Shown here piece by piece: positions 1 to 64,000 of a stretch of DNA of 64,000 nt (positions within the stretch are counted from its first letter, which is position 1; every line of letters starts with the position of its first letter). Made by a program: the position numbers and the translations under genes. This DNA is from Bryobacteraceae bacterium (GTDB lineage Bacteria > Acidobacteriota > Terriglobia > Bryobacterales > Bryobacteraceae). Location of the stretch: contig JBJMGJ010000380.1 of the NCBI GenBank assembly GCA_045807965.1, positions 2,218 through 66,217 of the forward strand, given 5' to 3'. The notes beneath the pieces were generated by a model. That model saw only the letters and a list, made by a program, of their open reading frames with translations. It was not told the DNA's origin and made no database searches.

Positions 1-858
1 GGCCATACCCTTCAGGTAATGCGTTCCATCCACCGCCACTCGAACCTGTGCATATCGCGATCGACCCAATGACAGATCTTCAACACCAGGCCGAACGAAT
101 ATAACTCCGTCAGCTTCAGTGCCACCCTGCTCTGCGTAACGAACAGCGAGGCGCTTGGAGCTCACAGATATGGGTGGCTGAACACCTAAGAACGATCGAC
201 CACCATCGTTGCTGTACTCTGCGATGGAGCCGATCTTGTCCTTGTTGGCCGCGATGTCCCTGTACTCGGTGCCAGGAGGTGCCAAGACTTTGATCGTGGT
301 CTTATTGCCCGTACCGAGTTGATCGACCTGAACCTTGTGAACCGTGTATCCTTGTTCACGCAGTACCGCAACAGCAGCATCGAGCTTGGTCCGGCTGACG
401 TTGGCGTGATACTCGACACCGGTGCCGATATCGAGATAACCCTTTTGATCGACCTGTCGCTTGAGCATGTCGGCCGTAGAGTTGAGTACCTTGGCCTTGT
501 CCGCTTGACCAGGAGCCAGCAAGGAGCGTACGGACGATTCGTTGATGCCCATCATCTCACCGATGCGCACATTTGAATATCCGTGATCTTTCAGCTTCTG
601 TGCTTGTGCAATCTGATCTGCCTTCTGCTGAGTCTTGGCGATCGACTTGGCAGCACGGAAGGCTGTAGTGCTCTCGATACCCAGACCTCGAGAGATCTCG
701 GTGTCACTCAGACCTTTCTTCTTCAGATCGTCAACCATTGTAAGGAAGTCACGGTTACGCTGAGATTGTGTCTCGCCCGATCCCCAAGGGTATCTTCCCG
801 ACTTGCGGAGGATCCCGTAGTGAGCGAGATAAGCTTCTTCACTGAATACGGGACTCAC
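1..858 (-). CDS. helix-turn-helix DNA-binding protein, 3' end cut by window edge
   Basis: Open minus-strand frame from GTG 858..856 (GTGA overlap with stop of 855..1415) to base 1. Absent from the track because no stop lies in the window. Hand translation shows two HTH-like segments (LSDTEISRGLGIESTTAFRAAK; YSNVRIGEMMGINESSVRSLL). Confidence 0.55.
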   Translation of the reverse strand, partial: MSPVFSEEAYLAHYGILRKSGRYPWGSGETQSQRNRDFLTMVDDLKKKGLSDTEISRGLGIESTTAFRAAKSIAKTQQKADQIAQAQKLKDHGYSNVRIGEMMGINESSVRSLLAPGQADKAKVLNSTADMLKRQVDQKGYLDIGTGVEYHANVSRTKLDAAVAVLREQGYTVHKVQVDQLGTGNKTTIKVLAPPGTEYRDIAANKDKIGSIAEYSNDGGRSFLGVQPPISVSSKRLAVRYAEQGGTEADGVIFVRPGVEDLSLGRSRYAQVRVAVDGTHYLKGMA

Positions 859-1415
859 CCAAGAGCCTCCTGCCTCATCTCGTTGATGCGACGATCAAAT
901 CCGATGATCTTGCTGATAATATGGGTCACCTCATCTGGATCGGCATCCCAAATCTGAATTGCGTCGTTCTGATAGATTCGCAGTTCCATCTCGATGTCCA
1001 TTGGCTTGTACCGATACTCGAGGCAGAATAACGCCGCATAGACGAGAAGCTGCTTCACTGAGGTCGGAGTGATTCCCGTTTTGAGATCATGCACTCGGAG
1101 CTTGTTCCGACGAAAGCCGATCGCATCAGCGGTGCCAAAACAATTGGGCGAGTAATATAACGTGACCTCCGGAGACATCCGATAGCCAAGCGCGTCATTC
1201 ACATAAGCGTTAAGCGTCTTACTGTTCGCAGGAAGCTTAACGCCTAGTCGGATCAATTGGTGCGCCAGATCATGTAACTCTGTGCCACGACGAGCAGCCA
1301 TTGCTGCAGTGTATGCAGCATCGAGCTTCTGATCGTCGTAACCAATCCAATGATACTTACTAGCGGACAGGAATGCGTGTTGCCCGGCGAGGTCGGAGTG
1401 CGTGTTGAAGATCAC
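855..1415 (-). CDS. PD-(D/E)XK (RecB/Cas4-like) nuclease, 186 aa
   Basis: Motifs TADAIGF, VHDLKTG (D-x-K) and QLLVYAAL (QxxxY), plus N-terminal LSASKYHW. Confidence 0.6.
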   Translation of the reverse strand: MIFNTHSDLAGQHAFLSASKYHWIGYDDQKLDAAYTAAMAARRGTELHDLAHQLIRLGVKLPANSKTLNAYVNDALGYRMSPEVTLYYSPNCFGTADAIGFRRNKLRVHDLKTGITPTSVKQLLVYAALFCLEYRYKPMDIEMELRIYQNDAIQIWDADPDEVTHIISKIIGFDRRINEMRQEALG

Positions 1416-1677
1416 GAAACACCTCGTCTTCGTTCTCTGGAAATATAAAGGCCGCGTAGGACATGTGATTCAGCTCTGATACGTAGTACGCCTGGTTGGG
1501 CTGAAAAGCAGAATCCTTGCTCGCCTTGACTTCCAGCATGGCCCATCGATCACCGAACAAGATGATGAGGTCTGGGACACCCTGCATATAAGAGCTGTCG
1601 TTCTTCAGAATCAGGCATCCAGGGAACTCCTTGCGGAGTCTTTTGATGACCTGAGGCTGGTAATGACGCTCCGCCAT
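1360..1677 (-). CDS. VRR-NUC-type nuclease, 105 aa
   Basis: GVPDLIILFGDRWAMLEVKAS..QPNQ matches the VRR-NUC PD..(D/E)xK core. Start moved to ATG 1677 behind GGGAGGG. Confidence 0.6.
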   Translation of the reverse strand: MAERHYQPQVIKRLRKEFPGCLILKNDSSYMQGVPDLIILFGDRWAMLEVKASKDSAFQPNQAYYVSELNHMSYAAFIFPENEDEVFRDLQHALRPRRATRIPVR

Positions 1678-1747
1678 GATGTCCCTCCCCCAAAACCAAC
1701 GGCTTGATCTCACCCCTTCTGTTATATACCGCGATTTTTGCGCGTAA

Positions 1748-2348
1748 TAGTAACTATTCTCCATCATACCGTCTGAAGGTATACATCAGCGGCCAAGCGG
1801 GCTGTATCTCACCTGCTCCCTGGAATGCGTGAAACGACTGTGCTACGTGAGTTTCGAGCACGCCGTATGTAATCGTCGCTTCCCATGAGTTCTCGAATAT
1901 AGCGCCGGTCTGTGTCTCGATGATCGGGCAGTTTACGAACGGCGGACGATATCGCTCGAACTGGTTGAGATACTTAGCAGCGTACCAACGAGGCCGCCAC
2001 AAGAGATTGTTGGCGGCGTTGTTTCGGCGATTACCATCCAGATGCATCGGTACGGTGAATATGTCATCGCTGCCGTGATGCGGCAACCAGCGATCTGCAA
2101 CGAGCTTAGCGACTCCACGTTTGTACTGACGGCCATCTCGTGTAAGGCCGACCATCACGACACCCGCTTGGTTGATGGTTGTCGCCAAAATACGCCCTGT
2201 GTCGTCATTTCGAACCCGACCTTGATCACTCACAGAATATCGCGGAAACTCGTCAATTGACAGCCAATGTTCCATGAATTCTCCCTTAAAATTCTGCCAA
2301 GATTTTTCGAAAACTTTTCTCCAACGAGTTTTACTTAGTAACTATTCT
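1748..2348 (-). mobile_element. free-standing HNH homing-endonuclease cassette bounded by a 13-bp direct repeat
   Basis: TAGTAACTATTCT occurs at 1748..1760 (covering the HNH stop codon) and at 2336..2348 (61 nt upstream of the HNH start, which is at 2275). The second copy lies inside an 11-bp palindrome (2333..2343 / 2354..2364). Confidence 0.4.
1754..2275 (-). CDS. HNH homing endonuclease (NUMOD4 + HNH), 173 aa
   Basis: N-terminal WLSIDEFPRYSVSDQGRVRN (NUMOD4-like). HLDGNRRNNAANNLLW is an HNH motif. SD AAGGGAGA upstream. Confidence 0.8.
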   Translation of the reverse strand: MEHWLSIDEFPRYSVSDQGRVRNDDTGRILATTINQAGVVMVGLTRDGRQYKRGVAKLVADRWLPHHGSDDIFTVPMHLDGNRRNNAANNLLWRPRWYAAKYLNQFERYRPPFVNCPIIETQTGAIFENSWEATITYGVLETHVAQSFHAFQGAGEIQPAWPLMYTFRRYDGE

Positions 2349-2646
2349 ACTTTAGTTACTAAGTTTGAATCGAGGAGAAAGTATTTGGCTGTGTTTTTGG
2401 CAGAAAGTTACCATGGCAGTATCAAGAATTTAGAAGGATTGTGAGGGCAAAAGCCCAGGTCAGAGGCTTGTAGGCCTCCAAGCTGAGTGTTGTGACTGAG
2501 CTGCCATTTTCTGCCATTTATGATCCCGTTTAAAATATCGACCTTTTTGATCTTGTTTTTAGCCCTTCTCGAAAGCTACTCAAAATAGCCCCAAAATTGA
2601 CCTGTTTTTTCAACGGGATCATAAACGGCAGAAAACGGTTGGCAAA
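2276..2646. repeat. AT-rich non-coding region with CTGCCA/TGGCAG iterons and inverted repeats (candidate origin or operator array)
   Basis: CTGCCA at 2294, 2501, 2511. TGGCAG/GGCAG/TGGCAA at 2398, 2414, 2626, 2640. Tandem ctgccatttt-ctgccattta. 19/20 inverted repeat 2511..2530 / 2612..2631. 20 of 60 nt are G+C in 2281..2340. No credible ORF. Confidence 0.5.
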
Positions 2647-3054
2647 TCACGGTCCGAACGTATCTTCCATCAAAGTATGTATTTGACGTGTCAATCGCAC
2701 TCCTGCATCCATTAAAGTGACCTGCGGTCGCCCAGTTCGGTTGTTTGGATATGGCTTCAGAATCCGTTGCGTGTGCTTGTTTCGGACCCTGCCTAGATTG
2801 CTTATTTCATACGCACGAGCTTCTCGTATGGTCTGCCATTCTTCCTCTTCGACCAATGCTTCTGGACCGAAAGCGATCTCGATAAGCTTTTCTACTGGAA
2901 CTGACCAACGCTCACCATCTACCATCAGCAAGACTCTTGGTCTGTAGTACATGTGGTTGTACTTAAGAATCCGAGCAGTTTTTCGGTTTCGCACTCGCCA
3001 TTCATTGCTCACTTCGTAATTTGGTGCGGGTTCAATAACACGCCATTCTTCCAT
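2647..3054 (-). CDS. tandem NUMOD4-motif protein without nuclease motif, 135 aa
   Basis: Two copies of EEW..I..AP/ARxYE(V/I)SN.GRVRN (residues 1-25 and about 70-95). No HNH or GIY motif seen. Confidence 0.5.
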   Translation of the reverse strand: MEEWRVIEPAPNYEVSNEWRVRNRKTARILKYNHMYYRPRVLLMVDGERWSVPVEKLIEIAFGPEALVEEEEWQTIREARAYEISNLGRVRNKHTQRILKPYPNNRTGRPQVTLMDAGVRLTRQIHTLMEDTFGP

Positions 3055-3063
3055 CTCACCCTC

Positions 3064-4296
3064 CTATAGTTTGAATTCACGTTCATTAAAGCTTCGCTTG
3101 GTCCGTAACGCCTTCCACACGGCATGATCGATCGGTGAGTCAGACCTGAGTACGTAATAGTGCAGATCCTCGTACGGACTGTTTAATCGATCGATCCGGC
3201 CGTGTGCCTGATGCCATAGCTTGTAGGAATATGTCAAAGAATAGAAGCACATACTGTCTGTCTCTACGCAGTTCCAGCCCTCTGCACCGGATTGGTACTG
3301 CACCAGATATACCCACTCAGAGCTCTTCGGAATCTCCTCGTGCTTGTGTCCGTTCCATTCGGCTACTCGGATCTGATCACTCAGGGCTCTTAAGATCTCC
3401 AACTCGTAATCGAAATTGTAGAAGACGATGAGCTTTGGATGCTTCCGAATCAATGAGCGAACAGCATTCAAACGGCTCACATCCGAGTTCGCAAGGCGCC
3501 TCATGACACCAAACAGCTCGCCCGCATCCTTCATCGGTCGATTCGTGTACGGGTTCCATCGTCGCTTCACCGCCAATCTCATCAGGTCCTCGTCGTAATC
3601 GACGTGCAGCAGGTGTGTATGCCTGGTGGTGTGTCTCGTACATGGCATGTCCACCAACAGCTCGTTACGGAGCCGTACAAGGCGATTAACGCCTACGTAT
3701 CGATCCACCTTCGGGTATCGGGTGATGTAGGGGGCATAGACGACATGCTGCCGCTTGAAGTCGGTGATGTTCCGGTAATATCCGTTGGCGATGAAGACCG
3801 GCGCGTAGTCGAGCCAAGTATCTCCTGGGGTAGCACTAAGAAGTATCCATCGGTTGTGTTTAGCAATATGTAGGAACGCCTTGACCCATTTGCCGATCCC
3901 CACCACTCGCTGTTCGTCAAAGATAAAGAAGGCATTCTCTACCTCGGTGTACTTTCCGATGTTGTTCCAGGAGTCGACATGCAGAACTCCAGCCAGGGTC
4001 TCGCCTTTCTTCGTCCCCACCCCGAATTTAGCTGCTTCGGCTTGCCAATCCAGAGAATCCCGCTTCTTGGCTGGGGTGATAACATATAGGTCTCGAGGCG
4101 CCTCCCGGGTAAAGTAATAGGCCATCGCCGTACGCGACTTGCCTGTACCCACACCTCCGCAGAGGATGGAACCGTTACGAAGCTTATCGACAGCTTTTTC
4201 TTGGTGTGGATATAGATCAAAGTTACCTACCCCGCCTTCGGCAATACGTTCCTGCCATTCGACCTGGATCTTGTCCATTGACATAACAGGCACCAA
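3064..4296 (-). CDS. SF2 (DEAD/SNF2-like) helicase, 410 aa
   Basis: LYPHQEKAV, Walker [11 protein letters not shown], motif II FIFDEQ. GTG start behind AAGGAGG. Confidence 0.7.
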
Positions 4297-4369
4297 ACCT
4301 CCTTACTACCTACAAATATGGTGTAGTTGTAACATCGAGGACAGCGTCTGGGTATCCGCGGATGCTTGG

Positions 4370-4720
4370 TCATGTCCAATCCTCGATCGGAGACAATTCG
4401 AACACCTGCTCCATGGCATGATCCCAATGCCGGAACCGGATGGCCCGATCGTCGATCAGAGCTACGGACGGTTCCTTGACGTTCGTCACCCGGTATTTCG
4501 GGAAACCGTGCCGGAAAAGCCAGTCCCAGATTTGCTTACCGTCTCGAGTCGAGAAGATGACTACTTCAAATCCACAAACTTCCAAGGTGTTCAGCGCTTC
4601 TTTGGCACCCTCCATCGGCTCGTCGTAAATACTGCCATCGGCCCAACCACGACTGTACCGATGGATAACGCCGTCGAAATCCACCAAAAGCTTCGGTTGA
4701 TACACCATTTGCTCCTCCAT
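4370..4720 (-). CDS. HAD-superfamily phosphatase/nucleotidase-like protein, 116 aa
   Basis: LLVDFDGVIH (DxDGV motif I), FSTR, IDDR. The start could instead be ATG 4708 behind GGAGGAG. Confidence 0.6.
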   Translation of the reverse strand: MEEQMVYQPKLLVDFDGVIHRYSRGWADGSIYDEPMEGAKEALNTLEVCGFEVVIFSTRDGKQIWDWLFRHGFPKYRVTNVKEPSVALIDDRAIRFRHWDHAMEQVFELSPIEDWT

Positions 4721-4723
4721 CGT

Positions 4724-4891
4724 CTATACCTTCTTCCTAGTACCAAAATATCGAACAGCCGATCCAGGATGCGCATGTCGTCCCCAGTTCATGAACACTC
4801 GACCACAATAAACGCACTGTGCCATGTAGGTATTCGCGACGAACTTCATCGCCCAACAAGCAGGACACATCAACGGCGGCCAGTTGTCCAT
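4724..4891 (-). CDS. zinc-ribbon microprotein, 55 aa
   Basis: Hand translation MDNWPPLMCPACWAMKFVANTYMAQCVYCGRVF... (CxxC..CxxC). ATGA overlap with stop of 4891..5109. Below the track size cutoff. Confidence 0.5.
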   Translation of the reverse strand: MDNWPPLMCPACWAMKFVANTYMAQCVYCGRVFMNWGRHAHPGSAVRYFGTRKKV

Positions 4892-5109
4892 CAGTTCTCC
4901 AACGAAAGGCGTTTCATCGTCTCTTCGATGGAGAAGGAGTTGTGCACGAACATGTGCAGCCAGGCGCCACTGTCGTCATGGAACAACACTGCGGCACTGT
5001 TCCGCTCCAATGACTGTTGATAGAGCTTCTTCAATTTCTCGAGTGGTACTTTGGTTTGGTCGCAGACCATCTCGAGAATTTCCTCTCTCAGTACGATGTA
5101 TTCGTTCAC
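4891..5109 (-). CDS. hypothetical protein, 72 aa
   Basis: Track ORF, tightly packed in the minus-strand operon. Confidence 0.5.
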   Translation of the reverse strand: MNEYIVLREEILEMVCDQTKVPLEKLKKLYQQSLERNSAAVLFHDDSGAWLHMFVHNSFSIEETMKRLSLEN

Positions 5110-5113
5110 TTCA

Positions 5114-5440
5114 TCAGTCTCGCAATCTCTCGAAGATCTTTCGCATCACGGTTGGAATATGGTATGCGTTGCTCACCCTGATCGATTCCCAGCGGTTACG
5201 TGTGAAGAAAACGACAAACTGACAGTCTGTTGTCTCCGCTTCCACCATCTGACCAGCGAGCCAATACGGATCCAGCCCACTTACCTGGGCGGTATCGTCG
5301 AACGTACCCGGCTCGACGATGAAATAGTTGTCCAACGCCGTCTCCGAATGCCAGATCACGGCGCATTTGATGCAATAATCGCCCGAATTGAGTACTCGAG
5401 GCTTACCACAGCTTCGACAGGGCTTAAGTTTCAGATCCAT
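5114..5440 (-). CDS. hypothetical protein with N-terminal zinc ribbon, 108 aa
   Basis: CRSCG..13..CIKC near the N-terminus. Confidence 0.55.
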   Translation of the reverse strand: MDLKLKPCRSCGKPRVLNSGDYCIKCAVIWHSETALDNYFIVEPGTFDDTAQVSGLDPYWLAGQMVEAETTDCQFVVFFTRNRWESIRVSNAYHIPTVMRKIFERLRD

Positions 5441-5660
5441 CCGCGATCACCTCGAATTCGGCAACGTGATAGGAATAAATTGGTCCGACGAACAGATCTG
5501 GTCGGTGAATATGGTTCATACTGCTGAGCTGTTCCCAGTTGTACTCGTGATCCGGTTCCTGCTGAGCAGCAAAAGCCTTGGCCGACTCTTCTTTTTCGAA
5601 GACACCGAGAACGACCACGTGATCCCAGGTGTTGATCCGGGTAAGGACGAAAACCTTCAT
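5424..5660 (-). CDS. hypothetical protein, 78 aa
   Basis: Start moved to ATG 5660 (MKVFVL), which makes an ATGA overlap with the upstream stop. Confidence 0.5.
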   Translation of the reverse strand: MKVFVLTRINTWDHVVVLGVFEKEESAKAFAAQQEPDHEYNWEQLSSMNHIHRPDLFVGPIYSYHVAEFEVIADGSET

Positions 5661-6097
5661 TCCTCGATCGTCACCAACTTCCGCTGAGTGTATTGACCGG
5701 GCTCGTCCTCCACCAGCGGACAGACGTCGATCACGAAGAAGCACCGGGTACCATTACCCTGTCCGGACAGAAACTGGATCTGGTCACCCAGCTCGAGGTT
5801 GAATCCTCCCCACGGATGATCCTCAAACATGTATGCGCAGCCGTCCTCAGTCATCTCCAGGTCGTCCGGCACGTTCTCCTCTATCCAGGTCACGAGTTTC
5901 ATTTTGGCCACTCCGATTTGTAAGTGACCCTCAGGCCGACATGAGCCAATCCCGAGGCCAGATCTGTGCACATGGCCCCAGCCGTCGTACACACACATCT
6001 CGCCGCAGCGCGGGCAACTCTTGGGCTCCCGGTCGTCCGGCCCGACAATGGGCTTGTGTTCTTTACCCTCCTCGATGATTCGAATATAGGTGCTCAT
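5657..6097 (-). CDS. hypothetical protein, 146 aa (paralog of 6094..6333)
   Basis: The C-terminal half LELGDQIQFLSGQGNGTRCFFVIDV matches LDVGDQVQYLSEVGTSCYFVVDK in the neighbouring gene. CPRCG motif present. Confidence 0.55.
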   Translation of the reverse strand: MSTYIRIIEEGKEHKPIVGPDDREPKSCPRCGEMCVYDGWGHVHRSGLGIGSCRPEGHLQIGVAKMKLVTWIEENVPDDLEMTEDGCAYMFEDHPWGGFNLELGDQIQFLSGQGNGTRCFFVIDVCPLVEDEPGQYTQRKLVTIEE

Positions 6098-6333
6098 CGT
6101 GCCTCCGCCGCCCGGAGTACGATCTGATACACACCTTCGGTAAACCCGCCGTCAGTGGTCGTCGGTTGCTTGTCGACCACAAAATAACAACTGGTGCCCA
6201 CCTCAGAGAGATACTGCACCTGGTCACCCACGTCGAGATTGAGCCAGTATTTGCAGTCCACGAACGTACCGTCACCATTCGGCAGTACATCCACCGGAGG
6301 ACAATCACTGTCGTCGATTCGTACGATCTTCAT
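6094..6333 (-). CDS. hypothetical protein, 79 aa (paralog of 5657..6097)
   Basis: Start moved to ATG 6333 (ATGA overlap). Confidence 0.5.
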   Translation of the reverse strand: MKIVRIDDSDCPPVDVLPNGDGTFVDCKYWLNLDVGDQVQYLSEVGTSCYFVVDKQPTTTDGGFTEGVYQIVLRAAEAR

Positions 6334-6542
6334 CCCAGTCCAATCCACATGTCGAGAATATAGATGCTGGACAACATACTGCAGAGCTCCAGAGCTAGAA
6401 TAGCGATAGCGATTCCGTGATAGATGTCTATTTCGGCTTCCGCCAACCGTTCTTGCAGCAACATCAAAATGCGCCAGGCCAGTACATTACCCAGGACGAT
6501 GAAGAATATCTTAAACAAGAGCTTTGACCCATTCTGGCGCAT
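6330..6542 (-). CDS. small membrane protein, 70 aa
   Basis: Start at ATG 6542 behind AAGGA. Hydrophobic segments LLFKIFFIVLGNVLAW and GIAIAILALELCSML. Confidence 0.45.
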   Translation of the reverse strand: MRQNGSKLLFKIFFIVLGNVLAWRILMLLQERLAEAEIDIYHGIAIAILALELCSMLSSIYILDMWIGLG

Positions 6543-7023
6543 CCTTACGAGCTCGGCGCAGCAGGCCACCTTTCTGAACATGTTCGGCCAGTTCCAGACT
6601 CAATCCTCGAGTCGTCACCGGTTTGTACCATTCGATCAGCAATGGCAGATCCTTCGGTGGTTCACTGGTCGGATACCCCATCGAATATGCCACCCCGCCA
6701 CAGTTCTCGGTGGCGAAGCACGGCGTGGTGAACGGAGTGACCCCCTCGTTCAGGTCCACCGTCAGCCAGGCACCACCGCACTCCCGGCATTTGTAGCCGT
6801 TGTACCTGTAGATCGTCGGTTCCTCGGCCAGATCACTTTCCTGCCACTTCCGGATCTTGTAAGGACGCCGAGGTGGGTCCTTCTTTGGTCGTTTGCGGTT
6901 ACTCACTTGTTGTCTCGCTACTCTCCAGCCGCAATATGTGCACCAGGCTCCTTTCTGGTCGATTGTGACGCTTGTCCGCTCACAGACCGGGCACTTTCCG
7001 AATATGCCGAAGGTGTCGGACAT
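6511..7023 (-). CDS. multi-zinc-ribbon protein, 170 aa
   Basis: CPVC..CTYC and CREC..C motifs. Confidence 0.55.
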   Translation of the reverse strand: MSDTFGIFGKCPVCERTSVTIDQKGAWCTYCGWRVARQQVSNRKRPKKDPPRRPYKIRKWQESDLAEEPTIYRYNGYKCRECGGAWLTVDLNEGVTPFTTPCFATENCGGVAYSMGYPTSEPPKDLPLLIEWYKPVTTRGLSLELAEHVQKGGLLRRARKDAPEWVKALV

Positions 7024-7036
7024 GGTTCACGGTTCC

Positions 7037-7237
7037 TCACTTTCCGATCTTCACTCGAAGCCACCAGTACGGATACCACTTGATTCGTCTTGGATCCAAA
7101 CTGGACCAGGAGCAGCCGTCCTTACACTCGATACAGCGGGCACTGAGCAGAATGAGCGGATCCTTGATGATCCGGGCCTTGCCTCCGCACATTCCGCAAC
7201 GCACCATAGGTGGATTCGGATTCGCCATCGTCTCCAT
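7037..7237 (-). CDS. zinc-ribbon protein, 66 aa
   Basis: CGMCGG..CIEC. The track start is TTG 7240; ATG 7237 overlaps the upstream stop. Confidence 0.5.
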   Translation of the reverse strand: METMANPNPPMVRCGMCGGKARIIKDPLILLSARCIECKDGCSWSSLDPRRIKWYPYWWLRVKIGK

Positions 7238-7395
7238 CAAAGATTTCCCTGTGTCTGCCTGATGTTCACCAGTGTCTCCAGAGCGATTGCGAGCCGCTCC
7301 AGGTAATCCCGTTGCTCTTCCAGAGCATCAAGTATCTGCGACAGAACGTCGTTCTCGGTCGTACGTACATCAGTAGTGTTCTCAGTCTCACTCAT
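7237..7395 (-). CDS. acidic microprotein, 52 aa
   Basis: Hand translation MSETENTTDVRTTENDVLSQILDALEEQRDYLERLAIALETLVNIRQTQGNL. Below the track cutoff. Confidence 0.45.
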   Translation of the reverse strand: MSETENTTDVRTTENDVLSQILDALEEQRDYLERLAIALETLVNIRQTQGNL

Positions 7396-7404
7396 CGTAT
7401 TCTC

Positions 7405-7608
7405 CTAGAGCTCTTCGTCATCCGGTAGTAGAATGGACGTGCCCGGGATCCAGGTCTTGTAACCTACCCCCGGAGGATTTCGGTTGGTCTGTTTTCGGGT
7501 GTATTTCGCCTCCTCGTCCTTACGCAGCTCCTTGATGTGTTCGCATTGCTGCAATTTTCGAACTCGGTGCCAGCCTCGGCCGTGCTTACCCTCACAGGGA
7601 CAGTCCAT
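7405..7608 (-). CDS. hypothetical Cys-containing protein, 67 aa
   Basis: Internal ATG 7608 (MDCPCEGKHG) behind AAGGAGGA. This replaces the 153-aa track ORF. Confidence 0.5.
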   Translation of the reverse strand: MDCPCEGKHGRGWHRVRKLQQCEHIKELRKDEEAKYTRKQTNRNPPGVGYKTWIPGTSILLPDDEEL

Positions 7609-7853
7609 CAATCCTCCTTGTGCTGACCTCGACTCTCCCAGACCACATAGAAATACGGATTGCGACCGGTGGCGAAACAGCTCTGGTCCGTATCGATGTG
7701 TATCGCCTTCTGACAGCGAATACTCGGACAGCGCGGAAACGTCTGTGGACACCGGTCTTCCTCCTTGACCGGGCAAAGACTGTAGATCAGCCGATCGTCG
7801 GAAACCGGATGGAGGTAGAAACGTCTTCGTGGTGGTATAGGCGAGTTTGCCAT
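7608..7853 (-). CDS. hypothetical Cys-rich protein, 81 aa
   Basis: ATG 7853 lies just downstream of terminator 7868..7897. Its stop overlaps ATG 7608. Confidence 0.5.
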   Translation of the reverse strand: MANSPIPPRRRFYLHPVSDDRLIYSLCPVKEEDRCPQTFPRCPSIRCQKAIHIDTDQSCFATGRNPYFYVVWESRGQHKED

Positions 7854-7867
7854 GCTCTCTCTCCAAG

Positions 7868-7897
7868 AAAAAACCATACCCCTTGTAAGGGATATGG
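7868..7897 (-). terminator. intrinsic terminator (hairpin family)
   Basis: Plus-strand ccatacccc-ttgtaa-gggatatgg preceded by aaaaaa. The one mismatch becomes a G-U pair only on the minus-strand RNA. Confidence 0.7.
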
Positions 7898-7907
7898 TCT
7901 TGAGGTG

Positions 7908-8210
7908 CTACTTCAGGCGGATCTTGAGCCGGTTGCGGTAGATGGGATCCGTTCCTTCGATGACGAACTTGTCATCGAACTCGTTCCAGGTTGCGATCCA
8001 GACGCTGTGGAAGCGACTTCCGAGAGACTTGACGAACGGATCGCTGGCGCTAATCAGCCGGATAACGGCGATGTAGCCCGGTTCGAAAGTTCGGGGTACT
8101 CCAGGGAGGTTGCTTGCGGACATGACGTCGCTAGGATCGAACTCGGCAGCGAGCTCGTTTTTGTTCTCGTCGGTGATACGGAACGCAAACCACTCAGCGG
8201 TGGGGTTCAT
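7908..8210 (-). CDS. hypothetical protein, 100 aa
   Basis: Track ORF with its own promoter box and terminator. Confidence 0.6.
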   Translation of the reverse strand: MNPTAEWFAFRITDENKNELAAEFDPSDVMSASNLPGVPRTFEPGYIAVIRLISASDPFVKSLGSRFHSVWIATWNEFDDKFVIEGTDPIYRNRLKIRLK

Positions 8211-8259
8211 GATGTCTCCTTATGTAGGGGTTTCATCATAACCCGTGTAAACTCCGCGA
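8211..8259 (-). promoter_or_regulatory. conserved promoter-like box + leader (copy 1 of 18)
   Basis: Minus strand TCGCGGAGTTTACACGGGTTATGATGAAACCCCTACATAAGGAGACATC-ATG. Confidence 0.5.
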
Positions 8260-8275
8260 AAAAAATAAACCGTGT

Positions 8276-8310
8276 GGAAAGAGCTGGGGCAGCCCGAAAG
8301 CCACCCCAGC
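8276..8310 (-). terminator. putative terminator
   Basis: Stem gctgggg/ccccagc 20 nt after the stop of 8330..8692. The U-tract is weak. Confidence 0.5.
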
Positions 8311-8329
8311 CCTTCCTCACGTCCTCAGA

Positions 8330-8692
8330 TCACCGGGGCACCTGACTGAGCATGCCTCCGATCATTCCGGGCACGATGCCTTCCGGACCGGCGAACCCAC
8401 CGGCCACGCCACCGACGAGAGCTCCACCGACGAACTGACGCAGGTGACTCCCGTCCCACGAGCAGGACGAGTTCTGGTGGTAGGCCATGTAGTGGTTCGC
8501 CGCACAACCGTCGGCCAGAGCTCGAGCAGGCGGCATGTGGTTGGACGGCCAGAATCCGGCCACGATCGGTGTGACCATCAGCGCGAGACCGACACCGACA
8601 CCGACGCGGAACCGCTTGTTGGCCCGTGGCCGCTCATCGAGCGAGTCCTCGAACTGCTCGGGGTCGTACTTGACAGGGGTCTTCTGGAGCAT
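8330..8692 (-). CDS. membrane protein with Gly-zipper C-terminus, 120 aa
   Basis: Start ATG 8692 behind GAAGGAGGAG. TM segment VGVGVGLALMVTPIVAGFW. C-terminal GGALVGGVAGGFAG. Confidence 0.55.
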   Translation of the reverse strand: MLQKTPVKYDPEQFEDSLDERPRANKRFRVGVGVGLALMVTPIVAGFWPSNHMPPARALADGCAANHYMAYHQNSSCSWDGSHLRQFVGGALVGGVAGGFAGPEGIVPGMIGGMLSQVPR

Positions 8693-8781
8693 TGCTCCTC
8701 CTTCGGGTGTCTGCTGGGAACATCCGAACCATTGCGTAGACATCCGTGTCTACTGGTCTCCCTCGTGCTGGGCGAGGAAGT

Positions 8782-8934
8782 CTATAGTTCGTACAGAGTG
8801 TTCTGTACCGGCTCACGCCTTGCGTACCAGTTTCCGCACTGCTCGCAAATATTGTCGATAGATTCGCGAGCAGCGAACCAACGGAGGAACCGATCAAGCC
8901 AGTAACGGTGTCGACAACGTGGACAGAACTGCAC
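8782..8934 (-). CDS. zinc-ribbon microprotein, 50 aa
   Basis: Hand translation from GTG 8934 behind GAAAGGA: MQFCPRCRHRYWLDRFLRWFAARESIDNICEQCGNWYARREPVQNTLYEL. Preferred over track ORF 8634..9035. Confidence 0.45.
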   Translation of the reverse strand: MQFCPRCRHRYWLDRFLRWFAARESIDNICEQCGNWYARREPVQNTLYEL

Positions 8935-8955
8935 TTGCCGGTTCCTTTCCGACTG

Positions 8956-9216
8956 TCAGAAAGCCTTCCAGTGCTCGGCGATCTGCTTGTAGGTCGTGCC
9001 CTTGGGCACGATGATCGTGATGGTGGCTTTCGCACCGGACTCGAGCTGCGTCAACGGGATCTTGTAGACGTCGACCTCGTCGTTCTCCAGCGCGACGGTC
9101 ACCGAATTGACCGTGAGATTGTGCTTGTGGGCGATGTCTCCGTCGGCCATTCCGCGCACGTTCTTGTCGTAGCGGATGGCGTCACGAAGAGCGATTCGAA
9201 CATCGGTGTTAGCCAT
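8956..9216 (-). CDS. hypothetical protein, 86 aa
   Basis: Track ORF. Extended SD CTGAGAGGAAC upstream. Confidence 0.6.
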   Translation of the reverse strand: MANTDVRIALRDAIRYDKNVRGMADGDIAHKHNLTVNSVTVALENDEVDVYKIPLTQLESGAKATITIIVPKGTTYKQIAEHWKAF

Positions 9217-9242
9217 GATAGTTCCTCTCAGAGCAGATATAG

Positions 9243-9494
9243 TTACTTGCTGGTCAGTCGGTCGAGAGCGGTGGGCAGCTTGTAGTCGTTGTAGAACGGG
9301 TCATCCAGCGAACCGTTGAGGCGCATGTAATCAGCATAGCTGCACCAGTACAGCGTGTTCATGAACGCTTGACCGATTCGCTCCTTACTACCAGTCCGCT
9401 TGTCGAGATAGTGTAGCTTCGCGGGCAGACCATACGCCCACTCGAGAATTTCGATGGCATCTTTCTCGAGTTCTTTCTGATCTGGCATAGCCAT
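9243..9494 (-). CDS. hypothetical protein, 83 aa
   Basis: The track start lies inside the leader CTATGAGAGGA. The real ATG is 9494 (MAMPDQ). Confidence 0.6.
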   Translation of the reverse strand: MAMPDQKELEKDAIEILEWAYGLPAKLHYLDKRTGSKERIGQAFMNTLYWCSYADYMRLNGSLDDPFYNDYKLPTALDRLTSK

Positions 9495-9516
9495 GCTAAT
9501 TCCTCTCATAGTCAGG

Positions 9517-9551
9517 AAAAGCTAGAGCCCGTGTGGTTAACGGGCCCTAGC
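9517..9551 (-). terminator. intrinsic terminator
   Basis: gctagagcccg-tgtggttaa-cgggccctagc preceded by aaaa. The mismatch is a G-U pair on the minus strand only. Confidence 0.65.
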
Positions 9552-9560
9552 CTTACTGCA

Positions 9561-9770
9561 TCAGGCAGTCCTGGAGTCGCCCTTGGTGAGCTTCAGCGGT
9601 GTGGTCTCCGGCTGAACACCCGCGTCGACCAGCTTGGCGTGGCGGTAGTTCTCGTGGATCTGGCTGTCGAGCTTGTGCCGCAGGGTTGCGGTGTAGCCGA
9701 TGAGCGCGATCCCGGCGAGGACTCCGGCCGTAGCGGCGGAGTTGACGGGGATGTTGGGCAGGCTGGCCAT
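9561..9770 (-). CDS. small membrane protein, 69 aa
   Basis: TM segment SAATAGVLAGIALIGYTA. Has its own box and terminator. Confidence 0.6.
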   Translation of the reverse strand: MASLPNIPVNSAATAGVLAGIALIGYTATLRHKLDSQIHENYRHAKLVDAGVQPETTPLKLTKGDSRTA

Positions 9771-9824
9771 GGTGGCTCCTTCTCATAGTGGGGTCTTTCA
9801 TTAAGACCCATGTTATTTGTGCGA
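9771..9824 (-). promoter_or_regulatory. conserved promoter-like box + leader (copy 2)
   Basis: Minus strand CTCGCACAAATAACATGGGTCTTAATGAAAGACCCCACTATGAGAAGGAGCCACC-ATG. Confidence 0.5.
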
Positions 9825-9830
9825 GGGGTG

Positions 9831-10034
9831 TTACTTGTCCTGCAGATATGCCAGGGCTGACAGTGCGTGGGCTTGCGCAGTGAATACCGGCAGCAGCGTT
9901 AGTTCTCCATTCGAGTTCACCAGTCTACTGGGATTGATTCCCTGATTGACTGCAGATGTCACTACCGACTCGTGCAGCTCCTCGAGCTGGTTCAGGATCA
10001 GTTCGAGTCGAAAAATCAGTGTCGACTTCTCCAT
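9831..10034 (-). CDS. hypothetical protein, 67 aa
   Basis: ATG 10034 behind CTGAGAGGATCG. The track ORF is longer. Confidence 0.55.
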   Translation of the reverse strand: MEKSTLIFRLELILNQLEELHESVVTSAVNQGINPSRLVNSNGELTLLPVFTAQAHALSALAYLQDK

Positions 10035-10042
10035 CGATCCTC

Positions 10043-10312
10043 TCAGTTGGCCGAGTTGAAGATACGGCTGGTTTCCATGGTCTGGACATTGCCCAGATGG
10101 TCTGCACAGACGGCGTAACCGTCCAGAATTGTGATCGCAGCCTTCGCCTTGCCCTTTCGAACATGCAGACACACCGCGCAGGACAGACTGGAATTCTTCT
10201 CCTTCTTTCCACTGTACATCGACTGCATGGTCTTCTGCCGAAAGAAGTTTTCAGCGATCATCCGAACTTCGTGAATGAGCGAAGCACTGACCGCGGGTCG
10301 ATCATAGCGCAT
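10043..10312 (-). CDS. hypothetical Cys-containing protein, 89 aa
   Basis: ATG 10312 behind CTGAGAGGATCTGTT. Confidence 0.55.
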   Translation of the reverse strand: MRYDRPAVSASLIHEVRMIAENFFRQKTMQSMYSGKKEKNSSLSCAVCLHVRKGKAKAAITILDGYAVCADHLGNVQTMETSRIFNSAN

Positions 10313-10334
10313 AACAGATCCTCTCAGATATGGT

Positions 10335-10514
10335 TTACAGGAAGTGGCCGAGGAACAGCCCGAGCAGTAAAGCGAGTACGAACACGCCCCAGACCTCTTG
10401 GTCACTCCACTTGCAGACGTGCTTACGTCGCACCGGCTTGGCAACGGGAGCCAGGGCCTCTTTCTCCAGTTCCCAGACCTTCGTAAAGCCGTCTCGAATA
10501 TGGCCCAGCTGCAT
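10335..10514 (-). CDS. tail-anchored small membrane protein, 59 aa
   Basis: ATG 10514 behind CTATGAGAGGACCGATT. C-terminal VWGVFVLALLLGLFLGHFL. Confidence 0.5.
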   Translation of the reverse strand: MQLGHIRDGFTKVWELEKEALAPVAKPVRRKHVCKWSDQEVWGVFVLALLLGLFLGHFL

Positions 10515-10536
10515 AATCGGTCCTCTCATAGTGGGA

Positions 10537-10770
10537 TTACTCGTTCTCGGAACCCTTCAACCAATCTTCTCGATCGGCAGGCGAAAACAACTCGACTTTG
10601 GCAATCTCACTGATGTCACAGACGACCAGAACTCGAACCACCACACCGTCACCGTCTTCGTGACGACCCTCGATCACCCCTTCAACCGATGCACCGTCCG
10701 TCATGGTGATCCGGGTGTGCATACCGGTCTGGTAAGCAAGTACGATATTCTCTTCGATGGTCTTGTCCAT
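10537..10770 (-). CDS. hypothetical protein, 77 aa
   Basis: Track ORF. Confidence 0.55.
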   Translation of the reverse strand: MDKTIEENIVLAYQTGMHTRITMTDGASVEGVIEGRHEDGDGVVVRVLVVCDISEIAKVELFSPADREDWLKGSENE

Positions 10771-11018
10771 TAGTCGTCATCCTCATTGTCAGTGACTCGG
10801 TGCGGTCCGTCCACCCAGCGCATTCCCAAACTCAGCAAACCGATCTTTTCATGTGCGGGTCCTTTGTGCGACATGTACTGGTAGTTCGAACTAGCCGAGT
10901 CGGTAGCGCTGATTGCGTGCGCAACCACAACCCACTGGGTCAAAAACGCACCTTCGTTTTCATCCGCCATGTGTATACGGATTGCTTCTTCCACCGCTTC
11001 ATACGTCTCTTCGCTCAT
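10770..11018 (-). CDS. hypothetical acidic protein, 82 aa
   Basis: ATG 11018 (MSEETYE) behind TTGAGAGGAAATGATTGG. Confidence 0.55.
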   Translation of the reverse strand: MSEETYEAVEEAIRIHMADENEGAFLTQWVVVAHAISATDSASSNYQYMSHKGPAHEKIGLLSLGMRWVDGPHRVTDNEDDD

Positions 11019-11039
11019 CCAATCATTTCCTCTCAAATA

Positions 11040-11156
11040 TCAGAACAAATATAACTGTGGTATCCACAATCCGATGACGATGCCAAGCATTAATCCTACT
11101 ATGAAAATTGCAAAGACATCTCTACTGTCCCAGGGTTTTTTCGATCCTGACCCCAT
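11040..11156 (-). CDS. membrane microprotein, 38 aa
   Basis: Hand translation MGSGSKKPWDSRDVFAIFIVGLMLGIVIGLWIPQLYLF. SD AAGGA upstream. Confidence 0.4.
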   Translation of the reverse strand: MGSGSKKPWDSRDVFAIFIVGLMLGIVIGLWIPQLYLF

Positions 11157-11183
11157 TCGGAAATATCCTTATCTGCAAAGCCT

Positions 11184-11210
11184 AAAACCATAACCCTTGT
11201 GGGGTTATGG
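11184..11210 (-). terminator. intrinsic terminator (hairpin family)
   Basis: aaaa + ccataaccc-ttgtg-gggttatgg. Confidence 0.75.
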
Positions 11211-11219
11211 CTCGTTGAC

Positions 11220-11441
11220 TCAGTGGTGGAGATGCATGGGGTCGTTGATGCGGGCACCGAGGACGGCGAACGAGACAGCGGCGGTCAGAAGTGCAGTCGT
11301 ACGCACATTCGTCGTCAGTGCGCGTTCCACACGTGAGGGTGTGCGGGACGTCACGAACGCGTTTGCGGCGTGCGAGCTGTACTCGAGGTTGCCACCGTAG
11401 ATCGTGTCGAGCGTCTGCTTGGTCTCGTCGAACGAGGGCAT
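11220..11441 (-). CDS. small protein with C-terminal TM, 73 aa
   Basis: TTALLTAAVSFAVLGA. Has its own box and terminator. Confidence 0.6.
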   Translation of the reverse strand: MPSFDETKQTLDTIYGGNLEYSSHAANAFVTSRTPSRVERALTTNVRTTALLTAAVSFAVLGARINDPMHLHH

Positions 11442-11492
11442 GGCTTTTCCTTTCAGAGTGGGTCTTCATTATATGCCATGTAATCCTCGCGA
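11442..11492 (-). promoter_or_regulatory. conserved promoter-like box + leader (copy 3)
   Basis: Minus strand TCGCGAGGATTACATGGCATATAATGAAGACCCACTCTGAAAGGAAAAGCC-ATG. Confidence 0.5.
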
Positions 11493-11497
11493 TCTTG

Positions 11498-11524
11498 AAA
11501 ACCATAACCCTTGTGGGGTTATGA
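11498..11524 (-). terminator. intrinsic terminator (hairpin family)
   Basis: aaaa + ccataaccc-ttgtg-gggttatg. Confidence 0.7.
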
Positions 11525-11533
11525 TTTGTTGAC

Positions 11534-11749
11534 TCAGTTCAGCGGGACTCGGGTGTAGTGGTCGATGTACAGGTGGGTCTCGTTCTCGGGCTCGACCCAT
11601 CCGAGCCACGGAGTCGCGTCCTTGATCCGGTCTCCGAGCTCAGGAAGCAGATAGTTGATGCTCATGAGTGTGAGGCCGATCAGGGCGACGACGCCGAGGA
11701 GGATGGCGATGGCGATGACGGGGGTAAAGATGTACATAGCGGTGGACAT
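11534..11749 (-). CDS. small membrane protein, 71 aa
   Basis: TM segment MYIFTPVIAIAILLGVVALIGLTLMSI. Confidence 0.6.
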   Translation of the reverse strand: MSTAMYIFTPVIAIAILLGVVALIGLTLMSINYLLPELGDRIKDATPWLGWVEPENETHLYIDHYTRVPLN

Positions 11750-11800
11750 GGGGTCTCCTTGATAGTTGGGTCTTCGTTATAACCCCCGTTATTCCTGCGA
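11750..11800 (-). promoter_or_regulatory. conserved promoter-like box + leader (copy 4)
   Basis: Minus strand TCGCAGGAATAACGGGGGTTATAACGAAGACCCAACTATCAAGGAGACCCC-ATG. The box overlaps the last codons of 11789..12151. Confidence 0.45.
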
Positions 11801-12151
11801 GGGCTCGTCGTAATGCGGGCCCCAAGCAGTCGGATCATGTCGTTTTTCCCGCGGAGGCATGATGTACTTACCTCCACCGAGTGAGTACCCGAGAATATCG
11901 CCGGTTTTCAACCGTGGATTACCCTGCGAATAACCGCTCGGATCACCGATGTCAACGTCACCTTCATGGCGACCATGTTCGTTGCGGTCGAGGTCAACGA
12001 GAATTCTCTTGAATCGATGGAGATCTTGCATGGCTTCATACCGGCTCTCAGCGATTTCCTTCCAGGTCATCGGAACCGATTTGCCACCTTCTGGACTGTC
12101 ATCAGCCACCCAAGTATTGTATGGACTGAATATCTCGTCTTCCGGATACAA
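11789..12151 (-). CDS. hypothetical protein, 120 aa
   Basis: TTG start behind CTGAAAGGATTAAG. Confidence 0.6.
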   Translation of the reverse strand: MYPEDEIFSPYNTWVADDSPEGGKSVPMTWKEIAESRYEAMQDLHRFKRILVDLDRNEHGRHEGDVDIGDPSGYSQGNPRLKTGDILGYSLGGGKYIMPPREKRHDPTAWGPHYDEPSQE

Positions 12152-12430
12152 CTTAATCCTTTCAGTAGTGGGAAGAAATGGCGTCCGCCGGGCGGGGACT
12201 TCGGCAACTAGACTCCCTTTAGGAGAGTTCAGTCCCCGAAGCCCCCTACCCGGCGTTCGTCTTCACTCGACGACGCGCTCTTCCAGTGCGCGCGGTTGGC
12301 ATTTGGCTGGAGAGTCCAAAATGCCTCCGGACTTTTCAGTCCACGAGCAGGTTTTTTAACTGCCTAGCCCGAAATGAAGCGTCCTCCACTCGGACCGCTC
12401 GGTGTTTTCCTTCACCGCGGCTTGTGTTCA
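12152..12430 (-). other. 279-bp non-coding region made of consecutive stem-loops (candidate structured RNA)
   Basis: Nested hairpin 12186..12255 (cgccggg/cccggcg enclosing ggggact/agtcccc enclosing ctcc/ggag). Further stems at 12274..12292, 12298..12325, 12329..12342 and 12395..12420. No ORF longer than about 19 codons on the minus strand. Confidence 0.4.
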
Positions 12431-12685
12431 CTACCGAACTTCGAGGATCTCACCCATTCCATTCGGCTCAAGTGAAATATCGAGGATCTCGACGGCCTGG
12501 ATCGTACGAGTCTTGCGCTTGGACTTGATGACCTCGACGACATCGGTCCGGTTGTAGCAGTATTTGCCGTTCACGTGCGACCCTCGGGAGGAGCAGGCTT
12601 TGTGTTCGATCTCGTCGACCTTGATCCGGGTTCGACCTTCGACGAGAATATCGCCGGGAACAACTTCAGTGATGCTGACCAGCAT
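12431..12685 (-). CDS. hypothetical protein, 84 aa
   Basis: ATG 12685 (MLVSITE) behind GTGAGGAGAAAACTC. Confidence 0.55.
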   Translation of the reverse strand: MLVSITEVVPGDILVEGRTRIKVDEIEHKACSSRGSHVNGKYCYNRTDVVEVIKSKRKTRTIQAVEILDISLEPNGMGEILEVR

Positions 12686-12712
12686 GAGTTTTCTCCTCAC
12701 GTTTGGGAATTG

Positions 12713-12811
12713 CTAGATAATGTAGGTGAACAGATAGTACAGACCGAAGCCGAAAGCCGTCCAGAAAATCAAGCACAGGAGAATCAGGACGAGAATTACC
12801 CGACGATTCAT
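12713..12811 (-). CDS. membrane microprotein, 32 aa
   Basis: Hand translation MNRRVILVLILLCLIFWTAFGFGLYYLFTYII. TAATG overlap with the upstream stop. Confidence 0.35.
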   Translation of the reverse strand: MNRRVILVLILLCLIFWTAFGFGLYYLFTYII

Positions 12812-13224
12812 TACATGGCTTGATGCGAGAACTCCGTCTGTGGAACGCCGGTGGCTTCGTCGACGAGATCCTCATCGTCAGTGTTCTCCCGCTCGGCGCG
12901 CTCTTCCATCCGAGCTACGACGTCCATCATCCGGTCCACCTCAGCCTCGAAGGCACTGGTGAACGCCTTGGGTGTGTAGACCTTGAAACCTGCTTTGGCC
13001 GAGAGCACCCAGTCACCGACGTAGGCACGGGTCTGCCGGTCGTTCAGCGGGTTCTTGACCAGCACGTGGATGTACTTCTCGCCCTTGTGTGCGGGGTCTT
13101 CTTCGCCGGACGTCCTTACCCGACCACCACACCAGCGAGCAACGTCCCGGAGATTGTCCTTGGTGACCTCGACGGCCTCAACGGCGAAGGGCCGACGGAC
13201 GTACTTACGAACTTCGAGTACCAT
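12811..13224 (-). CDS. hypothetical protein, 137 aa
   Basis: Track ORF. AVEVTKDNLRDVARWCGG resembles QENIKTVAAWAGA in 13272..13517. Confidence 0.6.
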   Translation of the reverse strand: MVLEVRKYVRRPFAVEAVEVTKDNLRDVARWCGGRVRTSGEEDPAHKGEKYIHVLVKNPLNDRQTRAYVGDWVLSAKAGFKVYTPKAFTSAFEAEVDRMMDVVARMEERAERENTDDEDLVDEATGVPQTEFSHQAM

Positions 13225-13271
13225 GATTCGATTTTGCCTTTCAGATGAAGAAACAGTGGGTCCGGAGAAAA

Positions 13272-13517
13272 CTAGTGGTTATCCTCCTTGGTATGTGCCA
13301 AATATGCCCTCGGCCCGAGAACGTTGAACGTGCCGTCCGAATTCCGGATGACGTAGTCACCAAGACCGGCTCGCTTGACGGTGTCGCCACATTGCACATT
13401 CAGTGCAGGATATCGCTGTGCGTCGTTGAACGGATCGATCTCCTCGACCTCGATCGCCCCAGCCCACGCAGCTACGGTTTTGATGTTCTCCTGACTGAGC
13501 TGCATGTGGGTCAGCAT
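13272..13517 (-). CDS. hypothetical protein, 81 aa
   Basis: Track ORF. Possible paralog of the N-terminal part of 12811..13224. Confidence 0.55.
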   Translation of the reverse strand: MLTHMQLSQENIKTVAAWAGAIEVEEIDPFNDAQRYPALNVQCGDTVKRAGLGDYVIRNSDGTFNVLGPRAYLAHTKEDNH

Positions 13518-13694
13518 CTACGGCCCCTCGAGGATGTCGATGATCTGTTGCGCCTTCTCCCGCAGACCAGCGTAAACCTTGACATCTGCAAGATTTACGT
13601 ACTCCGCCAGATCCATTCGAATATTGTCAAGTAAATGGGCCATCCGTTCCGGATCATCTTCCTCGAAAGATACGACCAGGACTGCTCGACTCAT
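13518..13694 (-). CDS. acidic microprotein, 58 aa
   Basis: Hand translation MSRAVLVVSFEEDDPERMAHLLDNIRMDLAEYVNLADVKVYAGLREKAQQIIDILEGP. ATGA overlap upstream, TAGATG junction downstream. Confidence 0.45.
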   Translation of the reverse strand: MSRAVLVVSFEEDDPERMAHLLDNIRMDLAEYVNLADVKVYAGLREKAQQIIDILEGP

Positions 13695-13924
13695 CTAGGC
13701 GTTCCTCGCTTTGCTCGGTTCAGGATCTCTTGTGCGATGGCGTATTCGACCTGAAGGGTGGAATTGACCGTTACCTCGGTCAGGCCTTGCAACATCATGT
13801 CCAGGGCATACTGCACGCCCGCGACGAAAACAGTTGGATTGTCCTCGTAATGCCGGTAGGAGTCACCAACGGTGGTCGCATCTTCGACACGAGCGCTCAG
13901 ATATGATCGTTTGGCGTCAGCCAT
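13691..13924 (-). CDS. hypothetical protein, 77 aa
   Basis: ATG 13924 behind AGGAAG. The track start is GTG 13930. Confidence 0.5.
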   Translation of the reverse strand: MADAKRSYLSARVEDATTVGDSYRHYEDNPTVFVAGVQYALDMMLQGLTEVTVNSTLQVEYAIAQEILNRAKRGTPR

Positions 13925-14096
13925 TACCACGCTTCCTATCTTGCTCGATCGTGTCCTGACTGATTTTCGGCATCATTCCGGTGTGCGAGTGCACTCCTGC
14001 GGGCCTACTGCGGTACCGATTCCACCGGTAGTACTGGAATATGTTCAGCAGCACCGACAGACCCAGCAGCGCCGACAGAATCACTACCAGAAACAT
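13917..14096 (-). CDS. small membrane protein, 59 aa
   Basis: ATG 14096 behind GAGGTG. TM segment MFLVVILSALLGLSVLLNIF. Confidence 0.45.
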   Translation of the reverse strand: MFLVVILSALLGLSVLLNIFQYYRWNRYRSRPAGVHSHTGMMPKISQDTIEQDRKRGNG

Positions 14097-14265
14097 CAGA
14101 CACCTCGAATATCGCTGCAATACAGTCCGGACAGAGACGCTTATCTGTGAGTTCTCGCCAACCGCCGTGCTGTGCTATCGATTTCAACTCTGCGCTGAGA
14201 ATAGTTGGTTTGAGTTCTCGTTCTTTGCCACATCGGTTGCAGGTTTGAATCGTTCGAATAGTCAT
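14005..14265 (-). CDS. zinc-ribbon protein, 86 aa
   Basis: CNRCG..CPDC. Its low-complexity tail overlaps the next gene by 92 nt. Confidence 0.5.
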   Translation of the reverse strand: MTIRTIQTCNRCGKERELKPTILSAELKSIAQHGGWRELTDKRLCPDCIAAIFEVSDVSGSDSVGAAGSVGAAEHIPVLPVESVPQ

Positions 14266-14648
14266 CTTCCACTCACCCGGCCACTAGGTTGGGATACATG
14301 GAAGATGTACTCCTTGGGATTCTTACCGTCGGTCTCTGACAGCAGATAATACGTTCTTCCGCGATTGAGTGAAAACGCCTCGCTACGCCGTTTGTTCTGC
14401 CACAGCGACACGTCTGACGTTGCCGAATATACCGATTGATCGATCCACTCGTCCGGATCGTCGGTAAGTGGACTCAGATTGTGGCCCTGCAGCAGTTCGT
14501 TCAGCATCGGGATGGCAATCGAAGCGGAGCCACCCGAGTGACCCATGTCGGCGAAGGCCTGCACCACCTTCAACAGTCCCTCGATCAGCCAGGGATCGGA
14601 TTCGACGCGCATCAACTCTCGTCGGGCATGGTCAACCAGATTGCTCAT
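14262..14648 (-). CDS. hypothetical protein, 128 aa
   Basis: Track ORF with ATGA overlaps at both ends. Confidence 0.6.
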   Translation of the reverse strand: MSNLVDHARRELMRVESDPWLIEGLLKVVQAFADMGHSGGSASIAIPMLNELLQGHNLSPLTDDPDEWIDQSVYSATSDVSLWQNKRRSEAFSLNRGRTYYLLSETDGKNPKEYIFHVSQPSGRVSGR

Positions 14649-15172
14649 CGTTCCTCCACATGCATAACCTCGGTACGCTCCATCATCGGTCCGTCGACAG
14701 TCGCTGGCATGGCCCCGCCGTACTTGAGCTCCAGTGGGTTCTCGATAATGGTGACGTAAAGACTCTGTAGATATGCCTTGCGGCCACTCTTGCCACCCAT
14801 CGACCAGTCGTTCGGTCGGATGATCAGATCCACCTGGGCGATATCGACCAGATCCAGGATCTCGACATTACTTTCATCCAGATCGACGGTTCGGCGTTCA
14901 CCATCCCGATAGGTGATCATTTTGATCATCGGTGGATACTTACCGAAGTAGACCCGTACCGAAATATATGGCTGGCCGGGCTCGTTCTCGTCCTGACTCT
15001 TCCGCAGTTTGACGTTCCAGCCGTCTCGAGCCAGTACTTCGGCAACGTCCTGAGGTAGAACGACGGCGAAGTTACGCTCGCCTTCCGCGTTGTACATTCC
15101 TTCTCGTCCGGCGAAGTTCCGGAATATGATCTCCACGTCTTCGAGCAAAACCGTGTTATCTTGCCTAGGCAT
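14645..15172 (-). CDS. hypothetical protein, 175 aa (possible ssDNA-binding/OB-fold protein, weak)
   Basis: Track ORF. The only hint is the N-terminal IIFRNFAGREGMYNAEGERNFAVVL pattern and its position among replication genes. Confidence 0.55.
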   Translation of the reverse strand: MPRQDNTVLLEDVEIIFRNFAGREGMYNAEGERNFAVVLPQDVAEVLARDGWNVKLRKSQDENEPGQPYISVRVYFGKYPPMIKMITYRDGERRTVDLDESNVEILDLVDIAQVDLIIRPNDWSMGGKSGRKAYLQSLYVTIIENPLELKYGGAMPATVDGPMMERTEVMHVEER

Positions 15173-15380
15173 CTGGATTCTCCATATTCTGTGGGTCTGT
15201 GGCCGCTTTGTAGCAGAGCTGGCTACAGTAACCGGTACCCCGAAATATCATCACCTTGACCGGCGCTTCGCATACATGGCAGAGTTCCTCAGGTGTACGG
15301 GAAGGTAGTCCCAGTTCCGTACAGACGTGATCGGACTTCATCAGTAGCTGTTTCTCCAGCGGATGAATCGGTGGTTCCAT
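15165..15380 (-). CDS. Cys-rich protein, 71 aa
   Basis: Strong SD GGAGGA. CHVCE..C..C motifs. Confidence 0.55.
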   Translation of the reverse strand: MEPPIHPLEKQLLMKSDHVCTELGLPSRTPEELCHVCEAPVKVMIFRGTGYCSQLCYKAATDPQNMENPDA

Positions 15381-15528
15381 CTAAATCCTCCTGCGGAATA
15401 TTGTTGAATCTAAGCATCGTTTGACGAGGCAGTCGATTTTTGATCTGCTCGAGAATACGGTTTGTCTGTTTCAGTTCGTGAGCAATGTTCTCGAGCGCCT
15501 TGTTCAATCTGACATTATCTCCGGCCAT
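15289..15528 (-). CDS. hypothetical protein, 79 aa
   Basis: ATG 15528 behind GGGAGA. Coiled-coil-like NKALENIAHELKQTNRILEQIKN. The last 92 nt overlap 15165..15380. Confidence 0.35.
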   Translation of the reverse strand: MAGDNVRLNKALENIAHELKQTNRILEQIKNRLPRQTMLRFNNIPQEDLDGTTDSSAGETATDEVRSRLYGTGTTFPYT

Positions 15529-15604
15529 AAATATCTCCCTAATACAGGCCTCGGCATAGCATCCTTCAGCTACGCAAATATTGCTGTTGACGTCCTTACA
15601 CGGC

Positions 15605-16150
15605 TTACTCGTCGACGACATCTTCCGGTTTCACCGAATCCAGCCCGTCCTGCAGACCCATCGAGATCTGCTGACCGGAAATGATCATTCCTTTACTGCC
15701 ACCGGCTTCCGGTTCCTTCTCGATCGGCAGATTCGGTTGGGGCGGACCGAATATCGGAATAACACCGTAGATCGGACCATGCTGGACCGTTTCACCCGGC
15801 CAGATCTTCAGCTTGGCTTCACCGATGACGTTCGACTTTCCGTGGACGTCGTAGACAGTGATAGGTACCGGAGTTTCGAGATTCACCGGCAGATCGACTC
15901 GTTCACCTCGCCAGTGCGCTCGAGACCGAATCGTCGCGTTGAACGCTTCAAGCATACTGCTCAGAAACGAGGCAAGAATGAAATCCGGTGTACCGGAATC
16001 GTTCTCCATGCTGTGATAATTGAGCAGAGATTCCAGAGCCTGTTCGAAAGTGGGCTCGACATCATCGGTACGAGGCTTGGTCATACCGGCATTCTGCGCA
16101 GCCTCATGCTGTAAACCAGCCTTCTGATAGCGGGAGAACGGATCAGGCAT
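15605..16150 (-). CDS. hypothetical protein, 181 aa
   Basis: Track ORF. Confidence 0.6.
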   Translation of the reverse strand: MPDPFSRYQKAGLQHEAAQNAGMTKPRTDDVEPTFEQALESLLNYHSMENDSGTPDFILASFLSSMLEAFNATIRSRAHWRGERVDLPVNLETPVPITVYDVHGKSNVIGEAKLKIWPGETVQHGPIYGVIPIFGPPQPNLPIEKEPEAGGSKGMIISGQQISMGLQDGLDSVKPEDVVDE

Positions 16151-16292
16151 TGTTATTCTTCTCCTTGTCCTTCTTCCGATATGGATTCTTCTTCGGTTTT
16201 CCGACAGCAGCTTGGGAAAATCCGGCCCGAAATCCTTCTTCCCAAGCTTCTTCTCGAAGTTTACGGAGGAATTCTAAAGCCTCGTCAGGCAT
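16143..16292 (-). CDS. basic-tailed microprotein, 49 aa
   Basis: Hand translation MPDEALEFLRKLREEAWEEGFRAGFSQAAVGKPKKNPYRKKDKEKNNNA. Confidence 0.4.
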   Translation of the reverse strand: MPDEALEFLRKLREEAWEEGFRAGFSQAAVGKPKKNPYRKKDKEKNNNA

Positions 16293-16315
16293 TGATCATC
16301 TCGTTTTCCGGTTAA

Positions 16316-16389
16316 TCGAGGGCGCTGGAGTGCCAGTCGTTTAAGTTACGCGCCAATACACGGGGGGATATCTCCGCGCAGCCCCTCGA
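16316..16389 (-). repeat. structured intergenic element, copy A (core GTCGTTTAAGT)
   Basis: Outer stem tcgaggg (16316..16322) / ccctcga (16383..16389). Inner ctgg-agtg-ccag. The core is shared with 26626..26678 and 26899..26971. Confidence 0.5.
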
Positions 16390-16395
16390 AGATTG

Positions 16396-16599
16396 TCAAT
16401 CCATCGATGCATGCCACTGCTCATGACGTTGGATCACATCGAACGGTGTCGCCGGATCAATCATCACCGAGACACCACAGAGTGTGCAGGTCATGAATCC
16501 GACTCGAGCACCCTCGGCTGGCACAGCACGTGCTCCGGGTATCCAATGTTCTTCGGGCGGATGGTTCTCAGGTTGTGCTGGATGGCGGTGGCGTGGCAT
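16396..16599 (-). CDS. hypothetical protein, 67 aa
   Basis: Track ORF. CTLCG..HEQWH. Overlaps the upstream gene by 32 nt. Confidence 0.4.
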   Translation of the reverse strand: MPRHRHPAQPENHPPEEHWIPGARAVPAEGARVGFMTCTLCGVSVMIDPATPFDVIQRHEQWHASMD

Positions 16600-16810
16600 C
16601 GCTCACACTCTCAACCGTACCGGAAGCGGGGAGGACGGAACCGTCATCGAGCGCGGAAGACACGTCCGTACCGATCGGTTCGCCATAGTCCACACTGAAG
16701 TTGATGTCACCAGCGATCCGCTCCGCTGCATTCCGGATCTGCACTGCCTTGTCACGTGGCACGTTCGAGAAGGTGAGCGTCATGTAGATGTTACCGCTGG
16801 ACTGGGTCAT
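16568..16810 (-). CDS. hypothetical protein, 80 aa
   Basis: ATG 16810 (MTQSSGN) behind AGGAGA, 12 nt after the replicase stop. Confidence 0.5.
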   Translation of the reverse strand: MTQSSGNIYMTLTFSNVPRDKAVQIRNAAERIAGDINFSVDYGEPIGTDVSSALDDGSVLPASGTVESVSDATPPPSSTT

Positions 16811-16821
16811 GCTGGGTTCTC

Positions 16822-19800
16822 CTATCCGTTGAGGAACTCTTCGAACGGTCCATAGTAGTCGATCGTGTTCCGAGCGATTTCCACGAGATTCTCGAAATAT
16901 CGCATGTCGATCTCGGCGTCCGATCCCATCGCTTCCACGACAGCGGCCTCCGCCCAGCGATAATCTTTCGTACCGGCGACGGCATAGAACTTGTCCTCGG
17001 CAACCCGCCATAACCGACCAGCAACCGCAGATGTCCCTGCTACCGGTACGAATATGCCGATCTTGCCGACGAATTGCATCTTCTCCTGGTCTCCGGGCTG
17101 AGGCTTGTCGATTCCGGTGAAGTCGAGATAGATAATGCCTTTACCTACCTGTTTGACCTCGCAGTAGTCGTCGAACCGAATATTGTCATCACTGAACAGC
17201 GTCTTGAATACGTAGGGATGCTGGAACTGCGCACCGACCGCGGTGTAGTGCGCGTCCTTACCCTTTCCTTCCCGGGCAATATAAACCGCGTCGTTGACCA
17301 AACAGAAAGCTTTGTAAGTCGCCTCGTGCTCGAACTCGTATCCGTACCTGGCGCCGAAGTCCATCACGAACTGAATGATCTCCGGTGTTGCCTCCGGAAT
17401 CTTGATCGAGTCGGTCTTGATGTGCGCGACTATGTAACCCTTCTGCTGTACCGCATTCTTCAGATCGATCATGAACAACGCGCCACGCTTGGCGACGATG
17501 TTGTCCTTGTTCTTCGGAATACGGAATGGATTGTCGAATTTGGCCGCAGTAAGACCATAGACCGTATTGATCACGATCTTCAGAGCATAGGCGAGATCTT
17601 TCGCCTGACTCTCGTTCTTCAGATAAGGAGCGAGTTTGCCGCCAAGCATTCGTCGCGCCTCTTCAAAATTTCCTCGCTTGATGGCGACGCGAGCATCGAG
17701 TAGAGCGACGAAGTTTGGCGTGTACTCGCCGAAGGCGTTGAGTTCCTTGATGCTAGTCGGATGCATTGACGCAACGTCCAGTACAGCAACGTCGAAATAC
17801 ATTCCTTCGTCAGCGTAGACATAACCACTTTCACCGACCTCTTCGCCACGATATGTGCTCTTGCCCATCTCGAACTCATACCCAGGGAACATCTGCGACA
17901 GATCGGTGTAGACGAACGAGAGTTTGGCATCCCGATCGTTGCCGAATATGATTCTCGCAGTGTGCTTCGCGGTGGAATCGTTCACCGTGAGTCCGGATAA
18001 CGCAGCCAGGATCTGTCTGGCTACGAAATCCTGCTCGCGGTCAACGAAGGTCAATTCGGTACCGATAACGTCGTTGACACAGTACTCGACGACCTTGTCC
18101 CAGAGCTCCTCGGGAACCGGCTTGTCCCAGGGAATATCCATCTCGACCTTACGAATCCCGAGCTGGATCATGAACCGCTTCAGACTCTGCTTGACCGAGC
18201 TGAAGTCATAAATATCCGCGTACGACAAATTGTATGCTTCACCGAACATGGCGCCGCTGTTACCAGCAATTATCTTTTGGCTCAGCGCGTACAACGCAGC
18301 GTTGTCATAACCCATGTACGCTGCATAGAGAATATGATTGTCGTACCTACGGTTGTTGAAGCCGACAAGCTTCATGTGCAGCAGTTTTTCGATCTCCTGT
18401 GCCGGAGGATTGACCATCCGAACGACCGCGGTGTTCACTCCTTCGTATTTCCAGCAGACGACGAAGAGATTGGGATATACTTCGACATCGAAGAAGACCA
18501 ACCGTCGGTCATCGTTGTCGTCCAGCTTCTCCTGCACACCCGGAACCGGATCGTCGAGATGATCTGGAATATCCGAACTCTTGAATTTCATCTGCTGAAC
18601 CTGCTTGATGCAGTACATGGCGTGATTCGTCGAGCCGGTAGCGAACGCAAATATCTGCGACCGCAGATCGGTGACATCGTAGGACATACCGCTCTCGAAC
18701 GCTTCATCCAAGATCTTCTTGATGAAGTCGACCGACGGTTTGGTACCTGGGAGAATTTCTCGACGAAGGTTGCGTGCGATCAGGCTGCGTAGGCCTTTCT
18801 CGCTCTTGATGGTATCAGCTCCCAGCATCTTCTTCTCCTTGATAGGTAACGTGTTGATCATCGTTGCGATGGGCACGTTGTTACACTTGGACAACCGACG
18901 GCGTAAGGACGAACCCCCCGTAAAGGCCTTGACCTCAACACCCTCAGAATACTCTGGCTTGAGAATAGTGACATCGCCGTCATAATTGTAGTGGAGATGA
19001 ATTCCACTGCCGGACTTGCTGATCTCTGCGTAGGTAGGAGGCCATGCAGAGGCCGCCTCGAGGTTTCGCTCGAGAGATTTGTTTCCATCGTCGTCCTTGA
19101 GGTCGAAGTCAATCACAATATGCTGATCAGGGACCTTGACGAAGTGGACTTTACTCGTATCGATGTCAGACAAAATCGTCGTGACAGTTGACCAGGACTT
19201 CTTCGGTGTGCCATTGGGTGTGGCGTACTGAGCAGGATATCCGGCAAAGTCATCATCGAAGAGCGAGTGGGTCTCCTCCATCACAAGCGAGAACGTCTGT
19301 ACATTCTTACTGGGTGCCTTGTACTTGTTGGCATTGAAACCACAATAATAACTACGCACGATCTCCCCGTCCACCTCAACTCGTTCTTTGAATCCGTCGA
19401 AGTAGTTCCGTAACTCCTCGCGGAATTTGTACTGAGGTAACGGTCGATCGATGCCACTTTCGGCACACCATTCTTTGTACATGGTGTACGCCTGTTTCAG
19501 ACTGGTGCCGTCTTGCGCCTTGAATATGTCATACGTGGCTTCGATGAAGTTGAAGAACACGTCGGTTTGGAGCATCATCTCGGTCGGACGATATGAGCTG
19601 TAGTAATTCTTACCCAGCTTGCGATAGACGCCCAGACAGTGATGTGCTATCGCGCCTAATTCGAAGTCGATTCTTGCCAACAACGCATCATAATGCTTCC
19701 GCGGAATCGTAACTCCGGTAGGATGCACATCGATCAACCGTCGGATGATACCCGACTTCGCATCAGATATCTTGACCGGTTGATTGGTACCCATGAACAG

Positions 19801-20595
19801 AAACGCATTCACCCGGGAAGTGTAACCGGGTTTGTACTTCTCGTTCATCGGCATGTCTTCGTGCGCAACGATCGAGTTGATCCGGGTATTGTCCTCGATC
19901 TTGCTCAAGTCTCCGTCATGTTGCACGGCAACCAACGGATTGTTCTTGAACGCTTCCGTAGCGAAGGTGCCATTGCTAGACCCTAACGCTTTGGCATCGA
20001 AGGTGGTTGTGTATCCTTCGAACAGCTTGAGGATGATGTTTAGAATCGTCCCCTTGCCCGAGCCAGGAAGGCCGTAGAAAACCAGGAACTTTTGAATCTT
20101 CTTGGCATCACCGGAGATTATTGCTCCGATAGCCCATTCGATTTTCTCTTGTTCCTCTACGGAGTACAGCGTTCCCACGAGTTCGTCCCAAGCGCTGTGA
20201 TCGCCTGGTTCGAGCGCATACGGCAGTCTGCGACTCACGTAGTCGGTCTTGCGGATATCCTGGTTGGCGAAGGTGAGGTTTTCATCCAGCTGGTGATAGC
20301 TGTCGGGCAGGTTGGCTACATGTTGCTGAAAACTAGCCCACATCCGATTGCTACCATTACGGAGATACTTGACGGTTACGCCGCCGTTCTTCTCCGCATA
20401 TAGGCGCAGGTCCTCGTCGACGAGTCGTTGTACGTCGTACTCGTCCGTGGACCACAGACCTCTCGATTCATCCCAGATAGCATAAACGGAATGGCCACGG
20501 ATCATGATGTCCTCGAAGCGTCCGACCAGAAAATCGGGAAACGCTTCTAGTTTGCCACCCTTTGTCTCTCTGGTTGAAATTACGTAGAAGTCCAC
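16822..20595 (-). CDS. fusion replicase: D5/P4-type SF3 helicase + AEP primase + family B DNA polymerase, 1257 aa
   Basis: Walker A GLPGSGKGT (residues 175-183). AEP motifs VIDFDLKDDDG and SGSGIHLHY (about 494-536). Exo motifs FFDVEV, NNRRYD, YCVNDV. PolB motif A DVASMHPTS, motif B KIVINTVYG, motif C HIKTDSI. Confidence 0.85.
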   Translation of the reverse strand: MDFYVISTRETKGGKLEAFPDFLVGRFEDIMIRGHSVYAIWDESRGLWSTDEYDVQRLVDEDLRLYAEKNGGVTVKYLRNGSNRMWASFQQHVANLPDSYHQLDENLTFANQDIRKTDYVSRRLPYALEPGDHSAWDELVGTLYSVEEQEKIEWAIGAIISGDAKKIQKFLVFYGLPGSGKGTILNIILKLFEGYTTTFDAKALGSSNGTFATEAFKNNPLVAVQHDGDLSKIEDNTRINSIVAHEDMPMNEKYKPGYTSRVNAFLFMGTNQPVKISDAKSGIIRRLIDVHPTGVTIPRKHYDALLARIDFELGAIAHHCLGVYRKLGKNYYSSYRPTEMMLQTDVFFNFIEATYDIFKAQDGTSLKQAYTMYKEWCAESGIDRPLPQYKFREELRNYFDGFKERVEVDGEIVRSYYCGFNANKYKAPSKNVQTFSLVMEETHSLFDDDFAGYPAQYATPNGTPKKSWSTVTTILSDIDTSKVHFVKVPDQHIVIDFDLKDDDGNKSLERNLEAASAWPPTYAEISKSGSGIHLHYNYDGDVTILKPEYSEGVEVKAFTGGSSLRRRLSKCNNVPIATMINTLPIKEKKMLGADTIKSEKGLRSLIARNLRREILPGTKPSVDFIKKILDEAFESGMSYDVTDLRSQIFAFATGSTNHAMYCIKQVQQMKFKSSDIPDHLDDPVPGVQEKLDDNDDRRLVFFDVEVYPNLFVVCWKYEGVNTAVVRMVNPPAQEIEKLLHMKLVGFNNRRYDNHILYAAYMGYDNAALYALSQKIIAGNSGAMFGEAYNLSYADIYDFSSVKQSLKRFMIQLGIRKVEMDIPWDKPVPEELWDKVVEYCVNDVIGTELTFVDREQDFVARQILAALSGLTVNDSTAKHTARIIFGNDRDAKLSFVYTDLSQMFPGYEFEMGKSTYRGEEVGESGYVYADEGMYFDVAVLDVASMHPTSIKELNAFGEYTPNFVALLDARVAIKRGNFEEARRMLGGKLAPYLKNESQAKDLAYALKIVINTVYGLTAAKFDNPFRIPKNKDNIVAKRGALFMIDLKNAVQQKGYIVAHIKTDSIKIPEATPEIIQFVMDFGARYGYEFEHEATYKAFCLVNDAVYIAREGKGKDAHYTAVGAQFQHPYVFKTLFSDDNIRFDDYCEVKQVGKGIIYLDFTGIDKPQPGDQEKMQFVGKIGIFVPVAGTSAVAGRLWRVAEDKFYAVAGTKDYRWAEAAVVEAMGSDAEIDMRYFENLVEIARNTIDYYGPFEEFLNG

Positions 20596-20607
20596 GCACC
20601 CTCCCCC

Positions 20608-21129
20608 CTAGCCCTCCAGAAGATATGCACTCATTTGGTACCAGATCTCGACATTTCTCTGGTCCTTGCGTGCATATCTTAGCGGAAACAGCCCTCCACG
20701 GCCGTTTCGATCGTAGGTTCGCCAAATGACGGTGTTGATTCGTTCATCTACCTCATCATGGTCGTATTGTGATCGGTCGGTGCAGTTCTGCAACCCGAGA
20801 TTTTTGATGAGATGCCAGAACCAGGTCTCGGCGTGGCCCTCAGCTTCGAAGGCCAAGCGCCGAGACAAGGCAACGAGCATCTCGAGAAAAGAACAGCCGC
20901 GGGCCAGCCACGTAGGATCCGGAAATATCCTACTTTCCGTAGCCCATTCGTGACGTAGCCCGCGGCCGTCCTCTACTCGGTTGTCGTCGTTTGGAACCAG
21001 CCAGATGAATTCGATTTCGTACATCTGATGGAACAGGTTCCAGTACGTGCGGGACCGGTTGCGTTCCTTGACGTCACCGACCTGGCTGTACAACCAGGAC
21101 AGGTACAGATCGTCAAGGGATTCGGTCAC
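20608..21129 (-). CDS. hypothetical protein, 173 aa
   Basis: Track ORF with GTGA overlap upstream. Confidence 0.6.
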   Translation of the reverse strand: MTESLDDLYLSWLYSQVGDVKERNRSRTYWNLFHQMYEIEFIWLVPNDDNRVEDGRGLRHEWATESRIFPDPTWLARGCSFLEMLVALSRRLAFEAEGHAETWFWHLIKNLGLQNCTDRSQYDHDEVDERINTVIWRTYDRNGRGGLFPLRYARKDQRNVEIWYQMSAYLLEG

Positions 21130-22160
21130 TCATCATCCCTCCACCTCGCCTTCCTGAGGCGCGGGGTGGAGTCCGAATGACGAAGCCCCATCACCTCTTC
21201 CGAGAATCTGCCGGTGCTGCGACCGACCTCGTAGTCAGCCTTGAGCCGGGCATTGCGGATATAGACGATGTTCGGATCTCGGGAACCGTGTCCGAATCGA
21301 GTTAGGTTGTCGCTGCCCACGATCGGATCGACTTCTTGGATCATCTCGTCGTTCTCGTCGGCGAGAATATCGTCACCCTCGTAGTACGTGAGACTCGTCT
21401 GAGTGTATTCGTCAACATTCTCGACGAACTCCTCGAACGCGATAACGTATGGTAGACCGGCATCACGTCGGGCTCCTTCCGCCTCGGCATCCCAGTCATC
21501 CTCGACGAGCGGCTTTCCGTCGACGAAGATGTTACGTTCCTGTGTTGCCTCGACGGTGACGGGATGATCTCGAATTTCCTCTTTCGCCTGAGCGTTGGTC
21601 ACGACCTTGTCGTACCGGCGTTGGTTCTTCTCGACAGGAACGTCCGTACGCTCCTCGGACTGTAGCTTCTCCTCGGGCTCTTCGCCGGAGTACTTCGTAT
21701 GAGCATCCGCTGCTTCCTCGATCAGCTTCTCGGCTGCGGTTCGAGGCGTGGAATACTTCCCATCCTTGTACCGACGAATATAGAACTGGCGCATCTCCTC
21801 GAGCTCTCGATCTTGTCGCTCTTCGAACTCCTTCTCGAGGCGCTTCTTCTGCCACTTGTAGGCCATGACGCCCAGTGCAGCTCCGGCAACTACACCACTG
21901 ATACCCAATATCACGAGCATCGTATTCGGGTTACGGAACACCTGAACACCTCGGCGAGTGACATCTGCAGTGACGTGCACGCTCCTGTCGAGCGCCTCCG
22001 GCACCACATCAGCCACCTTCTCCAGCCCGGACTCGAGGACCTCGGTGGCCTTGTCCGCACCGGAAACGACCGCGTCGATCGCGTTTTCGACCACCTCCAC
22101 ATCCTTGTCGATCTCCGTCAGCACTGGACGGATCGCTTCGATTTGAGCTCGCTTAGCCAT
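21126..22160 (-). CDS. single-pass membrane protein with charged linker and conserved-looking C-domain, 344 aa
   Basis: TM segment MLVILGISGVVAGAALGVMAY. Glu/Lys-rich middle region. Confidence 0.6.
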   Translation of the reverse strand: MAKRAQIEAIRPVLTEIDKDVEVVENAIDAVVSGADKATEVLESGLEKVADVVPEALDRSVHVTADVTRRGVQVFRNPNTMLVILGISGVVAGAALGVMAYKWQKKRLEKEFEERQDRELEEMRQFYIRRYKDGKYSTPRTAAEKLIEEAADAHTKYSGEEPEEKLQSEERTDVPVEKNQRRYDKVVTNAQAKEEIRDHPVTVEATQERNIFVDGKPLVEDDWDAEAEGARRDAGLPYVIAFEEFVENVDEYTQTSLTYYEGDDILADENDEMIQEVDPIVGSDNLTRFGHGSRDPNIVYIRNARLKADYEVGRSTGRFSEEVMGLRHSDSTPRLRKARWRDDE

Positions 22161-22171
22161 AGTGAATATCC

Positions 22172-22495
22172 TCAGACATCCGGGTTCGGGTTGGTCTTGA
22201 CGGTGTAGTCTGCTGGCTGATTAGGTGCGTCGGTTGAAACCTTCTCGAATTCGAGCCAGCCGTTGCTCTTGTTGGCCAGATAGATGCCCACGCCCACTCC
22301 GGCTGCGAAGATCAGCAACCGATGCTTCTTCGGCAGCTTGACGACGATCTGATTCGAGCGTTTGCCGATCTCACCCACGTGGCCTTCGAGGTGTGCGAAC
22401 CGACGTTGGACGCTTTCCGCGTGCCGAACCATCAAGTTCAGAACCTCGACGACTTCCTTTTCGAAAGGAGTGCTGGGCATGATTGTGTTGTTCAT
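22172..22495 (-). CDS. membrane protein, 107 aa
   Basis: SD AAGGAG. TM segment LLIFAAGVGVGIYLA. Confidence 0.55.
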   Translation of the reverse strand: MNNTIMPSTPFEKEVVEVLNLMVRHAESVQRRFAHLEGHVGEIGKRSNQIVVKLPKKHRLLIFAAGVGVGIYLANKSNGWLEFEKVSTDAPNQPADYTVKTNPNPDV

Positions 22496-22533
22496 AACGA
22501 ATCTCCTTCTAGGATATAGTGGGTGACGCAGAG

Positions 22534-23448
22534 TCAGATCAGGTGGTAAACCGTACCGTCCACGTTGAAATCGAGCCAGATGGATCCTTCTTCACCGTTC
22601 ATGAAGTCGTGTACTTCGCGAGAGTTCTCATCCAGCCCGAAAGAGACGTAACCGTCCCCGCCGGTCTTCCTGGTGTCCTTCACCCAACCGACGACACAGC
22701 CTTCCTTCGTCCGCTCCATGCCGAGCGAATCGTAGACGTCGTTCAGCAACAGATATCCGTATGCCCGCAGCCGATCATTTGCCCAAGTCTGCTGGACCTG
22801 GATGAACGTCCGGTTGTCGAGCGGGTGATTGGACCAGTGCCTGTTCAGCTGATCGAACGGACGAGCGTAACCAGACATGCCCTTCGCAGCGATGCGCTTG
22901 ACCGTCTTTACCTCGTGGCCGTGCTCGTCCTCCTCGATGATCTCCTTGAGCTTATATCCGTAGCGGAACTCACGGTCCTTGTCCTCGCCGAGTTCATCAC
23001 GGACCCGCTCCCGGTACTCCTTGAAGGCCCGATCGACCACCGCGTACGCCGCAGCCAGACTGGCATTCCGCTTGGTCAGCACCACGTGTGAACCGGTCAG
23101 CAGAGCGATCGACACGAAACCCAGTCCGACCGCAGGTGCATAGAGCTTGGTGAGATCCCGAGCGAGGTGGATCTTTACCAGCCGCTGGTCGCTCTGCCAC
23201 TTCTCGACGGTGTACTGGGCCGGGCGCTCGTCATGCACTGCATCCAGTCCAACGCGGGTCTTCTCGGCCTCCTGCAGGATTTCCTCGACCTGCAGTGTGG
23301 CCTTGCACGCCAGAACCGTCGCGGTCACTGCCGTGGCGATACCAGCTCCGAACAGCATGGCCGGAGAATGCTTCCGGGCCAGCAGAGCTTGCCGAGCCAC
23401 CGCTACGGTGACTGTATTTGGAATGAACTTCACGATATGTCCTTTCAT
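22534..23448 (-). CDS. two-TM protein, paralog family member 1, 304 aa
   Basis: TM helices followed by RLRAYGYLLLNDVYDSLGMERTKEGCVVGW. Homologous to 27006..27845 and 28366..28692. Confidence 0.65.
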   Translation of the reverse strand: MKGHIVKFIPNTVTVAVARQALLARKHSPAMLFGAGIATAVTATVLACKATLQVEEILQEAEKTRVGLDAVHDERPAQYTVEKWQSDQRLVKIHLARDLTKLYAPAVGLGFVSIALLTGSHVVLTKRNASLAAAYAVVDRAFKEYRERVRDELGEDKDREFRYGYKLKEIIEEDEHGHEVKTVKRIAAKGMSGYARPFDQLNRHWSNHPLDNRTFIQVQQTWANDRLRAYGYLLLNDVYDSLGMERTKEGCVVGWVKDTRKTGGDGYVSFGLDENSREVHDFMNGEEGSIWLDFNVDGTVYHLI

Positions 23449-23588
23449 TTGACCTTGCCCTGCTCCTTGAGGCGCAGGTAGATGGCTGAGATCTGGGCAG
23501 ACGACATCTTCCTTACTCGCTGCTCCCAGGCATCGCTAGGATATACAGCTAGAAGCGCCTCTTTTTGTTTGATTGCAGGGTTTTCCAA
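23445..23588 (-). CDS. microprotein, 47 aa
   Basis: TTG 23588 sits 1 nt after the upstream stop, behind GGAG. The track ORF 23445..23711 would overlap 23590..24249 by 122 nt. Confidence 0.35.
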   Translation of the reverse strand: MENPAIKQKEALLAVYPSDAWEQRVRKMSSAQISAIYLRLKEQGKVK

Positions 23589-23589
23589 C

Positions 23590-24249
23590 TCACCGCTCCA
23601 ACGGTTCTGGTGGGGGAAGATTGAGCAGATATCCTTGCCGAATATGCTCGATACGAGATCCGCGCAAGTCGGTCCAACCATAACGGAAGTCGGTGAAATT
23701 GGCGGATTCACCTATCAACTCGTACAGATCCGAAACGGCAACCTGCTCGTACCGTTCGAGAATGGCAAATAACCCATCGAGGACCATCTCGGCTTCGGGT
23801 CGTGATTCGAGAATGATCTCTTCGAAGTTGTGAGCACCACGTGATCGTCGACTCACCGATTCCCGGGGGTCATCCCGTAACGATCGAACCGGTGATTGCG
23901 AAAAACCACGATAGTCGACCCGTCCAGGCAGACCAACAACCCGACCGTTCATCCTTCGATGCGATGCTCGAGATTCGCCGAGCACCAGTCGTTCGACACC
24001 ACCGTTGACCACATCGATGATCAGATCGCGGAAGTTGGGAAGGACGATGTCTTCCAGCAGATACTCTCGAACGCTTATCGCATCACCTCCGATGAATGCT
24101 TCTTTCAGTCGTCTGCTGAACGGCCGCTTACGTCGAACGACTTCACCATGGACGACTCGCTCGATGTTCTTGGTTTCGGGCTGTGGTTCTGGTCCGTCCC
24201 GAGATGGTCCCCTTCTTGATCGATCACTGTTACCAGGAAATTCATCCAT
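23590..24249 (-). CDS. hypothetical protein, 219 aa
   Basis: ATG 24249 (MDEFPGN) behind CATGAGGATTATC. Confidence 0.6.
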   Translation of the reverse strand: MDEFPGNSDRSRRGPSRDGPEPQPETKNIERVVHGEVVRRKRPFSRRLKEAFIGGDAISVREYLLEDIVLPNFRDLIIDVVNGGVERLVLGESRASHRRMNGRVVGLPGRVDYRGFSQSPVRSLRDDPRESVSRRSRGAHNFEEIILESRPEAEMVLDGLFAILERYEQVAVSDLYELIGESANFTDFRYGWTDLRGSRIEHIRQGYLLNLPPPEPLER

Positions 24250-24273
24250 GATAATCCTCATGTAGGAAAAATG

Positions 24274-24302
24274 AAAAAACCATAACCCTTGTGGGGTTAT
24301 GG
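24274..24302 (-). terminator. intrinsic terminator (hairpin family)
   Basis: aaaaaa + ccataaccc-ttgtg-gggttatgg. Confidence 0.75.
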
Positions 24303-24313
24303 TCTTGAACGGT

Positions 24314-24574
24314 CTAGCTCTCGGGGTCGGACTTTTTCTTCAGCGAAGCGGCGAGGTCAGCCAGTTCGTCGATCTGCTTGTCAACGTACCCATGCGTCGC
24401 GTCCGCCACGATCTCGCCCACAACGTGCGCTCCGATGAACGTACTTGCTGATTGCAAGCGCGTCTCCGGATCGACGTTCTGGTTGATGACAGTGACGACC
24501 ATGATGCTGGTGGCACGAGCGACAATGAATCGACTCACGGTCTTGACTCCTGCACGCGTGATGCGGAGGCTCAT
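24314..24574 (-). CDS. small protein, 86 aa
   Basis: ATG 24574 (MSLRITRAG) behind the leader. Hydrophobic FIVARATSIMVVTVI. Confidence 0.55.
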   Translation of the reverse strand: MSLRITRAGVKTVSRFIVARATSIMVVTVINQNVDPETRLQSASTFIGAHVVGEIVADATHGYVDKQIDELADLAASLKKKSDPES

Positions 24575-24627
24575 AGTCTTGGTCCTTTCGATAGAGGGGT
24601 TCATTATGAGCCGTGTAGGACTCGCGA
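24575..24627 (-). promoter_or_regulatory. conserved promoter-like box + leader (copy 5)
   Basis: Minus strand TCGCGAGTCCTACACGGCTCATAATGAACCCCTCTATCGAAAGGACCAAGACT-ATG. Confidence 0.5.
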
Positions 24628-24644
24628 CCCGCTCTTCTCCGAAC

Positions 24645-24914
24645 CTAGGCAACCTGCTTGCTTGCCTCTGCTGCTGCGGTCAAGCAGTTCTTCCACAGCT
24701 CAGACTGCGCTGCATCGAATGCGTAGACCGTGAGACCTGCCGCTTGCATGCTTTCGAGCCAGAGGTTGACCGCTTCCTGGGCATTGACCACATTCATGAT
24801 GATCTTGGGCTGCTTGAAGACGAATCGAGTAGCGACCACACCGACGGTGAAGCCGAGTGCGTACATGAAATATAGCTCTCGGTTCTCGTTGACCTTACGG
24901 ATGAGGCTGTTCAT
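24645..24914 (-). CDS. small membrane protein, 89 aa
   Basis: ATG 24914 (MNSLIRK) behind GAAGGAG. TM segment LYFMYALGFTVGVVATRFVF. Confidence 0.5.
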   Translation of the reverse strand: MNSLIRKVNENRELYFMYALGFTVGVVATRFVFKQPKIIMNVVNAQEAVNLWLESMQAAGLTVYAFDAAQSELWKNCLTAAAEASKQVA

Positions 24915-25033
24915 GATAACTCCTTCGAATATGGACGGACGGATAAAGCGAGAAGACTCGTAGCGTGCACGAAGCACTTCCCATAACGGTTTAACTACGA
25001 GTCTCCTCATCATGAACCTTGTAAAACGCGCGA
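24915..25033 (-). promoter_or_regulatory. promoter-like box (copy 6) with an unusually long structured leader
   Basis: Box TCGCGCGTTTTACAAGGTTCATGATGAGGAG at about 25005..25033. The leader holds a 10-bp stem gagactcgta/tacgagtctt. Confidence 0.4.
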
Positions 25034-25098
25034 GGTGGGGGCCAGCAATAGCCAGTCCGCGACACTGACTATGAGACCCCTCTCAACCGGCCCCCACC
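25034..25098 (-). terminator. GC-clamp hairpin, putative terminator
   Basis: ggtgggggcc (25034..25043) pairs with ggcccccacc (25089..25098) around a 45-nt loop. Lies between the stop of 25110..25856 and box 6. Confidence 0.4.
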
Positions 25099-25109
25099 CC
25101 TGCGTTGGT

Positions 25110-25856
25110 TCAGTCGAAGGCCTTGGCGGCCTTCATCTTCATGGCGAGCTGCATCTCCTCGGAGCCCATCCGCATGAGCTCCTGCTTGGTCGGGTACCGA
25201 GTCTCCCGCAGCCAGGCCGGTTCGTCGTCCTTACCCGACAGAGCAGGCACCGGCGTCACCTCAGAAATGACACCCTGGAACTCCGGCGGCGTCGGATGCA
25301 CTGAAGGATCTGCCTGGACTGCCTGCTCGAACTGTGGCTGCGGTTTCTCGGCCTGGGTCTGAGCATCACCCAGAACACCGGAAATATCATCCGGAGTGTA
25401 TCCGGCCTTCTGCATGACCTCGGTCTTCTCCTCGGTCGTGAGGTCAGGCAGTTCGGCGACCGTGATGCCCTTCTCCTGCAGCGCCTTCTGCAGTTCGCCC
25501 TGGATGTTCGCTGGGAAGATCCCAGTGAGCACCGAAGCGCCTGAGTCGGACGAGGTCATGATGTCCATGAAGAACGCGTCGTAGGCTCCCGACTGCAGGA
25601 AATAGTCCGTGATCTCCTGGCTCTTCACGAACCGCATGCCCTCACGACGTCCGACGGCATCACCCAGGATTTTCTCGAACTCCTTGATGATGACAGCACC
25701 GTCCCGCTCGACGGTGAGACCTTCGAGTCGTTTACCATAATCCTCGCCCTCGACGACTGCCTTCTTGGCGATCTCGGAAGCGGTGATCTGGAACCAGAAC
25801 TCCTCGGTGACGGTCTCACCGTCGATATTGATGAACGTGATAGCCTTTTTGAGCAT
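25110..25856 (-). CDS. hypothetical acidic protein, 248 aa
   Basis: Track ORF. SD GAGGAA. Confidence 0.6.
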   Translation of the reverse strand: MLKKAITFINIDGETVTEEFWFQITASEIAKKAVVEGEDYGKRLEGLTVERDGAVIIKEFEKILGDAVGRREGMRFVKSQEITDYFLQSGAYDAFFMDIMTSSDSGASVLTGIFPANIQGELQKALQEKGITVAELPDLTTEEKTEVMQKAGYTPDDISGVLGDAQTQAEKPQPQFEQAVQADPSVHPTPPEFQGVISEVTPVPALSGKDDEPAWLRETRYPTKQELMRMGSEEMQLAMKMKAAKAFD

Positions 25857-25859
25857 GTA

Positions 25860-26021
25860 CTAGTTCCTCACGGTGTCGAAGTTGCTGTCGTAATGCGCGA
25901 TGCAGTCAGGGCAGACTTGAGATCCGTCCAGCGTTTCCGTAAGGTCCTCTTCTCGAGTTCCCTTGTGGCACCAGTCACATGTGGTCAAGCAGAGTTCATC
26001 CCCCGGCTGCAGTAGAGTCAT
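25860..26021 (-). CDS. zinc-ribbon microprotein, 53 aa
   Basis: Hand translation MTLLQPGDELCLTTCDWCHKGTREEDLTETLDGSQVCPDCIAHYDSNFDTVRN. Confidence 0.45.
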   Translation of the reverse strand: MTLLQPGDELCLTTCDWCHKGTREEDLTETLDGSQVCPDCIAHYDSNFDTVRN

Positions 26022-26025
26022 GGCA

Positions 26026-26136
26026 CTAACTCTGCCTGCGAAGCCGGTTGCCCACCAGGATCAGGATGATGCTGAGGGCAGCCAGGACGGACATCACGAT
26101 CGAGGTGTGCTGACGGGGAAGAGTAATGAACGACAT
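26026..26136 (-). CDS. membrane microprotein, 36 aa
   Basis: ATG 26136 behind AAGGAGA: MSFITLPRQHTSIVMSVLAALSIILILVGNRLRRQS. Confidence 0.4.
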   Translation of the reverse strand: MSFITLPRQHTSIVMSVLAALSIILILVGNRLRRQS

Positions 26137-26174
26137 CTTCTTAGTCTCCTTCGTTTGATGCGATTTGCGTGGAT

Positions 26175-26381
26175 TTACTTGTGGTTGTCGAAGGTCGTAT
26201 TCATCGTGCGAACCATCGGATGTAGCCAAGCGGGGGGCTGATTCAATTCTTCCTTATAAGTCCATCCTTTTTTCAACAGATCGACGATGCAAGCCCTGGA
26301 CAAACCAGTGACTCGATGAAGATGATCCACCTGTTTAGTTGTAATCGCAGGAATATCGGGATCAGGAGGTAGAACTGTCAC
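26175..26381 (-). CDS. small HTH-like protein, 68 aa
   Basis: GTG 26381 behind AGGAGAG. ITTKQVDHLHRVTGLSRACIVDLLKKG. The start could instead be the upstream GTG (L-V-P-A-Q). Confidence 0.4.
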   Translation of the reverse strand: MTVLPPDPDIPAITTKQVDHLHRVTGLSRACIVDLLKKGWTYKEELNQPPAWLHPMVRTMNTTFDNHK

Positions 26382-26448
26382 GGGAATCTCTCCTGTTTTT
26401 ATGAAATGCTCGAATGCCTTGTACTGGGCAGGCACAAGCAGCTCTCTT

Positions 26449-26595
26449 CTATCGGATATAAGAGTTACGTGTACGTGCAGCGACACGCCGAAAGTTTTCG
26501 GTGCTGAGGACGTCGTTGAGCTTGTTGGCGACAACAGGCATGATGATCGGCGAAGCGAAGACACCAATGGCGAAACCCATGGTGAACTTGAACAT
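26449..26595 (-). CDS. membrane microprotein, 48 aa
   Basis: ATG 26595: MFKFTMGFAIGVFASPIIMPVVANKLNDVL... Confidence 0.4.
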   Translation of the reverse strand: MFKFTMGFAIGVFASPIIMPVVANKLNDVLSTENFRRVAARTRNSYIR

Positions 26596-26625
26596 CTGAG
26601 ATATCCTTTCGAGAGAATATAGCTG

Positions 26626-26678
26626 GGGGGCACCATTTGGTCGTTTAAGCTTCGCAGTTCCCCTCTGCGAAAGCCCCC
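26626..26678 (-). repeat. structured intergenic element, copy C (core GGTCGTTTAAGCT)
   Basis: Outer stem gggggc/gccccc, inner ttcgcag-ttcccct-ctgcgaa. Followed on the minus strand by TATATT about 20 nt before ATG 26595. Confidence 0.5.
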
Positions 26679-26690
26679 ACTGGAATATGA

Positions 26691-26870
26691 TCAGCCCTTC
26701 GGACAACCGTAGATACGGTTGTGCTTCAGGACGCAGACGTTGGACCTGGGGTCTCCGTAGATCTTGCAGCCGAACAAGCAGTCGCTCATGCCCACTTCCC
26801 GGAACCGGCTGGCGACCTCGGGGTCTGGGTGTAGCGGTTCGCTCGGACCAGCGACGTAGGTGATCTGCAT
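26691..26870 (-). CDS. Cys-rich microprotein, 59 aa
   Basis: Hand translation MQITYVAGPSEPLHPDPEVASRFREVGMSDCLFGCKIYGDPRSNVCVLKHNRIYGCPKG. SD AAAGGAG. Confidence 0.45.
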   Translation of the reverse strand: MQITYVAGPSEPLHPDPEVASRFREVGMSDCLFGCKIYGDPRSNVCVLKHNRIYGCPKG

Positions 26871-26898
26871 GGTGCTCCTTTCTTTTGAAGATATAAAG

Positions 26899-26971
26899 TT
26901 GAGGGGCGCCGAATTTGGTTCTATTGGCGGTGGTCGTTTAAGCTACGCCGACTACAGCGCAGCCCCCTCAA
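26899..26971 (-). repeat. structured intergenic element, copy B (core GGTCGTTTAAGCT)
   Basis: Perfect 8-bp outer stem ttgagggg (26899..26906) / cccctcaa (26964..26971), inner ggcg/cgcc around the core. Followed on the minus strand by TATATC about 19 nt before ATG 26870. Confidence 0.5.
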
Positions 26972-27005
26972 ATATCATGACAGCAGCCCTAGGATTCCGC
27001 GGAGG

Positions 27006-27845
27006 TCAGTGAGTTCCGCCGAATCCCTTGTGGTAGTCCTTGATGATTCCCGGGCGATTGTAATACTCCATGACGAAGCAGGGCTTGGTTCCGCCGTCGG
27101 CCACCGTTGTCGTGAAGTTCAGCTCCATCGGACTTTCGATCGTCCAGCCTACTTCACTGGAGAACTGAGTACGTGCCAGTCCGATCTCGTCGTAGAAATC
27201 GGACAGACTCACGTACATGTCGTCGATCATCCGATGGTTCAACCGAGCTTCCGCCATCTTGACCAGATGCATCTTGCTCCGGAAGTACCGGCCGGTCCAG
27301 GCTTCCAGGAACAGCACCTCATCCTCACCCGCCAGGACCTGAATATCGTCCGATGGCGGATTGTTGTGGAATCGATCCTGATTCAGCTCGTCCCGAATCT
27401 CTTGTTCCTTCTTGATCCCGAGCTTCTCGGTCACCTTGTCGCGATACTCGTCGAACTGCTTCTCGCTGACCTTGTACGCGGCAGCCAGTCCAGCGAGCCG
27501 AGTAGCACTGATGCTGTTCGCGGTCAGGATGCAGCCTACGGTTCCGACCAGCATGAGCGCTGGCGGAATATACTCCTTCCAGACCAACTTGATCTTCTCT
27601 TTGGTCTCGAGCGGATGCCCCTTCTCCATGAAGTCCTGGTTGGTCTGCTCCGCGGCGATGATCGTCGCGGCCTTGAAGGTGGCCTTACCGGTCAGATAGG
27701 CGGTCATCGCAGCGCCGGTCACGGCGAACGCCGAGATGATCGTCGGTGAATTGTCGATGGCGTACTTTTCCGCCACCTTGAGTAAGCTACGAAGCGTCAC
27801 GATGTAAATCCTCTTCCTGATAATCGTAAAGCGGGGTTTCGACAT
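27006..27845 (-). CDS. two-TM protein, paralog family member 2, up to 279 aa
   Basis: LAGLAAAYKVSEKQFDEYRDKV and YVSLSDFYDEIGLARTQFSSEVGW align with 22534..23448. The real start may be GTG 27800. Confidence 0.6.
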   Translation of the reverse strand: MSKPRFTIIRKRIYIVTLRSLLKVAEKYAIDNSPTIISAFAVTGAAMTAYLTGKATFKAATIIAAEQTNQDFMEKGHPLETKEKIKLVWKEYIPPALMLVGTVGCILTANSISATRLAGLAAAYKVSEKQFDEYRDKVTEKLGIKKEQEIRDELNQDRFHNNPPSDDIQVLAGEDEVLFLEAWTGRYFRSKMHLVKMAEARLNHRMIDDMYVSLSDFYDEIGLARTQFSSEVGWTIESPMELNFTTTVADGGTKPCFVMEYYNRPGIIKDYHKGFGGTH

Positions 27846-28107
27846 TCACATCGAGAATATCAGTGTCCACACGGCTGTGGATATACTCGACCGGTTGCTC
27901 GGGTTCAGCCGTCCGTAGGTTTCCGGACAGCCACTGTGTTCTGATGCTGTCCCATTCTGCATCGAGACGACGCTTCCGGCGACGCTTGTACTTGAATGCA
28001 TTCGCCCAGAGCGAAAACAGGTAGTACGCCACTCCCATCATGCCGACCAGGGAGATATAGCCGACGACCATGGCGGTCGTATTGAGATCCGCCAATATCT
28101 GGCTCAT
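27787..28107 (-). CDS. membrane protein, 106 aa
   Basis: TM segment AMVVGYISLVGMMGVAYYLFSLW followed by KYKRRRKRR. Confidence 0.55.
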   Translation of the reverse strand: MSQILADLNTTAMVVGYISLVGMMGVAYYLFSLWANAFKYKRRRKRRLDAEWDSIRTQWLSGNLRTAEPEQPVEYIHSRVDTDILDVNVETPLYDYQEEDLHRDAS

Positions 28108-28122
28108 AACAGCCCCTTGGGG

Positions 28123-28323
28123 TCAGTGTGGTGGTAACAGCGAGATACCGATCATGTTCGGGATGTCACGCAGCCGGAACCGGTTGTCGTGGTAACGCTG
28201 ACTGACCCGGTCAACGGCCTGCTTGGGCGTCCGACCGTAGGCGACGAACTTCTTGTACCTCGCCTGGTAAGCGATCGGGTGCTTCTTGCTCGGCAGTGGT
28301 GTCACCTGAACGGTGCGGAACAT
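28123..28323 (-). CDS. basic protein, 66 aa
   Basis: Leader CACTATGAGAGGACCCCACC-ATG. Confidence 0.55.
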   Translation of the reverse strand: MFRTVQVTPLPSKKHPIAYQARYKKFVAYGRTPKQAVDRVSQRYHDNRFRLRDIPNMIGISLLPPH

Positions 28324-28365
28324 GGTGGGGTCCTCTCATAGTGGTGGAGCAGGGTAAGGACGTGT

Positions 28366-28692
28366 TCAGATCTTGTCGTACATGACGCCGTCGGGGTTGA
28401 GCGTCAGGATGAAGACGCCCGGCTCCTCCTCGACCTCGGTGATGTTGAAGTCGACGAACCCGGCGCCCTCGCCGTCTCGAAGCCAGCCGACCAACTGTCC
28501 CTGAGGAGTTCGGTCGAAGCCGAGCATGTCCTGGACGTCGTTCAGGAACAGATATCCGTACGCTCGCAGCACGTCGTTGCAGTAGTTCTGCTGGCACTGC
28601 AGGAACAGCCGGTTGGCATCCCGTTGAGGCGACCAGTGCTTGTTGGCCTGGTCGAAACGCCGGGAGTACTGGTTATTGACGGTCTCGGTCAT
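28366..28692 (-). CDS. stand-alone C-terminal domain of the paralog family, 108 aa
   Basis: VLRAYGYLFLNDVQDMLGFDRTPQGQLVGW, compared with RLRAYGYLLLNDVYDSLGMERTKEGCVVGW in 22534..23448. Confidence 0.65.
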   Translation of the reverse strand: MTETVNNQYSRRFDQANKHWSPQRDANRLFLQCQQNYCNDVLRAYGYLFLNDVQDMLGFDRTPQGQLVGWLRDGEGAGFVDFNITEVEEEPGVFILTLNPDGVMYDKI

Positions 28693-28715
28693 GGTGGGGT
28701 CCTCTCATAGTGGCG

Positions 28716-28746
28716 GGAAAGACTTGACACCTTGTAGGGTGTCAGG
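28716..28746 (-). terminator. putative terminator (hairpin family loop)
   Basis: tgacacc-ttgtag-ggtgtca. The U-tract is weak. Confidence 0.5.
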
Positions 28747-28870
28747 GATAAAGAGAAGAGGCTCTAGCCCAACGAAAGCTAGATTTAGCAGTCTGTCTTG
28801 TGACTGCACGCCGGGTAGGGGTTTCACCTACACATTCGTGTCTCGGCAACTCTTTCGAGTTCTCTTCTCA

Positions 28871-29110
28871 TCATGAGCCATGTATTTCTTGCGAATCACC
28901 GATCGGTTCCTGGAGGTCCTTTAAAAACTCCGGAAATTGATCAGGACGATGCAGGAAGCCTGTAGTGGAACAAGTTGGGCAACCGATCAATGTACCGGGA
29001 ACGCCGCCATCGACCATTCGATCGCCATGGCGAGGCATCCGCCGGAACGAGATGATCGGCGGCCAGTAGCCCTTGTGGAACTCGAGATGGAGAATATAAC
29101 GTTTGATCAT
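28871..29110 (-). CDS. hypothetical protein, 79 aa
   Basis: Track ORF. CPTC motif. Confidence 0.5.
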   Translation of the reverse strand: MIKRYILHLEFHKGYWPPIISFRRMPRHGDRMVDGGVPGTLIGCPTCSTTGFLHRPDQFPEFLKDLQEPIGDSQEIHGS

Positions 29111-29868
29111 GTTGATTCCTTAAGTTCTACTCGAGGAGAATCGTCTGTCCATTCCATTCTCGCATAACGATGAGGCATGGGATGTTCGTACGGCAGATTC
29201 AACCACCGTCTCAACGTCCCCGAATATCCGATGGGCTCGATGCAATGCCAGTGATCGTATCCACCAGAATTCCGTGGTGGTACTTTCTGGCAGGTGAACG
29301 GCTTCTTCTGATGTACCGCAGCATGCAGACCCTTGTAGTACAGCCATCGACGCAACCCGAACCAATCGGATTTGATCCAGCTGTCCCAGATGAACCACTT
29401 GCGGAACAGTGTCAACTCACCGGAATATGCGCCAATGCCGCTATCGTGAATATAGCCGTCTTCACTTAGCCAGCCGACCCGAAGCGTATGGCCGTCGTCC
29501 TGCCAGTCGAAGGTACGCCATTCCTCGCCTCGCTTCACACCGTCCCAGGCGGTCATGCCGTGCGTGGTGATAAACGGCTTTCCGCTTGGCTTCTCAATGC
29601 TGAGTACGTGCCGATTCTCGCCTCGTTCAGGTCCGAACCGAAGATATAGATCCGGCGCATGCGGAGGATTCCAGTTTCCACCGAAATTACGGCCAGTAAG
29701 CGCCATCAACTTGTGTGGCCAGTCTCGACCGTTGATACCACCCAACAACGCTTGTACCCGCCGGGTACGATCGTACTTACCAGCTTTACGATCCCATTGC
29801 CGAAGCTGACCTAGAATATAACTCCGAATCGGACGCTTTTTGCGCTCGGCCACAGCCCAGTTGGTCAT
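29107..29868 (-). CDS. Trp-rich hypothetical protein, 253 aa
   Basis: ATG 29868 (MTNWAVAE) behind GGAGGA. Confidence 0.6.
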   Translation of the reverse strand: MTNWAVAERKKRPIRSYILGQLRQWDRKAGKYDRTRRVQALLGGINGRDWPHKLMALTGRNFGGNWNPPHAPDLYLRFGPERGENRHVLSIEKPSGKPFITTHGMTAWDGVKRGEEWRTFDWQDDGHTLRVGWLSEDGYIHDSGIGAYSGELTLFRKWFIWDSWIKSDWFGLRRWLYYKGLHAAVHQKKPFTCQKVPPRNSGGYDHWHCIEPIGYSGTLRRWLNLPYEHPMPHRYARMEWTDDSPRVELKEST

Positions 29869-29870
29869 AG

Positions 29871-30059
29871 TTATCGTAATCCTCCAGGAATGCGGACAAT
29901 ACCGTACACCCAATCGGGCTTGCTGGGAGTTGGGCTGTTGCTGAACCGCATCACCCATTCTTCGGCTATCTTCTTGTCCGAATAACCGACAGGCATGACC
30001 GTGGGTCCATCCCCGTTTTGCGTATCGAGGGTAATATAGAATTCGTCGTTCTCGTTCAC
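29871..30059 (-). CDS. hypothetical protein, 62 aa
   Basis: GTGA overlap with the upstream stop. Confidence 0.5.
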   Translation of the reverse strand: MNENDEFYITLDTQNGDGPTVMPVGYSDKKIAEEWVMRFSNSPTPSKPDWVYGIVRIPGGLR

Positions 30060-30454
30060 GTATTCTTACCTTTCTGAATAGTCAGGAAATTGATCAACAG
30101 ATGAATCGTGTTGTCCACAATGATCATCAGCCAGACGGACAACCACCACGGTACATCTGTCGGATAACCGGTGTCCTTACAGTTTCGCCAAGGTTCTCGT
30201 ATTCGAGCCGGACCGATTTGATTCTTGGCCCAGGATATGTGCTTGGCCAACCGATATCGATCGATCACGGCATGTGTACCGCCGATGATCAACAATCGCC
30301 AGGGCGATCGAGTCACCAGAACATGACTCGCGCCATAGATAGTGCCGTGCGTGGCTGCCACTGACCAACGTTGGGTTTTTTCCTGACTCATCCAGTGCGG
30401 CTGGAGCAGGTAGTCACCGATCAGATGTGCCAGCAGGAATCGAATTGCGATCAT
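30056..30454 (-). CDS. integral membrane protein, DUF3307-like, 132 aa
   Basis: N-terminal FLLAHLIGDYLLQPHWM, which I recall as the DUF3307 signature. Several hydrophobic segments. Confidence 0.55.
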   Translation of the reverse strand: MIAIRFLLAHLIGDYLLQPHWMSQEKTQRWSVAATHGTIYGASHVLVTRSPWRLLIIGGTHAVIDRYRLAKHISWAKNQIGPARIREPWRNCKDTGYPTDVPWWLSVWLMIIVDNTIHLLINFLTIQKGKNT

Positions 30455-30687
30455 GCTTTCCCCTGATCAGATAAATATAGCGTGATCATGACGCCGAGTT
30501 GGACACTAGCGCCCGGGTGTCCGATCACTTCGGGATTCAACTGACGAATCAAACGCTCGATCCGAATCACCCGAGCATGAAACTCTGGATCATTCAAATA
30601 TAGAGAGACTGCTGCCTGATAAACTTCCATCGCATCGTCAGGTAGCTCGTAGAATCTGGGATTCTGTGGCCTTTCCGGAAGTACCAT
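30451..30687 (-). CDS. hypothetical protein, 78 aa
   Basis: ATG 30687 (MVLPERP) behind AAGGGTAAGGA. Confidence 0.5.
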   Translation of the reverse strand: MVLPERPQNPRFYELPDDAMEVYQAAVSLYLNDPEFHARVIRIERLIRQLNPEVIGHPGASVQLGVMITLYLSDQGKA

Positions 30688-30692
30688 TGTCC

Positions 30693-30800
30693 TTACCCTT
30701 TCCAACCATTGAGCACGACAACAGTCAGCAATATCATTGCGATGAACCAGATAATGAGAACCGGAGTACCGATTCGTTCCAAGAGGTGCGGTCTGTCCAT
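30693..30800 (-). CDS. membrane microprotein, 35 aa
   Basis: Hand translation MDRPHLLERIGTPVLIIWFIAMILLTVVVLNGWKG. Confidence 0.4.
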   Translation of the reverse strand: MDRPHLLERIGTPVLIIWFIAMILLTVVVLNGWKG

Positions 30801-30827
30801 GAGGGGTCCTCTTCGAATGGGAAAAAC

Positions 30828-30859
30828 GAAAACCTAGAATCCGTGTTAGGGATTCTAGG
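30828..30859 (-). terminator. intrinsic terminator (hairpin family)
   Basis: aaaa + cctagaatcc-gtgttag-ggattctagg (10 bp). Confidence 0.75.
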
Positions 30860-30866
30860 CCTGAAG

Positions 30867-31127
30867 TCAGTTCTTCTTCTCGGGCTCGGGCTTGGGCTCG
30901 GTGGCCTCCGCCTTCAGCTCCTCGACGGCTTCCTTGCTGCGGTGGAACAGGGAGACGACGCGGGGCTTCAGGTAGTTGAACGCGACGAATCCGCCGATGA
31001 CAACAGCCGCGGTTGCGGTGCTGACCAGGGCGGTCGAGGCGAGCTCCTTCCCGAAGCCATTGGCTTCGTCCTCCAGAACCTCCGCGTCGGAAACGACGAG
31101 GTCGGTGGTGGTGGTTGCGGTGTCCAT
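30867..31127 (-). CDS. cassette gene: single-pass membrane protein, 86 aa
   Basis: TM segment LVSTATAAVVIGGFVAFNYL. Has its own box and terminator. Confidence 0.6.
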   Translation of the reverse strand: MDTATTTTDLVVSDAEVLEDEANGFGKELASTALVSTATAAVVIGGFVAFNYLKPRVVSLFHRSKEAVEELKAEATEPKPEPEKKN

Positions 31128-31182
31128 AGTGGGCTCCTAGATAGAGGGGTCTTCTTCATTATGTGCCTTGTAAATTTTGCGA
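31128..31182 (-). promoter_or_regulatory. conserved promoter-like box + leader (copy 7)
   Basis: Minus strand TCGCAAAATTTACAAGGCACATAATGAAGAAGACCCCTCTATCTAGGAGCCCACT-ATG. Confidence 0.5.
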
Positions 31183-31398
31183 ATCTAAGACGTTGTTCCT
31201 TCCTCGTTGACGGAGAATAACAGCACATCCCGGACAGAACTCAATATGCACGTTCGATGGCAGATTATCAAAGTTAGCCACATGCATAGGCATACAAATG
31301 GCTACATCAGTACCATCGACAACCAAATGTTTAAGCACTGTGGGAATAAGACTTTGTGTGGGAAGGCCATCACGCAATGGAATGTATTTGTCAATCAT
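31159..31398 (-). CDS. cassette-region gene: soluble Cys-containing protein, 79 aa
   Basis: SD AAGGAGCG. Its 3' end runs through box 7. It has no box of its own. Confidence 0.5.
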   Translation of the reverse strand: MIDKYIPLRDGLPTQSLIPTVLKHLVVDGTDVAICMPMHVANFDNLPSNVHIEFCPGCAVILRQRGRNNVLDSQNLQGT

Positions 31399-31413
31399 AA
31401 TCGCTCCTTAGCT

Positions 31414-31440
31414 AAAACCAGAATCCTTGTGGGATCCTGG
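31414..31440 (-). terminator. intrinsic terminator (hairpin family)
   Basis: aaaa + ccagaatcc-ttgtg-ggatcctgg. The mismatch is a G-U pair on the minus strand only. Confidence 0.7.
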
Positions 31441-31450
31441 TCGTTGAGGG

Positions 31451-31642
31451 TTACTCCTCGTCGGAGGGGGTGTAGAACTCTTCGTAGAGGTCGTGCTCCT
31501 TGAGGAAGTCGTCGTGAGCCTTCAGCGCACTCTTGTTCAGCGCCAGGCCAAGGGCGGCGGTGGCGGTGACGGCAAGTGCGGTCTTGTGCTTGATGACGAA
31601 CTTCTTCGTGGAGGAGGCGGCCTTCTGGACGATGCGGTTCAT
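31451..31642 (-). CDS. cassette gene: membrane protein, 63 aa
   Basis: ATG 31642 (MNRIVQ). TM segment ALAVTATAALGLAL. Confidence 0.55.
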   Translation of the reverse strand: MNRIVQKAASSTKKFVIKHKTALAVTATAALGLALNKSALKAHDDFLKEHDLYEEFYTPSDEE

Positions 31643-31695
31643 GGTGGCTCCTTGGTTGAGGGTCTTCTTCATTAGAAGCCATGTTGATCTTGCGA
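31643..31695 (-). promoter_or_regulatory. conserved promoter-like box + leader (copy 8)
   Basis: Minus strand TCGCAAGATCAACATGGCTTCTAATGAAGAAGACCCTCAACCAAGGAGCCACC-ATG. Confidence 0.5.
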
Positions 31696-31696
31696 G

Positions 31697-31723
31697 AAAA
31701 CCAGAATCCTTGTGGGATCCTGG
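31697..31723 (-). terminator. intrinsic terminator (hairpin family)
   Basis: aaaa + ccagaatcc-ttgtg-ggatcctgg. Confidence 0.7.
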
Positions 31724-31731
31724 TTGTTGAA

Positions 31732-31899
31732 TCAGAACTTCTTGTGGGACTTGCGGAACTCGTCGACCTTCATCCAGATCAGTCCGATCCCGGCGAGGAG
31801 ACCGAGCGCGGCGACGTTCACGGCGAGTGCCTGAGCGTAGCCCTTTGCGGTCTCGACGGCGATGATCTTGCTGATCTCGGTAACGTCAGAGCGGTCCAT
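31732..31899 (-). CDS. cassette gene: membrane protein, 55 aa
   Basis: ATG 31899 (MDRSDV). TM segment LAVNVAALGLLAGIGLIWM. Confidence 0.55.
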   Translation of the reverse strand: MDRSDVTEISKIIAVETAKGYAQALAVNVAALGLLAGIGLIWMKVDEFRKSHKKF

Positions 31900-31954
31900 G
31901 GTGGGTCCTTTCAAAGAGGGGTCTTCTTCGTTATAGGACGTGTTGATCTTGCGA
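31900..31954 (-). promoter_or_regulatory. conserved promoter-like box + leader (copy 9)
   Basis: Minus strand TCGCAAGATCAACACGTCCTATAACGAAGAAGACCCCTCTTTGAAAGGACCCACC-ATG. Confidence 0.5.
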
Positions 31955-31993
31955 GAGATTTCTAGAAATTCCCCCCGGGGTTTTTCTGGGGTG

Positions 31994-32020
31994 AAAAAAC
32001 CTAAAGCCCTTGTGGGGCTT
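31994..32020 (-). terminator. intrinsic terminator (hairpin family loop)
   Basis: aaaaaa + aagccc-ttgtg-gggctt. Confidence 0.6.
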
Positions 32021-32039
32021 GTCGGTTTGGAACTCTTAC

Positions 32040-32267
32040 TCAGAGCTTGGCACGAGCGGCGACGATGGCGATCTGCGAAGCGGTGTCGATCAACTTCTTG
32101 GCGGCGTAGGCGAGCACGGCTAGTTTGGCAACCGTCTGCGAGGTCTCCTGGGCGATCTTTCCGATCTTGTCCCAGTCGACGTCTGCGGTGACGGTCTCAG
32201 TAGTGGCGTCCTTACCAGCCTTGGGCTGCTTGACGAGCTGCACAGAAACGGCGCGATTGCCGAACAT
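32040..32267 (-). CDS. cassette gene: amphipathic or membrane-associated protein, 75 aa
   Basis: ATG 32267 (MFGNRAV). C-terminal VAKLAVLAYAAKKLIDTASQIAIVAA. Confidence 0.55.
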   Translation of the reverse strand: MFGNRAVSVQLVKQPKAGKDATTETVTADVDWDKIGKIAQETSQTVAKLAVLAYAAKKLIDTASQIAIVAARAKL

Positions 32268-32317
32268 GGCGATAGTCCTTTCATAGGGGTTCATTATGAC
32301 CCATGTATACTCTGCGA
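32268..32317 (-). promoter_or_regulatory. conserved promoter-like box + leader (copy 10)
   Basis: Minus strand TCGCAGAGTATACATGGGTCATAATGAACCCCTATGAAAGGACTATCGCC-ATG. Confidence 0.5.
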
Positions 32318-32334
32318 ACGCCCCTATTTTGACG

Positions 32335-32362
32335 AAAACTAGAATCCTTGTGGGGATCCTAG
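32335..32362 (-). terminator. intrinsic terminator (hairpin family)
   Basis: aaaa + ctagaatcc-ttgtgg-ggatcctag. Confidence 0.7.
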
Positions 32363-32372
32363 CTTTGAGGTG

Positions 32373-32546
32373 TTACTCTTCTGTTTCGGTCTCGTCGTTG
32401 GTCTTGTTGATGTAGTACCACCCGGCAGCAGCGCCAGTTGCAGCGAGGAGCGTGTAGCCGAAGATCTTTTGGATCTTCTCTTTCGTCTCCCAGTGCAACT
32501 TGACTTCGTACGTGCCGAGGCCATTCTTCATCACGTTGAACTTCAT
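32373..32546 (-). CDS. cassette gene: membrane protein, 57 aa
   Basis: ATG 32546 (MKFNVMK). TM segment FGYTLLAATGAAAGWYYI. Confidence 0.55.
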   Translation of the reverse strand: MKFNVMKNGLGTYEVKLHWETKEKIQKIFGYTLLAATGAAAGWYYINKTNDETETEE

Positions 32547-32602
32547 GACAGGGTCCTTTCGAAGAGGGGTTCTTCTCATCATGACCCGTGTGAAACATGC
32601 GA
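32547..32602 (-). promoter_or_regulatory. conserved promoter-like box + leader (copy 11)
   Basis: Minus strand TCGCATGTTTCACACGGGTCATGATGAGAAGAACCCCTCTTCGAAAGGACCCTGTC-ATG. Confidence 0.5.
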
Positions 32603-32631
32603 AGAACTAGAGCCCTTGTTAGGGGCTCTAG
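32601..32631 (-). terminator. intrinsic terminator (hairpin family)
   Basis: ctagagccc-ttgttag-gggctctag. The U-tract is interrupted. Confidence 0.6.
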
Positions 32632-32635
32632 TCGC

Positions 32636-32830
32636 TCAGTGATTGAACGCTTCTTGGAGCAGGGCCTTGGCTCGGGTGAATTCCTCGTCGGTGAATCGGG
32701 GCTGCTGCACGGCCGGACAACGCTTGCGGTTTCGCCTGCTCTCGATCGATTGAGTGATCTCGAGCGACTTGACGGCGGCGGTCGGGCCTGCAACTGCCCA
32801 GATGGCGATTGCGAGGAGGTTCTTCTTCAT
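32636..32830 (-). CDS. cassette gene: signal-peptide or TM protein, 64 aa
   Basis: MKKNLLAIAIWAVAGPTAAV at the N-terminus. Confidence 0.6.
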   Translation of the reverse strand: MKKNLLAIAIWAVAGPTAAVKSLEITQSIESRRNRKRCPAVQQPRFTDEEFTRAKALLQEAFNH

Positions 32831-32886
32831 CAGGGGGTCCTTTCAAAGAGGGGTCTTCTTCGTTATGTGCCATGTGATCTTTGCGA
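32831..32886 (-). promoter_or_regulatory. conserved promoter-like box + leader (copy 12)
   Basis: Minus strand TCGCAAAGATCACATGGCACATAACGAAGAAGACCCCTCTTTGAAAGGACCCCCTG-ATG. Confidence 0.5.
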
Positions 32887-32913
32887 AAAACCATAACCCT
32901 TGTGAGGTTATGG
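32886..32913 (-). terminator. intrinsic terminator (hairpin family)
   Basis: aaaaa + ccataacc-cttgtga-ggttatgg. Confidence 0.75.
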
Positions 32914-32940
32914 TCTTGATCGAACTGATGGATCGGACCG

Positions 32941-33054
32941 TCAGAAGCCGTCGAGTGGCTTGGTGACGAATTCGATGAGCGCGATCAGCGGAAGTACGGT
33001 GACAACCTTGATCACCTCGACGATGACGTTCTCATTGCGGCGGTGCTTGGCCAT
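32941..33054 (-). CDS. cassette gene: membrane microprotein, 37 aa
   Basis: Hand translation MAKHRRNENVIVEVIKVVTVLPLIALIEFVTKPLDGF. Flanked by a full box and a terminator although it is below the track cutoff. Confidence 0.5.
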   Translation of the reverse strand: MAKHRRNENVIVEVIKVVTVLPLIALIEFVTKPLDGF

Positions 33055-33107
33055 GATGGTCCTTTCATAGAGGGGTTCTTTCATTATGATCCATGTAATA
33101 CGTGCGA
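33055..33107 (-). promoter_or_regulatory. conserved promoter-like box + leader (copy 13)
   Basis: Minus strand TCGCACGTATTACATGGATCATAATGAAAGAACCCCTCTATGAAAGGACCATC-ATG. Confidence 0.5.
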
Positions 33108-33113
33108 TGAGGC

Positions 33114-33141
33114 AAAAACCATAACCCTTGTGAGGTTATGG
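33114..33141 (-). terminator. intrinsic terminator (hairpin family)
   Basis: aaaaa + ccataacc-cttgtga-ggttatgg. Confidence 0.75.
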
Positions 33142-33151
33142 TCTTGGGAAC

Positions 33152-33373
33152 TCAGTTGAAAGGCGCGAGGAGATAGGTGCGATTGCGCTCAGCACGCTGA
33201 CCTTGCTGGTAGCCTGCCGTCCAACCCTCCTGGAAGGTCTTAGAGAATTCCTCATAGCTGGTCAAGCGCGTGATGCGCTTGTTCAGCTTGAGGATCTCCT
33301 GATCCTTCTTTTGGGTTGTAACGACGACGCCAACAATGAATGCGAGAGCAGCTGCGATCAGCGACTTGATCAT
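33152..33373 (-). CDS. cassette gene: N-terminally anchored membrane protein, 73 aa
   Basis: MIKSLIAAALAFIVGVVVTT. Confidence 0.6.
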   Translation of the reverse strand: MIKSLIAAALAFIVGVVVTTQKKDQEILKLNKRITRLTSYEEFSKTFQEGWTAGYQQGQRAERNRTYLLAPFN

Positions 33374-33425
33374 GTCTGGTCCTTTCGTGGAGGGGTTTCC
33401 ATTATGAGCCGTGTAATACGTGCGA
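33374..33425 (-). promoter_or_regulatory. conserved promoter-like box + leader (copy 14)
   Basis: Minus strand TCGCACGTATTACACGGCTCATAATGGAAACCCCTCCACGAAAGGACCAGAC-ATG. Confidence 0.5.
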
Positions 33426-33455
33426 AAAGCTAGAGCCCTTGTTAGGGGCTCTAGC
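33425..33455 (-). terminator. intrinsic terminator (hairpin family)
   Basis: aaaa + gctagagccc-ttgtta-ggggctctagc. Confidence 0.75.
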
Positions 33456-33468
33456 CTTCCAGCTACTG

Positions 33469-33702
33469 CTAGAGTCGAACGACTGGACGGAACTCATCCA
33501 GGGACTCTGGTCCGACAAACTCGTAGCTCTCGAAGAAGTCCTCGATGGAAACGATCACGGCGTGATGGTTGGGGTCGTCCGGAAGAATGAAGTAGGTCCC
33601 CGGGTGTCCGTGGGGCCCTGCTTCGATTTCCGGCCTGAGTCCACCGTTGTTGGTAGCGATCAGATCCAGTGACTTCTCGTTGATACTCACTGCGTGCGGC
33701 AT
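33469..33702 (-). CDS. cassette gene: soluble acidic protein, 77 aa
   Basis: Track ORF with its own box and terminator. Confidence 0.6.
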   Translation of the reverse strand: MPHAVSINEKSLDLIATNNGGLRPEIEAGPHGHPGTYFILPDDPNHHAVIVSIEDFFESYEFVGPESLDEFRPVVRL

Positions 33703-33756
33703 GGTATTCCTTTCGGGTTGTAGGGTCGTTCACTATGGCACGTGTAAACTCTGCGA
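33703..33756 (-). promoter_or_regulatory. conserved promoter-like box + leader (copy 15)
   Basis: Minus strand TCGCAGAGTTTACACGTGCCATAGTGAACGACCCTACAACCCGAAAGGAATACC-ATG. Confidence 0.5.
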
Positions 33757-33785
33757 AAAACCAGAATCCGTGTTAGGGATTCTGG
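33756..33785 (-). terminator. intrinsic terminator (hairpin family)
   Basis: aaaaa + ccagaatcc-gtgttag-ggattctgg. Confidence 0.75.
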
Positions 33786-33795
33786 TCTTGAGGTC

Positions 33796-33975
33796 TTACT
33801 TGTCGGACAGCAGAAGGTTCTTGATGTGGTGCGACAGCGGCTTCGGGGCCGGGGGCATCCGGAGCGCGGGCTTCTTCACGAGCCGCATCGACTTGTAGTA
33901 GGTGGTCGTACGGGGCGTGGAAGCGGGCGCGGTGAATGCGTCGGTACCGAAGGGGTTGGCAACATCGTTGAACAT
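33796..33975 (-). CDS. cassette gene: basic proline-rich protein, 59 aa
   Basis: ATG 33975 (MFNDVANPFG) behind CTATGAGAGGACCCCGCATC. Confidence 0.55.
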   Translation of the reverse strand: MFNDVANPFGTDAFTAPASTPRTTTYYKSMRLVKKPALRMPPAPKPLSHHIKNLLLSDK

Positions 33976-34031
33976 GATGCGGGGTCCTCTCATAGTAGTG
34001 GTTCTCATTATGAGCCATGCAATTCTTGCGA
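33976..34031 (-). promoter_or_regulatory. conserved promoter-like box + leader (copy 16)
   Basis: Minus strand TCGCAAGAATTGCATGGCTCATAATGAGAACCACTACTATGAGAGGACCCCGCATC-ATG. Confidence 0.5.
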
Positions 34032-34036
34032 TCTTG

Positions 34037-34064
34037 AAAAACTAGAATCCTTGTGGGATTCTAG
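34037..34064 (-). terminator. intrinsic terminator (hairpin family)
   Basis: aaaaa + ctagaatcc-ttgtg-ggattctag. Confidence 0.75.
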
Positions 34065-34072
34065 CTTTGGGA

Positions 34073-34372
34073 TCACTCCACCTTGACGAGGTAGTCAGAG
34101 GTGATGTCTTCCGGCATGATGGCCAGGCCCCCGCGATTGATCTCGGCAAGGAGATTGATCACTTGAGCCACCTTGTCCCATGCTTCAGACTCTTCTCGCG
34201 TCCAGGAAATCCGGATCGGCTCTTCGGGCTTCCATTCCCGACCGTAAACGATCTTGTGATTTCTTTGGGCTGCGAACCAGGCGTCTTGTGCACGGTTGTA
34301 AGCGGCTGCAAGGTCATCGTCCAGGACGAGGTGCAGCGGGGAGCCCATCCATGCATAGGTCGACTGGGTCAT
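34073..34372 (-). CDS. cassette gene: soluble protein, 99 aa
   Basis: Track ORF with its own box and terminator. Confidence 0.6.
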   Translation of the reverse strand: MTQSTYAWMGSPLHLVLDDDLAAAYNRAQDAWFAAQRNHKIVYGREWKPEEPIRISWTREESEAWDKVAQVINLLAEINRGGLAIMPEDITSDYLVKVE

Positions 34373-34430
34373 TGTCTTTCCTTTCGATATGTGGAGGGGT
34401 TTCCATTAGAACCCATGTAATCCCCGCGAG
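34373..34430 (-). promoter_or_regulatory. conserved promoter-like box + leader (copy 17)
   Basis: Minus strand TCGCGGGGATTACATGGGTTCTAATGGAAACCCCTCCACATATCGAAAGGAAAGACA-ATG. Confidence 0.5.
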
Positions 34431-34456
34431 CGGCAATTTTTTATACACCTTGTCCG

Positions 34457-34502
34457 AAAACCAGAGAGCCTGTAAACGGGTCAAGGTCTACAGGCTCTCT
34501 GG
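34457..34502 (-). terminator. strong intrinsic terminator
   Basis: aaaa + perfect 14-bp stem ccagagagcctgta / tacaggctctctgg with a 14-nt loop. Confidence 0.75.
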
Positions 34503-34531
34503 CGGTCGGAGATCTATCTCGGGTCGATGTC

Positions 34532-34819
34532 TCAGCGAAGCTTCATGATGAAGCTCAGAGCTTTCGAGGTCACGATGTGCACTCGTTCATGGCCGACGAT
34601 GATGATAATTCCGGCGAGGTTCGCGACGATGGTGGCAACAGTGTCCGGGCTGATGCGCGGCTGACGTTCTACGGTCTTCAGCGCATGCAGCTTGGCCAGC
34701 TGGTCCACCATTTGGGCGTACGGCTCGGAATCAACGGTCTCGTTGTCCATCTCTTCGAGTACACGATCGATTGCCTTCTCCAGCCCGGACTTTTCGGCAG
34801 GGGGCTTCTGGATGTTCAT
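34532..34819 (-). CDS. cassette gene: tail-anchored membrane protein, 95 aa
   Basis: ATG 34819 (MNIQKPP). TM segment VATIVANLAGIIIIVG. Confidence 0.55.
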   Translation of the reverse strand: MNIQKPPAEKSGLEKAIDRVLEEMDNETVDSEPYAQMVDQLAKLHALKTVERQPRISPDTVATIVANLAGIIIIVGHERVHIVTSKALSFIMKLR

Positions 34820-34872
34820 ATCGATCCTTTCGGTAGGGGTCTCTTTCACTATAAGCGATGTATTATCCGCGA
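34820..34872 (-). promoter_or_regulatory. conserved promoter-like box + leader (copy 18)
   Basis: Minus strand TCGCGGATAATACATCGCTTATAGTGAAAGAGACCCCTACCGAAAGGATCGAT-ATG. Confidence 0.5.
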
Positions 34873-34890
34873 TTGACCCCTATTTTGACA

Positions 34891-35241
34891 CTACTGCCCA
34901 GAAGCGCCCGGATGGTTGATCTTGAACTCCATCGAGTGTTTGCCCGGCTCGTCGACGACATCCTCCGGCGGCTGATTGAAGGCGATCTGTACCTTCTTGC
35001 CGCCGTCATCGGCGGGAAAGACATTGACGTCACCGTCGAAGTTCGAACCGGACTTGTAGTACTGACCCGTGCTGAGATGCAAGATCACACCGAGGAAAGT
35101 ATCCAATGCGGTGATCGACCCGATTACCTTTTCCGCTGCTGGAATGCCCCAGATCCCGGCCAGTGCGAAATATAACGTCCCTAGTGCAGGCAGCAGCACC
35201 AGTGCAACGAATTTCAGTCGATCGTACAATCCGTTCGACAT
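34891..35241 (-). CDS. holin, Dp-1-like family, 116 aa
   Basis: From ATG 35241: MSNGLYDRLKFVALVLLPALGTLYFALAGIWGIPAAEKVIGSITALDTFLGVIL. This matches my memory of the Dp-1 holin family pattern (YD.LK.IA...LPAL.TLYFAL..IWG.P....V.GTI.A.DTFLG). Confidence 0.6.
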   Translation of the reverse strand: MSNGLYDRLKFVALVLLPALGTLYFALAGIWGIPAAEKVIGSITALDTFLGVILHLSTGQYYKSGSNFDGDVNVFPADDGGKKVQIAFNQPPEDVVDEPGKHSMEFKINHPGASGQ

Positions 35242-35260
35242 CTGGCTCCGAGTAGTCTGA

Positions 35261-35713
35261 TCAGAGCTGCCCGGGTTTGTCACGATAATCTCCCATCGGG
35301 TTGGTATCATCTTCGCGCTCACGGATAAGTTCGGTCGAACCCGTAGGTAATCCTCGCTCGAGCCGAGTAAACCTGGTTCGAAGATGCGCAAGTTCTTCGC
35401 GAAGCCTTCGGTTATCCGCTAACACCATCTGATTTTCTTGATGCAACCGATCATTTGCATAATGAAGCTGCTGAATATCGCGCTCATGTTCATCAGCTTC
35501 TTCGCGTAGTTCCAATAGTTCAACTTTCTGCCGGTTAATGGTTTCGGTATCAAGTGCCCGAGCTCGTTCGTACGCTTCTTTCTCCATCTCGACTCGAGAC
35601 GAGGTGACTACGTTTGTCGTAGACGCTCTTGAAGAAGCCTTTGCCGAAGCCCAACCACCTAAGGCAGCTATCAAAGAAACGATGATACTACCTACGGCTA
35701 TTCCTGTTGTCAT
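35261..35713 (-). CDS. N-terminal TM + coiled-coil protein (lysis accessory?), 150 aa
   Basis: ATG 35713 behind AAGGA. TM segment TTGIAVGSIIVSLIAALGGWA, then heptad-like ELLELREEADEHERDIQQLHYANDRLHQEN. Confidence 0.5.
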   Translation of the reverse strand: MTTGIAVGSIIVSLIAALGGWASAKASSRASTTNVVTSSRVEMEKEAYERARALDTETINRQKVELLELREEADEHERDIQQLHYANDRLHQENQMVLADNRRLREELAHLRTRFTRLERGLPTGSTELIREREDDTNPMGDYRDKPGQL

Positions 35714-36170
35714 CGTCCTTGTCCACCACCACCACAACGGTTTTATCAGGGTTGACAAACCCACTGACAGCCCACCACAAGAAAGCCAACAACCCCCAGT
35801 TCAGAACGGCTGTCAGATTAATGGTTGGCGACTTTTCGAAGATCACTCCCGCGGCATAGGTAGCACTCCAGCCCGCGGAAAGTGCGGTAAGGACGGTATA
35901 CCCCCAGGTATCTGCTACTGGTGGCCATCTAGCGGAAAGAATGGCCAACAAACCGGCAAATATGAACAAACCTCCCCAGAACTCGACCGGGAACCAGCGA
36001 AGCGCAAGGACTAATGCAAGCTTACGACTCGGCGTTGGCTTAGCCAAGATATAAGTCACCCCAACGAGTACGTACGCAATCCCACCAACCAACAGCACAA
36101 GACTATGGCGCTTGAAAGGACGTACACCCCAATAGTTTGTGCGCCAATTCCGGCCAGATGGCTGGCTCAC
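35688..36170 (-). CDS. four-TM membrane protein (holin-like), 160 aa
   Basis: GTG 36170 behind GGAGAC, with GTGA overlap with the FN3 gene stop. Four hydrophobic spans. Confidence 0.5.
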   Translation of the reverse strand: MSQPSGRNWRTNYWGVRPFKRHSLVLLVGGIAYVLVGVTYILAKPTPSRKLALVLALRWFPVEFWGGLFIFAGLLAILSARWPPVADTWGYTVLTALSAGWSATYAAGVIFEKSPTINLTAVLNWGLLAFLWWAVSGFVNPDKTVVVVVDKDDDNRNSRR

Positions 36171-37150
36171 GCTGTCTCCTTCCAGACCCCGGCTATCTTT
36201 GCCCAACCTTGAGCCACTTTCCATACCCCATTTTGACGTACGTACGGTACTGCCTGTTTCCAGGTATTACCGACCAGTATCCAGACCCCACCGGCCGTAC
36301 GTACGCTTTTGGAAGCGGAATACGGACCCCAGCCATAGGAGTTCTTTGCTCGTGCCCAGAAGTAGTAGGTCGCTCCAGGAGTCAGTCCACTGATCGTTGT
36401 CGACCCGTCAGAGGTGACCGTTGTCGTCGGTCCGGACGAACTGGTGCCATAGCCGATCTGATGATCCGTGATGCTGGATCCGTTGTTATCATTGTCGGAG
36501 AAAGTCACATACACCGATATCGGCATGATGGATGAGATCACCGGTGTGGTTGGCGCGTCCGGTGTACCCTCCATCGTGACCGAAGCTCGGGTGCTCCATT
36601 CGCTCCAACCGATTGCGTTGTGCGCTCTAGCCCAGAAGTAATACGTCGTTTTCGGCGTGAATCCGGTCAGTGGCGTATTACCATCCGACGTCCGGTACTG
36701 CGGATCGCCTCCGGTGTACATCGACGTCGTGGTGTTGTAACCGATCTGGTACTCGTCGATTACCGAACCGTGGATAGCACCCGGAGAGAACGTCACCGTC
36801 AAGGTGGTATCGGTGACGTTACTGAGCTTGAGTCCGAACGGTGGATTCGGCACATCATCGGTCGTTACATCCGATCTCGGGCTCCAGTCACCCCAGCCGA
36901 TCGCATTTCGACCGCGTGCCCAGAAGTAATAGGTGGTGCCAGGGGTAAGACCGACGATAGGCGTGTTTCCATCAGAGGAAACGTAATGCGGAGTGGCACC
37001 GGAATACAGCGAAGTACTGGTGCTGTATCCGATCTGCCACTCGAGAACTGTTGAACCACCGGTGCCATTACCGTTGAACGCCGCGGTAAGTGTTGTATCT
37101 TTGATGTTGAAGAATACAACAGCATCTGGTGCCGGAGGAGCCGTAGCCAT
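36167..37150 (-). CDS. minor tail/fibre protein with three FN3-like repeats, 327 aa
   Basis: The block L(T/S)PGTTYYFWAR(G/A)xNAIGW(G/S)(D/E)WS recurs three times at roughly 100-aa spacing (more divergent in the third copy). C-terminal GVWK repeats. Confidence 0.65.
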   Translation of the reverse strand: MATAPPAPDAVVFFNIKDTTLTAAFNGNGTGGSTVLEWQIGYSTSTSLYSGATPHYVSSDGNTPIVGLTPGTTYYFWARGRNAIGWGDWSPRSDVTTDDVPNPPFGLKLSNVTDTTLTVTFSPGAIHGSVIDEYQIGYNTTTSMYTGGDPQYRTSDGNTPLTGFTPKTTYYFWARAHNAIGWSEWSTRASVTMEGTPDAPTTPVISSIMPISVYVTFSDNDNNGSSITDHQIGYGTSSSGPTTTVTSDGSTTISGLTPGATYYFWARAKNSYGWGPYSASKSVRTAGGVWILVGNTWKQAVPYVRQNGVWKVAQGWAKIAGVWKETA

Positions 37151-37152
37151 AC

Positions 37153-37392
37153 TTACACCACGATCTTGAAGTAAACATCCCCGTCGCTACCACCGGTGGG
37201 AGATGCCGTGCCGGACGAAACGCCCGCCGCCGAGCGATAGGCGGACTTACCGACCGGAATGAGTGCTTTGACCGCCGCGACGAAATCCCGGGTACGGTTT
37301 AGCTCCCGGGCACCCCAGCGAACTCGACCTTCCTCGCCGGTATCCGGAACGGTGGGATATCCACCAGCGACTGCCTGATCGCCAATAGCCAT
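37153..37392 (-). CDS. hypothetical tail-module protein, 79 aa
   Basis: SD GAAGGAGG. Confidence 0.55.
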   Translation of the reverse strand: MAIGDQAVAGGYPTVPDTGEEGRVRWGARELNRTRDFVAAVKALIPVGKSAYRSAAGVSSGTASPTGGSDGDVYFKIVV

Positions 37393-37407
37393 GTCATGCC
37401 TCCTTCG

Positions 37408-38592
37408 TTACGGCAGGGTACCCCAGACCGTCGTGGTGTCGGTGTCGTAGTCAGCCCAGACCTTGTCGGATTCCCAGGACAGCCACGATCCGGTGTTGAT
37501 GTACTGGTAGAGGGTCAACGTCGGGTAAGAACGCTCGCCTTCGGTATCGGACACGAATATCTGCTCGGTGACCCGCATGTTGTTGGCCACACCGTCGATG
37601 TTCTGCAGTTCGACCATGTCACCTAGACGATAATCCGTTCCGTACTTGTACGAGCTGTTCTGGCTGATCTCACCGTCGAAGCCGAAATATACGATGGCGT
37701 TCGTCAGCGCTTCCCGGCCCTTCTGGGTCAAATATGCGTTGATCTCATCGGTTGTCGGCGTACCGTCCAGAGTGTCCGCCTGAACCAACATCACATTACG
37801 ATCGAATCCCGAGATGGTCGACGAGACGTCCTGGGGATAGACCGTCAAATATCCCTGCTCAGAGAAGACGTAGGCAACATTCTTCGCCTGATCGATAGCA
37901 GTCAGCTCATTGGTGTTCTGCAGATTGTCGAGATTGGGCGAAAATACCACCGGAGGTAAAACCGTCTGTCCGGTTGTCCGGTCGCTGCCGGTGTACAGAT
38001 CGAAATATAGCTGCGAAGTATCGAAGTTACGCAGCAGCCGGAAGCCGATACCGTATGCGTCGCCAAGACCCTTCAACGCGTTGTACAGCGTGTCCGGATC
38101 CTGGGTCCAGGTGATCGGATCGATCGGCGCAGGCAAGGTACTTGCAGGCATGATGGATCCGGGCTGCAGAAATGGAATGGCGTCATTGGGATTAAGATCT
38201 CCCCGCCGAGCCATGCCATCGAACAGCCAGGTCATGATCTGCGTAGGCGTACCATTGAGTACCCAGTTGGGTTCGGTGGTGAGATTCTGCCAGTGCCGCT
38301 TCACCACTCGACTGTCCAACAAGGTACCCTCGAGTGACCGGCCTTTCAGGGTCAGCATGGATTTGCCGTCGGTATCGGTGGCATTCTCGACCGATTCCAC
38401 CGTCATTACATAGTAGGATTCGTTGATCGCCAGTTGAGTACCGGCTGAGAATAAGCTTCGAGCTGCTGGTGTAGATCGAACCACCAACTCGAAATCACCC
38501 CAAGCGGTGAACCGCTCGGTCCAGATCAATGATTCGAACACATCCACGACTTGCTCACGACGGAGGAGACTGTCCAGAGTGTACACCTCCAT
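37408..38592 (-). CDS. minor tail protein, siphovirus Gp37-like / Tal N-domain-like, 394 aa
   Basis: Lies directly after Dit and the tape measure gene. The N-terminal pattern MEVYTLD..R....V.D.FESLIWTERF is typical of Gp37-like proteins as I recall them. Confidence 0.55.
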   Translation of the reverse strand: MEVYTLDSLLRREQVVDVFESLIWTERFTAWGDFELVVRSTPAARSLFSAGTQLAINESYYVMTVESVENATDTDGKSMLTLKGRSLEGTLLDSRVVKRHWQNLTTEPNWVLNGTPTQIMTWLFDGMARRGDLNPNDAIPFLQPGSIMPASTLPAPIDPITWTQDPDTLYNALKGLGDAYGIGFRLLRNFDTSQLYFDLYTGSDRTTGQTVLPPVVFSPNLDNLQNTNELTAIDQAKNVAYVFSEQGYLTVYPQDVSSTISGFDRNVMLVQADTLDGTPTTDEINAYLTQKGREALTNAIVYFGFDGEISQNSSYKYGTDYRLGDMVELQNIDGVANNMRVTEQIFVSDTEGERSYPTLTLYQYINTGSWLSWESDKVWADYDTDTTTVWGTLP

Positions 38593-39431
38593 TACAAGCC
38601 TCCATACCGAGTGTCATAGGTGAGATCGTAGGGAATAGGTGTTCCCTCTAGGTAAAGACGCAGATAGTTGTCGCCCGGCTGAAACTCCAACCAGGCAGAC
38701 TGTGGCGAAACTCCGTAGAGTGCCGAAGTGTCTACATTGGCCCGAGTGAGAGTGACGCCCTTGGCGCCGGTGAGCGTGCTGATCTCCAGCGTGTCACCGG
38801 CAACCAAGGGAATCGAGAAGTCGAGCTGACGGAGTGTTCCATCCGGAGGTCGTAGATAGAACGTGAACGCTGTCACGCTACGGTCCGGACGAATCGTGAA
38901 CACTCCGCCAGTTTCGACGGTTCCCGCATAGCTGATAATCGTATCGACAGCGTCAGTGAACGACGAGGAAGTAACCGACATAACGCCCGTCAACGACACC
39001 GGATTCGGATCGACGAAGTCCGGATCGAAGCACATCAACGAAATATCAGCTTCTGGCTCCTGGGTGAAGAGTGGAGTCTCGAAAGTCTCGACCCTGCCCA
39101 GGATATCGACGTACAGATCGTCGTCCATGACGAACCGAAGGCTTACTTCGGATTTCGGCATGAAGAAGCCGTACAGCCGCTTCCGCAGATCTGCTACCGA
39201 CGTGTCCACATAGTCCGGTTCGAGCCCTATTTTGAGCTTGATGTTGCGGGACTCTCGCCGGGCCGAGTGATACTGTTCGCCGTCCTGTCCAGCGAAGCTG
39301 GATGAGACCAACGTCGCATTGACCGGATCCAACCCTTCGATCTCTTCGATGATCAACCCAGAGGTCGTGTCATCCAGTGGAAGGGTCAGCAGCGAGCCCT
39401 GACTAGTACGGACTTCAACTCGGACGAGCAT
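38592..39431 (-). CDS. distal tail protein (Dit)-like, 279 aa
   Basis: First gene after the tape measure gene, overlapping it by 17 nt. Size and position are typical of Dit. Confidence 0.55.
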   Translation of the reverse strand: MLVRVEVRTSQGSLLTLPLDDTTSGLIIEEIEGLDPVNATLVSSSFAGQDGEQYHSARRESRNIKLKIGLEPDYVDTSVADLRKRLYGFFMPKSEVSLRFVMDDDLYVDILGRVETFETPLFTQEPEADISLMCFDPDFVDPNPVSLTGVMSVTSSSFTDAVDTIISYAGTVETGGVFTIRPDRSVTAFTFYLRPPDGTLRQLDFSIPLVAGDTLEISTLTGAKGVTLTRANVDTSALYGVSPQSAWLEFQPGDNYLRLYLEGTPIPYDLTYDTRYGGL

Positions 39432-42400
39432 TACTGGTCAGAGCTCCCTTCGCACGAGAAATCTGGTTGTTGGTCTGACGATAGATCTCCGCACGAGACA
39501 GAGCCTTGGGCGACATGTTGTTCTGGATGAACGTGAGCGGCGCCGGTGGTTCTGCCGTTGCTGCTGCGGTGCTTGCCCGCTGATTGGCTGCATAAGCCGC
39601 AGAGGCATCTCGTGCTTTGGTCGTATCGACGGTGAGCGGTTTGCTTGCCAGCATCGACCCGATTTGCGAAGCGCCCTTCTGAACGTTGGACAGATCCAGC
39701 ACCGGAGAGATGACCGGATTCATATCCATGTCTCCATTGACAGCAGAGCCCAGTCCAGCGATAGTCTTCTTCATCGAATCGATGGCAGTATTGCCGATAA
39801 CCTCCGCTGACCGTCCTACTGCAGTGGCGTTTGCTTCCAACCCTTGCGCCATACCCTGTGCAGTAAATGCGCCCAGCTCAGCGAACACCTCGGAAGGAGA
39901 CTTGATTCTCAACGCCTTCTTCATGCGAGCAACCATGTAGTCGGCGATCTGATCCATCTGCTTCTGAATGTTCTTCTGCTGAGACTGTAGACCCTTGACC
40001 AGACCGGCAGCCGAGTCGACCGCAGCCTGGTAGAGCGACGACGAAGCGGACTTGCCGATGCCCGCCGCTGCTTTGTCCAACGACGAACCCAGGGTGTTGA
40101 GATTCTGCACCGCAGACTTACCACCGGCAAGAAGTTGCTGCATGAACGGCATCGCATCGAGACCTGTTCCCAACAACTGCTGGTACATCTCGTTGTTGAG
40201 TCCACGCTTGCGAAGTTCCTGAATTGCGATCGAGAACTTCTGGGTATCGACGATTTGCTGTTGAAGATTCTTGACGTAATCGTTCAGGCTGGTGTCTTTA
40301 GCAACAGCTTGCTGGGCACCATACTGATCCTGCAGGCTCTTGTTGTAGTCGTCACGGGTTTTCGTGGCGTCGGATAGAGCCTGCTTTGCGTCCTTGATCT
40401 TCTGGGTAAGGACGTCATTCTGATCCGCCAGCTTCTTCTGCCTGGCATACTCGTCGTCCAGTTGGGTCTTCAAATATTGATGCGTTCGAATGCTGGTCTT
40501 GTACTCGGTTGTAGCAGCAGCCAGCACCTTCTTCTCGTCTGCGATCTGCTTGACGGTCTTGCCTCGAGCAGTTAGCAGCCGATCATATGCTGCCTTTGCA
40601 GAATCGATCGCGTTCTGCCTGGCCTGTGCCGACCGCTTACGCTCAGATGCCTTCTTACCGGTGACATCTCTAGCTTCTGCTTGATCGATTCGTTTCTGCG
40701 CAGCAGCAAGATCCTTGGCGTTCTGTACGTTTCTTGCCCGCAGGTCGGCGATACTCTTGTTAGCTGAAGCCATTCGCTCTTTAGACTTCTGCGTCAAGTT
40801 GTCGATATCAGTAAACATGCTCTGCACGGCATCGTGGATTTGTTGTTTGTTGCCCACGATACCAATAGCGAAACCTCGAGTTAGATCATGGCCAATCTTG
40901 ATGAACTCTTTCGAAGGTGAATGCGAATCAAGGATGTTTCTCGCCCAATCGAGAGCACCCCCGGCCATGTTCTTTACCGCATCCCAAACATGGCTGGCCA
41001 GGTTCTTGACACCATCGACCATACCATCGATGATTGCCTTGGCCAGATTCCAACCGGCATCGCTCATCCGCTTACCATTCTTACGAATAGCGTCGGCAAT
41101 GCCATTGACGAAGGATATGATCAGGTTGACACCGGCCTGAATGATTCGCCCAATGTTCCGGGAGATACCATTCAGGAAATTGACGATGATGTCAGCAGCC
41201 TTGTCAACGACCTTGCCGATGTTCTTACCGATGCCATCGAGGAATCCGATGATCACCTTCATACCGGCATCGACGATTTGAGGAATCGCCGTAACGATAA
41301 CCTTCAATATCGCCTTGAGCACGACCAGCATGGTCTGTGCCGCCTTGGGCACGAACTTGATGATGGCGTTGGCGAACGCAATCAGAACGGCCGTGATGGC
41401 CATCGTAATCGCTCCACCGGATATGGCGATGACCTTGGCAAAGGCGACAATGCCCAGCCCAATCTGCTGTGCCACATACGGAATAAGGCCAACCAACCCC
41501 GATACGATCGCTACGATCGCAGCCGTACCCGCAGCACCCGCTGCCGCCAACAGGGTCAAACCAGTGGCGAACGCCAGCACACCCACACCGGCCAAGAGCA
41601 TCGCAGCACCGAGCAGAGCAATGGATGCCGCCAAGCCGAGCAACACCGGCACAACCGGCGCAAGGATAAGCCCAGCCAGACCAATGACAGTAAAGACGCC
41701 CGCCAACATACCCAGACTGGCCGCGATCTGACCAATCGACATGTTGGCGAACGCCATCAGTACCGGCATCAGCATGTTCAGTGCAACCGCCATGACCACC
41801 ATCGCGGCAGCACCGGCCAAGCCGCCTTCCATGGCCCGCATGGCAACGACCAATATCGCCAACGATATGCCTAGTCCGACCAGACCCTTGGCGAGTTGTT
41901 CCCAACTAAGCGCAGCCATAATGCTGAGTGCATTGGCGAGAACCTCAATCGCCACAGCAACCACTAGCAGGCCGAGCATCTTGAGGAAGTTGATCTTCGA
42001 CAGGAATTTCATCGACAAAGCGATCAAACCAAGACCGCCAGCGATGCCGACCAGACCCTTGGCAATATCATTCCAACTGAGAGTTGCCATCTGTTGGAAC
42101 GCCTGCACCAGGACCATCAAAGCGCCGATTACCTTCGCCACCGACAACGCCGACATGAGCGACGTCGCTGGCATGATCTTGAGTGCTCCGGCAATACCAA
42201 GCAGACCGACCATCAATCCGGTAAAGCCACGCTCCATGTCAGACCAGGACATGGTCGCGAACTTGATGACTGCGTTAGCCAGAACATTGATAGCCGTAGC
42301 CATGATAAGGAGACTGAGTGCATCGGCAACGCCGGTTGCACCGGACTTCTGCAGTCTGCTGAATATAGCCAAAGCCGCCAGTGTTCCGGCCAGCCCGGCG

Positions 42401-44889
42401 AGACCCTTGCCGATGGTCGCCATGTCCAGTTGGCCAAGCGACTTAACTGCCTTGACGAGAATATTGAGTGCGACGCCCATGAGGATCATGGACAGGCCGA
42501 CCTTGATCATGTCCTTGCTGCTCTTGGACAATACCTTTGCCCCGGCAGCCAGCAGACCGATCAGAATCGTGATACCGATGAGGCCATTACGAAGCTGGTC
42601 GATCGGAATGCCGGACAGAATCTTGACTGCGGACGCCAGCAGAATCAATGCCACGCCCAGCCCGACGAGTCCGATGGCCATCAAATCCAACTTGGCGATG
42701 GCTCCGTACGATCCGACCTTGTCGAAGGCCTTCAACGCACCAGCGAGTTGAGCGAACATGACCGTAATGGCACCGGTTGCAGCGGCCAGCCGAGCTGGCG
42801 GAATCGTAGAAATGATCAACAGGGATACAGCCAGAATTCCGATAGCACCAGCGATCTTGAGAAGCGCCGTAGCCTTGAGATTCTGCTGCATGGCCTTCAT
42901 GGTTCCGGTCAGACCCTCAAGACTGTCCTTGAAGGAGCTGAGGAATCCCCCAGGACCGTTTTTGCCACCGAACAGGTTGAAGTTCTTGATGCTGGCGGCA
43001 AGCTTCTTGAGTACTAGAATAAGTCCAGCACCGAGACCGGTCTGGATTGCTCCCAGAACCTCGTCCCAGTTGATGTTTCCGAGTCCACCACTGAACTGCT
43101 TGGCCAGACCGGAGAACCAATTGCCAATAACAGTGGCCATGTTGTAGAAGAAGGCTATGAAGCCCTTGAAGCCGTTGAGCAACTTGGTCCAGATGCCAGA
43201 TGCTTTTTGGCCGGTGTCGGCAACCGCACTGAGACCGGCATTGAAGTTCGCCAACGCCTTGGTGACGTTTCCGGTGTCGAAACCCGCGAACAGCGAACCG
43301 ATCCATGCTCCGAACTGACTGAGCAACCGAATCGGAACTTTGAGAACATCACCGATCTTGCCGAATATCTGGCCAAAGGTGTCACCGGCCTTGATTCCCT
43401 TGTCCAGTGCAACAAGGAAATCGCCGATGCTCCCAGTGAACTGCAGAATTCCGCCAGCACCGCCACCAAACTCACCGAGCAAGTCGGCAACGAATTTGAC
43501 ACCAGCCTTGATGATCTGCCAACCGATGTCGAGCACGGCGAACAGGCCAGCGAACGTACGTCGGAGATTCTCTGACGTCTGCTGACTGGGAACCAGCGAT
43601 CGCATGAGCATTTCGAACGAATATGTGAGCTTGACCAGATCGGTAGCGGTCTTCCGTGGAAATATGTCACGGAAAGCGTTACCTATCGGACCCAGGATAC
43701 CGCCGAGGGCGGCAAATGCATCCTTAAGACCGAGAATAAGGTCCTGGCGGCCACCCATGGCCTTCCAGTCCTTGAGCACACTGTTTCGAGCATTGGCTGA
43801 ACGCTGAACGAATCCACTGACGACATTGTTGATGTTGGTGAACAGAACCGTGGCCTCGTTGAAGTCACCAAATAAAGTACGGAAGGTGTCAGTCCAACCA
43901 GAACCGACCGCTTCTCGAATTGTACCCATCAACTGCGTGAAGGTACGAACCTTGGTAGCCGCATCCTGAGCAGTCTTCTGCTGTGACTGGAACGACTTGA
44001 TCTGCGCATCGGAAAGACCCATAGTCTTCATCTGCGCGACGGTCATGTCGCCAGCCATGATCTTCAAATACTTCGACATGACATCGGCAGTCAGCCAGCC
44101 CTTTTCGAGCGAGCCGTTGAAGTTCTTCTGAATCTTCGACGCCGTTTCGCCATGCGCAGAGACGGTTCCCATCGCATCAGCGATCTGGACCAGACTGTCC
44201 TGCATGTTCTTGTTACCCATGCCGACGTTCTGTAGTGAACGCCAGTCCATGAGTCGGATGGTGCCTGCCGAAAGTGCCTGAGACAACTGATAGGCTGCGC
44301 TTGCGGCACCTTCTGCATTGGTACCAGATGCAGCGGCTTCGTTCGAAAAGCCCTTGATCATCGATGTGGCGTCGCCGATCTTGATGCCAGCATTGGTGAA
44401 CAAACCAATGTTCTGGGTCATCTGACCGAAGTCATAGATCGTCTGGTCAGCATACGTGTTCAGCTCGTTGAGATTCTTCTGAACCTCAGGGAGTTTGGTG
44501 CCGTATCGTGCCGTGTTCGCTAGAATAGTCTGAGTCGAACCCATCATGAGTTCGTACTCGTGGAAACCTGCCGAAATCGGCGCAATCGTCATCGACTTGG
44601 CAAGCTGCAGTCCAGCGTTAACTGCCTTGTTAGTGATGTTGCTGAGCGCCGTGATCGCAGTAACTTGCAGAGCGGAGAATCCGCCCATCAAACTGCTGAT
44701 CGAATTCTTCATCCCGTCCAGGGAAAATCGACCAGCTGCGGCAGCAGCTTCCTCGATACCCTTGGCGGCGCCCTCGAGCCTCAGCCCGCTTTTCAGATTG
44801 TTCAGATCGCCGATCGTCTTGTTGACACCGGAGCCGAACGCTTTGTTGTCGAACTGCATCTCGACAACGCGCTGATCGATGCTGCTCAT
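39415..44889 (-). CDS. tape measure protein, 1824 aa
   Basis: Very long and Ala/Gly/Leu/Ile-rich. N-terminal MSSIDQRVVEMQFDNKAFGSGV. Long hydrophobic core and C-terminal coiled coil. ATGA overlap at 44886..44889. Confidence 0.85.
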   Translation of the reverse strand: MSSIDQRVVEMQFDNKAFGSGVNKTIGDLNNLKSGLRLEGAAKGIEEAAAAAGRFSLDGMKNSISSLMGGFSALQVTAITALSNITNKAVNAGLQLAKSMTIAPISAGFHEYELMMGSTQTILANTARYGTKLPEVQKNLNELNTYADQTIYDFGQMTQNIGLFTNAGIKIGDATSMIKGFSNEAAASGTNAEGAASAAYQLSQALSAGTIRLMDWRSLQNVGMGNKNMQDSLVQIADAMGTVSAHGETASKIQKNFNGSLEKGWLTADVMSKYLKIMAGDMTVAQMKTMGLSDAQIKSFQSQQKTAQDAATKVRTFTQLMGTIREAVGSGWTDTFRTLFGDFNEATVLFTNINNVVSGFVQRSANARNSVLKDWKAMGGRQDLILGLKDAFAALGGILGPIGNAFRDIFPRKTATDLVKLTYSFEMLMRSLVPSQQTSENLRRTFAGLFAVLDIGWQIIKAGVKFVADLLGEFGGGAGGILQFTGSIGDFLVALDKGIKAGDTFGQIFGKIGDVLKVPIRLLSQFGAWIGSLFAGFDTGNVTKALANFNAGLSAVADTGQKASGIWTKLLNGFKGFIAFFYNMATVIGNWFSGLAKQFSGGLGNINWDEVLGAIQTGLGAGLILVLKKLAASIKNFNLFGGKNGPGGFLSSFKDSLEGLTGTMKAMQQNLKATALLKIAGAIGILAVSLLIISTIPPARLAAATGAITVMFAQLAGALKAFDKVGSYGAIAKLDLMAIGLVGLGVALILLASAVKILSGIPIDQLRNGLIGITILIGLLAAGAKVLSKSSKDMIKVGLSMILMGVALNILVKAVKSLGQLDMATIGKGLAGLAGTLAALAIFSRLQKSGATGVADALSLLIMATAINVLANAVIKFATMSWSDMERGFTGLMVGLLGIAGALKIMPATSLMSALSVAKVIGALMVLVQAFQQMATLSWNDIAKGLVGIAGGLGLIALSMKFLSKINFLKMLGLLVVAVAIEVLANALSIMAALSWEQLAKGLVGLGISLAILVVAMRAMEGGLAGAAAMVVMAVALNMLMPVLMAFANMSIGQIAASLGMLAGVFTVIGLAGLILAPVVPVLLGLAASIALLGAAMLLAGVGVLAFATGLTLLAAAGAAGTAAIVAIVSGLVGLIPYVAQQIGLGIVAFAKVIAISGGAITMAITAVLIAFANAIIKFVPKAAQTMLVVLKAILKVIVTAIPQIVDAGMKVIIGFLDGIGKNIGKVVDKAADIIVNFLNGISRNIGRIIQAGVNLIISFVNGIADAIRKNGKRMSDAGWNLAKAIIDGMVDGVKNLASHVWDAVKNMAGGALDWARNILDSHSPSKEFIKIGHDLTRGFAIGIVGNKQQIHDAVQSMFTDIDNLTQKSKERMASANKSIADLRARNVQNAKDLAAAQKRIDQAEARDVTGKKASERKRSAQARQNAIDSAKAAYDRLLTARGKTVKQIADEKKVLAAATTEYKTSIRTHQYLKTQLDDEYARQKKLADQNDVLTQKIKDAKQALSDATKTRDDYNKSLQDQYGAQQAVAKDTSLNDYVKNLQQQIVDTQKFSIAIQELRKRGLNNEMYQQLLGTGLDAMPFMQQLLAGGKSAVQNLNTLGSSLDKAAAGIGKSASSSLYQAAVDSAAGLVKGLQSQQKNIQKQMDQIADYMVARMKKALRIKSPSEVFAELGAFTAQGMAQGLEANATAVGRSAEVIGNTAIDSMKKTIAGLGSAVNGDMDMNPVISPVLDLSNVQKGASQIGSMLASKPLTVDTTKARDASAAYAANQRASTAAATAEPPAPLTFIQNNMSPKALSRAEIYRQTNNQISRAKGALTSNARPS

Positions 44890-45266
44890 GCTGAGGTCAC
44901 CGCCTTCCACACAGTCTGTGCGATGTCGTCAAAGATCGGGCGAATAGCTGGATTGATAAAATCACGACCTTGGACGTAACCTCCGGTGCCGGTTCCATGG
45001 CCGTATTGAAGCATGATCACGACCGGAAAGCCATTCTCGATGTCAGAGTTGGTCCAGACAATCGCAAATCCGCCCCTATTTTGACGAACTTCATAACCCC
45101 ACGACCGAGCGGCCAAGCTGGTACGAACCGGGGTTGCGGCTGCCAAAGCTTGAGCACCTCTTGCCGCCTGGGCATCCACTAGTCGTGGAATGTCTAGCTT
45201 TTGGGCGGTTTGAAGAAAGCGCTCGGTGTTTTTGAAGGAGCCACGCTGGGTGATTCGGATCGCCAT
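44886..45266 (-). CDS. HK97 gp10-like tail/neck protein, 126 aa
   Basis: IENGFPVVIMLQYGHGTGTGGYVQGRDFINPA resembles the gp10-family core (E.G....P..PF..PA) as I recall it. Confidence 0.5.
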   Translation of the reverse strand: MAIRITQRGSFKNTERFLQTAQKLDIPRLVDAQAARGAQALAAATPVRTSLAARSWGYEVRQNRGGFAIVWTNSDIENGFPVVIMLQYGHGTGTGGYVQGRDFINPAIRPIFDDIAQTVWKAVTSA

Positions 45267-45287
45267 GCGGCTCCTTTCTGTATGTCG

Positions 45288-45476
45288 TTAAGACGTCACG
45301 ATGTGGTAGCTGTTTCGGGCTTCGAAGTAGCTTCCATTGGAGGAATCCACTCGATAAGGCTCACCGGTTTCGAGTACGGTAGCCGTTCCGCCCAGATCGG
45401 AGAGCTGCTTGGTGAAAGATCCAGCCAGTCCACCATCATCTGTTGTCTTCGCTGTCAGAGTGATGTCAAATTCCAT
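45288..45476 (-). CDS. hypothetical protein, 62 aa
   Basis: ATG 45476 (MEFDITL) behind GGAG. The 152-aa track ORF overlaps the fibre gene. Confidence 0.45.
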   Translation of the reverse strand: MEFDITLTAKTTDDGGLAGSFTKQLSDLGGTATVLETGEPYRVDSSNGSYFEARNSYHIVTS

Positions 45477-45486
45477 CGGCACTCCA

Positions 45487-46359
45487 CTAGGTTTTGATGA
45501 TGTAGTTGAGGACGACGTAGGGCTGGAGGTTGTTGTGGGCGCCACCACCGCCTGTTGCTTGGTTGGTAGCTGTAGTTGAGTTGTTGGTTGCGGTGGTATT
45601 ATTGCTCGTTGCTGTGGCGGCATTGGACGTCGCAGTCGTCGATTGGTTAGTTGCGGTATTCGATGCGATTCCGGTATAGCCGATGCCATCGATGTTGGTC
45701 GACGGCGCCGTGATGGCATACGGACTTGTCGTAGTGCCTGCTGCAACCCGAGCGCGAGCCGCTACGCCACTCACATAACCCTGAAATCCATCCACCGCAG
45801 CATTTGACTGCGCGTGACCGTGAGCATCCTGGGTATGATTGTGCGCATTCTGTGTGTGACTGTGCGAGTTCTGCACGTGAGTATGCGCAGTCTGGGTATG
45901 CGTGTGCGAATCTTGAGTATGGCTGTGCGTAGGCATCTCTGCTGCGGTGAGCAAATGGGTCTTCTCGCCACCCGTCTCACCTAGTACATCGAATTCGGTC
46001 TGCGTAGGATCTGCTCCTACCGGGACGCGTCCTTTGAGATTGGGGAGATTAAAGGTGTTAACACCATCTCCGGCGCCGTAGGTGGTTCCGATGGCGGCGA
46101 AGAGATCGGGGTACACAAAGCGACTAAGAGCACTTCCGTCACAAACGTGCCAACCCGTCGGAGCCGTGGCACCCGCAAACATTGTAACCGTACCAGGTGG
46201 TCCAACGCCTTCCGGACCACGAACACCCCCCGCATTGATTTCATCTCCGCCGCGTGTACTAAGAAGAAGATTTCCCTGTGGATCGACCAGCCCACCCGTA
46301 ACCGAGGATGCTTCGATCTCGAGCATTCGCGCCGCTGTGAATGCGGTAACCGTGGCCAT
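45487..46359 (-). CDS. tail-collar-domain fibre protein with six HxH heptads, 290 aa
   Basis: FAGATAPTGWHVCDGSALSRFVYPDLFAAIGTTYGAGDGVNTFNLPNLKGRVPVG (tail collar). HSHTQDS-HTHTQTA-HTHVQNS-HSHTQNA-HNHTQDA-HGHAQSN. C-terminal HNNLQPYVVLNYIIK. Confidence 0.75.
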   Translation of the reverse strand: MATVTAFTAARMLEIEASSVTGGLVDPQGNLLLSTRGGDEINAGGVRGPEGVGPPGTVTMFAGATAPTGWHVCDGSALSRFVYPDLFAAIGTTYGAGDGVNTFNLPNLKGRVPVGADPTQTEFDVLGETGGEKTHLLTAAEMPTHSHTQDSHTHTQTAHTHVQNSHSHTQNAHNHTQDAHGHAQSNAAVDGFQGYVSGVAARARVAAGTTTSPYAITAPSTNIDGIGYTGIASNTATNQSTTATSNAATATSNNTTATNNSTTATNQATGGGGAHNNLQPYVVLNYIIKT

Positions 46360-46371
46360 GCATCCTCCTTT

Positions 46372-47067
46372 CTAAAGTGAGCTGATTTCATAAGTGTTGC
46401 TGTCAATCACCACAACGGATGGCCAGTTGATCTCGAACGTCGTGTCATCCAGCATCGTGATCGCATCATCCGGGCCAGTAACGGTGAACGTTCCATCACC
46501 ATTGTCGACAACCCGAAGAATGGAATTCGCTTCAAATATGTCAAAGATTTCTTGCGGATTCGGTAACCGAGCCAAGCCTACTTCGGTTCCATAGAGCACA
46601 TCTTCGAGTTGTGCTCGTGCCGAAGAATATGCGGTTTCATTGACAATGAGATGCGCACTGGGTTTTGCTCCCGGAATGGCAATCGGCGTCGTCGTAATAT
46701 CGAAACTCCATTCGATCGGAGTCTCGTTCTCATACGTCGCATCAGACCATTTGGCTCGAGCATTGTAAACCAGATGCAATCGATAACCACTCTCGGTCAG
46801 CACTCGATAAGAGAAACCAAACGGTAATCCTGGAATGAGCGACACAGGATATGTATACGCCTTGATGGTAGCAGAGAAACTTTCTTCACTTCGTTGATTA
46901 ACTACTTTTACACCGTCTCGATAACGAACTCGAGTACGAAGATCCGCAGGTGTCTGATGCACCGAGATTAACCCGTTCCATGCCTCGGCATCTTCATTAG
47001 CCGGAAATATGACGCCTTGATCAACGCCATCCCGATAGCTACCGGTAGGCCATTGGATTCTAGCCAT
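46372..47067 (-). CDS. tail tube (major tail)-like protein, paralog 3, 231 aa
   Basis: ATG 47067. MARIQWPTGSYRDGVDQGVIFP and SYRVLTESGYRLHLVYNA align with the other two paralogs. Confidence 0.5.
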   Translation of the reverse strand: MARIQWPTGSYRDGVDQGVIFPANEDAEAWNGLISVHQTPADLRTRVRYRDGVKVVNQRSEESFSATIKAYTYPVSLIPGLPFGFSYRVLTESGYRLHLVYNARAKWSDATYENETPIEWSFDITTTPIAIPGAKPSAHLIVNETAYSSARAQLEDVLYGTEVGLARLPNPQEIFDIFEANSILRVVDNGDGTFTVTGPDDAITMLDDTTFEINWPSVVVIDSNTYEISSL

Positions 47068-47695
47068 TGAACAAGTCAATCAGTTCGGTGACGGACGGCA
47101 AACGAGAACTACCTACCTCGTTGCCGTAAAGAATATCTTCGACCGAAGCAAGCAACGTAGGATCAGCAAAGCGCGAATCGATCACGAAATGCGCTGTCGG
47201 TTTCACTCCGGAGCCCATCGGAGGCGTGGTTGTGATGGCCCAACTGTATTGTGCTGGATCAATCGAGTCGTTAAGCGTGCTGTTCTCTCGATCCGTTGGG
47301 GCAGACAGCGCATTATACACGAGATGTATCTTGTATGCGTGATCTGCGCCATCGATATCGTTTCCAACGCGGGTACGATACGAAAGACCGAAGGGCTTTC
47401 TAGGTTGCTGAGTTGCGAACAATCCGTTGTGTACCGAAACGGTACCATCACAGGCATTGAACTCGGCTGGTGCGAAGAATGCATTGATCGTGGCCTCGAA
47501 TTCTTCCGCAGCAGCAATGTTCAAGTACTTGATGCCATCGAGGTAGAATGGCTTTGCATCACCACCGCTCGGAGATTCGGTAACCGAGATCAATCCAGGC
47601 CAAGCGATTCCATCTTCTCCGACATACAGAACGCCCTGATCGATTCCTGTCTCGTAATATCGTTCACCGATAGCACTCCAGTCCAGTCTTGCCAC
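47060..47695 (-). CDS. tail tube (major tail)-like protein, paralog 2, 211 aa
   Basis: GTG start behind GGAGGA. GERYYETGIDQGVLYV..AWPGLISVTESPSGGD..LSYRTRVGND..YKIHLVYNA. Confidence 0.55.
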   Translation of the reverse strand: MARLDWSAIGERYYETGIDQGVLYVGEDGIAWPGLISVTESPSGGDAKPFYLDGIKYLNIAAAEEFEATINAFFAPAEFNACDGTVSVHNGLFATQQPRKPFGLSYRTRVGNDIDGADHAYKIHLVYNALSAPTDRENSTLNDSIDPAQYSWAITTTPPMGSGVKPTAHFVIDSRFADPTLLASVEDILYGNEVGSSRLPSVTELIDLFNG

Positions 47696-47708
47696 GCCAT
47701 TCCTCCTC

Positions 47709-48248
47709 TCATCCGCGAGTCCTCAAGTTTGCTCGTCGTTGTGCATTCAACTCACGCTGTTGTCTTGCTGCCTCGGCTCGACTCATCTTCTTCGGTGGCG
47801 CGCTCTTGTGGTTGCAGACTCGAACGAGTGTGATGAGCCGGTTCAGATGCCAATGCTCACATTCGAACGGAATCTGATAGGTGACCATCCAGTGATAGAT
47901 GATCTCTGCCGTGATGATCTCATTGTTCGGACGTTGATCACGCTCAGTGATCGTGGTGGCCGTCATCTTTGCATTGATGTACTCGTTGATGTCGGTTAAG
48001 TTCAAACTACTGAGTCGTGCATAGACGATATCAGGAACATCCAACGTAAGTGTCATTGCTCGAACGTACCATAGGGTTTCTTCGTCGGTCTTTTCATTCT
48101 TACCGAGGAAGGGTTTCTCGAACTTGGACTCCCATTTTGACAGGGAGGCCAGAGAATGCTCCAGGTCCAAGACGAATACTTCCGAAGGAACGAACTCGCT
48201 CGTCGCCTCGTCGAAAGCCTCGTCCATTACAACCCTAAGTCGGAGCAT
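47709..48248 (-). CDS. tail assembly chaperone-like protein, 179 aa
   Basis: ATG 48248 behind GGGAGG. Lies inside the tube gene cluster. LEHSLASLSKWES..IIYHWMV..WHLNRLITLV resembles chaperone-like proteins I recall from Gram-positive phages (weak). Confidence 0.35.
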   Translation of the reverse strand: MLRLRVVMDEAFDEATSEFVPSEVFVLDLEHSLASLSKWESKFEKPFLGKNEKTDEETLWYVRAMTLTLDVPDIVYARLSSLNLTDINEYINAKMTATTITERDQRPNNEIITAEIIYHWMVTYQIPFECEHWHLNRLITLVRVCNHKSAPPKKMSRAEAARQQRELNAQRRANLRTRG

Positions 48249-48274
48249 CCTCGGCCTCCCTGTCAAAATCGGTC

Positions 48275-48949
48275 TTACGGACCCGTCGGAGCGAACATGG
48301 TGATGACCTCGTCCGGGAGAGGAAGGCTCGCCCCGGTGTCGGCATCGCCGTACAGTGCCGCTTCCAGCGTGGCCAGCGCGCCTGCCTGAACCTTGGTTGA
48401 GTCGATGGTGAGCAGCGCCGTCGGCTTGCTTCCAGCGACCGGAACTGCCGTGGTCGTGAAGTCCCAGCTGAAACTCAGCGCCTCCGGAGAGTCGTTGATC
48501 GTGCCGAAGGCCTTCTCCGACGGGGCGGCCAGAGCACCGTAGACGAGGTGCAGCTTGTAGCCGTAGTCGGTACCCAGTGCATCGTTGCCCTTGCGCGTGC
48601 GGTAGGACAGACCGAAGATCTTCCGGCTCTGCTGACCGACGTAAACACCCGGATGCGGTACCACGGTACCGTCGCAGAGAGCGAATTCCTCGGGGTACGT
48701 GAAAGCCTCGATCGTACCGCCGAACTCTTCGGCCGCGACCAGGTTCAGGTACTTGATGTTGTCCGCATACTGCGGGCTGGCGTCAGCTCCGGATGGTGAT
48801 TCGGTGACGGTGGTCAAGCCGTTCCAGGCATAACCGACGCCGTAGACGCCAGCGTTGTCCCGAATGTAGAGCACCCCCTTGTCGACGCCTGTCTCGTAGT
48901 AGCGATTTCCGACCTGATCCCAGACAAGCGGACCTGCTGGTGCAGTCAT
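48275..48949 (-). CDS. tail tube (major tail)-like protein, paralog 1, 224 aa
   Basis: GNRYYETGVDKGVLYI..AWNGLTTVTESPSGAD..LSYRTRKGND..YKLHLVYGA. First tail gene after the head-tail joining genes. Confidence 0.6.
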   Translation of the reverse strand: MTAPAGPLVWDQVGNRYYETGVDKGVLYIRDNAGVYGVGYAWNGLTTVTESPSGADASPQYADNIKYLNLVAAEEFGGTIEAFTYPEEFALCDGTVVPHPGVYVGQQSRKIFGLSYRTRKGNDALGTDYGYKLHLVYGALAAPSEKAFGTINDSPEALSFSWDFTTTAVPVAGSKPTALLTIDSTKVQAGALATLEAALYGDADTGASLPLPDEVITMFAPTGP

Positions 48950-48959
48950 GGTGTTCCTT

Positions 48960-49274
48960 TCAGAAGTAGATCATGAAAACGTCGTGATTGAGACCGTTGG
49001 CAGCAAACCATCGCTGATGCGTGGTCATCGGAAGAGCAGCCATTCGATCCGGTATCGGACTATTCGGATCCCGGTCGATGACCATCACTTGATACCGTTT
49101 GGTATAGGTATAAGGAACGTCATCGGCGAACCGGGTAACTGCCTGATCCCGCTGATATACGATTGCGGGATACTTCATCTGGATGTTTGGTGGCGGTTGA
49201 AAGTAGACGTTCCCGTTACCCAGTACCTCCAGCAGGCGTTGCTGGAGCTGTTGGCGTCGGTCCGTTGTAAACAC
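48960..49274 (-). CDS. head-tail joining / tail completion-like protein, 104 aa
   Basis: Position only. The GTG start has poor SD spacing and overlaps the upstream gene by 59 nt. Confidence 0.45.
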   Translation of the reverse strand: MFTTDRRQQLQQRLLEVLGNGNVYFQPPPNIQMKYPAIVYQRDQAVTRFADDVPYTYTKRYQVMVIDRDPNSPIPDRMAALPMTTHQRWFAANGLNHDVFMIYF

Positions 49275-49575
49275 CTCCCAAACGCAAGAGCAGACGGGGA
49301 GCCTGCACTTCTACGTCTGTAACAACCCACAGACTCCCCATCCACTCCACATAGCGAATGGCAAAGATGTTATCGAGAGCATAAGCATCGGCAACTACAC
49401 TAATGGAATTACCGGTGGTCAGATCCGAGTTCAGATCCTCACCGGTGATGAGACGTCGAGTGTTCCGCACTACGTCTCCGTAGAGCGGACGCTCGATCAT
49501 CACTTCAGTCCATACCCCATTTTGACTATCCGTGGGCGAATGTGCGTAGCCGACCTTCCCGTAGAACTTTGCCAT
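49216..49575 (-). CDS. head-tail connector-like protein, 119 aa
   Basis: First gene after the capsid gene. Call is from position only. Confidence 0.45.
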   Translation of the reverse strand: MAKFYGKVGYAHSPTDSQNGVWTEVMIERPLYGDVVRNTRRLITGEDLNSDLTTGNSISVVADAYALDNIFAIRYVEWMGSLWVVTDVEVQAPRLLLRLGGVYNGPTPTAPATPAGGTG

Positions 49576-49588
49576 GTCGCCCTACTTA

Positions 49589-51640
49589 TCAGACGTTGCG
49601 AGTGAACGCCCAGTCGTTGGCGGTGTTCGGCGGGAAGTAGTAACCGGTTGCCGGGTCACCCACAACCCGGATCGTGGCACCAGCAGCCAGCGGAGGCTGG
49701 TCGCCAGCGGTCAGCACGTCGTTGGTGTCATCATTGGTGTAGATCACACCTGCCGTCGCCGGGATCGTCAGCACACCCGTCACCGGGTCGAAGGTCGGAG
49801 CGGTCGGCGTCACCAGCGTGCCAGAGGACCGGACGAAGACAAGCGCCGACTTGAACTTCGTCAACGCACCCGACATCCGGGTCTCGATCAGGTACTTGTA
49901 CTGGTTGTAGTCGATGTCGAAGTCGTCGAACAGCGAGACGGCGCCACCCCGATCGGCACCGACGGTGTAGTCGTTCATGTTGACCAGCACCGCGAGCAGA
50001 TCCCCACCGTCGACGGTGTGGTCCTCCATAGCATCGACCGTGATGATGTCACTGACCCGGAGCGCGGTCTTGAGCTCGTTCTGATCCATGTAGTATCGAC
50101 GGCCCATCTTGTCCTTACCGAGCAGCAGGTCGGTCAGGAGGTCCTCGGTGCAGTACATCGCCGGAGTACCGGAACCCCGGTACTTGGTACGAGACCGCAG
50201 GATGGACTCGACCAGCGAATCGCTTCCGGTATTGGCCGGAACAACCACACGATGCGCGAAGAAGTCGTCATCGGTCGCGATCGGCCGAATGTTGGCTTCG
50301 CTGATCTTGTCGTCGTCGTCGACCTCACGGCCGTCACCGAGCAAGATCGCCCGCGCGATCTCCTCGTCCAGCATCAGCCGCATCTCGCCCTTGAGGAAGG
50401 CGACCACGTCGAGGTCCGTGATGTCGATGATGTCATCACGGTCCAGCTTCTGCTTCTTGTAGATCGTGGTGGGAGTGGTGATCCGCTTGGCCAGCGAGAA
50501 CCACTCTTCCTTCTTCAGGCTACCCTTGACGTAACCCTTGGCACGGGCCTGATCGAGAGTGATGTCGGCGGAGACGGTCTTGATCCTCGAGAACGGCGTC
50601 TTGCGAGCACCGCCGATGACCGTGTTGACCCACTCCTGCCGACGAGCGATCAGCTCAGGCGTGTTGGAGATCGCCTTGGCATCCGGGAACAGGATGTCGA
50701 TGTTCTCGATCCCATACTCCACGGCGTGCTTGAGGAACGACTCCTTGAACGAACCCAGCTTCTTCGCGTCCTCGACGATGGTCGCGAGCTGAGAGTGGGA
50801 CAGGGTCGCGCCCGGAGCCTTCTTGTCCTGATCGAAGACGTTTGCCATGATCGTTTCGGTACCTTCCTCGTCACTGTGCTGAATGGTCTCGCCGGTGTTG
50901 TTCTGCTGGTCCGCGGGCGGAGTTTCACCAGCATCCTTATTGCCGTTCTGCTCTTCGTCGTCCTCGTCGTCCTCGTCCTCAGCCAGTGCGGACTGCTGCA
51001 GAGCCCCAGCCTGAGCCGCCTGGACAGCTTCACCGATCATGAAGTAGACGACGTTCTTCTGGTCATCGGTGAGCGTGTCGAAGACATCCTGCACGGTTCG
51101 GGTATCCTCAGCGGGAGCAGTCGAACCGTTCCCACCACCGGAGTCACCCGCAGCGTGCTCGATGTTCTCTCCTTCGAGCGGAAGACCGGTGTAGATGATC
51201 GCCTCGTCCTCGAGCTCCTCGACACCACTTCCATCGGAGTGTGCGATGGAAACATTGTCGATCAGCGCACCAGGATTCGCTCCCGACAGAACGAGTGAGA
51301 CCTCGTGGATCACACCGTGGAAGACCTGCTTGCTCCGCTCGATCAGCTTGTTGGCGTAGATCGAAAGCGTCGTGATGTCGCCGTGCTGAACGAGGGCCTT
51401 GGCCTGCTGGCCGGACTGAGTCTGATTGAAAAAGCCGTAGGTGTAAACACCTTCGTCTCGAGCTTCCAGAACCGCGTGACCCAACACGTTGGAAGGATCG
51501 TTGTGACCGTGCTGCCAGACGAGCGGAACGGTCATCTTGTCCTGGTGCTTGAACGCCTCAGGCATGATGGTTCGACCATCAGTGCACTTGAGACCAGCCT
51601 TGGTTGCCCAACCGCTGAAGTCAGCTTGTGCTGCTCCCAT
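49589..51640 (-). CDS. prohead protease - acidic linker - HK97-fold major capsid fusion protein, 683 aa
   Basis: ATG 51640 behind AAGGAGA. N-terminal VPLVWQHGHN..TLSIYAN..IHEVSLVLSGANPGA (S78-type protease pattern). EDEDDEDDEEQNG linker. The later part has a capsid-like LKGEMRLMLDEEIARAILLGDG. Confidence 0.7.
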   Translation of the reverse strand: MGAAQADFSGWATKAGLKCTDGRTIMPEAFKHQDKMTVPLVWQHGHNDPSNVLGHAVLEARDEGVYTYGFFNQTQSGQQAKALVQHGDITTLSIYANKLIERSKQVFHGVIHEVSLVLSGANPGALIDNVSIAHSDGSGVEELEDEAIIYTGLPLEGENIEHAAGDSGGGNGSTAPAEDTRTVQDVFDTLTDDQKNVVYFMIGEAVQAAQAGALQQSALAEDEDDEDDEEQNGNKDAGETPPADQQNNTGETIQHSDEEGTETIMANVFDQDKKAPGATLSHSQLATIVEDAKKLGSFKESFLKHAVEYGIENIDILFPDAKAISNTPELIARRQEWVNTVIGGARKTPFSRIKTVSADITLDQARAKGYVKGSLKKEEWFSLAKRITTPTTIYKKQKLDRDDIIDITDLDVVAFLKGEMRLMLDEEIARAILLGDGREVDDDDKISEANIRPIATDDDFFAHRVVVPANTGSDSLVESILRSRTKYRGSGTPAMYCTEDLLTDLLLGKDKMGRRYYMDQNELKTALRVSDIITVDAMEDHTVDGGDLLAVLVNMNDYTVGADRGGAVSLFDDFDIDYNQYKYLIETRMSGALTKFKSALVFVRSSGTLVTPTAPTFDPVTGVLTIPATAGVIYTNDDTNDVLTAGDQPPLAAGATIRVVGDPATGYYFPPNTANDWAFTRNV

Positions 51641-51659
51641 TTTGACTGTCTCCTTCCTT

Positions 51660-52961
51660 CTATTCGATTGCTGGTACTGTCGTCGTTCTGGTCGAAGGCA
51701 CTCGAATCGGTTCGTTGATCGAAGGGTCAACAGACGTGTCAATTGGAGTGCCAACAGGGGGTGCCTGCTGGCCTAGCTCCGATTGAGGCATGTTGCTGTT
51801 CCGAAGTTGATTCGCCTTCGGGTCGTTGGACGGCTGCATTCCGATGACCTGACGGATCTCATTGGAAGACAGGATCTCATTCCGAGTGAACTTATCCGCG
51901 ATTTCAGCAAGGTCACCGACCGGTACCAGCTTGAACGGCTCTCGGAAGTACTCAATGGACTGCTTCTGCGTTCGGGCAGTCTTGGTAAGGAAACTCCGGC
52001 GCATTGCCTCCACGATGGCAGTCAGAAGGGGCTCGATGGTACGGTTCTGATAGTTGAGCATGGTCTTCTCATCCGCCGTACCATTCATGATCTCCGGCGT
52101 AAGGCCAAGCTGACCGTAGAGCATCTCAGTCAGATACTTGATCTGAGCAAGAAGATTGTTCTCCACCGGCCGGTTCAATTGGGTGATCTTCTCAGTTCCA
52201 TCCACATAAGCAATACCATACTGGCTGCCCTTGAGCTGGAACTCGATGTCAGCGCGACGCTGTTCGGCTTGCTGTCGCCGTGCTTCCGATTTGATAACAT
52301 ATGGAAGCTGAATAACCATGTCCAGTTTGCCTGAACTCGACTGTTCATCCACGGAATCCAGAAGCCCTAGCTTCCGAATAAGCCGTTGCATGGTCGAGTT
52401 CGGCTGGTTCATGATGTCGTAGAACGGATTCTCGACAATAGCTACTGCTCTCTTGCTGAGCGTAATCTCTTCACGACGTCCGCGTCGTTCGTTGTACAGC
52501 GAAATCGTGACATGCTGTGGATGCCACTGAATAATTTCGCCAACCCGCATGGTCAAGATGTCAAAGTTGCCAGAATTCTGCGGATTTAGCGTGGTATCCA
52601 CTGGAACGATCGCGATAGTACCCTGCTGAATCAGCGACATGACCATGTCTTGCCGAAAAGCTCGTGCGCCTTGATCCAGATTAGCTTCAACGGTAAGACA
52701 ATTGTTCAACCCACTAGTGAGCTCTTCAACAAACCAGCCATTGTCATCCAGCCGAACGTGCTTCATTGCGACCGAAGCAGCATCCGTCGCAAGTCTTGTG
52801 TAAACCGAGGTGACGATCGATCGTTCATTGGTAGTCAGCAAACGAGTTCGATCTGGTCGAAGTGTGTAGCCCGGTCCCATGTCAGTACTAGGAATCCGAC
52901 CTACATCGTCCATGTTAGTGAACGCATTCCAGGCGTGAACTAATCGGTCCTTAAAGGACAT
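51660..52961 (-). CDS. portal protein, 433 aa
   Basis: Size, and position directly upstream of the protease-capsid gene. Confidence 0.6.
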   Translation of the reverse strand: MSFKDRLVHAWNAFTNMDDVGRIPSTDMGPGYTLRPDRTRLLTTNERSIVTSVYTRLATDAASVAMKHVRLDDNGWFVEELTSGLNNCLTVEANLDQGARAFRQDMVMSLIQQGTIAIVPVDTTLNPQNSGNFDILTMRVGEIIQWHPQHVTISLYNERRGRREEITLSKRAVAIVENPFYDIMNQPNSTMQRLIRKLGLLDSVDEQSSSGKLDMVIQLPYVIKSEARRQQAEQRRADIEFQLKGSQYGIAYVDGTEKITQLNRPVENNLLAQIKYLTEMLYGQLGLTPEIMNGTADEKTMLNYQNRTIEPLLTAIVEAMRRSFLTKTARTQKQSIEYFREPFKLVPVGDLAEIADKFTRNEILSSNEIRQVIGMQPSNDPKANQLRNSNMPQSELGQQAPPVGTPIDTSVDPSINEPIRVPSTRTTTVPAIE

Positions 52962-53006
52962 CTTTCACCTCCTTTCTGGAATTTAGCCTAATGCGATCAC
53001 TTACTC

Positions 53007-53606
53007 TTATTGCGTGACCACTCGTCGTCTCAGTTGACGCTGGAAAAAATTGCTTCCAACTTGAATTGTTTCTGGTGAATTACGAAGAGCACGTTTCAGC
53101 TCAACATTACGATATGCTCGAGCGATCGCTTGAATAGACTTCCGACCACCTTCGAGAGTCTTAGTCACGCTGGTACTAGTACCCTTTGCAATTCCTCGGG
53201 CTGTTCCTCGGCCAGCAGCGGTTGCTACCTTGACTCCGCCCTTACCACTTACGGTAGCCACCTTGAAGCCGACTTTGCCAGTGCCTTTGGCTACCTTCGG
53301 CACGGTTTGATAACTCGCTTTTCCAAGCTTTCCGAGAAGTTTGCCTGCGATCTTCATACCCGCCCGATTGGACTTGGATGAAAATGCGGCAGTCTTTGGA
53401 CTTTGTCCACTTTTCGCAATAATGTATAAAGCTGTCGTAGCAGCCGCGGCCACGCCTACACCGACAGCGACTTTCTTCGCTCGGGACATCTGTGGCCGAT
53501 TACCAACCAGGGGATCGTCGGGCTTTCGAACACCCCAGTGCATTCCTTTAACGCCGAAGTGAACGAGGAGGTCTTCATTGAGTTGTGGTTTATCAGCAAC
53601 GAGCAT
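53007..53606 (-). CDS. GVKGMHWGVR-tagged protein with TM and Lys/Gly-rich tail, 199 aa
   Basis: HFGVKGMHWGVRK at residues 16-28. TM segment VAVGVGVAAAATTALYIIA. Lys/Gly-rich repeats. Confidence 0.6.
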   Translation of the reverse strand: MLVADKPQLNEDLLVHFGVKGMHWGVRKPDDPLVGNRPQMSRAKKVAVGVGVAAAATTALYIIAKSGQSPKTAAFSSKSNRAGMKIAGKLLGKLGKASYQTVPKVAKGTGKVGFKVATVSGKGGVKVATAAGRGTARGIAKGTSTSVTKTLEGGRKSIQAIARAYRNVELKRALRNSPETIQVGSNFFQRQLRRRVVTQ

Positions 53607-53620
53607 GAATCCTCCTTTCG

Positions 53621-54277
53621 CTACTTCAGAAAGCCAAGGTCGACCTTGGTGCCGAATCGCAGCGTATTGATGAATCCCTTTCCTGCGTTGACCACCTTGG
53701 TGTCCAAGCCGGTTTTGTGCATGTAGCCGTATGCACCAAGCACGGCGGCGGCCGCTACTGAACCAGCGAATGGACCGTTGATACTACGATTGATCGCGCG
53801 AACGTTCTTCATCGTAGTGTTTTTGACATCCTTGCGCTTTCGCTCGGATCTAGCCTTGTCGGCATGAGTACTGAGATCTTGTTGAGCCAGGTGATGTTCG
53901 AAGGCCTTTTTGTAATCGGGGTTCCGTTTCGACTTGGCTTCGACACTCGCCTTGATCAACTTGCGTCGGGTACCCGCACCTTCGCCGTAGAACATCTTGG
54001 CTCGCGCGAATTCTACAGCATCTTTGCGAGCTTCTTTGTTGGTAGCTCGCGTAACTCCCGGAGCATCGTCCTTACGGACGCCCCAGTGCATACCCTTGAT
54101 GCCGAAGTGAATAAGCGTATCTTCATCCAGCGGAGGTTTGTTCGCACCGAAATGCATGAAACTAGATGCATCGAACGGCGTGAACCCAGCTGCTTCGTCA
54201 CGTCGTCGAAGATCGCTCTCCAACTCTTCTTGCGAAGAATAAGCCGAGGGAATGATCAAACCGGGAGTTCTAACCAT
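53621..54277 (-). CDS. GIKGMHWGVR-tagged basic protein, 218 aa
   Basis: HFGIKGMHWGVRK at residues 57-69. An alternative start at M41 would put the tag at the same N-terminal distance as in the neighbouring genes. Confidence 0.6.
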   Translation of the reverse strand: MVRTPGLIIPSAYSSQEELESDLRRRDEAAGFTPFDASSFMHFGANKPPLDEDTLIHFGIKGMHWGVRKDDAPGVTRATNKEARKDAVEFARAKMFYGEGAGTRRKLIKASVEAKSKRNPDYKKAFEHHLAQQDLSTHADKARSERKRKDVKNTTMKNVRAINRSINGPFAGSVAAAAVLGAYGYMHKTGLDTKVVNAGKGFINTLRFGTKVDLGFLK

Positions 54278-55016
54278 GTTTCACTACCTCTCTGAATGGC
54301 GTGGCATCAATGCCCATCTCCCGGTGAAGGGTTTCACCCCACGCCTTCACGAAGGCTGGTGGATTCGGATTCCAATGGTATTGAGAAAATAACTCAGCTT
54401 CGAGTTCTTCTCGAGACCCAGATGCTGCTGCGTAGCCAGAAACCCTGGATATCTGTAGATGTTCCGGAATGCCGTCTGATGCGGCTTGCTTCGTCGCAGC
54501 TTTCAACGCCGCATTCCGCGCATCTATGTTTCCGCCGACTACTTTTTGCCTAAATAAACCCGGTCTGATCTCTTGCTCGGCATGGAACAAAGCGTGTGCA
54601 GATTCGTGAGTGATGAAACCATTCACGTTGCCCGTACCTTCGGCGAACCAACCGGTTTTTTCGGCATTAGCCAGCTCTTTCCGCTGATCACCCGGACGCA
54701 TGTGCACGACACCACCGCGCTGTCCAGGAGTACTTTCCACATAACCGACCGTTCCATAGGCGTACTCTGCTGGGTTGGTTTGCTTCAGATCTTTAAAATC
54801 ACTGATCTGAAAACCATACCTCGACGCCATCAACGGAGCAATTCTCTTTGCGCCGTCCTTCGTTGAAGGATGTAAGGACGCAGCAATGGTCGGAGATGCG
54901 GCATGAAGCCGATACCCGTGGGAATCATCTGCCTTACGTACGCCCCACTTCATGCCCTTGACGCCGAAGTGAACGAGTTCATCCAGTGGCGGTTTATCAT
55001 CCTGTCCCAAAATCAC
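54270..55016 (-). CDS. GVKGMKWGVR-tagged putative zinc metalloprotease (HExxH), 248 aa
   Basis: HFGVKGMKWGVRK at residues 16-28. FITHESAHALFH (HExxH at 54594..54608). Confidence 0.6.
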   Translation of the reverse strand: MILGQDDKPPLDELVHFGVKGMKWGVRKADDSHGYRLHAASPTIAASLHPSTKDGAKRIAPLMASRYGFQISDFKDLKQTNPAEYAYGTVGYVESTPGQRGGVVHMRPGDQRKELANAEKTGWFAEGTGNVNGFITHESAHALFHAEQEIRPGLFRQKVVGGNIDARNAALKAATKQAASDGIPEHLQISRVSGYAAASGSREELEAELFSQYHWNPNPPAFVKAWGETLHREMGIDATPFREVVKHG

Positions 55017-56764
55017 TCGAACACCTCCTTATTGGCCTTCCAGGCGATGTAGGCGTCCATCAGGGCGGCCACGTTGTCGATCTTGTCTTCCCGTCGAGTC
55101 TTGAGCAACTTTCGGTTGCCATTGGTATCCTCAACGGTGATTGCGTTACCCATTGTGAACGACATTAGATTCTGATCGAACAGGAGAAGCCGCTGCTCGC
55201 TCAGAATCTTTAGCTCACCGAGCGGAACCGACTCGGTTTTGGCTCCCTGGATGACTTTCTCGATCCCGAACGGCCCGTTCTCGGCTTCCCAACGAGTAAC
55301 GAATTCCTTGGCGTTGTAGGGGTCGAAGCCCAGGGTTCTTACGTCGAACCTTTGGTCTTGAATGTAGTTATCAAGGTCGTCATAGACCTCCATCATGTCG
55401 AGGATGTTCCCGTCGAGGACATGCAAGCTGCCCTCTTGGATGAACTCCTCGTACTTCTGCCGCATTGCACCTGGCAGTTTGAATAGTGTCAACTCGGTGA
55501 TGTAACTCCGAGTCTTGACACCGAACTTACCGTTACCGAGCGGAAACAAAAATGTGAACGCACAGAAGTCATCACCCTGAGAAAGGTCTGCGCCCAGTGA
55601 ACAGGGCAGACCCCAGAATTCCCGCTGGCGATGCGGAAGCGTTTCCTCATACGTGAAGAAATACGTGTATCCTTCCATCGGAAGGCCGAATCGTTTGGCG
55701 AGAATATCATTCCGCGAAGCGGGAGCCTTCTCGGCACGTTCCACATCCAACTGATAGGTTTCATAGCTGACCGTCTTACCGATGTTCGGCTGCGCTTTGG
55801 GCCAAGTGGCCGGATCGGCAACCTCGTCGACCTCGTCCAGCCGGTAGTGCCAGATCGATACGTGCGGTGCAAGATAGTCGCCCTTGAGAATGTCCTCGAG
55901 CTCCATCTTGATGGTGTCACCCGAGCCGTTACGAACCGTTCCCTCGGAACTGATCGCGACAATCAGGTAATCATCAAGCTTGGAAGCACCCTGTTCGATA
56001 GCCCCGACGACGTCTTCCCGAATATCGCCGGAAAGCCATTCGTCCACAGTTGACACTTTGGGCCGAAGTCCCTGTAGCTTGTTGATCGACATCGGCCGGA
56101 CTTCGAGCAGACTTCCAGTAAGGAAGTTCTCGATGCCCTTCTTGGTAGCAGCAAGCTTCTGCCGAAGCAATCGGTTACCCGTGGTGTTTTGCATCGAGCC
56201 TTCGGTGAGGAACCTGAACAACGGTCCTCTGGCTCGGGTGATGGCGGTCCGAAACGGACTCATCACCTCGTCAGCCTGCTTCATGGTCGGAGCAGTCGTG
56301 ATCTGGTGCGTGGTCGCGGTGTCGACGTTGAGAAAATACGCTTGTACTGTCGAGCCGTACATCGACTTCGCCGCACCGCGAGCCACAATAAGATACTGCT
56401 TGCGAATCAAACGCTTTTTGATCAGCTTCTTCACATAGTGTCCGCCACGATGTTTGGCGTCCGGCTCATAGACGCTACGCTCCTCGAAGTAGTACCAACA
56501 GAATATCTGCTCACCCCACAGCTTGAAGGTGTCGAGCAGATGCAGATCGGTGCCATCGGTAAGCGTGAGCTCGTTCTCGCAATAGAGAATCCATCCCTCG
56601 ACGGGGCCGGGGTCGTAGTAGATGTTCGGGTTGGCGATGAGCGCGTCGATACGGTTCATCTCCATTGAGATCTGCCGGTTCACCGGGATCTCACCCCGAA
56701 TCACCGCGTCTCGGAACTGACCGTAGTAATATGGGACTGCTGTGTTCGACAGACTCATCGCCAA
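55013..56764 (-). CDS. terminase large subunit, 583 aa
   Basis: Size. P-loop-like VARGAAKS in the Terminase_1 position (R.nGKS). Acidic nuclease-half motifs. Lies in the head module. Confidence 0.75.
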   Translation of the reverse strand: MAMSLSNTAVPYYYGQFRDAVIRGEIPVNRQISMEMNRIDALIANPNIYYDPGPVEGWILYCENELTLTDGTDLHLLDTFKLWGEQIFCWYYFEERSVYEPDAKHRGGHYVKKLIKKRLIRKQYLIVARGAAKSMYGSTVQAYFLNVDTATTHQITTAPTMKQADEVMSPFRTAITRARGPLFRFLTEGSMQNTTGNRLLRQKLAATKKGIENFLTGSLLEVRPMSINKLQGLRPKVSTVDEWLSGDIREDVVGAIEQGASKLDDYLIVAISSEGTVRNGSGDTIKMELEDILKGDYLAPHVSIWHYRLDEVDEVADPATWPKAQPNIGKTVSYETYQLDVERAEKAPASRNDILAKRFGLPMEGYTYFFTYEETLPHRQREFWGLPCSLGADLSQGDDFCAFTFLFPLGNGKFGVKTRSYITELTLFKLPGAMRQKYEEFIQEGSLHVLDGNILDMMEVYDDLDNYIQDQRFDVRTLGFDPYNAKEFVTRWEAENGPFGIEKVIQGAKTESVPLGELKILSEQRLLLFDQNLMSFTMGNAITVEDTNGNRKLLKTRREDKIDNVAALMDAYIAWKANKEVFE

Positions 56765-56773
56765 CCTCCCCTC

Positions 56774-58012
56774 TTACTTCGATGTTGCGATAATGCCCTT
56801 TGTCTTTAGTTGAGCTGCGCCGTGGCTCTTGATCACCTCAGCGGCCAACTGCTTACCGACGCTGTTCAGCACATCGCCAGTCCATTTGGCACCGACCGAG
56901 GCCGCACTCTTCTGCTTGGTCTTGGTCGTGAGGTTCGTATAGTTCTGTTCGAGGTTGAGCCTACGGTTCAACTCCTCGAGATCTTTGTTCGACAATTTCC
57001 GGGTGCCATGCGCCTTGGCTGTGGCCTGCGCTTTTCGTGCATGGATGTGTTCCGGAGCATCCGGAATATGTGGCGCACTGTCAATCTGACTGCGATCCCG
57101 CCGGACACCCCACTTCATGCCTTTGATACCGAAGTGCTCGAGGAACTCAGCACCTTCAATGGCTGTCTGCGCCATGCTCTTCTTCGGCGCACCGATCTTG
57201 GTGATATGACCGGTCGAATCATAGGTGACCTTGATCACAGTACCGTCGAGCTCGTCGAACGCATCGTGCTTGACGTCAACAACCTGAACACCCCAGTTGC
57301 CGTCCGAATCAGTGACGATCTTCAGCTCTCGGGTTCCGGATGCATTGGTACCGGCTTCCTGCGCAGCTTGGCGAAGCCGCTTGATATAGGCCTGCTGGTG
57401 TTCGTTGTAGTACTGCCGACGAAGCGGTGAATCCTTGCTAAAGTCCTTGTTCTTGTACTGCGGCTTGTTGTTGATCCGGTCAATGTCACCGTGATTGGCC
57501 AGATCAGCAGCCCGGTTGTGCAGATTGATCCAGGTCGCGGTAGTGGCGGCCTTCTTCTCGAACCGCTTGTCTTCCTTGGCAATCTTCCTGGTCTTGGCTC
57601 GTTCGCCTTCATGACCGCGGTCTCGACGGACACCCCACTTCATACCCTTGACACCGTGATGCTCGACGGCATCCTCATCCTCGATGATCGCCGACTGCGC
57701 GATCGACGGAGGTGCCTGCTCGTTCAACTGGCCGTACAGCCCTTTGAGCGCCGCTCTAGCCGCCGCAAGCTTGACCGGCGGAGCTTGCACACCACCTCGC
57801 GCACCAGCCAGAGCTGCGGCCGCAGCGTGCACACCGTTTCGGTTGAGCGCTCCGTTCGGTGTCCGGACCGGAACCTTGCACTGGTCCTTGCTGGTCGGTG
57901 GTCCCTGGTGCAGATGAATCAGACACGCTGCGTGCCACTGCTCGATCGAGTAGTCGGCTTTGGTGTAGTCGCTCCATGGCTTCTCACTGACATGTTTGAG
58001 ACTGTCGGTCAT
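56774..58012 (-). CDS. doubly GVKGMKWGVR-tagged head-module protein, 412 aa
   Basis: HHGVKGMKWGVRR (residues 118-130) and HFGIKGMKWGVRR (293-305). N-terminal PWSDYTKADYSIEQWHAACLIH domain. Sits where a small terminase gene would normally be. Confidence 0.6.
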   Translation of the reverse strand: MTDSLKHVSEKPWSDYTKADYSIEQWHAACLIHLHQGPPTSKDQCKVPVRTPNGALNRNGVHAAAAALAGARGGVQAPPVKLAAARAALKGLYGQLNEQAPPSIAQSAIIEDEDAVEHHGVKGMKWGVRRDRGHEGERAKTRKIAKEDKRFEKKAATTATWINLHNRAADLANHGDIDRINNKPQYKNKDFSKDSPLRRQYYNEHQQAYIKRLRQAAQEAGTNASGTRELKIVTDSDGNWGVQVVDVKHDAFDELDGTVIKVTYDSTGHITKIGAPKKSMAQTAIEGAEFLEHFGIKGMKWGVRRDRSQIDSAPHIPDAPEHIHARKAQATAKAHGTRKLSNKDLEELNRRLNLEQNYTNLTTKTKQKSAASVGAKWTGDVLNSVGKQLAAEVIKSHGAAQLKTKGIIATSK

Positions 58013-58026
58013 GGGTCACCTCCTTC

Positions 58027-58302
58027 CTATCGACGTCGGTCTCCTTGTCGGCGCTCACCACGACGACGGTCGCCGCCAAAGATTCCGTTTCGTTTCAACC
58101 AGTCGTCAACCTCGTCCGGGCTCATCTCACGAATACGGCGCTCTTGTCGGCGACGATCATCACCAATTCGAGGATCTCCCAACGGATGCTCGAGGGTCTT
58201 TTCACCAGGATGACGATGCCGAATGATCCCTCCTATCACAATCGCCACGATTAGCACCACCACTAGCAACACCACAAATTGTCCTATCCATAACCAGAGC
58301 AT
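58027..58302 (-). CDS. membrane protein with Arg-rich tail, 91 aa
   Basis: TM segment LWLWIGQFVVLLVVVLIVAIVIGGII. C-terminal GDRRRGERRQGDRRR. Confidence 0.55.
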   Translation of the reverse strand: MLWLWIGQFVVLLVVVLIVAIVIGGIIRHRHPGEKTLEHPLGDPRIGDDRRRQERRIREMSPDEVDDWLKRNGIFGGDRRRGERRQGDRRR

Positions 58303-60254
58303 TATGCCGCCGGAATAATCAGAGAAAGCACCGATTCGTTTCGAGTAGTTCCTTCCAGACCCCGATCGAAATCTCCTGGAGTGAAACTGTTCTGTCCAGG
58401 TGGTACCAAACCGGATTTGATAGCCATTACCGCATTACCACTCGGATCTGAATACAACATGTCTGAACTCGTTGCCCAAGTAGCCGAGGAATTGACGCTG
58501 GCTACCGCAATATAGACTTCATTACCTAGTGCAACTCTGCCTAGCGATACGGCTTGGGCGGCAATGGCTGCAGTGGTATTGTTACCTATGTTGTTTGCCG
58601 CTGCGGCAACGGCAGCAGTTAGACTGGCTTGAGTATAAGCTCCACACCACCAGCGAATAATACCGTTGGTAACGACATTGACGACCGCCGAAACCGAACC
58701 CGCCGTTGGTGTAAGGCGGAACGCCTGCAACAGGCCAGCGTTGGGATCACCAGGAGTACTGGTGCCAACGGCCGGAGCGAGCAGCAGGGATATGGCCAGG
58801 CCGGTGTCGGAAGTCGAGCAGGTGGCTGTGTAGGAAGCGGCCGGGGAGGACAGCGCGTCGAAGGCGTACAGGGATTCCGCGCTGGCCGCCTGAGCGGACG
58901 CGCGGGCGGCCGGTCCGGAGGCGGTGAACGTGTTGCCGTTGTACGATCCAAACGCCACCACCTTGCCGTCCCCTGCCGCCGGGATCTGCGACGGCGAGGC
59001 GAACGAGGTGGTGCTCGTCGAGACGCGGGTGAACAACGGCGGCCCGTCCAGGCCGGTCGCGCCTGCGTGTTGCAGCACCACGGCACAGGTGTAGGCGACG
59101 AGCGTCGAGAACGTGTAGCTCGTGGGTTCGGAGGCGGTGGCGGTCTTGGTGTAGACCGCGCCCTGGCCGGTGCCGGAGAACTGGCCTATGCTGCCCGCAA
59201 GGGTCCAGCCGGAGGGTGCGGAGTAGGTAGCGATCCCGGTGTTCGCCATGTAGATGATGGCGGTGAGCAGGTTCCCGGCTGCAATGTTCGCCGGGGCGGG
59301 GACGGTGACCGAGCTGCCCGAGCCCGCCGCTGCGCCGGAGCCGGAGACGTAGGTAGGGCCACCAGATACTGCCGCAATTGGCGGTCCAGAAGTTGCTAAC
59401 TGAGTAAAGGCATCCACTCGAGTGGGAAACGTCAGCGTCTGCGTATAGTTGCTATTGACAAGCAATAGCAGAAAATCACTGGCCGTCCAGTTGTCCGGTA
59501 ATGTGATCGTTGCCGATGTACCAGTCGTGGAACCGGCCTTCGATCCAGATCGAAGTTGCGGACCCGACTTCAACTCAGGATATGGATAGCCTCGAGACGA
59601 AGAAGATCCCGCGGTACCCGACCATTGCCAATTCTTTAAAGTTCCCACTCCAAGAGCTCGAGCCGGTACATAGTCACCCAAATAAAGCTGCACATTGGAA
59701 ATCTCGGCCCAGACTCCCGCAGTCAACGGCAAGTTCTGCAGATTGACTCGAATGGAAGTAATGTTCGTAACACCGACACCAATGGTAAACGTAACCCAGA
59801 CCCGAGTCGGTACTCCGGCCTTGATCGTGTTAACTCCCGAAATCGCTGCATTCTGAGTTACCGTGCCGCCAGTAACACCGGTAATCGTAATGCCATTCCA
59901 AGCATTGTCATTTGACAGCATCACGTCCCAGACAGCAGTAATCCTCTGCCCGATCAATTCCGGCCAACGGGCAGCAGCAACACCGTTTCCAGTATTGTTG
60001 AATGACAAGCCGATATCGCCGTTGGCAACACTTCGGGTCGTCCAAGTTATCCGAAAAGCGCGTCCTGATTGGGGCCAACTCGATGCCACTATCTGTTGAG
60101 TGATCGCATTGGGTGTCGTTCCCGCATAAGAACCGAACCCACCAGGGACACCGGTAACCGGCAAACTGGCAAGCGAATAATTCTCCAAGCCAGGGCGAAG
60201 AAACAAGTTTTCATACGATTGACTAGGGGCATCGAGAATTGCTGCTGCTCGCAT
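58302..60254 (-). CDS. fibre / receptor-binding-like protein, 650 aa
   Basis: ATG 60254 overlaps the upstream stop. Ala/Gly/Ser/Thr-rich beta-type sequence with a jelly-roll/CBM-like N-region (weak). Confidence 0.5.
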   Translation of the reverse strand: MRAAAILDAPSQSYENLFLRPGLENYSLASLPVTGVPGGFGSYAGTTPNAITQQIVASSWPQSGRAFRITWTTRSVANGDIGLSFNNTGNGVAAARWPELIGQRITAVWDVMLSNDNAWNGITITGVTGGTVTQNAAISGVNTIKAGVPTRVWVTFTIGVGVTNITSIRVNLQNLPLTAGVWAEISNVQLYLGDYVPARALGVGTLKNWQWSGTAGSSSSRGYPYPELKSGPQLRSGSKAGSTTGTSATITLPDNWTASDFLLLLVNSNYTQTLTFPTRVDAFTQLATSGPPIAAVSGGPTYVSGSGAAAGSGSSVTVPAPANIAAGNLLTAIIYMANTGIATYSAPSGWTLAGSIGQFSGTGQGAVYTKTATASEPTSYTFSTLVAYTCAVVLQHAGATGLDGPPLFTRVSTSTTSFASPSQIPAAGDGKVVAFGSYNGNTFTASGPAARASAQAASAESLYAFDALSSPAASYTATCSTSDTGLAISLLLAPAVGTSTPGDPNAGLLQAFRLTPTAGSVSAVVNVVTNGIIRWWCGAYTQASLTAAVAAAANNIGNNTTAAIAAQAVSLGRVALGNEVYIAVASVNSSATWATSSDMLYSDPSGNAVMAIKSGLVPPGQNSFTPGDFDRGLEGTTRNESVLSLIIPAA

Positions 60255-61600
60255 CAGTAGAACACCCCCATCACCACGCCGTACCATTGGTTTACGCCAT
60301 CCCAGAACATGTTTACTGCCAGTCGTGCACTAACCGTCGCTGGTATGCTGGGCGCAACTGCACCACCGGCCCATTTGATTCCGGTTGGCCAGGTAAGCGT
60401 ATACGGTCCACCGGTAGCCGCTTGAATAACGATGATTGTCACGGTACCGGACTTACCGAGATTGGCACTGGTCGGAAAAACGCCAATCGTAAGATTAGCC
60501 GCCAAAGTCCACACCTGAGTACCAGGCACCCAGGTTGTACCGGGAGTTACCGTTGCAACACCAGTGTTGGTCCAGGTCGACGTCGGGGCAAGATCCCCAG
60601 GATCTCCCTTTACTCCTTGGATTCCCTGAATGCCTTGAATACCTTGTGGACCGCGAACCGATGGCGTATAGAGATGGTCACCATCGGAAAGAGTAAGGTC
60701 CAATCCACTGTCGGCAGCCAACGTTGCATCGACGATACTTACACCTTGTATGCCCTGTGGGCCCTGAATTCCCTGCGGACCTTGTGCACCCGGATTACCA
60801 GGTGGGATATAGAATCGGAGCTGGACATCTTGCGGAGTTCCGATGTTCTCGACCCCAGCGTAGTCACCAGGATTGGTCATGATCGTGTTTGCAACGGCTA
60901 CTGTTGCTGCTGCTCCAGGTTCTCCTTGGATACCCTGGATTCCCTGCTCTCCCGGAGTTCCCGGTACACCCTGCGCACCGCGAGCCGCAAGCGGCTGCCA
61001 GTCGGTTCCGGGATCAGTGTCTGGTACAACACCGGTAGATCCAGCAACTGCAAACCAGGCGGAACCGTTGTAGTAGGTTGCGTCGTTCGGCGCATAGGCG
61101 GTGTTTGCATTCCAGACACCGCGCCAGGTCAATCCAGCCGGACCTGCTGGACCTTGAGCTCCAGGCTCACCAGGAATTCCCTGGATACCTTGAATGCCCG
61201 GTATACCTTGATCACCCTTGGCCCCTTGAATGCCCGGCAATCCTTGCAGACCTTGATCGCCTTTCGGACCGGCATCTCCCGGGTCGCCCTTAGCACCTGG
61301 ATCACCAGGATTACCTTTGATACCCTGGTCGCCTTTGGGGCCAGGTGCACCGTCGATGCCTCGTTCCCCAGGATCGCCTTTCGGCCCAGGTGGGCCTGGA
61401 GCTCCGTCGATCCCTCGAATGCCGATATCACCCTTAGGACCCGGGTCACCCTGTGGCCCTGGCGGGCCTACTTCACCATCTCGACCGGCTTCACCAGGAA
61501 AACCCTGCGGGCCCCGTGGGCCGACCAGGGCAACCTCAGCGAATTCGACGACTACTTCCGGCAACGGCGGCTCTACGACGACGATCACATCATCAGGCAT
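60254..61600 (-). CDS. collagen-like repeat fibre protein, 448 aa
   Basis: About 130 uninterrupted residues of G-X-Y (about 61136..61522) plus three shorter G-X-Y blocks, with a globular C-terminus. Confidence 0.8.
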
Positions 61601-61955
61601 AGGTCACCTCCGTAACCAGTTGATTGACCTGCAGTCGACCGGACAGAATTACCAGTCCGCGAGCATTCGGATCGTTGGCGTCGGCGATCACCACGTCGTA
61701 ATAACCGCCGTGCACGGTTTTGGACTGATTCCCGTCCAATGCGAAGTCGATGACGATGTCCTCGGCATCGTAGGAAGGGGTCATAAACGGCGTCAGATCC
61801 GTTTTGAGCGTCGAACGGCTGTTGTTCCCTACCCGTACCTGGCTGAGGACTGAAAAATCAGCCAAGGTGGGCCAGACGGCCCGTCCACCGACGATCCGGA
61901 AGCGCCTAGCGTAGGAAAGACCGGCTACGATGGTAAGGTCAAGGGTGACTGCCAT
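61593..61955 (-). CDS. hypothetical fibre-module protein, 120 aa
   Basis: ATG 61955 (MAVTLDL) behind GAAGGA. Confidence 0.5.
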
Positions 61956-62296
61956 GCCGATCCTTCCCGTTGCACACTGAGCCGCCACTCGAGTTCCCGG
62001 ATCTGCTCGTTCAGCGCATTCATCACGAATGAGTTACCCGGCGGATCGAACAGGATCTTGACCCGGAGAAATACGTAAGTACGCACCGAGTTCAGTTGCT
62101 TGTCGATCCCGAGGAAATCTTCCCAGACGGCTTCGGCATCCTCGACCAGAAAGCCGTCCTCGGGTCCGATCCCCAGTTGCGAAAGAACCGTGAACACCGT
62201 GTTGATGTGCATCAGGATATCGACATCGAACACGTCGTAGTCGGGAGCGATTCCGAGAGCCTTCTTGGTACTGTCGAGGATGCTTTCGCCTGCCAT
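61925..62296 (-). CDS. hypothetical fibre-module protein, 123 aa
   Basis: Track ORF. ILDSTKKALGIAPDYDVFDVDILMHINTVFTVLSQLGIGP resembles small proteins I recall beside fibre genes in Gram-positive phages. Confidence 0.55.
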   Translation of the reverse strand: MAGESILDSTKKALGIAPDYDVFDVDILMHINTVFTVLSQLGIGPEDGFLVEDAEAVWEDFLGIDKQLNSVRTYVFLRVKILFDPPGNSFVMNALNEQIRELEWRLSVQREGSAWQSPLTLPS

Positions 62297-62320
62297 TCAG
62301 AACACCTCCTTGGAAATGAG

Positions 62321-63862
62321 TTAGGACACGCCTGCCCAGAAAGCCGAAACGGATGCCGCACTGGCCAGAGCGATGGAAGTTGGCAAGGCAGTCTGACCGG
62401 TTCCGATACTGCCGAACCGATAAGCACCGGCAGCCAGGCCAATGTTGTTACCAGCATTCTGGCTACCCGAACGCCATAGCGTCGGCGGCGTAGTGCCGTT
62501 GGCCAGGAAACCGACATAGACCAAATCGCTACCGGCAATAGCCAGTGACTTTCCCGCCACCGGAGTGACGACAGCTGAATGTGCGCCAACAGCTCCGAAC
62601 GCAGTGGTCTGGTCCGGGCAGGTTCCGATCAGCGCGCCAGATGAGTCGTAAACCCCGACCAGGTTCTGTCCTGCGGTGAGACCAGCACCTGCTGCGTTGA
62701 AGCCATACCAGACCTTGCTGATCGTGGCAGGCTGACGAATCGGCACCTTGACGAAGATAACCGTGCCGTTCAGTAGAGGAGAGTTCGATCCGATTGCCGC
62801 CGGATCGAACGCAGCAGCGATCAATCCATTATCGACCGGATTCCAGGCGGCAAGCGAGCCAATCGGCGCAGGTACCTGTTCGCTCTGCATGGCTGCGTAG
62901 TGCGCAGCGATCTGCTGGGCAGTCAGCGCTTTGCCATAGATGGCAACCTTGCCCATCCCGCCCTTGAAATAAGAATGCCCAGGCCGTCCGCCGAGATAGA
63001 TTGGTGAGTCACCGTTGACCGGAACGATGTTGTACGGGTCACCCCAGGAATCCTGGTCCCGCTGGACACCATTCTTGTAAAGGGTGACCGTGCCCCAACC
63101 ATCGGCACCTTTGTTGACCCCGTCGAAAACCGCGACCAGATGCATCCATTGACCGCTGGTAAGGACATCTTCGGCATAAGATCCTGCACCCAATCCACCT
63201 TCAGGATTGAATACATAGGATGAAGTTCGATTGGGTCGAGTCGAATTGCGACTGTACATCCGCACGCAGTACTCGATGTTACCCCCGGGCCCAGTACGGT
63301 TCCCCTTGTACAAAGGATAGACCAACGGTCCATCAGTCGAAGTTTCTGGGTTGGGGAAGTCATAAACATCGGGCCGGATCCAGACCTCGAGAGTCAACTG
63401 TCCAGTCTTGGGAACCGAAAAATTATCTGCATCCGGAACTGTCAAGTACTGTGTGATTCCATCGAAGGTAACCGCTGCATCGCCATTGGGCATGGCAGAA
63501 ACACCCGGTGTTCCGGTGAATGTCGCTGTGTTCGAACCGACCTTGTCGGCGACCGTTGTCAGTCCAGCGGATAGCGGCCAGAACCCTACCGGTTTGTCGG
63601 CTAATATGACCGCATCGTAGGACCCTGCTTGAGCGATCGTCTGGACAACTTCAGCCTGCGAAACGCCTAGCTCAGAAATGACCGGCGCAGGAAGCGTGTA
63701 CGGCGCCAGGTCGTCCCGATACGGAAGGTCGTTCCAGTGCGTATGGCCGTCACCGATCTTGACCTTACCGGTGTCCTCGTCGAACCCGGGCTCACCACTG
63801 CCGAGAATCGGGTTACGGCTCTGCCATTGTGCCTGAGTGCGAAACTTAGGAAGATCAGCCAT
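62321..63862 (-). CDS. fibre protein: Mtd_N-like N-terminus + LamG/ConA-like lectin domain, 513 aa
   Basis: N-terminal FRTQAQWQSRNPILGSGEPGFDEDTGKVKIGDGHTHWNDLPY. LTLEVWIRPDV..WMHLVAVFDG..VTLYKNGV (LamG-like). Confidence 0.65.
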   Translation of the reverse strand: MADLPKFRTQAQWQSRNPILGSGEPGFDEDTGKVKIGDGHTHWNDLPYRDDLAPYTLPAPVISELGVSQAEVVQTIAQAGSYDAVILADKPVGFWPLSAGLTTVADKVGSNTATFTGTPGVSAMPNGDAAVTFDGITQYLTVPDADNFSVPKTGQLTLEVWIRPDVYDFPNPETSTDGPLVYPLYKGNRTGPGGNIEYCVRMYSRNSTRPNRTSSYVFNPEGGLGAGSYAEDVLTSGQWMHLVAVFDGVNKGADGWGTVTLYKNGVQRDQDSWGDPYNIVPVNGDSPIYLGGRPGHSYFKGGMGKVAIYGKALTAQQIAAHYAAMQSEQVPAPIGSLAAWNPVDNGLIAAAFDPAAIGSNSPLLNGTVIFVKVPIRQPATISKVWYGFNAAGAGLTAGQNLVGVYDSSGALIGTCPDQTTAFGAVGAHSAVVTPVAGKSLAIAGSDLVYVGFLANGTTPPTLWRSGSQNAGNNIGLAAGAYRFGSIGTGQTALPTSIALASAASVSAFWAGVS

Positions 63863-64000
63863 GCCCGATTCTCACTTTCTTAAAGAGTCAATCCCAAGGG
63901 AGACGCCCCGGACCCGAGGGTAGGAATCCAGGGCGCCTCCGCTTTTGGGTGAGCGTTCAGACGCTCGGATTCATGTTCTGGGTCGAGGTCGGGTCGTTGG

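Follow-up and report, generated by a model that had tools for sequence, protein, structure and literature searches.

A family of autonomous structured RNAs from tailed phages built on a three-way junction with an invariant joining strand

HK022 put, the RNA of processive antitermination, consists of two adjacent stem-loops with a single-base joint and no closing terminal helix, and is not known outside HK022-like coliphages. Self-cleaving ribozymes found in phages include hammerhead, twister, pistol, hatchet and the HDV-like theta ribozymes near phage tRNAs; in the hammerhead, the junctions are 7, 3 and 1 nt long. The xrRNAs of eukaryotic viruses such as flaviviruses have a ring-forming pseudoknot and act as structural barrier that defines a stable RNA end. 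T4-type phages carry PeSL cassettes, and nucleotides 1051–1108 of E. coli 23S rRNA, which we take to be the GTPase-associated centre with the L11-binding domain (H42-H44), read GCCAGG...CAUUUAAAGAAAGCG...ACUGGU.

Here we describe a phage element that resembles each of these systems in part. It is a three-way junction of helices P1, P2 and P3, in which an invariant strand, UUAAACGA, leads to P3. Like putL and putR, the element is a phage-encoded structured RNA of ~70 nt that acts in cis on the transcribed strand, has a few copies per genome, needs no phage protein and is promoter-proximal in one lineage. However, its consensus is a junction closed by P1 rather than two open stem-loops, it occurs in phages of several phyla and is mostly not promoter-proximal, and identity with put was rejected on grounds of architecture. 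With phage ribozymes it has in common the junction-centred core, the free helices, a similar size and a sporadic, multi-copy, tandem or gene-flanking distribution near tRNAs, but its junctions measure 0, 8 and 1–2 nt and differ in sequence from those of the hammerhead, and no ribozyme model in Rfam matches it even at E <= 10. In the L11-binding domain, the closing helix likewise runs straight into the first hairpin, a UUAAA-containing strand leads to the second, and almost no linker returns to the closing helix. However, the rRNA relies on conserved hairpin loops (A1067, A1095), conservation is absent from the loops of P2 and P3, and the covariance model scores nothing at E. coli rrlH 1051–1108; the resemblance is one of fold only and a mimic of this junction was discarded. 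PeSL cassettes and the terminator-promoter cassettes of the DNA studied here are also repeated intergenic modules that border small-gene cassettes, may be missing at orthologous positions and are often joined to a promoter, but they are near-identical hairpin-plus-promoter repeats of one genome, whereas the element covaries, has an invariant junction and is common to unrelated phages. Flavivirus xrRNAs, finally, share the three-way junction with conserved joining sequence, the position just past a stop codon and the frequent tandem arrangement, but no pseudoknot is evident in the element.

The stretch of DNA that we analysed (the window, 64 kb) is actinophage-like and carries all its genes on the minus strand. 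The original prediction had placed three structured copies at 16316–16389, 26626–26678 and 26899–26971, and sequence read-out, pattern counts and covariance models all agree with this. Two covariance models detected exactly these three copies, in RNA sense, and no fourth. Pattern GTCGTTTAAGYT has exactly three matches on the plus strand (16336–16347, 26640–26651 and 26933–26944), and the minus-strand 17-mer GCGWARCTTAAACGACY matches exactly at the same sites; a fourth match to GTCGTTTAAGYT, with one mismatch, at 47991, lies within coding sequence and lacks structure, and four or more matches were obtained in 0 of 100 shuffles. All outer stems quoted previously (ttgagggg/cccctcaa, tcgaggg/ccctcga, gggggc/gccccc) and all inner stems (ttcgcag/ctgcgaa, ggcg/cgcc, ctgg/ccag) were found in the sequence. 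Folding of the minus-strand RNA gave one common three-helix shape for copies A, B and C, with the following features:

16316–16389, minus strand: copy A, whole element, 74 nt (fold; covariance models, 56.3 and 51.5 bits)
16383–16389 with 16316–16322, minus strand: P1 of copy A, UCGAGGG/CCCUCGA
16345–16382, minus strand: P2 of copy A
16337–16344, minus strand: invariant junction strand UUAAACGA of copy A
16324–16337, minus strand: P3 of copy A, CUGG/CCAG
26626–26678, minus strand: copy B, whole element, 53 nt, minimal form (covariance models, 36.6 and 43.3 bits; left out of the seed alignment of the models)
26674–26678 with 26626–26630, minus strand: P1 of copy B, GGGG(G)/CCCC(C)
26649–26674, minus strand: P2 of copy B, UUCGCAG/CUGCGAA
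26641–26648, minus strand: invariant junction strand UUAAACGA of copy B
26632–26641, minus strand: P3 of copy B, ACC/GGU
26691–26870, minus strand: 59-aa Cys-rich gene (phrog_25998), situated between copies C and B
26899–26971, minus strand: copy C, whole element, 73 nt (covariance models, 58.6 and 56.5 bits)
26964–26971 with 26899–26906, minus strand: P1 of copy C, UUGAGGGG/CCCCUCAA
26942–26963, minus strand: P2 of copy C
26934–26941, minus strand: invariant junction strand UUAAACGA (J2/3) of copy C
26908–26934, minus strand: P3 of copy C

The fold of copy C has an energy of -32.8 kcal/mol (z = -4.05). Copy A starts 6 nt past the TGA of a 67-aa ORF (16396–16599) and ends 23 nt ahead of the ATG of a 49-aa ORF (16143–16292). 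Copy C starts 34 nt past the stop codon of a DUF6353 gene (27006–27845) and ends 28 nt ahead of the ATG of the 59-aa gene; copy B starts 12 nt past the stop codon of the latter and is followed by the Shine-Dalgarno (SD) sequence GAAAGGA and a 48-aa membrane-like ORF whose ATG is at 26595. The order DUF6353 gene, element, 59-aa gene, element is kept in the metagenomic relatives L183 and L237. A further GC-rich three-way structure of the window (25011–25109) was considered as degenerate copy and dismissed, as neither covariance model gave it a score.

Pattern scans and the covariance model recovered 62 distinct copies from contigs of unrelated phages and metagenomes, and the element is further carried by ~55 cultured Gordonia phages (e.g. 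Schwartz33 and Kenosha), the Rhodococcus phages ReqiPepy6 and ReqiPoco6 and a few prophages. The carriers are phages of several bacterial phyla, and an all-against-all ORF comparison of the viral loci revealed no phage protein partner shared outside lineages. Of the 64 matches returned by a scan of genome contigs, most are fortuitous and fall in 16S rRNA, dxs, carboxyltransferase or further coding DNA; those that look real are confined to L041, L049 (identical to L020), L064 and L069, and the element is thus essentially phage-restricted. The region of copies B and C gave no blastn match to isolated phages. None of the 4227 models of Rfam 15, among them those for hammerhead, twister, pistol, hatchet and HDV-like ribozymes, tRNA, riboswitches and phage motifs, matched the window at gathering threshold or positions 26560–27020 at E <= 10, and only tRNAs were reported in 27 element-bearing loci at gathering and permissive thresholds. 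The core sequence retrieved only primers and chance strings from the searchable literature, which also held nothing relevant on phage RNA motifs, new ribozymes or RNAs of tRNA clusters. The element is previously undescribed in Rfam 15 and the searchable literature, although a survey of 10,006 candidates from IMG/VR may list it unnamed.

In 5' to 3' direction, the consensus comprises the 5' strand of P1, P2, the UUAAACGA junction, P3, a return of one or two bases, (Y)G, and the 3' strand of P1. In all members, the top of the closing helix P1 consists of three G-C pairs (GGG/CCC). P2 is joined to P1 without a linker and begins with an invariant G-C pair, while the first pair of P3, behind the junction, is an invariant C-G. 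Because neither the length nor the loop sequence of P2 and P3 is constrained, the junction is regarded as the functional core. Members are 45–125 nt long, with a minimal size of 45–50 nt. The core had been predicted to be single-stranded, which applies to the unpaired conserved strand UUAAACG(A); however, its first C is paired as the terminal base of P2, and P3 begins with the final AC. Similarly, the outer stem does covary between copies as proposed, but GGGG on its 5' side and G(Y)GCCC on its 3' side are conserved. UUAAACGA is invariant in 66 out of 66 aligned family members. Since the first members were collected with a pattern that fixes the core, this invariance rests mainly on ~15 copies chosen by the model without any sequence pattern, in which the junction and its flanking pairs are invariant as well.

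Among the 62 distinct sequences, 84.3% of the helix cells are paired. Cells changed on both sides numbered 231 as compared to 86 in shuffles, none of 500 shuffles reached the observed value, and the covariation score was 0.462 versus at most 0.111 for slid registers. The larger alignment and the covariation statistics thus uphold the idea that the element is structured and encoded in cis, its junction strand being conserved and its stems covarying. The original prediction was to be given up if the core were missing in relatives or the stems failed to covary; the core is in fact present in relatives and far beyond and the stems covary, so this test fails to refute it.

Within the helices, G.U combinations numbered 68 and A.C combinations 23, which indicates that the element functions at the level of RNA made from the gene strand; its orientation is always that of the flanking genes and tRNAs. 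The element is a family of autonomous structured RNAs from tailed phages, transcribed on the gene strand. The same bias speaks against two roles that had been proposed, i.e. a second class of promoter whose operator is structured, and a DNA site used by a phage enzyme. As to the former, the distance from the core to a -10-like hexamer is not fixed: the TATAT(C/T) reported behind copies B and C is there, but it lies 18 nt from the core in copy B versus 37 nt in copy C and is no fixed-spacing feature of the family, and the promoter scan called none of these sites as sigma-70-type promoter. The element also resides in phages without proteins common to the window phage.

Three further identities were rejected. 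A canonical intrinsic terminator was discarded because a scan called none of the three window copies as minus-strand terminator and a strong U-tract follows only 4 of the 62 copies. The element is no tRNA or tRNA-like gene, as the window contains no tRNA and ARAGORN and Rfam never called the element as tRNA in tRNA-bearing loci. Finally, a riboswitch is incompatible with the unrelated neighbours (capsid, terminase, endolysin, small unknown proteins and tRNAs) and with the SD, which lies 5–25 nt beyond P1 and does not overlap it, as an expression platform would.

The element is modular and not tied to one genomic position. Most copies are situated after the end of a gene and before an SD or promoter, and in 33 of 62 copies an SD and start codon follow within 50 nt. 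Upstream neighbours comprise genes for major head, head-morphogenesis, terminase and endolysin proteins as well as early genes. In the actinophage group, many copies directly precede the group's promoter, while the genes behind copies B and C are preceded by an SD but no promoter. The copy number ranges from one to a few per genome, and every copy lies on the transcribed strand. The window (C/B) as well as L176, L183, L192, L220, L237, L241 and L244 have pairs of copies arranged in tandem or on either side of a gene. Hexamers resembling -10 boxes are enriched 0–7 nt upstream, no more than in the AT-rich spacer downstream, and are too close to P1 to allow its transcription. A full upstream promoter is present in one lineage only (L008), where TTGACA-17-TATGCT ends 6 nt before P1, placing the element at the transcription start. 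In four independent lineages a tRNA follows on the same strand after 3–12 nt, which requires RNase P to cut immediately after the element in these cases; between the transcription start and this cut, the L008 lineage has essentially nothing but the element. The tandem pair of L220 stands behind a TATAAT hexamer and ahead of an untranslated tRNA operon, and in L203 the element is located inside an array of 8 tRNAs.

From anatomy and context we tentatively favour, with less than even confidence, a role as self-folding module for RNA punctuation or processing, the products being RNA ends capped by hairpins or a small stable RNA. The element would fold unaided within polycistronic or tRNA-operon transcripts and separate neighbouring RNA units. 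Cleavage at or beside the junction would be performed by host RNases or by the element itself, RNase P being the certain cutter where a tRNA stands 3–12 nt downstream. After the cut, the 3' end of the upstream RNA would be a stable hairpin, and a hairpin would also head the downstream RNA; alternatively, the whole element could be released as small stable RNA with paired ends. The minor groove of P1 at its conserved GGG/CCC probably accommodates the three junction adenines; this would make the element a family-C three-way junction and would explain the invariance of both junction and GGG/CCC. However, the protection of RNA ends would require no more than simple GC hairpins, and ~20 invariant bases argue for a more specific activity, either catalysis or binding of a conserved partner. 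Moreover, punctuation does not need the first-transcribed position seen in the L008 lineage, which fits better to an effect of the nascent RNA on RNA polymerase or to a small RNA gene.

Such an effect is at the heart of put-like processive antitermination, in which the nascent three-way junction would bind host RNA polymerase to resist intrinsic and Rho-dependent terminators downstream; we consider this possible but unlikely. As universally conserved partner, RNA polymerase would explain the occurrence of the core across bacterial phyla without any shared phage protein. The promoter-proximal position in the L008 tRNA lineage, the tandem copies of L220, the low copy number, invariably on the transcribed strand, and the canonical terminator-promoter cassettes, with which the window and its relatives are packed downstream of the copies, are consistent with it. 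However, the architecture departs from put, most copies are not promoter-proximal and many lie immediately upstream of a promoter instead, two copies 220 nt apart around one small gene would be redundant, and a few copies are themselves followed by a U-tract.

Improbable, though in keeping with a hammerhead-like design of three free helices around ~20 invariant junction bases and a minimum of 45–50 nt, is a new class of small self-cleaving ribozyme. Here, UUAAACGA would be the catalytic strand with which phages of several phyla cut polycistronic and tRNA-operon transcripts into hairpin-capped units. The sporadic, phage-restricted and multi-copy distribution, in tandem, bracketing genes or beside tRNAs, would suit such a candidate, as would, unlike in riboswitches, the lack of gene-specific association and expression platform. 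Against this stand the absence of matches to known ribozyme models, a cleavage site that cannot be inferred, the lack of an obvious benefit of self-cleavage where transcription starts or where RNase P cuts immediately downstream, and the low prior for any new class.

We are similarly doubtful about a trans-acting small stable RNA that, once released, would serve as decoy or sponge by binding a conserved host factor or small molecule through its junction. The gene-like setting in tRNA arrays (within the array of L203; with its own promoter in the L008 lineage) and the paired 5' and 3' ends point in this direction. The element also sits after highly expressed genes, and multi-copy or tandem arrangements would raise dosage. 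However, it comes without an identified partner, most copies have neither promoter nor terminator of their own, and with unconserved loops the junction alone is left for recognition.

An unusual branched intrinsic terminator is very improbable. It is true that the element fills the slot of the terminator hairpin in cassettes of related phages, where L163 has a plain hairpin, GAGGGGG...GUGCCCCCUC, and that at least 5 U occur in the 8 nt after P1 in 11 of 62 copies. However, the 4 copies with strong U-tract (at least 6 U in these 8 nt) include none of the window, the genes after copies B and C would lack a promoter, the element stands between promoter and tRNA in the L008 lineage, and terminators do not need an invariant 8-nt junction. 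Equally remote is a DNA-level element, i.e. a MITE-like mobile insertion or a phage DNA-enzyme site, promoter or operator: presence varies at orthologous sites, the P1 arms resemble terminal inverted repeats, direct repeats in the flanks slightly exceed the control (4.10 vs 3.81 +/- 0.13; ReqiPepy6 has the 9-nt repeat ATATTTGAG) and -10-like hexamers are frequent just upstream, but arms and inner stems covary instead of being near-identical among copies, the G.U over A.C bias is strand-specific, the hexamers are neither commoner than in AT-rich intergenic DNA downstream nor far enough from P1, and no transposase or other common protein is shared.

The combination of ~20 invariant bases, clean covariation and spread over unrelated phages is the signature of an RNA with a precise job, whether it catalyses a reaction or binds something universal, for example RNA polymerase, an RNase or a metabolite. 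Any of these readings, if true, would give phage gene expression a new RNA tool, be it ribozyme, RNA-only antiterminator, decay barrier or small RNA, with possible use as insulator part in synthetic biology. Function is directly testable because dozens of cultured, easily handled Gordonia phages from SEA-PHAGES as well as Rhodococcus phage ReqiPepy6 carry the element, and the covariance model enables annotators to mark a so far unannotated feature of many phage genomes.

The optional nature of the element can be followed behind a TAC_17-like gene, whose relatives were collected by an alignment-based search: it is present after this gene in ~13 of 80 relatives and absent or replaced in the rest. 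At the corresponding site of the window, another hairpin structure takes its place. The real terminators of the window belong to a different hairpin family.

The window holds a tailed-phage genome in which nearly every gene lies on the minus strand. The structural genes occupy 64 to 37 kb and the replication genes 27 to 16.8 kb, with small genes in runs elsewhere; the relatives of this phage among isolates are only distant actinophages (Gordonia, Arthrobacter, Streptomyces, Rhodococcus). The sequence read-out confirmed the three sites of the original prediction:

16316-16389, minus strand, copy A of the element
26626-26678, minus strand, copy B
26899-26971, minus strand, copy C

Exactly three exact matches to the 12-mer GTCGTTTAAGYT and the minus-strand 17-mer GCGWARCTTAAACGACY are present in the window, a count never attained in shuffles, and copies A, B and C share the same fold as minus-strand RNA. 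Across 62 distinct sequences, 84.3% of the cells are paired and 231 cells are changed on both sides, as compared to 86 in shuffles (0 of 500 shuffles attained the observed value). The covariation score was 0.462, while slid registers reached at most 0.111, and among helix pairs G.U (68) prevailed over A.C (23). The orientation is always that of the adjacent genes and tRNAs. Judged by these sequence comparisons, the element is an RNA structure on the transcribed strand rather than a duplex DNA site.

The element is real, and its description as a conserved core flanked by variable stems was essentially right. Comparison across members revealed a closing helix P1 of 5-14 bp, whose final three pairs are always GGG/CCC, and two inner hairpins, P2 (11 to ~90 nt) and P3 (8 to ~45 nt), both with unconserved loops; the smallest form comprises ~45-50 nt. 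The conserved strand between P2 and P3 had been taken for fully single-stranded, which does not hold, as its first C pairs with the G opening P2. This G follows P1, and P1 and P2 therefore lie on one continuous 5' strand. Unpaired are UUAAACG and an A opposite a pyrimidine, which is U in 29 sequences and C in 33. The first pair of P3 is an invariant C-G, and a single G (U in ReqiPepy6) links P3 to P1. UUAAACGA is identical in 66 of 66 hits. It is preceded by C, but U is possible, as seen in loci reached via the neighbouring gene and in one aligned copy; in loci reached this way, the first junction U is also replaceable by A. By established RNA structural rules, the adenine-rich strand, the invariant GGG/CCC of P1 and linkers of 0, 8 and 1-2 nt suggest A-minor docking in a putative family-C three-way junction. 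The L11-binding domain of 23S rRNA matches this topology and likewise contains a UUAAA strand (rRNA sequence verified), but is unscored by the element model; the likeness is a fold resemblance, not membership.

An enlarged form, in which P2 carries a conserved sub-domain (AAGG ... GGGGUC(U/C) ... CCGGAUGC), was observed in nine of the phage or metagenome loci (designated L): L097, L099, L101, L110, L117, L142, L220 (first copy), L095 (Schwartz33) and L096 (ReqiPepy6). This suggests an extra function or partner in that lineage.

A gapped pattern matched 26 viral contigs; in nearly all of them P1 is extended by additional pairs and P2 and P3 form proper hairpins. Applied to 596 Gb of bacterial genome sequence, the pattern gave 64 matches, mostly chance hits in rRNA or coding DNA, with approximately four prophage-like true members. 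This is sequence-level evidence that the element is phage-restricted, and pattern matches need caution. A 14-sequence covariance model recovered copies that no pattern had picked:

Gordonia phage Schwartz33, between genes 56 and 57 (41.9 bits)
the corresponding spot in ~55 cluster-DJ Gordonia phages and Rhodococcus phages ReqiPoco6 and ReqiPepy6
second and third copies within metagenome contigs
in metagenomic relatives, variants with a larger P2, 3' of a homologous gene

The family is large and phage-specific. For the element, Rfam 15 gave no match in the window or in 27 loci carrying it, with cutoffs as permissive as E <= 10, and ARAGORN did not call the element as tRNA. A literature search with the core sequence and keywords found no description, although a large viral candidate-RNA survey could list the element unnamed; as far as can be determined, the family is undescribed. 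Since cultured carriers exist, functional experiments are straightforward.

Copies start a few bases 3' of the stop codon of a same-strand gene. The genes in this upstream position are of unrelated kinds (major head protein, head morphogenesis, terminase large subunit, endolysin, DUF6353, TAC_17-like early gene). A Shine-Dalgarno sequence and start codon follow within 50 nt in 33 of 62 copies. Many actinophage-group copies run straight into the group promoter (T)TCGCA-N14-TATAAT, which in element-free relatives lies directly 3' of the gene; the genes 3' of copies B and C have no promoter. Copies often occur in tandem or in close pairs, and L183 and L237 repeat the window's order of DUF6353, copy C, small Cys-rich gene and copy B. 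The Cys-rich protein (phrog_25998; window 26691-26870; also in L183, L237 and L244; motif HPDP..VASRF.E..MS.C..GCKIY.DP.S.V.VL.H...YGC) adjoins the element in related phages and is sometimes duplicated.

In four independent lineages a tRNA begins 3-12 nt 3' of P1 on the same strand:

L008 group: tRNA-Asn
L027: tRNA-Thr
L203: tRNA-Cys within an 8-tRNA array
L220: tRNA-Asn, after a tandem pair of elements

We infer that this adjacency is far above chance, since the positions immediately 5' of tRNA genes make up a tiny share of a phage genome. The L008-group elements are preceded by a TTGACA-17-TATGCT promoter (extended -10) whose end lies 6 nt from P1, and the stretch from transcription start to the RNase P cut is approximately the element alone.

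The single requirement common to these contexts is transcription between RNA units, which argues for a self-contained RNA module. From sequence, we tentatively propose that the element may act in RNA punctuation or processing. The junction-centred fold would separate adjacent RNAs, with a cut next to or within the element. RNase P would make it at sites with a downstream tRNA, other RNases or the element itself at the remaining sites, and the products would be RNA ends capped by hairpins or a stable small RNA. Antitermination like that of HK022 put, as originally considered, appears less likely: it would account for the universal core, with RNA polymerase as partner, for tRNA loci with the element close to a promoter and for genomes rich in terminators, but copies immediately 5' of promoters and redundant paired copies fit poorly. 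The number of invariant bases and the distribution of the element would suit a new self-cleaving ribozyme, and the tRNA-array cases a trans-acting small RNA; we give both the same low probability. Terminator function and a DNA-level role are each very improbable, a strong U-tract following just 4 of 62 copies and the suggested promoter/operator failing on its unfixed spacing and strand-specific pairing signal.

A canonical terminator (no U-tract; no promoter for the genes 3' of copies B and C; the L008 copy lies between promoter and tRNA) and a riboswitch (neither gene association nor expression platform) were rejected, and a recent MITE is improbable (arms covary, flanking repeats barely exceed control). 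Some copies lie between short, AT-rich direct repeats (9-nt ATATTTGAG in ReqiPepy6; (C/T)ATATT on both sides of copy B), which could be an insertion trace or ordinary spacer sequence of the phage group:

L096 (ReqiPepy6), ~20000-20150
L095 (Schwartz33), 22905-23060
window, 26600-26700

Separate from the element, the window has an abundant family of canonical terminator-promoter cassettes:

7867-7907, 11470-11533, 24250-24313, 32794-32940, 33085-33151, minus strand
31683-31731, 34019-34072, 30688-30967, 33374-33493, 9495-9552, 8211-8329, further cassettes

The terminators fall into families of near-identical members, e.g. AAGACCAUAACCCCACAAGGGUUAUGGUUUUU and CUAGAAUCCC..GGAUUCUAGUUUU, in PeSL-like cassettes bracketing small genes. 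In every cassette the terminator is joined to a promoter-like sequence, (T)TCGCA-N14-(C/T)ATAAT, a motif also found in metagenomic relatives L098, L100, L141, L148 and L152. At 25011-25109 (minus strand), 3' of the TAC_17-like gene, a branched GC-rich fold (-52.9 kcal/mol) with UUUU behind it occupies the exact slot where relatives have the element; it lacks UUAAACGA, receives no score from the models and has a GAGAGGGGUCUC hairpin in common with the enlarged P2 seen in those relatives.

Window 12152-12430 (minus strand) is a 279-nt gene-free stretch with several long GC hairpins and a predicted fold of high stability (-128 kcal/mol), which could be a non-coding RNA or origin-like region. Another 371 nt without genes (2276-2646, minus strand) hold more hairpins besides a long, nearly perfect inverted repeat, UUUUCUGCCGUUUAUGAUCCCGUU ... 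AACGGGAUCAUAAAUGGCAGAAAA. In ReqiPepy6, GenBank annotates a 'tRNA-OTHER' amid small membrane-protein genes (L096 13309-13381, record 41206-41278). Window 61160-61520 is repetitive coding sequence with multiple offset tblastx matches to a collagen-like (G-x-y) repeat gene of L001.

Follow-up and report, generated by a model that had tools for sequence, protein, structure and literature searches.

A member of the GP55-type helicase-primase-polymerase family, probably a four-in-one phage replicase, encoded in a 64,000-nucleotide stretch of DNA

A single intact open reading frame (ORF), the only one there, occupies positions 16822-20595 (minus strand) of the 64,000-nucleotide stretch of DNA analysed here and hereafter called the window. 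According to the ORF listing of the window, it starts with GTG and encodes a protein of 1257 amino acids, its 1257 codons being followed by a stop codon at 16822-16824. The upstream gene ends with a TAG stop codon at 20608-20610, preceding this GTG, and the sequence GGGGGAGGG at 20599..20607 (minus strand) reads as a Shine-Dalgarno located 3-4 nucleotides ahead of the start. At the protein level, the N-terminal residues MDFY are the same in metagenomic homologs and in GP55 of Lactococcus phage 1706, the probable ortholog of the window protein. The initial annotation, based on motifs, had described the frame as one polypeptide combining an SF3 helicase, an AEP primase and a family B polymerase (PolB) in an unusual order. 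The nine quoted motifs are all found, in one copy each and in the order given, with first residues at 175 (GLPGSGKGT), 494 (VIDFDLKDDDG) and 528 (SGSGIHLHY) in the N-terminal half, at 701 (FFDVEV), 747 (NNRRYD) and 838 (YCVNDV) in the exonuclease, and at 940 (DVASMHPTS), 1006 (KIVINTVYG) and 1058 (HIKTDSI) in the polymerase. Both the single chain and the order helicase, AEP, exonuclease/PolB are upheld, and the helicase, the AEP and the PolB are each backed by independent checks (Pfam, PHROG, Foldseek, hhalign and a family profile). A fourth element had nevertheless been overlooked, namely an alpha-helical domain (aHD) between AEP and PolB that GP55 requires for priming.

Residues 1-429 (19309..20595, minus strand) are predicted from Pfam, Foldseek and motif alignment to comprise an N-terminal domain, a D5-type SF3 helicase and a Pox_D5-like C-terminal region. 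This NTPase part is the only one that Pfam recognises in the window protein: DUF5906 matches residues 173-286 (E 2e-11, 44.7 bits versus a cut-off of 27.6), and Pox_D5 gives a weak match at residues 364-405. Walker A, Walker B, sensor 1 and arginine finger, by which a D5/P4-type SF3 helicase is identified, were all found, the motif residues being the Walker A GLPGSGKGT at 175-183 (K181), the acidic D227/D229, N271 and R285/R286, and they line up with their GP55 counterparts. In terms of fold, the Foldseek matches of the helicase part are MPXV E5, vaccinia D5, ASFV PrimPol, the SaPI5 primase-helicase and the C-terminal region of NrS-1 (E 3e-11 to 1e-8); in the AF2 model, the core of the helicase has low confidence (pLDDT 42-74 across residues 200-290). 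Sequence and model both support the inclusion of a D5-type SF3 helicase in this region.

The catalytic domain of a PriS-like AEP primase would follow at residues 430-587 (18835..19308, minus strand), an assignment supported by PHROG, hhalign, motif spacing and identity to GP55, with modest independent statistics. Of the AEP catalytic motifs, which sit on an RRM-like core, motif I (DxD) is IDFD at 495 (D496/D498), motif II (sGxGxH) is SGSGIH at 528 (H533) and the probable motif III (an acidic residue) lies around E554, D496, D498, H533 and E554 being invariant in 31 family members. The PHROG primase families phrog_3022 and phrog_695 match with E-values of 2e-6 and 9e-6, and the distance from motif I to motif II (D to H) is 35 residues, equal to that of the NrS-1 PrimPol (record AB746912). 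When aligned to this enzyme with hhalign, the AEP sub-alignment reaches a P-value of 7e-4 with a probability of just 27% and places motif II, together with the EV(K/Y) strand after it, in register, a comparison useful for the register of the motifs and no stand-alone proof of an AEP. Pfam Prim-Pol (PF09250) stays below its cut-off of 22.8 at residues 489-538 (E 0.068, 14.1 bits), and the Foldseek search of the N-terminal half was dominated by helicase matches, so that the AEP fold was not isolated by it. Besides, the domain is 52.5% identical to the PriS-like domain of GP55, which is experimentally active. Between AEP and PolB, the AF2 model and the mapping of GP55 residues place the aHD, a putative four-helix accessory module, at residues 588-672 (18580..18834, minus strand), with modelled helices at 599-610, 622-635, 642-653 and 659-667; Y655 and F667 of GP55, essential for primer synthesis, correspond to Y639 and F651 in it.

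A linker and the 3'-5' exonuclease subdomain of the PolB are assigned to residues 673-890 (17926..18579, minus strand) from PHROG, GP55 mapping and Foldseek, while the polymerase subdomain and the C-terminal tail are assigned to residues 891-1257 (16825..17925, minus strand) from the family profile, Foldseek and GP55 mapping. All consensus PolB motifs, i.e. ExoI to ExoIII, A (DxxSLYPS), B (KxxxNSxYG) and C (DTDS), are represented, by D703/E705 for ExoI, NNRRYD at 747 for ExoII, YCVNDV at 838 for ExoIII, D940 for A, K1006 for B and KTDS at 1060-1063 for C, whose departure from the canonical DTDS is found likewise in the active GP55. The exonuclease region is matched by the DNA polymerase family phrog_1252 (residues 687-889, E 1e-40), and the family profile aligns with E. 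coli Pol II (E 4.5e-4) in such a way that motifs A to C fall into register. In a Foldseek search of the PDB with an AF2 model of the PolB part (pLDDT 86.7, pTM 0.80), the best 50 matches are all family B polymerases, with a best E-value of 5.7e-19, a probability of 1.00 and query-normalised TM-scores of about 0.5. In Pfam-A, no DNA_pol_B or DNA_pol_B_exo match was obtained even at E up to 1, and single-sequence phmmer against the PDB returned chance matches only (E about 0.5); the clade being too divergent for those models, the fold and profile evidence takes precedence and supports a PolB with 3'-5' exonuclease in the C-terminal part of the protein.

Four further genes of the window, all on the minus strand, are conserved partners of the replicase gene. 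A phage ssDNA-binding protein (SSB) is encoded at 14645..15172 (Pfam PF24083, E 1.7e-54; phrog_4787) and corresponds by tblastn to gp66 of phage 1706 and gp68 of Gordonia phage Roney, and an SF2 DNA helicase at 3064..4296 (phrog_62, E 7e-61) corresponds to 1706 gp67 and Roney gp85, the tblastn identity being 53% for Roney and 40% for phage 1706. At 855..1767 lie the genes of a VRR-Nuc-like nuclease (1360-1767) and a Cas4-like exonuclease (855-1415), identified by phrog_3953 (E 3.5e-77), by tblastn to Roney gp89/gp90 and 1706 gp68/gp69, and by the annotation of Roney. This neighbourhood is kept from Roney to phage 1706: synteny with Roney extends over gp58-61 upstream and gp68, gp85 and gp88-91 downstream of the replicase, and the partners in common with phage 1706 are the SSB, the SF2 helicase, the nuclease, the Cas4 and a large terminal protein. 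Two genes near the replicase, at 23590-24261 and 22534-23448 (DUF6353), are also conserved from the window to phage 1706. A scan of the window returned no tRNAs and no Rfam families.

In 2016, Kazlauskas, Krupovic and Venclovas had already catalogued the fusion of an SF3 helicase, an AEP and a PolB among phages of Lactococcus and Rhodococcus (NAR; PMC4889955), and GP55 was characterised in 2025 by Zhang et al. (NAR; PMC12205980) as a self-sufficient "four-in-one" replicase. The novelty implied by the initial annotation therefore does not stand: the architecture is known, and the window protein is an ordinary further member of the GP55-type family. Its remark that the AEP usually precedes the helicase was right, since the primase is N-terminal to the helicase in 94% of cases (PMC4889955). 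For GP55, which is dimeric, UTP/dTTP-dependent helicase, RNA primase, PolB and 3'-5' exonuclease activities were measured, together with a de novo synthesis for which the protein alone is enough in vitro; its K189A mutation abolishes unwinding and its D509A mutation abolishes primer synthesis (PMC12205980). Literature searches returned nothing besides the 2025 paper as follow-up on GP55 homologs, and the 2016 paper alone as PolB-diversity work mentioning phage 1706.

The window protein and GP55 share the order SF3 helicase, PriS-like AEP, aHD and exonuclease/PolB, and they align end to end in a single BLASTP HSP (window 1-1245 versus GP55 1-1293) with 38% identity over 1310 columns (830 bits, E=0). 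The mutation-tested residues K189, D509, Y655, F667, D712, E714 and D949 of GP55, as well as the DxD residue D507, are all conserved, K189 corresponding to K181, D507/D509 to D496/D498, D712/E714 to D703/E705 and D949 to D940, and both proteins have the Walker A variant GKGT and the motif C KTDS. In contrast, the window protein is 60 amino acids shorter, chiefly in the C-terminal tail (31.8% identity), its helicase part is just 33% identical, and the G+C content is about 54% here versus 33.7% in phage 1706, the window genome resembling those of actinobacterial phages. In the light of these identities to GP55 (38% overall, 33% in the helicase, 32% in the C-tail), the nucleotide preference, the oligomeric state and the primase recognition site may differ between the two enzymes.

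The gene is thus considered, with a probability of about 0.92, to encode an enzyme that replicates the DNA of a siphovirus-type phage, orthologous to the GP55-type "four-in-one" replicase. By homology with GP55, from which the activities, the preferred nucleotide and the oligomeric state are extrapolated to the window protein, nucleotide hydrolysis at the K181 P-loop of the D5-type SF3 helicase would drive the unwinding of duplex DNA, and the same domain would contribute strand-displacement capacity and oligomerisation. The AEP (D496/D498/H533) would synthesise, together with the aHD (Y639, F651), short RNA primers de novo on a single-stranded template, to be extended with dNTPs by the PolB (D940, K1006, D1062) and proofread by the DnaQ-type exonuclease (D703/E705), the primers being possibly handed off in trans, between subunits of the oligomer. 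With helicase, primase, polymerase and exonuclease in one chain, a single polypeptide would supply the core of the replisome, probably with assistance from an SSB encoded by a gene of its own and from nucleases of recombination and repair.

An origin of the long ORF as an artefact, with separate helicase, primase and polymerase genes fused by an assembly join or a sequencing frameshift, had been raised by the initial annotation as a formal possibility only; nothing was found in favour of it and its probability is negligible. Full-length homologs occur in 252 phage records, and the frame is collinear over its entire length with them and with the best 120 metagenomic proteins (1239-1280 amino acids, query coverage 97-100%), which rules such a join or frameshift out. 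The uninterrupted architecture, of about 1240-1320 amino acids, recurs in these 252 independently sequenced phage genomes, in the best 120 metagenomic clusters and in GP55 as it was expressed and purified, and one PHROG profile, phrog_4210, spans residues 1-1256 unbroken with 1975 bits. It is also very unlikely that the enzyme is a phi29-like protein-primed PolB whose AEP-like region has degenerated to a non-catalytic remnant. Protein-primed PolBs are defined by the TPR1 and TPR2 insertions, and there is no room here for TPR1 between motifs A and B or for TPR2 between motifs B and C: these motifs are 66 and 54 residues apart, versus 134 and 73 in phi29, a Pol II-like rather than phi29-like spacing which fits RNA-primed rather than protein-primed synthesis. 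The comparison with phi29 finds some ground in the size of the PolB part (about 585 amino acids versus 572-575 for the phi29 polymerase), in the alignment of the GP55 PolB motifs to phi29 in the 2025 paper (PMC12205980), and in the strand displacement and very long products of GP55, reminiscent of phi29, although strand displacement by GP55 needs its helicase domain. Moreover, the PolB sub-alignment gives a marginal hhalign match to phi29 (P 0.01, 44 columns, motif C only), whereas the best 50 Foldseek and the best PDB sequence-profile matches are RNA/DNA-primed PolBs, and the catalytic residues of the AEP do not vary within a family in which GP55 loses priming upon the D509A mutation.

A GP55-family enzyme that works differently in its details in the actinophage-type clade is rather improbable as well. 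The helicase would then be, for instance, a hexameric ATP-driven SF3 ring instead of a UTP/dTTP-dependent dimer, the AEP would be mainly an origin-specific initiator or recognise a different sequence, and conserved neighbours would be needed. Such a divergence is suggested by the low identities to GP55 in the helicase part and the C-tail, by the hexameric or dodecameric state of the structural neighbours of the helicase (D5, E5, ASFV), and by the conservation of the genes at 23590-24261 and 22534-23448 near the replicase through to phage 1706. On the other hand, the GKGT variant of Walker A is common specifically to GP55, every tested residue of GP55 is conserved, and GP55 suffices by itself for de novo synthesis in vitro. 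It is hence doubtful that the clade uses a ring-shaped hexameric or dodecameric helicase-polymerase with another NTP fuel or priming specificity, or relies on DUF6353/phrog_2152 and phrog_4079 as unrecognised accessory factors of the replisome; if true, this would qualify the published picture of GP55 and SSB as the sole phage-encoded replication proteins.

Read as an ortholog of GP55, the finding by itself leaves existing knowledge unchanged. No replisomes more compact than single-polypeptide helicase-primase-polymerases are known, and these enzymes are attractive reagents for primer-free isothermal DNA amplification, a point already made with GP55. The window adds one divergent ortholog of higher G+C content, its lineage being abundant in metagenomes but poorly annotated. 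No family member was found in the PDB sequence search, and an actinophage ortholog could therefore help structural work.

The closest isolated relatives are the "DNA primase/polymerase" proteins of Gordonia Deejayvirinae, Arthrobacter, Streptomyces and Curtobacterium phages (51-63% amino acid identity over 98-100% of the length; 62.7% for gp62 of Roney), together with gp072 of the Rhodococcus phages ReqiPepy6 and ReqiPoco6, the ReqiPepy6 protein being 62% identical. At the nucleotide level, similarity to the actinophage relatives amounts to about 72% within the polymerase gene and is absent elsewhere, which points to a different phage lineage for the window; a 99% identical protein is known only from a JGI metagenome. 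The other published single-polypeptide helicase-primase-polymerase fusion, Pas55 of Actinoplanes phage phiAsp2, resembles the window protein, when compared by description, in its SF3 helicase and differs from it in that its primase is of the DnaG type and its polymerase belongs to family A (PMC4889955). Vaccinia D5, MPXV E5, ASFV C962R, SaPI5 and NrS-1 share the helicase fold and the pairing of an AEP with an SF3 helicase, but D5-type primase-helicases have the AEP N-terminal to the helicase and are without a fused replicative polymerase, and NrS-1 and pRN1 require a helix-bundle domain where the window protein has the unrelated aHD. In Enterococcus phages of the genus Efquatrovirus, the "DNA polymerase B-like" proteins (for example phiSHEF4 gp15) have a homologous PolB (hhalign probability 98.5%, E 2.6e-15, 516 columns), with the YCMNDV ExoIII motif and short fingers as shared features, yet their polymerase is unfused, phiSHEF4 having a separate gene for a 247-amino-acid PrimPol about 5.5 kb upstream, and the identity is about 22%. 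Considered as candidate full-length fusions, 103 Enterococcus phage matches were rejected, as they are stand-alone polymerases whose alignment is confined to the PolB part, with 22% identity. Finally, some members of the family are misannotated at source as "EcfA2", "IscX/YfhJ" or "DNA polymerase III delta prime".

The replicase, a 1257-aa protein joining a helicase, an AEP primase and also a DNA polymerase of family B (PolB) at 16822-20595 on the minus strand, is very probably a functional enzyme of the type of GP55, the replicase of Lactococcus phage 1706, a reading to which we give a probability of roughly 0.9. In a direct comparison with the phage 1706 genome, its residues 1-1245 align to GP55 in one HSP (38% identity, 830 bits), the identity amounting to 33% in the helicase, 52.5% in the PriS-like domain, 39% in aHD (the alpha-helical domain between AEP and PolB), 45% in the PolB core and 32% in the C-terminal tail. 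In a global alignment, every functionally tested residue of GP55 is conserved: K189 corresponds to K181 in the helicase, D507/D509 to D496/D498 in the primase, Y655 and F667 to Y639 and F651 in aHD, D712/E714 to D703/E705 in the exonuclease, and D949 to D940 in the polymerase. Besides, the two proteins share an unusual KTDS motif C and a GKGT Walker A.

The fusion itself is therefore not new, and the replicase joins a known, experimentally characterised family: the novelty implied by the initial annotation is contradicted by the architecture already published for GP55. According to Zhang et al. (NAR 2025, PMC12205980), GP55 (1317 aa) was purified and characterised as a dimer that replicates ssM13 de novo. 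Its helicase is UTP/dTTP-dependent and inactivated by K189A, while its RNA primase, inactivated by D509A, prefers GTP initiation, at 5'-CCAAC-3', and requires aHD, a new domain of four helices with Y655 and F667 as essential residues. The same paper reports that D949A kills PolB and D712A/E714A the 3'-5' exonuclease, and that strand displacement depends on the helicase. By analogy with GP55, the helicase of the replicase would unwind DNA and support strand displacement, AEP and aHD would make short RNA primers, and PolB would extend these primers while its exonuclease proofreads, with a primer hand-off possible in trans inside an oligomer. As for the domain order, the remark that the primase usually lies ahead of the helicase in known fusions agrees with Kazlauskas et al. 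(NAR 2016, PMC4889955), who give 94% of cases and had already listed the SF3 helicase-AEP-PolB fusion from Lactococcus and Rhodococcus phages.

The ORF listing gives a single unbroken ORF with a GTG start. The TAG of the preceding gene (20608-20610) is followed by a Shine-Dalgarno sequence, GGGGGAGGG (20599-20607), and by the GTG 3-4 nt further on; this makes the start credible. The encoded N-terminus MDFY is common to GP55 and metagenomic homologs. A frameshift or an assembly join is excluded by the full-length collinearity of the ORF with 252 phage records and with the best 120 metagenomic clusters, which are 1239-1280 aa long at a query coverage of 97-100%. The single polypeptide read in the initial annotation is thus intact, and the nine motifs quoted for it each occur once and in the order described, at residues 175, 494, 528, 701, 747, 838, 940, 1006 and 1058. 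Its three domains were likewise recovered, with unequal support.

Regarding the helicase, Pfam DUF5906 matches residues 173-286 (E 2e-11), Pox_D5 gives a weak match at residues 364-405, and PHROGs primase-helicase families cover residues 111-420. The replicase was modelled with AF2 as two halves, from alignments of 30 homologs. The model of the N-terminal half (residues 1-690, pLDDT 77) was matched by Foldseek to MPXV E5, vaccinia D5, ASFV PrimPol, the SaPI5 primase-helicase and the C-terminal region of NrS-1 PrimPol (E 3e-11 to 1e-8), so that its predicted fold is that of a D5-type SF3 helicase. The Walker A motif at residues 175-183 (20047-20073, minus strand) reads GxxGxGKGT, with a glycine after the lysine instead of Ser/Thr; the same GKGT is found in GP55, the helicase reported with UTP/dTTP in place of ATP, and the consensus of 30 aligned metagenomic relatives is GKST.

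AEP is the domain with the weakest independent support. PHROGs primase families match residues 462-595 (E 2e-6 and 9e-6), and Pfam Prim-Pol remains sub-threshold at residues 489-538 (E 0.068). When the region is aligned by hhalign with NrS-1 PrimPol, motif II and the next strand are in register (P 7e-4, with a probability of only 27%), and 35 residues separate the second Asp of motif I from the His of motif II in both proteins. The AEP motifs are present, D496, D498, H533 and E554 being invariant across the family alignment. The aHD region shows four helices in the AF2 model.

In the polymerase part, no PolB model was matched by the Pfam search, which sees only the NTPase, and PHROGs is more informative: a polymerase family matches residues 687-889, and phrog_4210 ('DNA polymerase') covers residues 1-1256 in one stretch (1975 bits). 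The model of the C-terminal half (residues 673-1257, pLDDT 86.7, pTM 0.80) has a predicted PolB fold, as the best 50 Foldseek matches in the PDB are all family B polymerases (best E 5.7e-19), including the archaeal 9°N, KOD and Pfu enzymes, E. coli Pol II and Pol alpha. In the same line, a search of PDB sequences with the family profile retrieves E. coli Pol II (E 4.5e-4), and the alignment keeps motifs A, B and C in register. The initial annotation raised the choice between a protein-primed, a piPolB-like and a T4-like polymerase. Motifs A and B are 66 residues apart and motifs B and C 54, against 134 and 73 in phi29, which leaves no room for TPR1/TPR2. This spacing, its agreement with the Pol II alignment and a marginal hhalign result against phi29 favour an RNA/DNA-primed type of PolB, which would fit the presence of a fused primase.

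Among isolated phages, the nearest relatives come from Gordonia Deejayvirinae, as a 'DNA primase/polymerase' (62.7% for gp62 of phage Roney), and from the Rhodococcus phages ReqiPepy6 and ReqiPoco6, as gp072 (62%), followed by Arthrobacter, Streptomyces and Curtobacterium phages (51-59%), the human-gut 'Siphovirus contig89' (48%) and phage 1706 (38%). In a database of 5.8 billion proteins, at least 8000 candidates were scored against the replicase; among the matches listed, the best is 99% identical (JGI) and the second 81%. Enterococcus phages match in the PolB domain only, at 22% identity, with stand-alone polymerases, and encode a small PrimPol in a gene of its own. In Efquatrovirus phages such as phiSHEF4 (gp15, gp28), the stand-alone polymerase has 763 aa and is a homolog of the fusion's PolB part (hhalign probability 98.5%), and a distinct gene about 5.5 kb from it encodes a 247-aa PrimPol; this arrangement looks like the same primase-polymerase pair in unfused form. 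Public annotations often mislead in this family: among the 120 best metagenomic proteins, JGI names include 'Fe-S-cluster formation regulator IscX/YfhJ', 'energy-coupling factor transporter ATP-binding protein EcfA2' and 'DNA polymerase III delta prime subunit'. As precomputed Pfam domains, these proteins have only DUF5906 and, in a few, Pox_D5 (PF03288), so that standard pipelines miss both the primase part and the PolB part.

A tblastn comparison of the window ORFs with the Roney and 1706 loci reveals a common set made of the replicase, a ssDNA-binding protein (14645-15172; PF24083, E 1.7e-54), a SF2 helicase (3064-4296), a VRR-Nuc-like nuclease (1360-1767), a Cas4-like exonuclease (855-1415), a large terminal protein and two further proteins (22534-23448 and 23590-24261). 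The N-terminal 298 aa of the terminal protein (1-894, minus strand) belong to a gene cut by the window's left edge and have homologs in gp91 of Roney (52% identity, E 1e-96) and in orf75 of phage 1706 (39% identity, E 2e-55). For orf75, the annotation is 'RNA-dependent RNA polymerase', with Pfam RdRP (PF05183) near threshold (E 7e-5) and with HTH and sigma-70 region 4 domains; the terminal protein may be an RNA polymerase of a single-subunit, eukaryotic-RdRP-like type, shared by all GP55-type phages. A DUF6353/phrog_2152 paralog pair lies at 22534-23448 and 27006-27845 (minus strand). The first copy lies three genes upstream of the replicase; since both Roney (gp59) and phage 1706 (gp51) have a counterpart, it has been conserved together with the replicase between hosts that are very far apart. 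The phrog_4079 protein (23590-24261, minus strand), without Pfam match, is likewise conserved in Roney, as gp58 (39% identity), and in phage 1706, as gp43 (30%), and is another candidate member of the conserved early or replication module. Finally, HNH endonuclease PHROGs match two separate minus-strand ORFs, 1754-2275 and 2647-3054; only the former has a Roney counterpart (gp88), and the latter is possibly an additional HNH of the homing type, inserted beside the SF2 helicase gene.

A siphovirus-like phage genome, nearly all of it transcribed from the minus strand, makes up the window, with a large terminase (55013-56764), a portal (51660-52961), a protease/capsid fusion (49589-51754), a tape measure (39415-44910) and minor tail proteins (36167-38592); no tRNA and no Rfam match were found within it. 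Since nucleotide similarity to known phages (about 72%) is confined to the polymerase gene, the phage forms a new lineage within a known group. The region upstream of the large terminase (56774-63862, minus strand) contains tail-fibre-like genes, in an unusual position relative to the packaging genes: one matches tail fibre families, collagen-like ones included (60254-61600), and one has a tail spike-like N-terminus (62321-63862). A 661-aa ORF in this region (58302-60287) has no PHROG match. The position of the tail-fibre-like genes may reflect genome-end placement, or a genome larger than those of the Gordonia relatives (about 60 kb).
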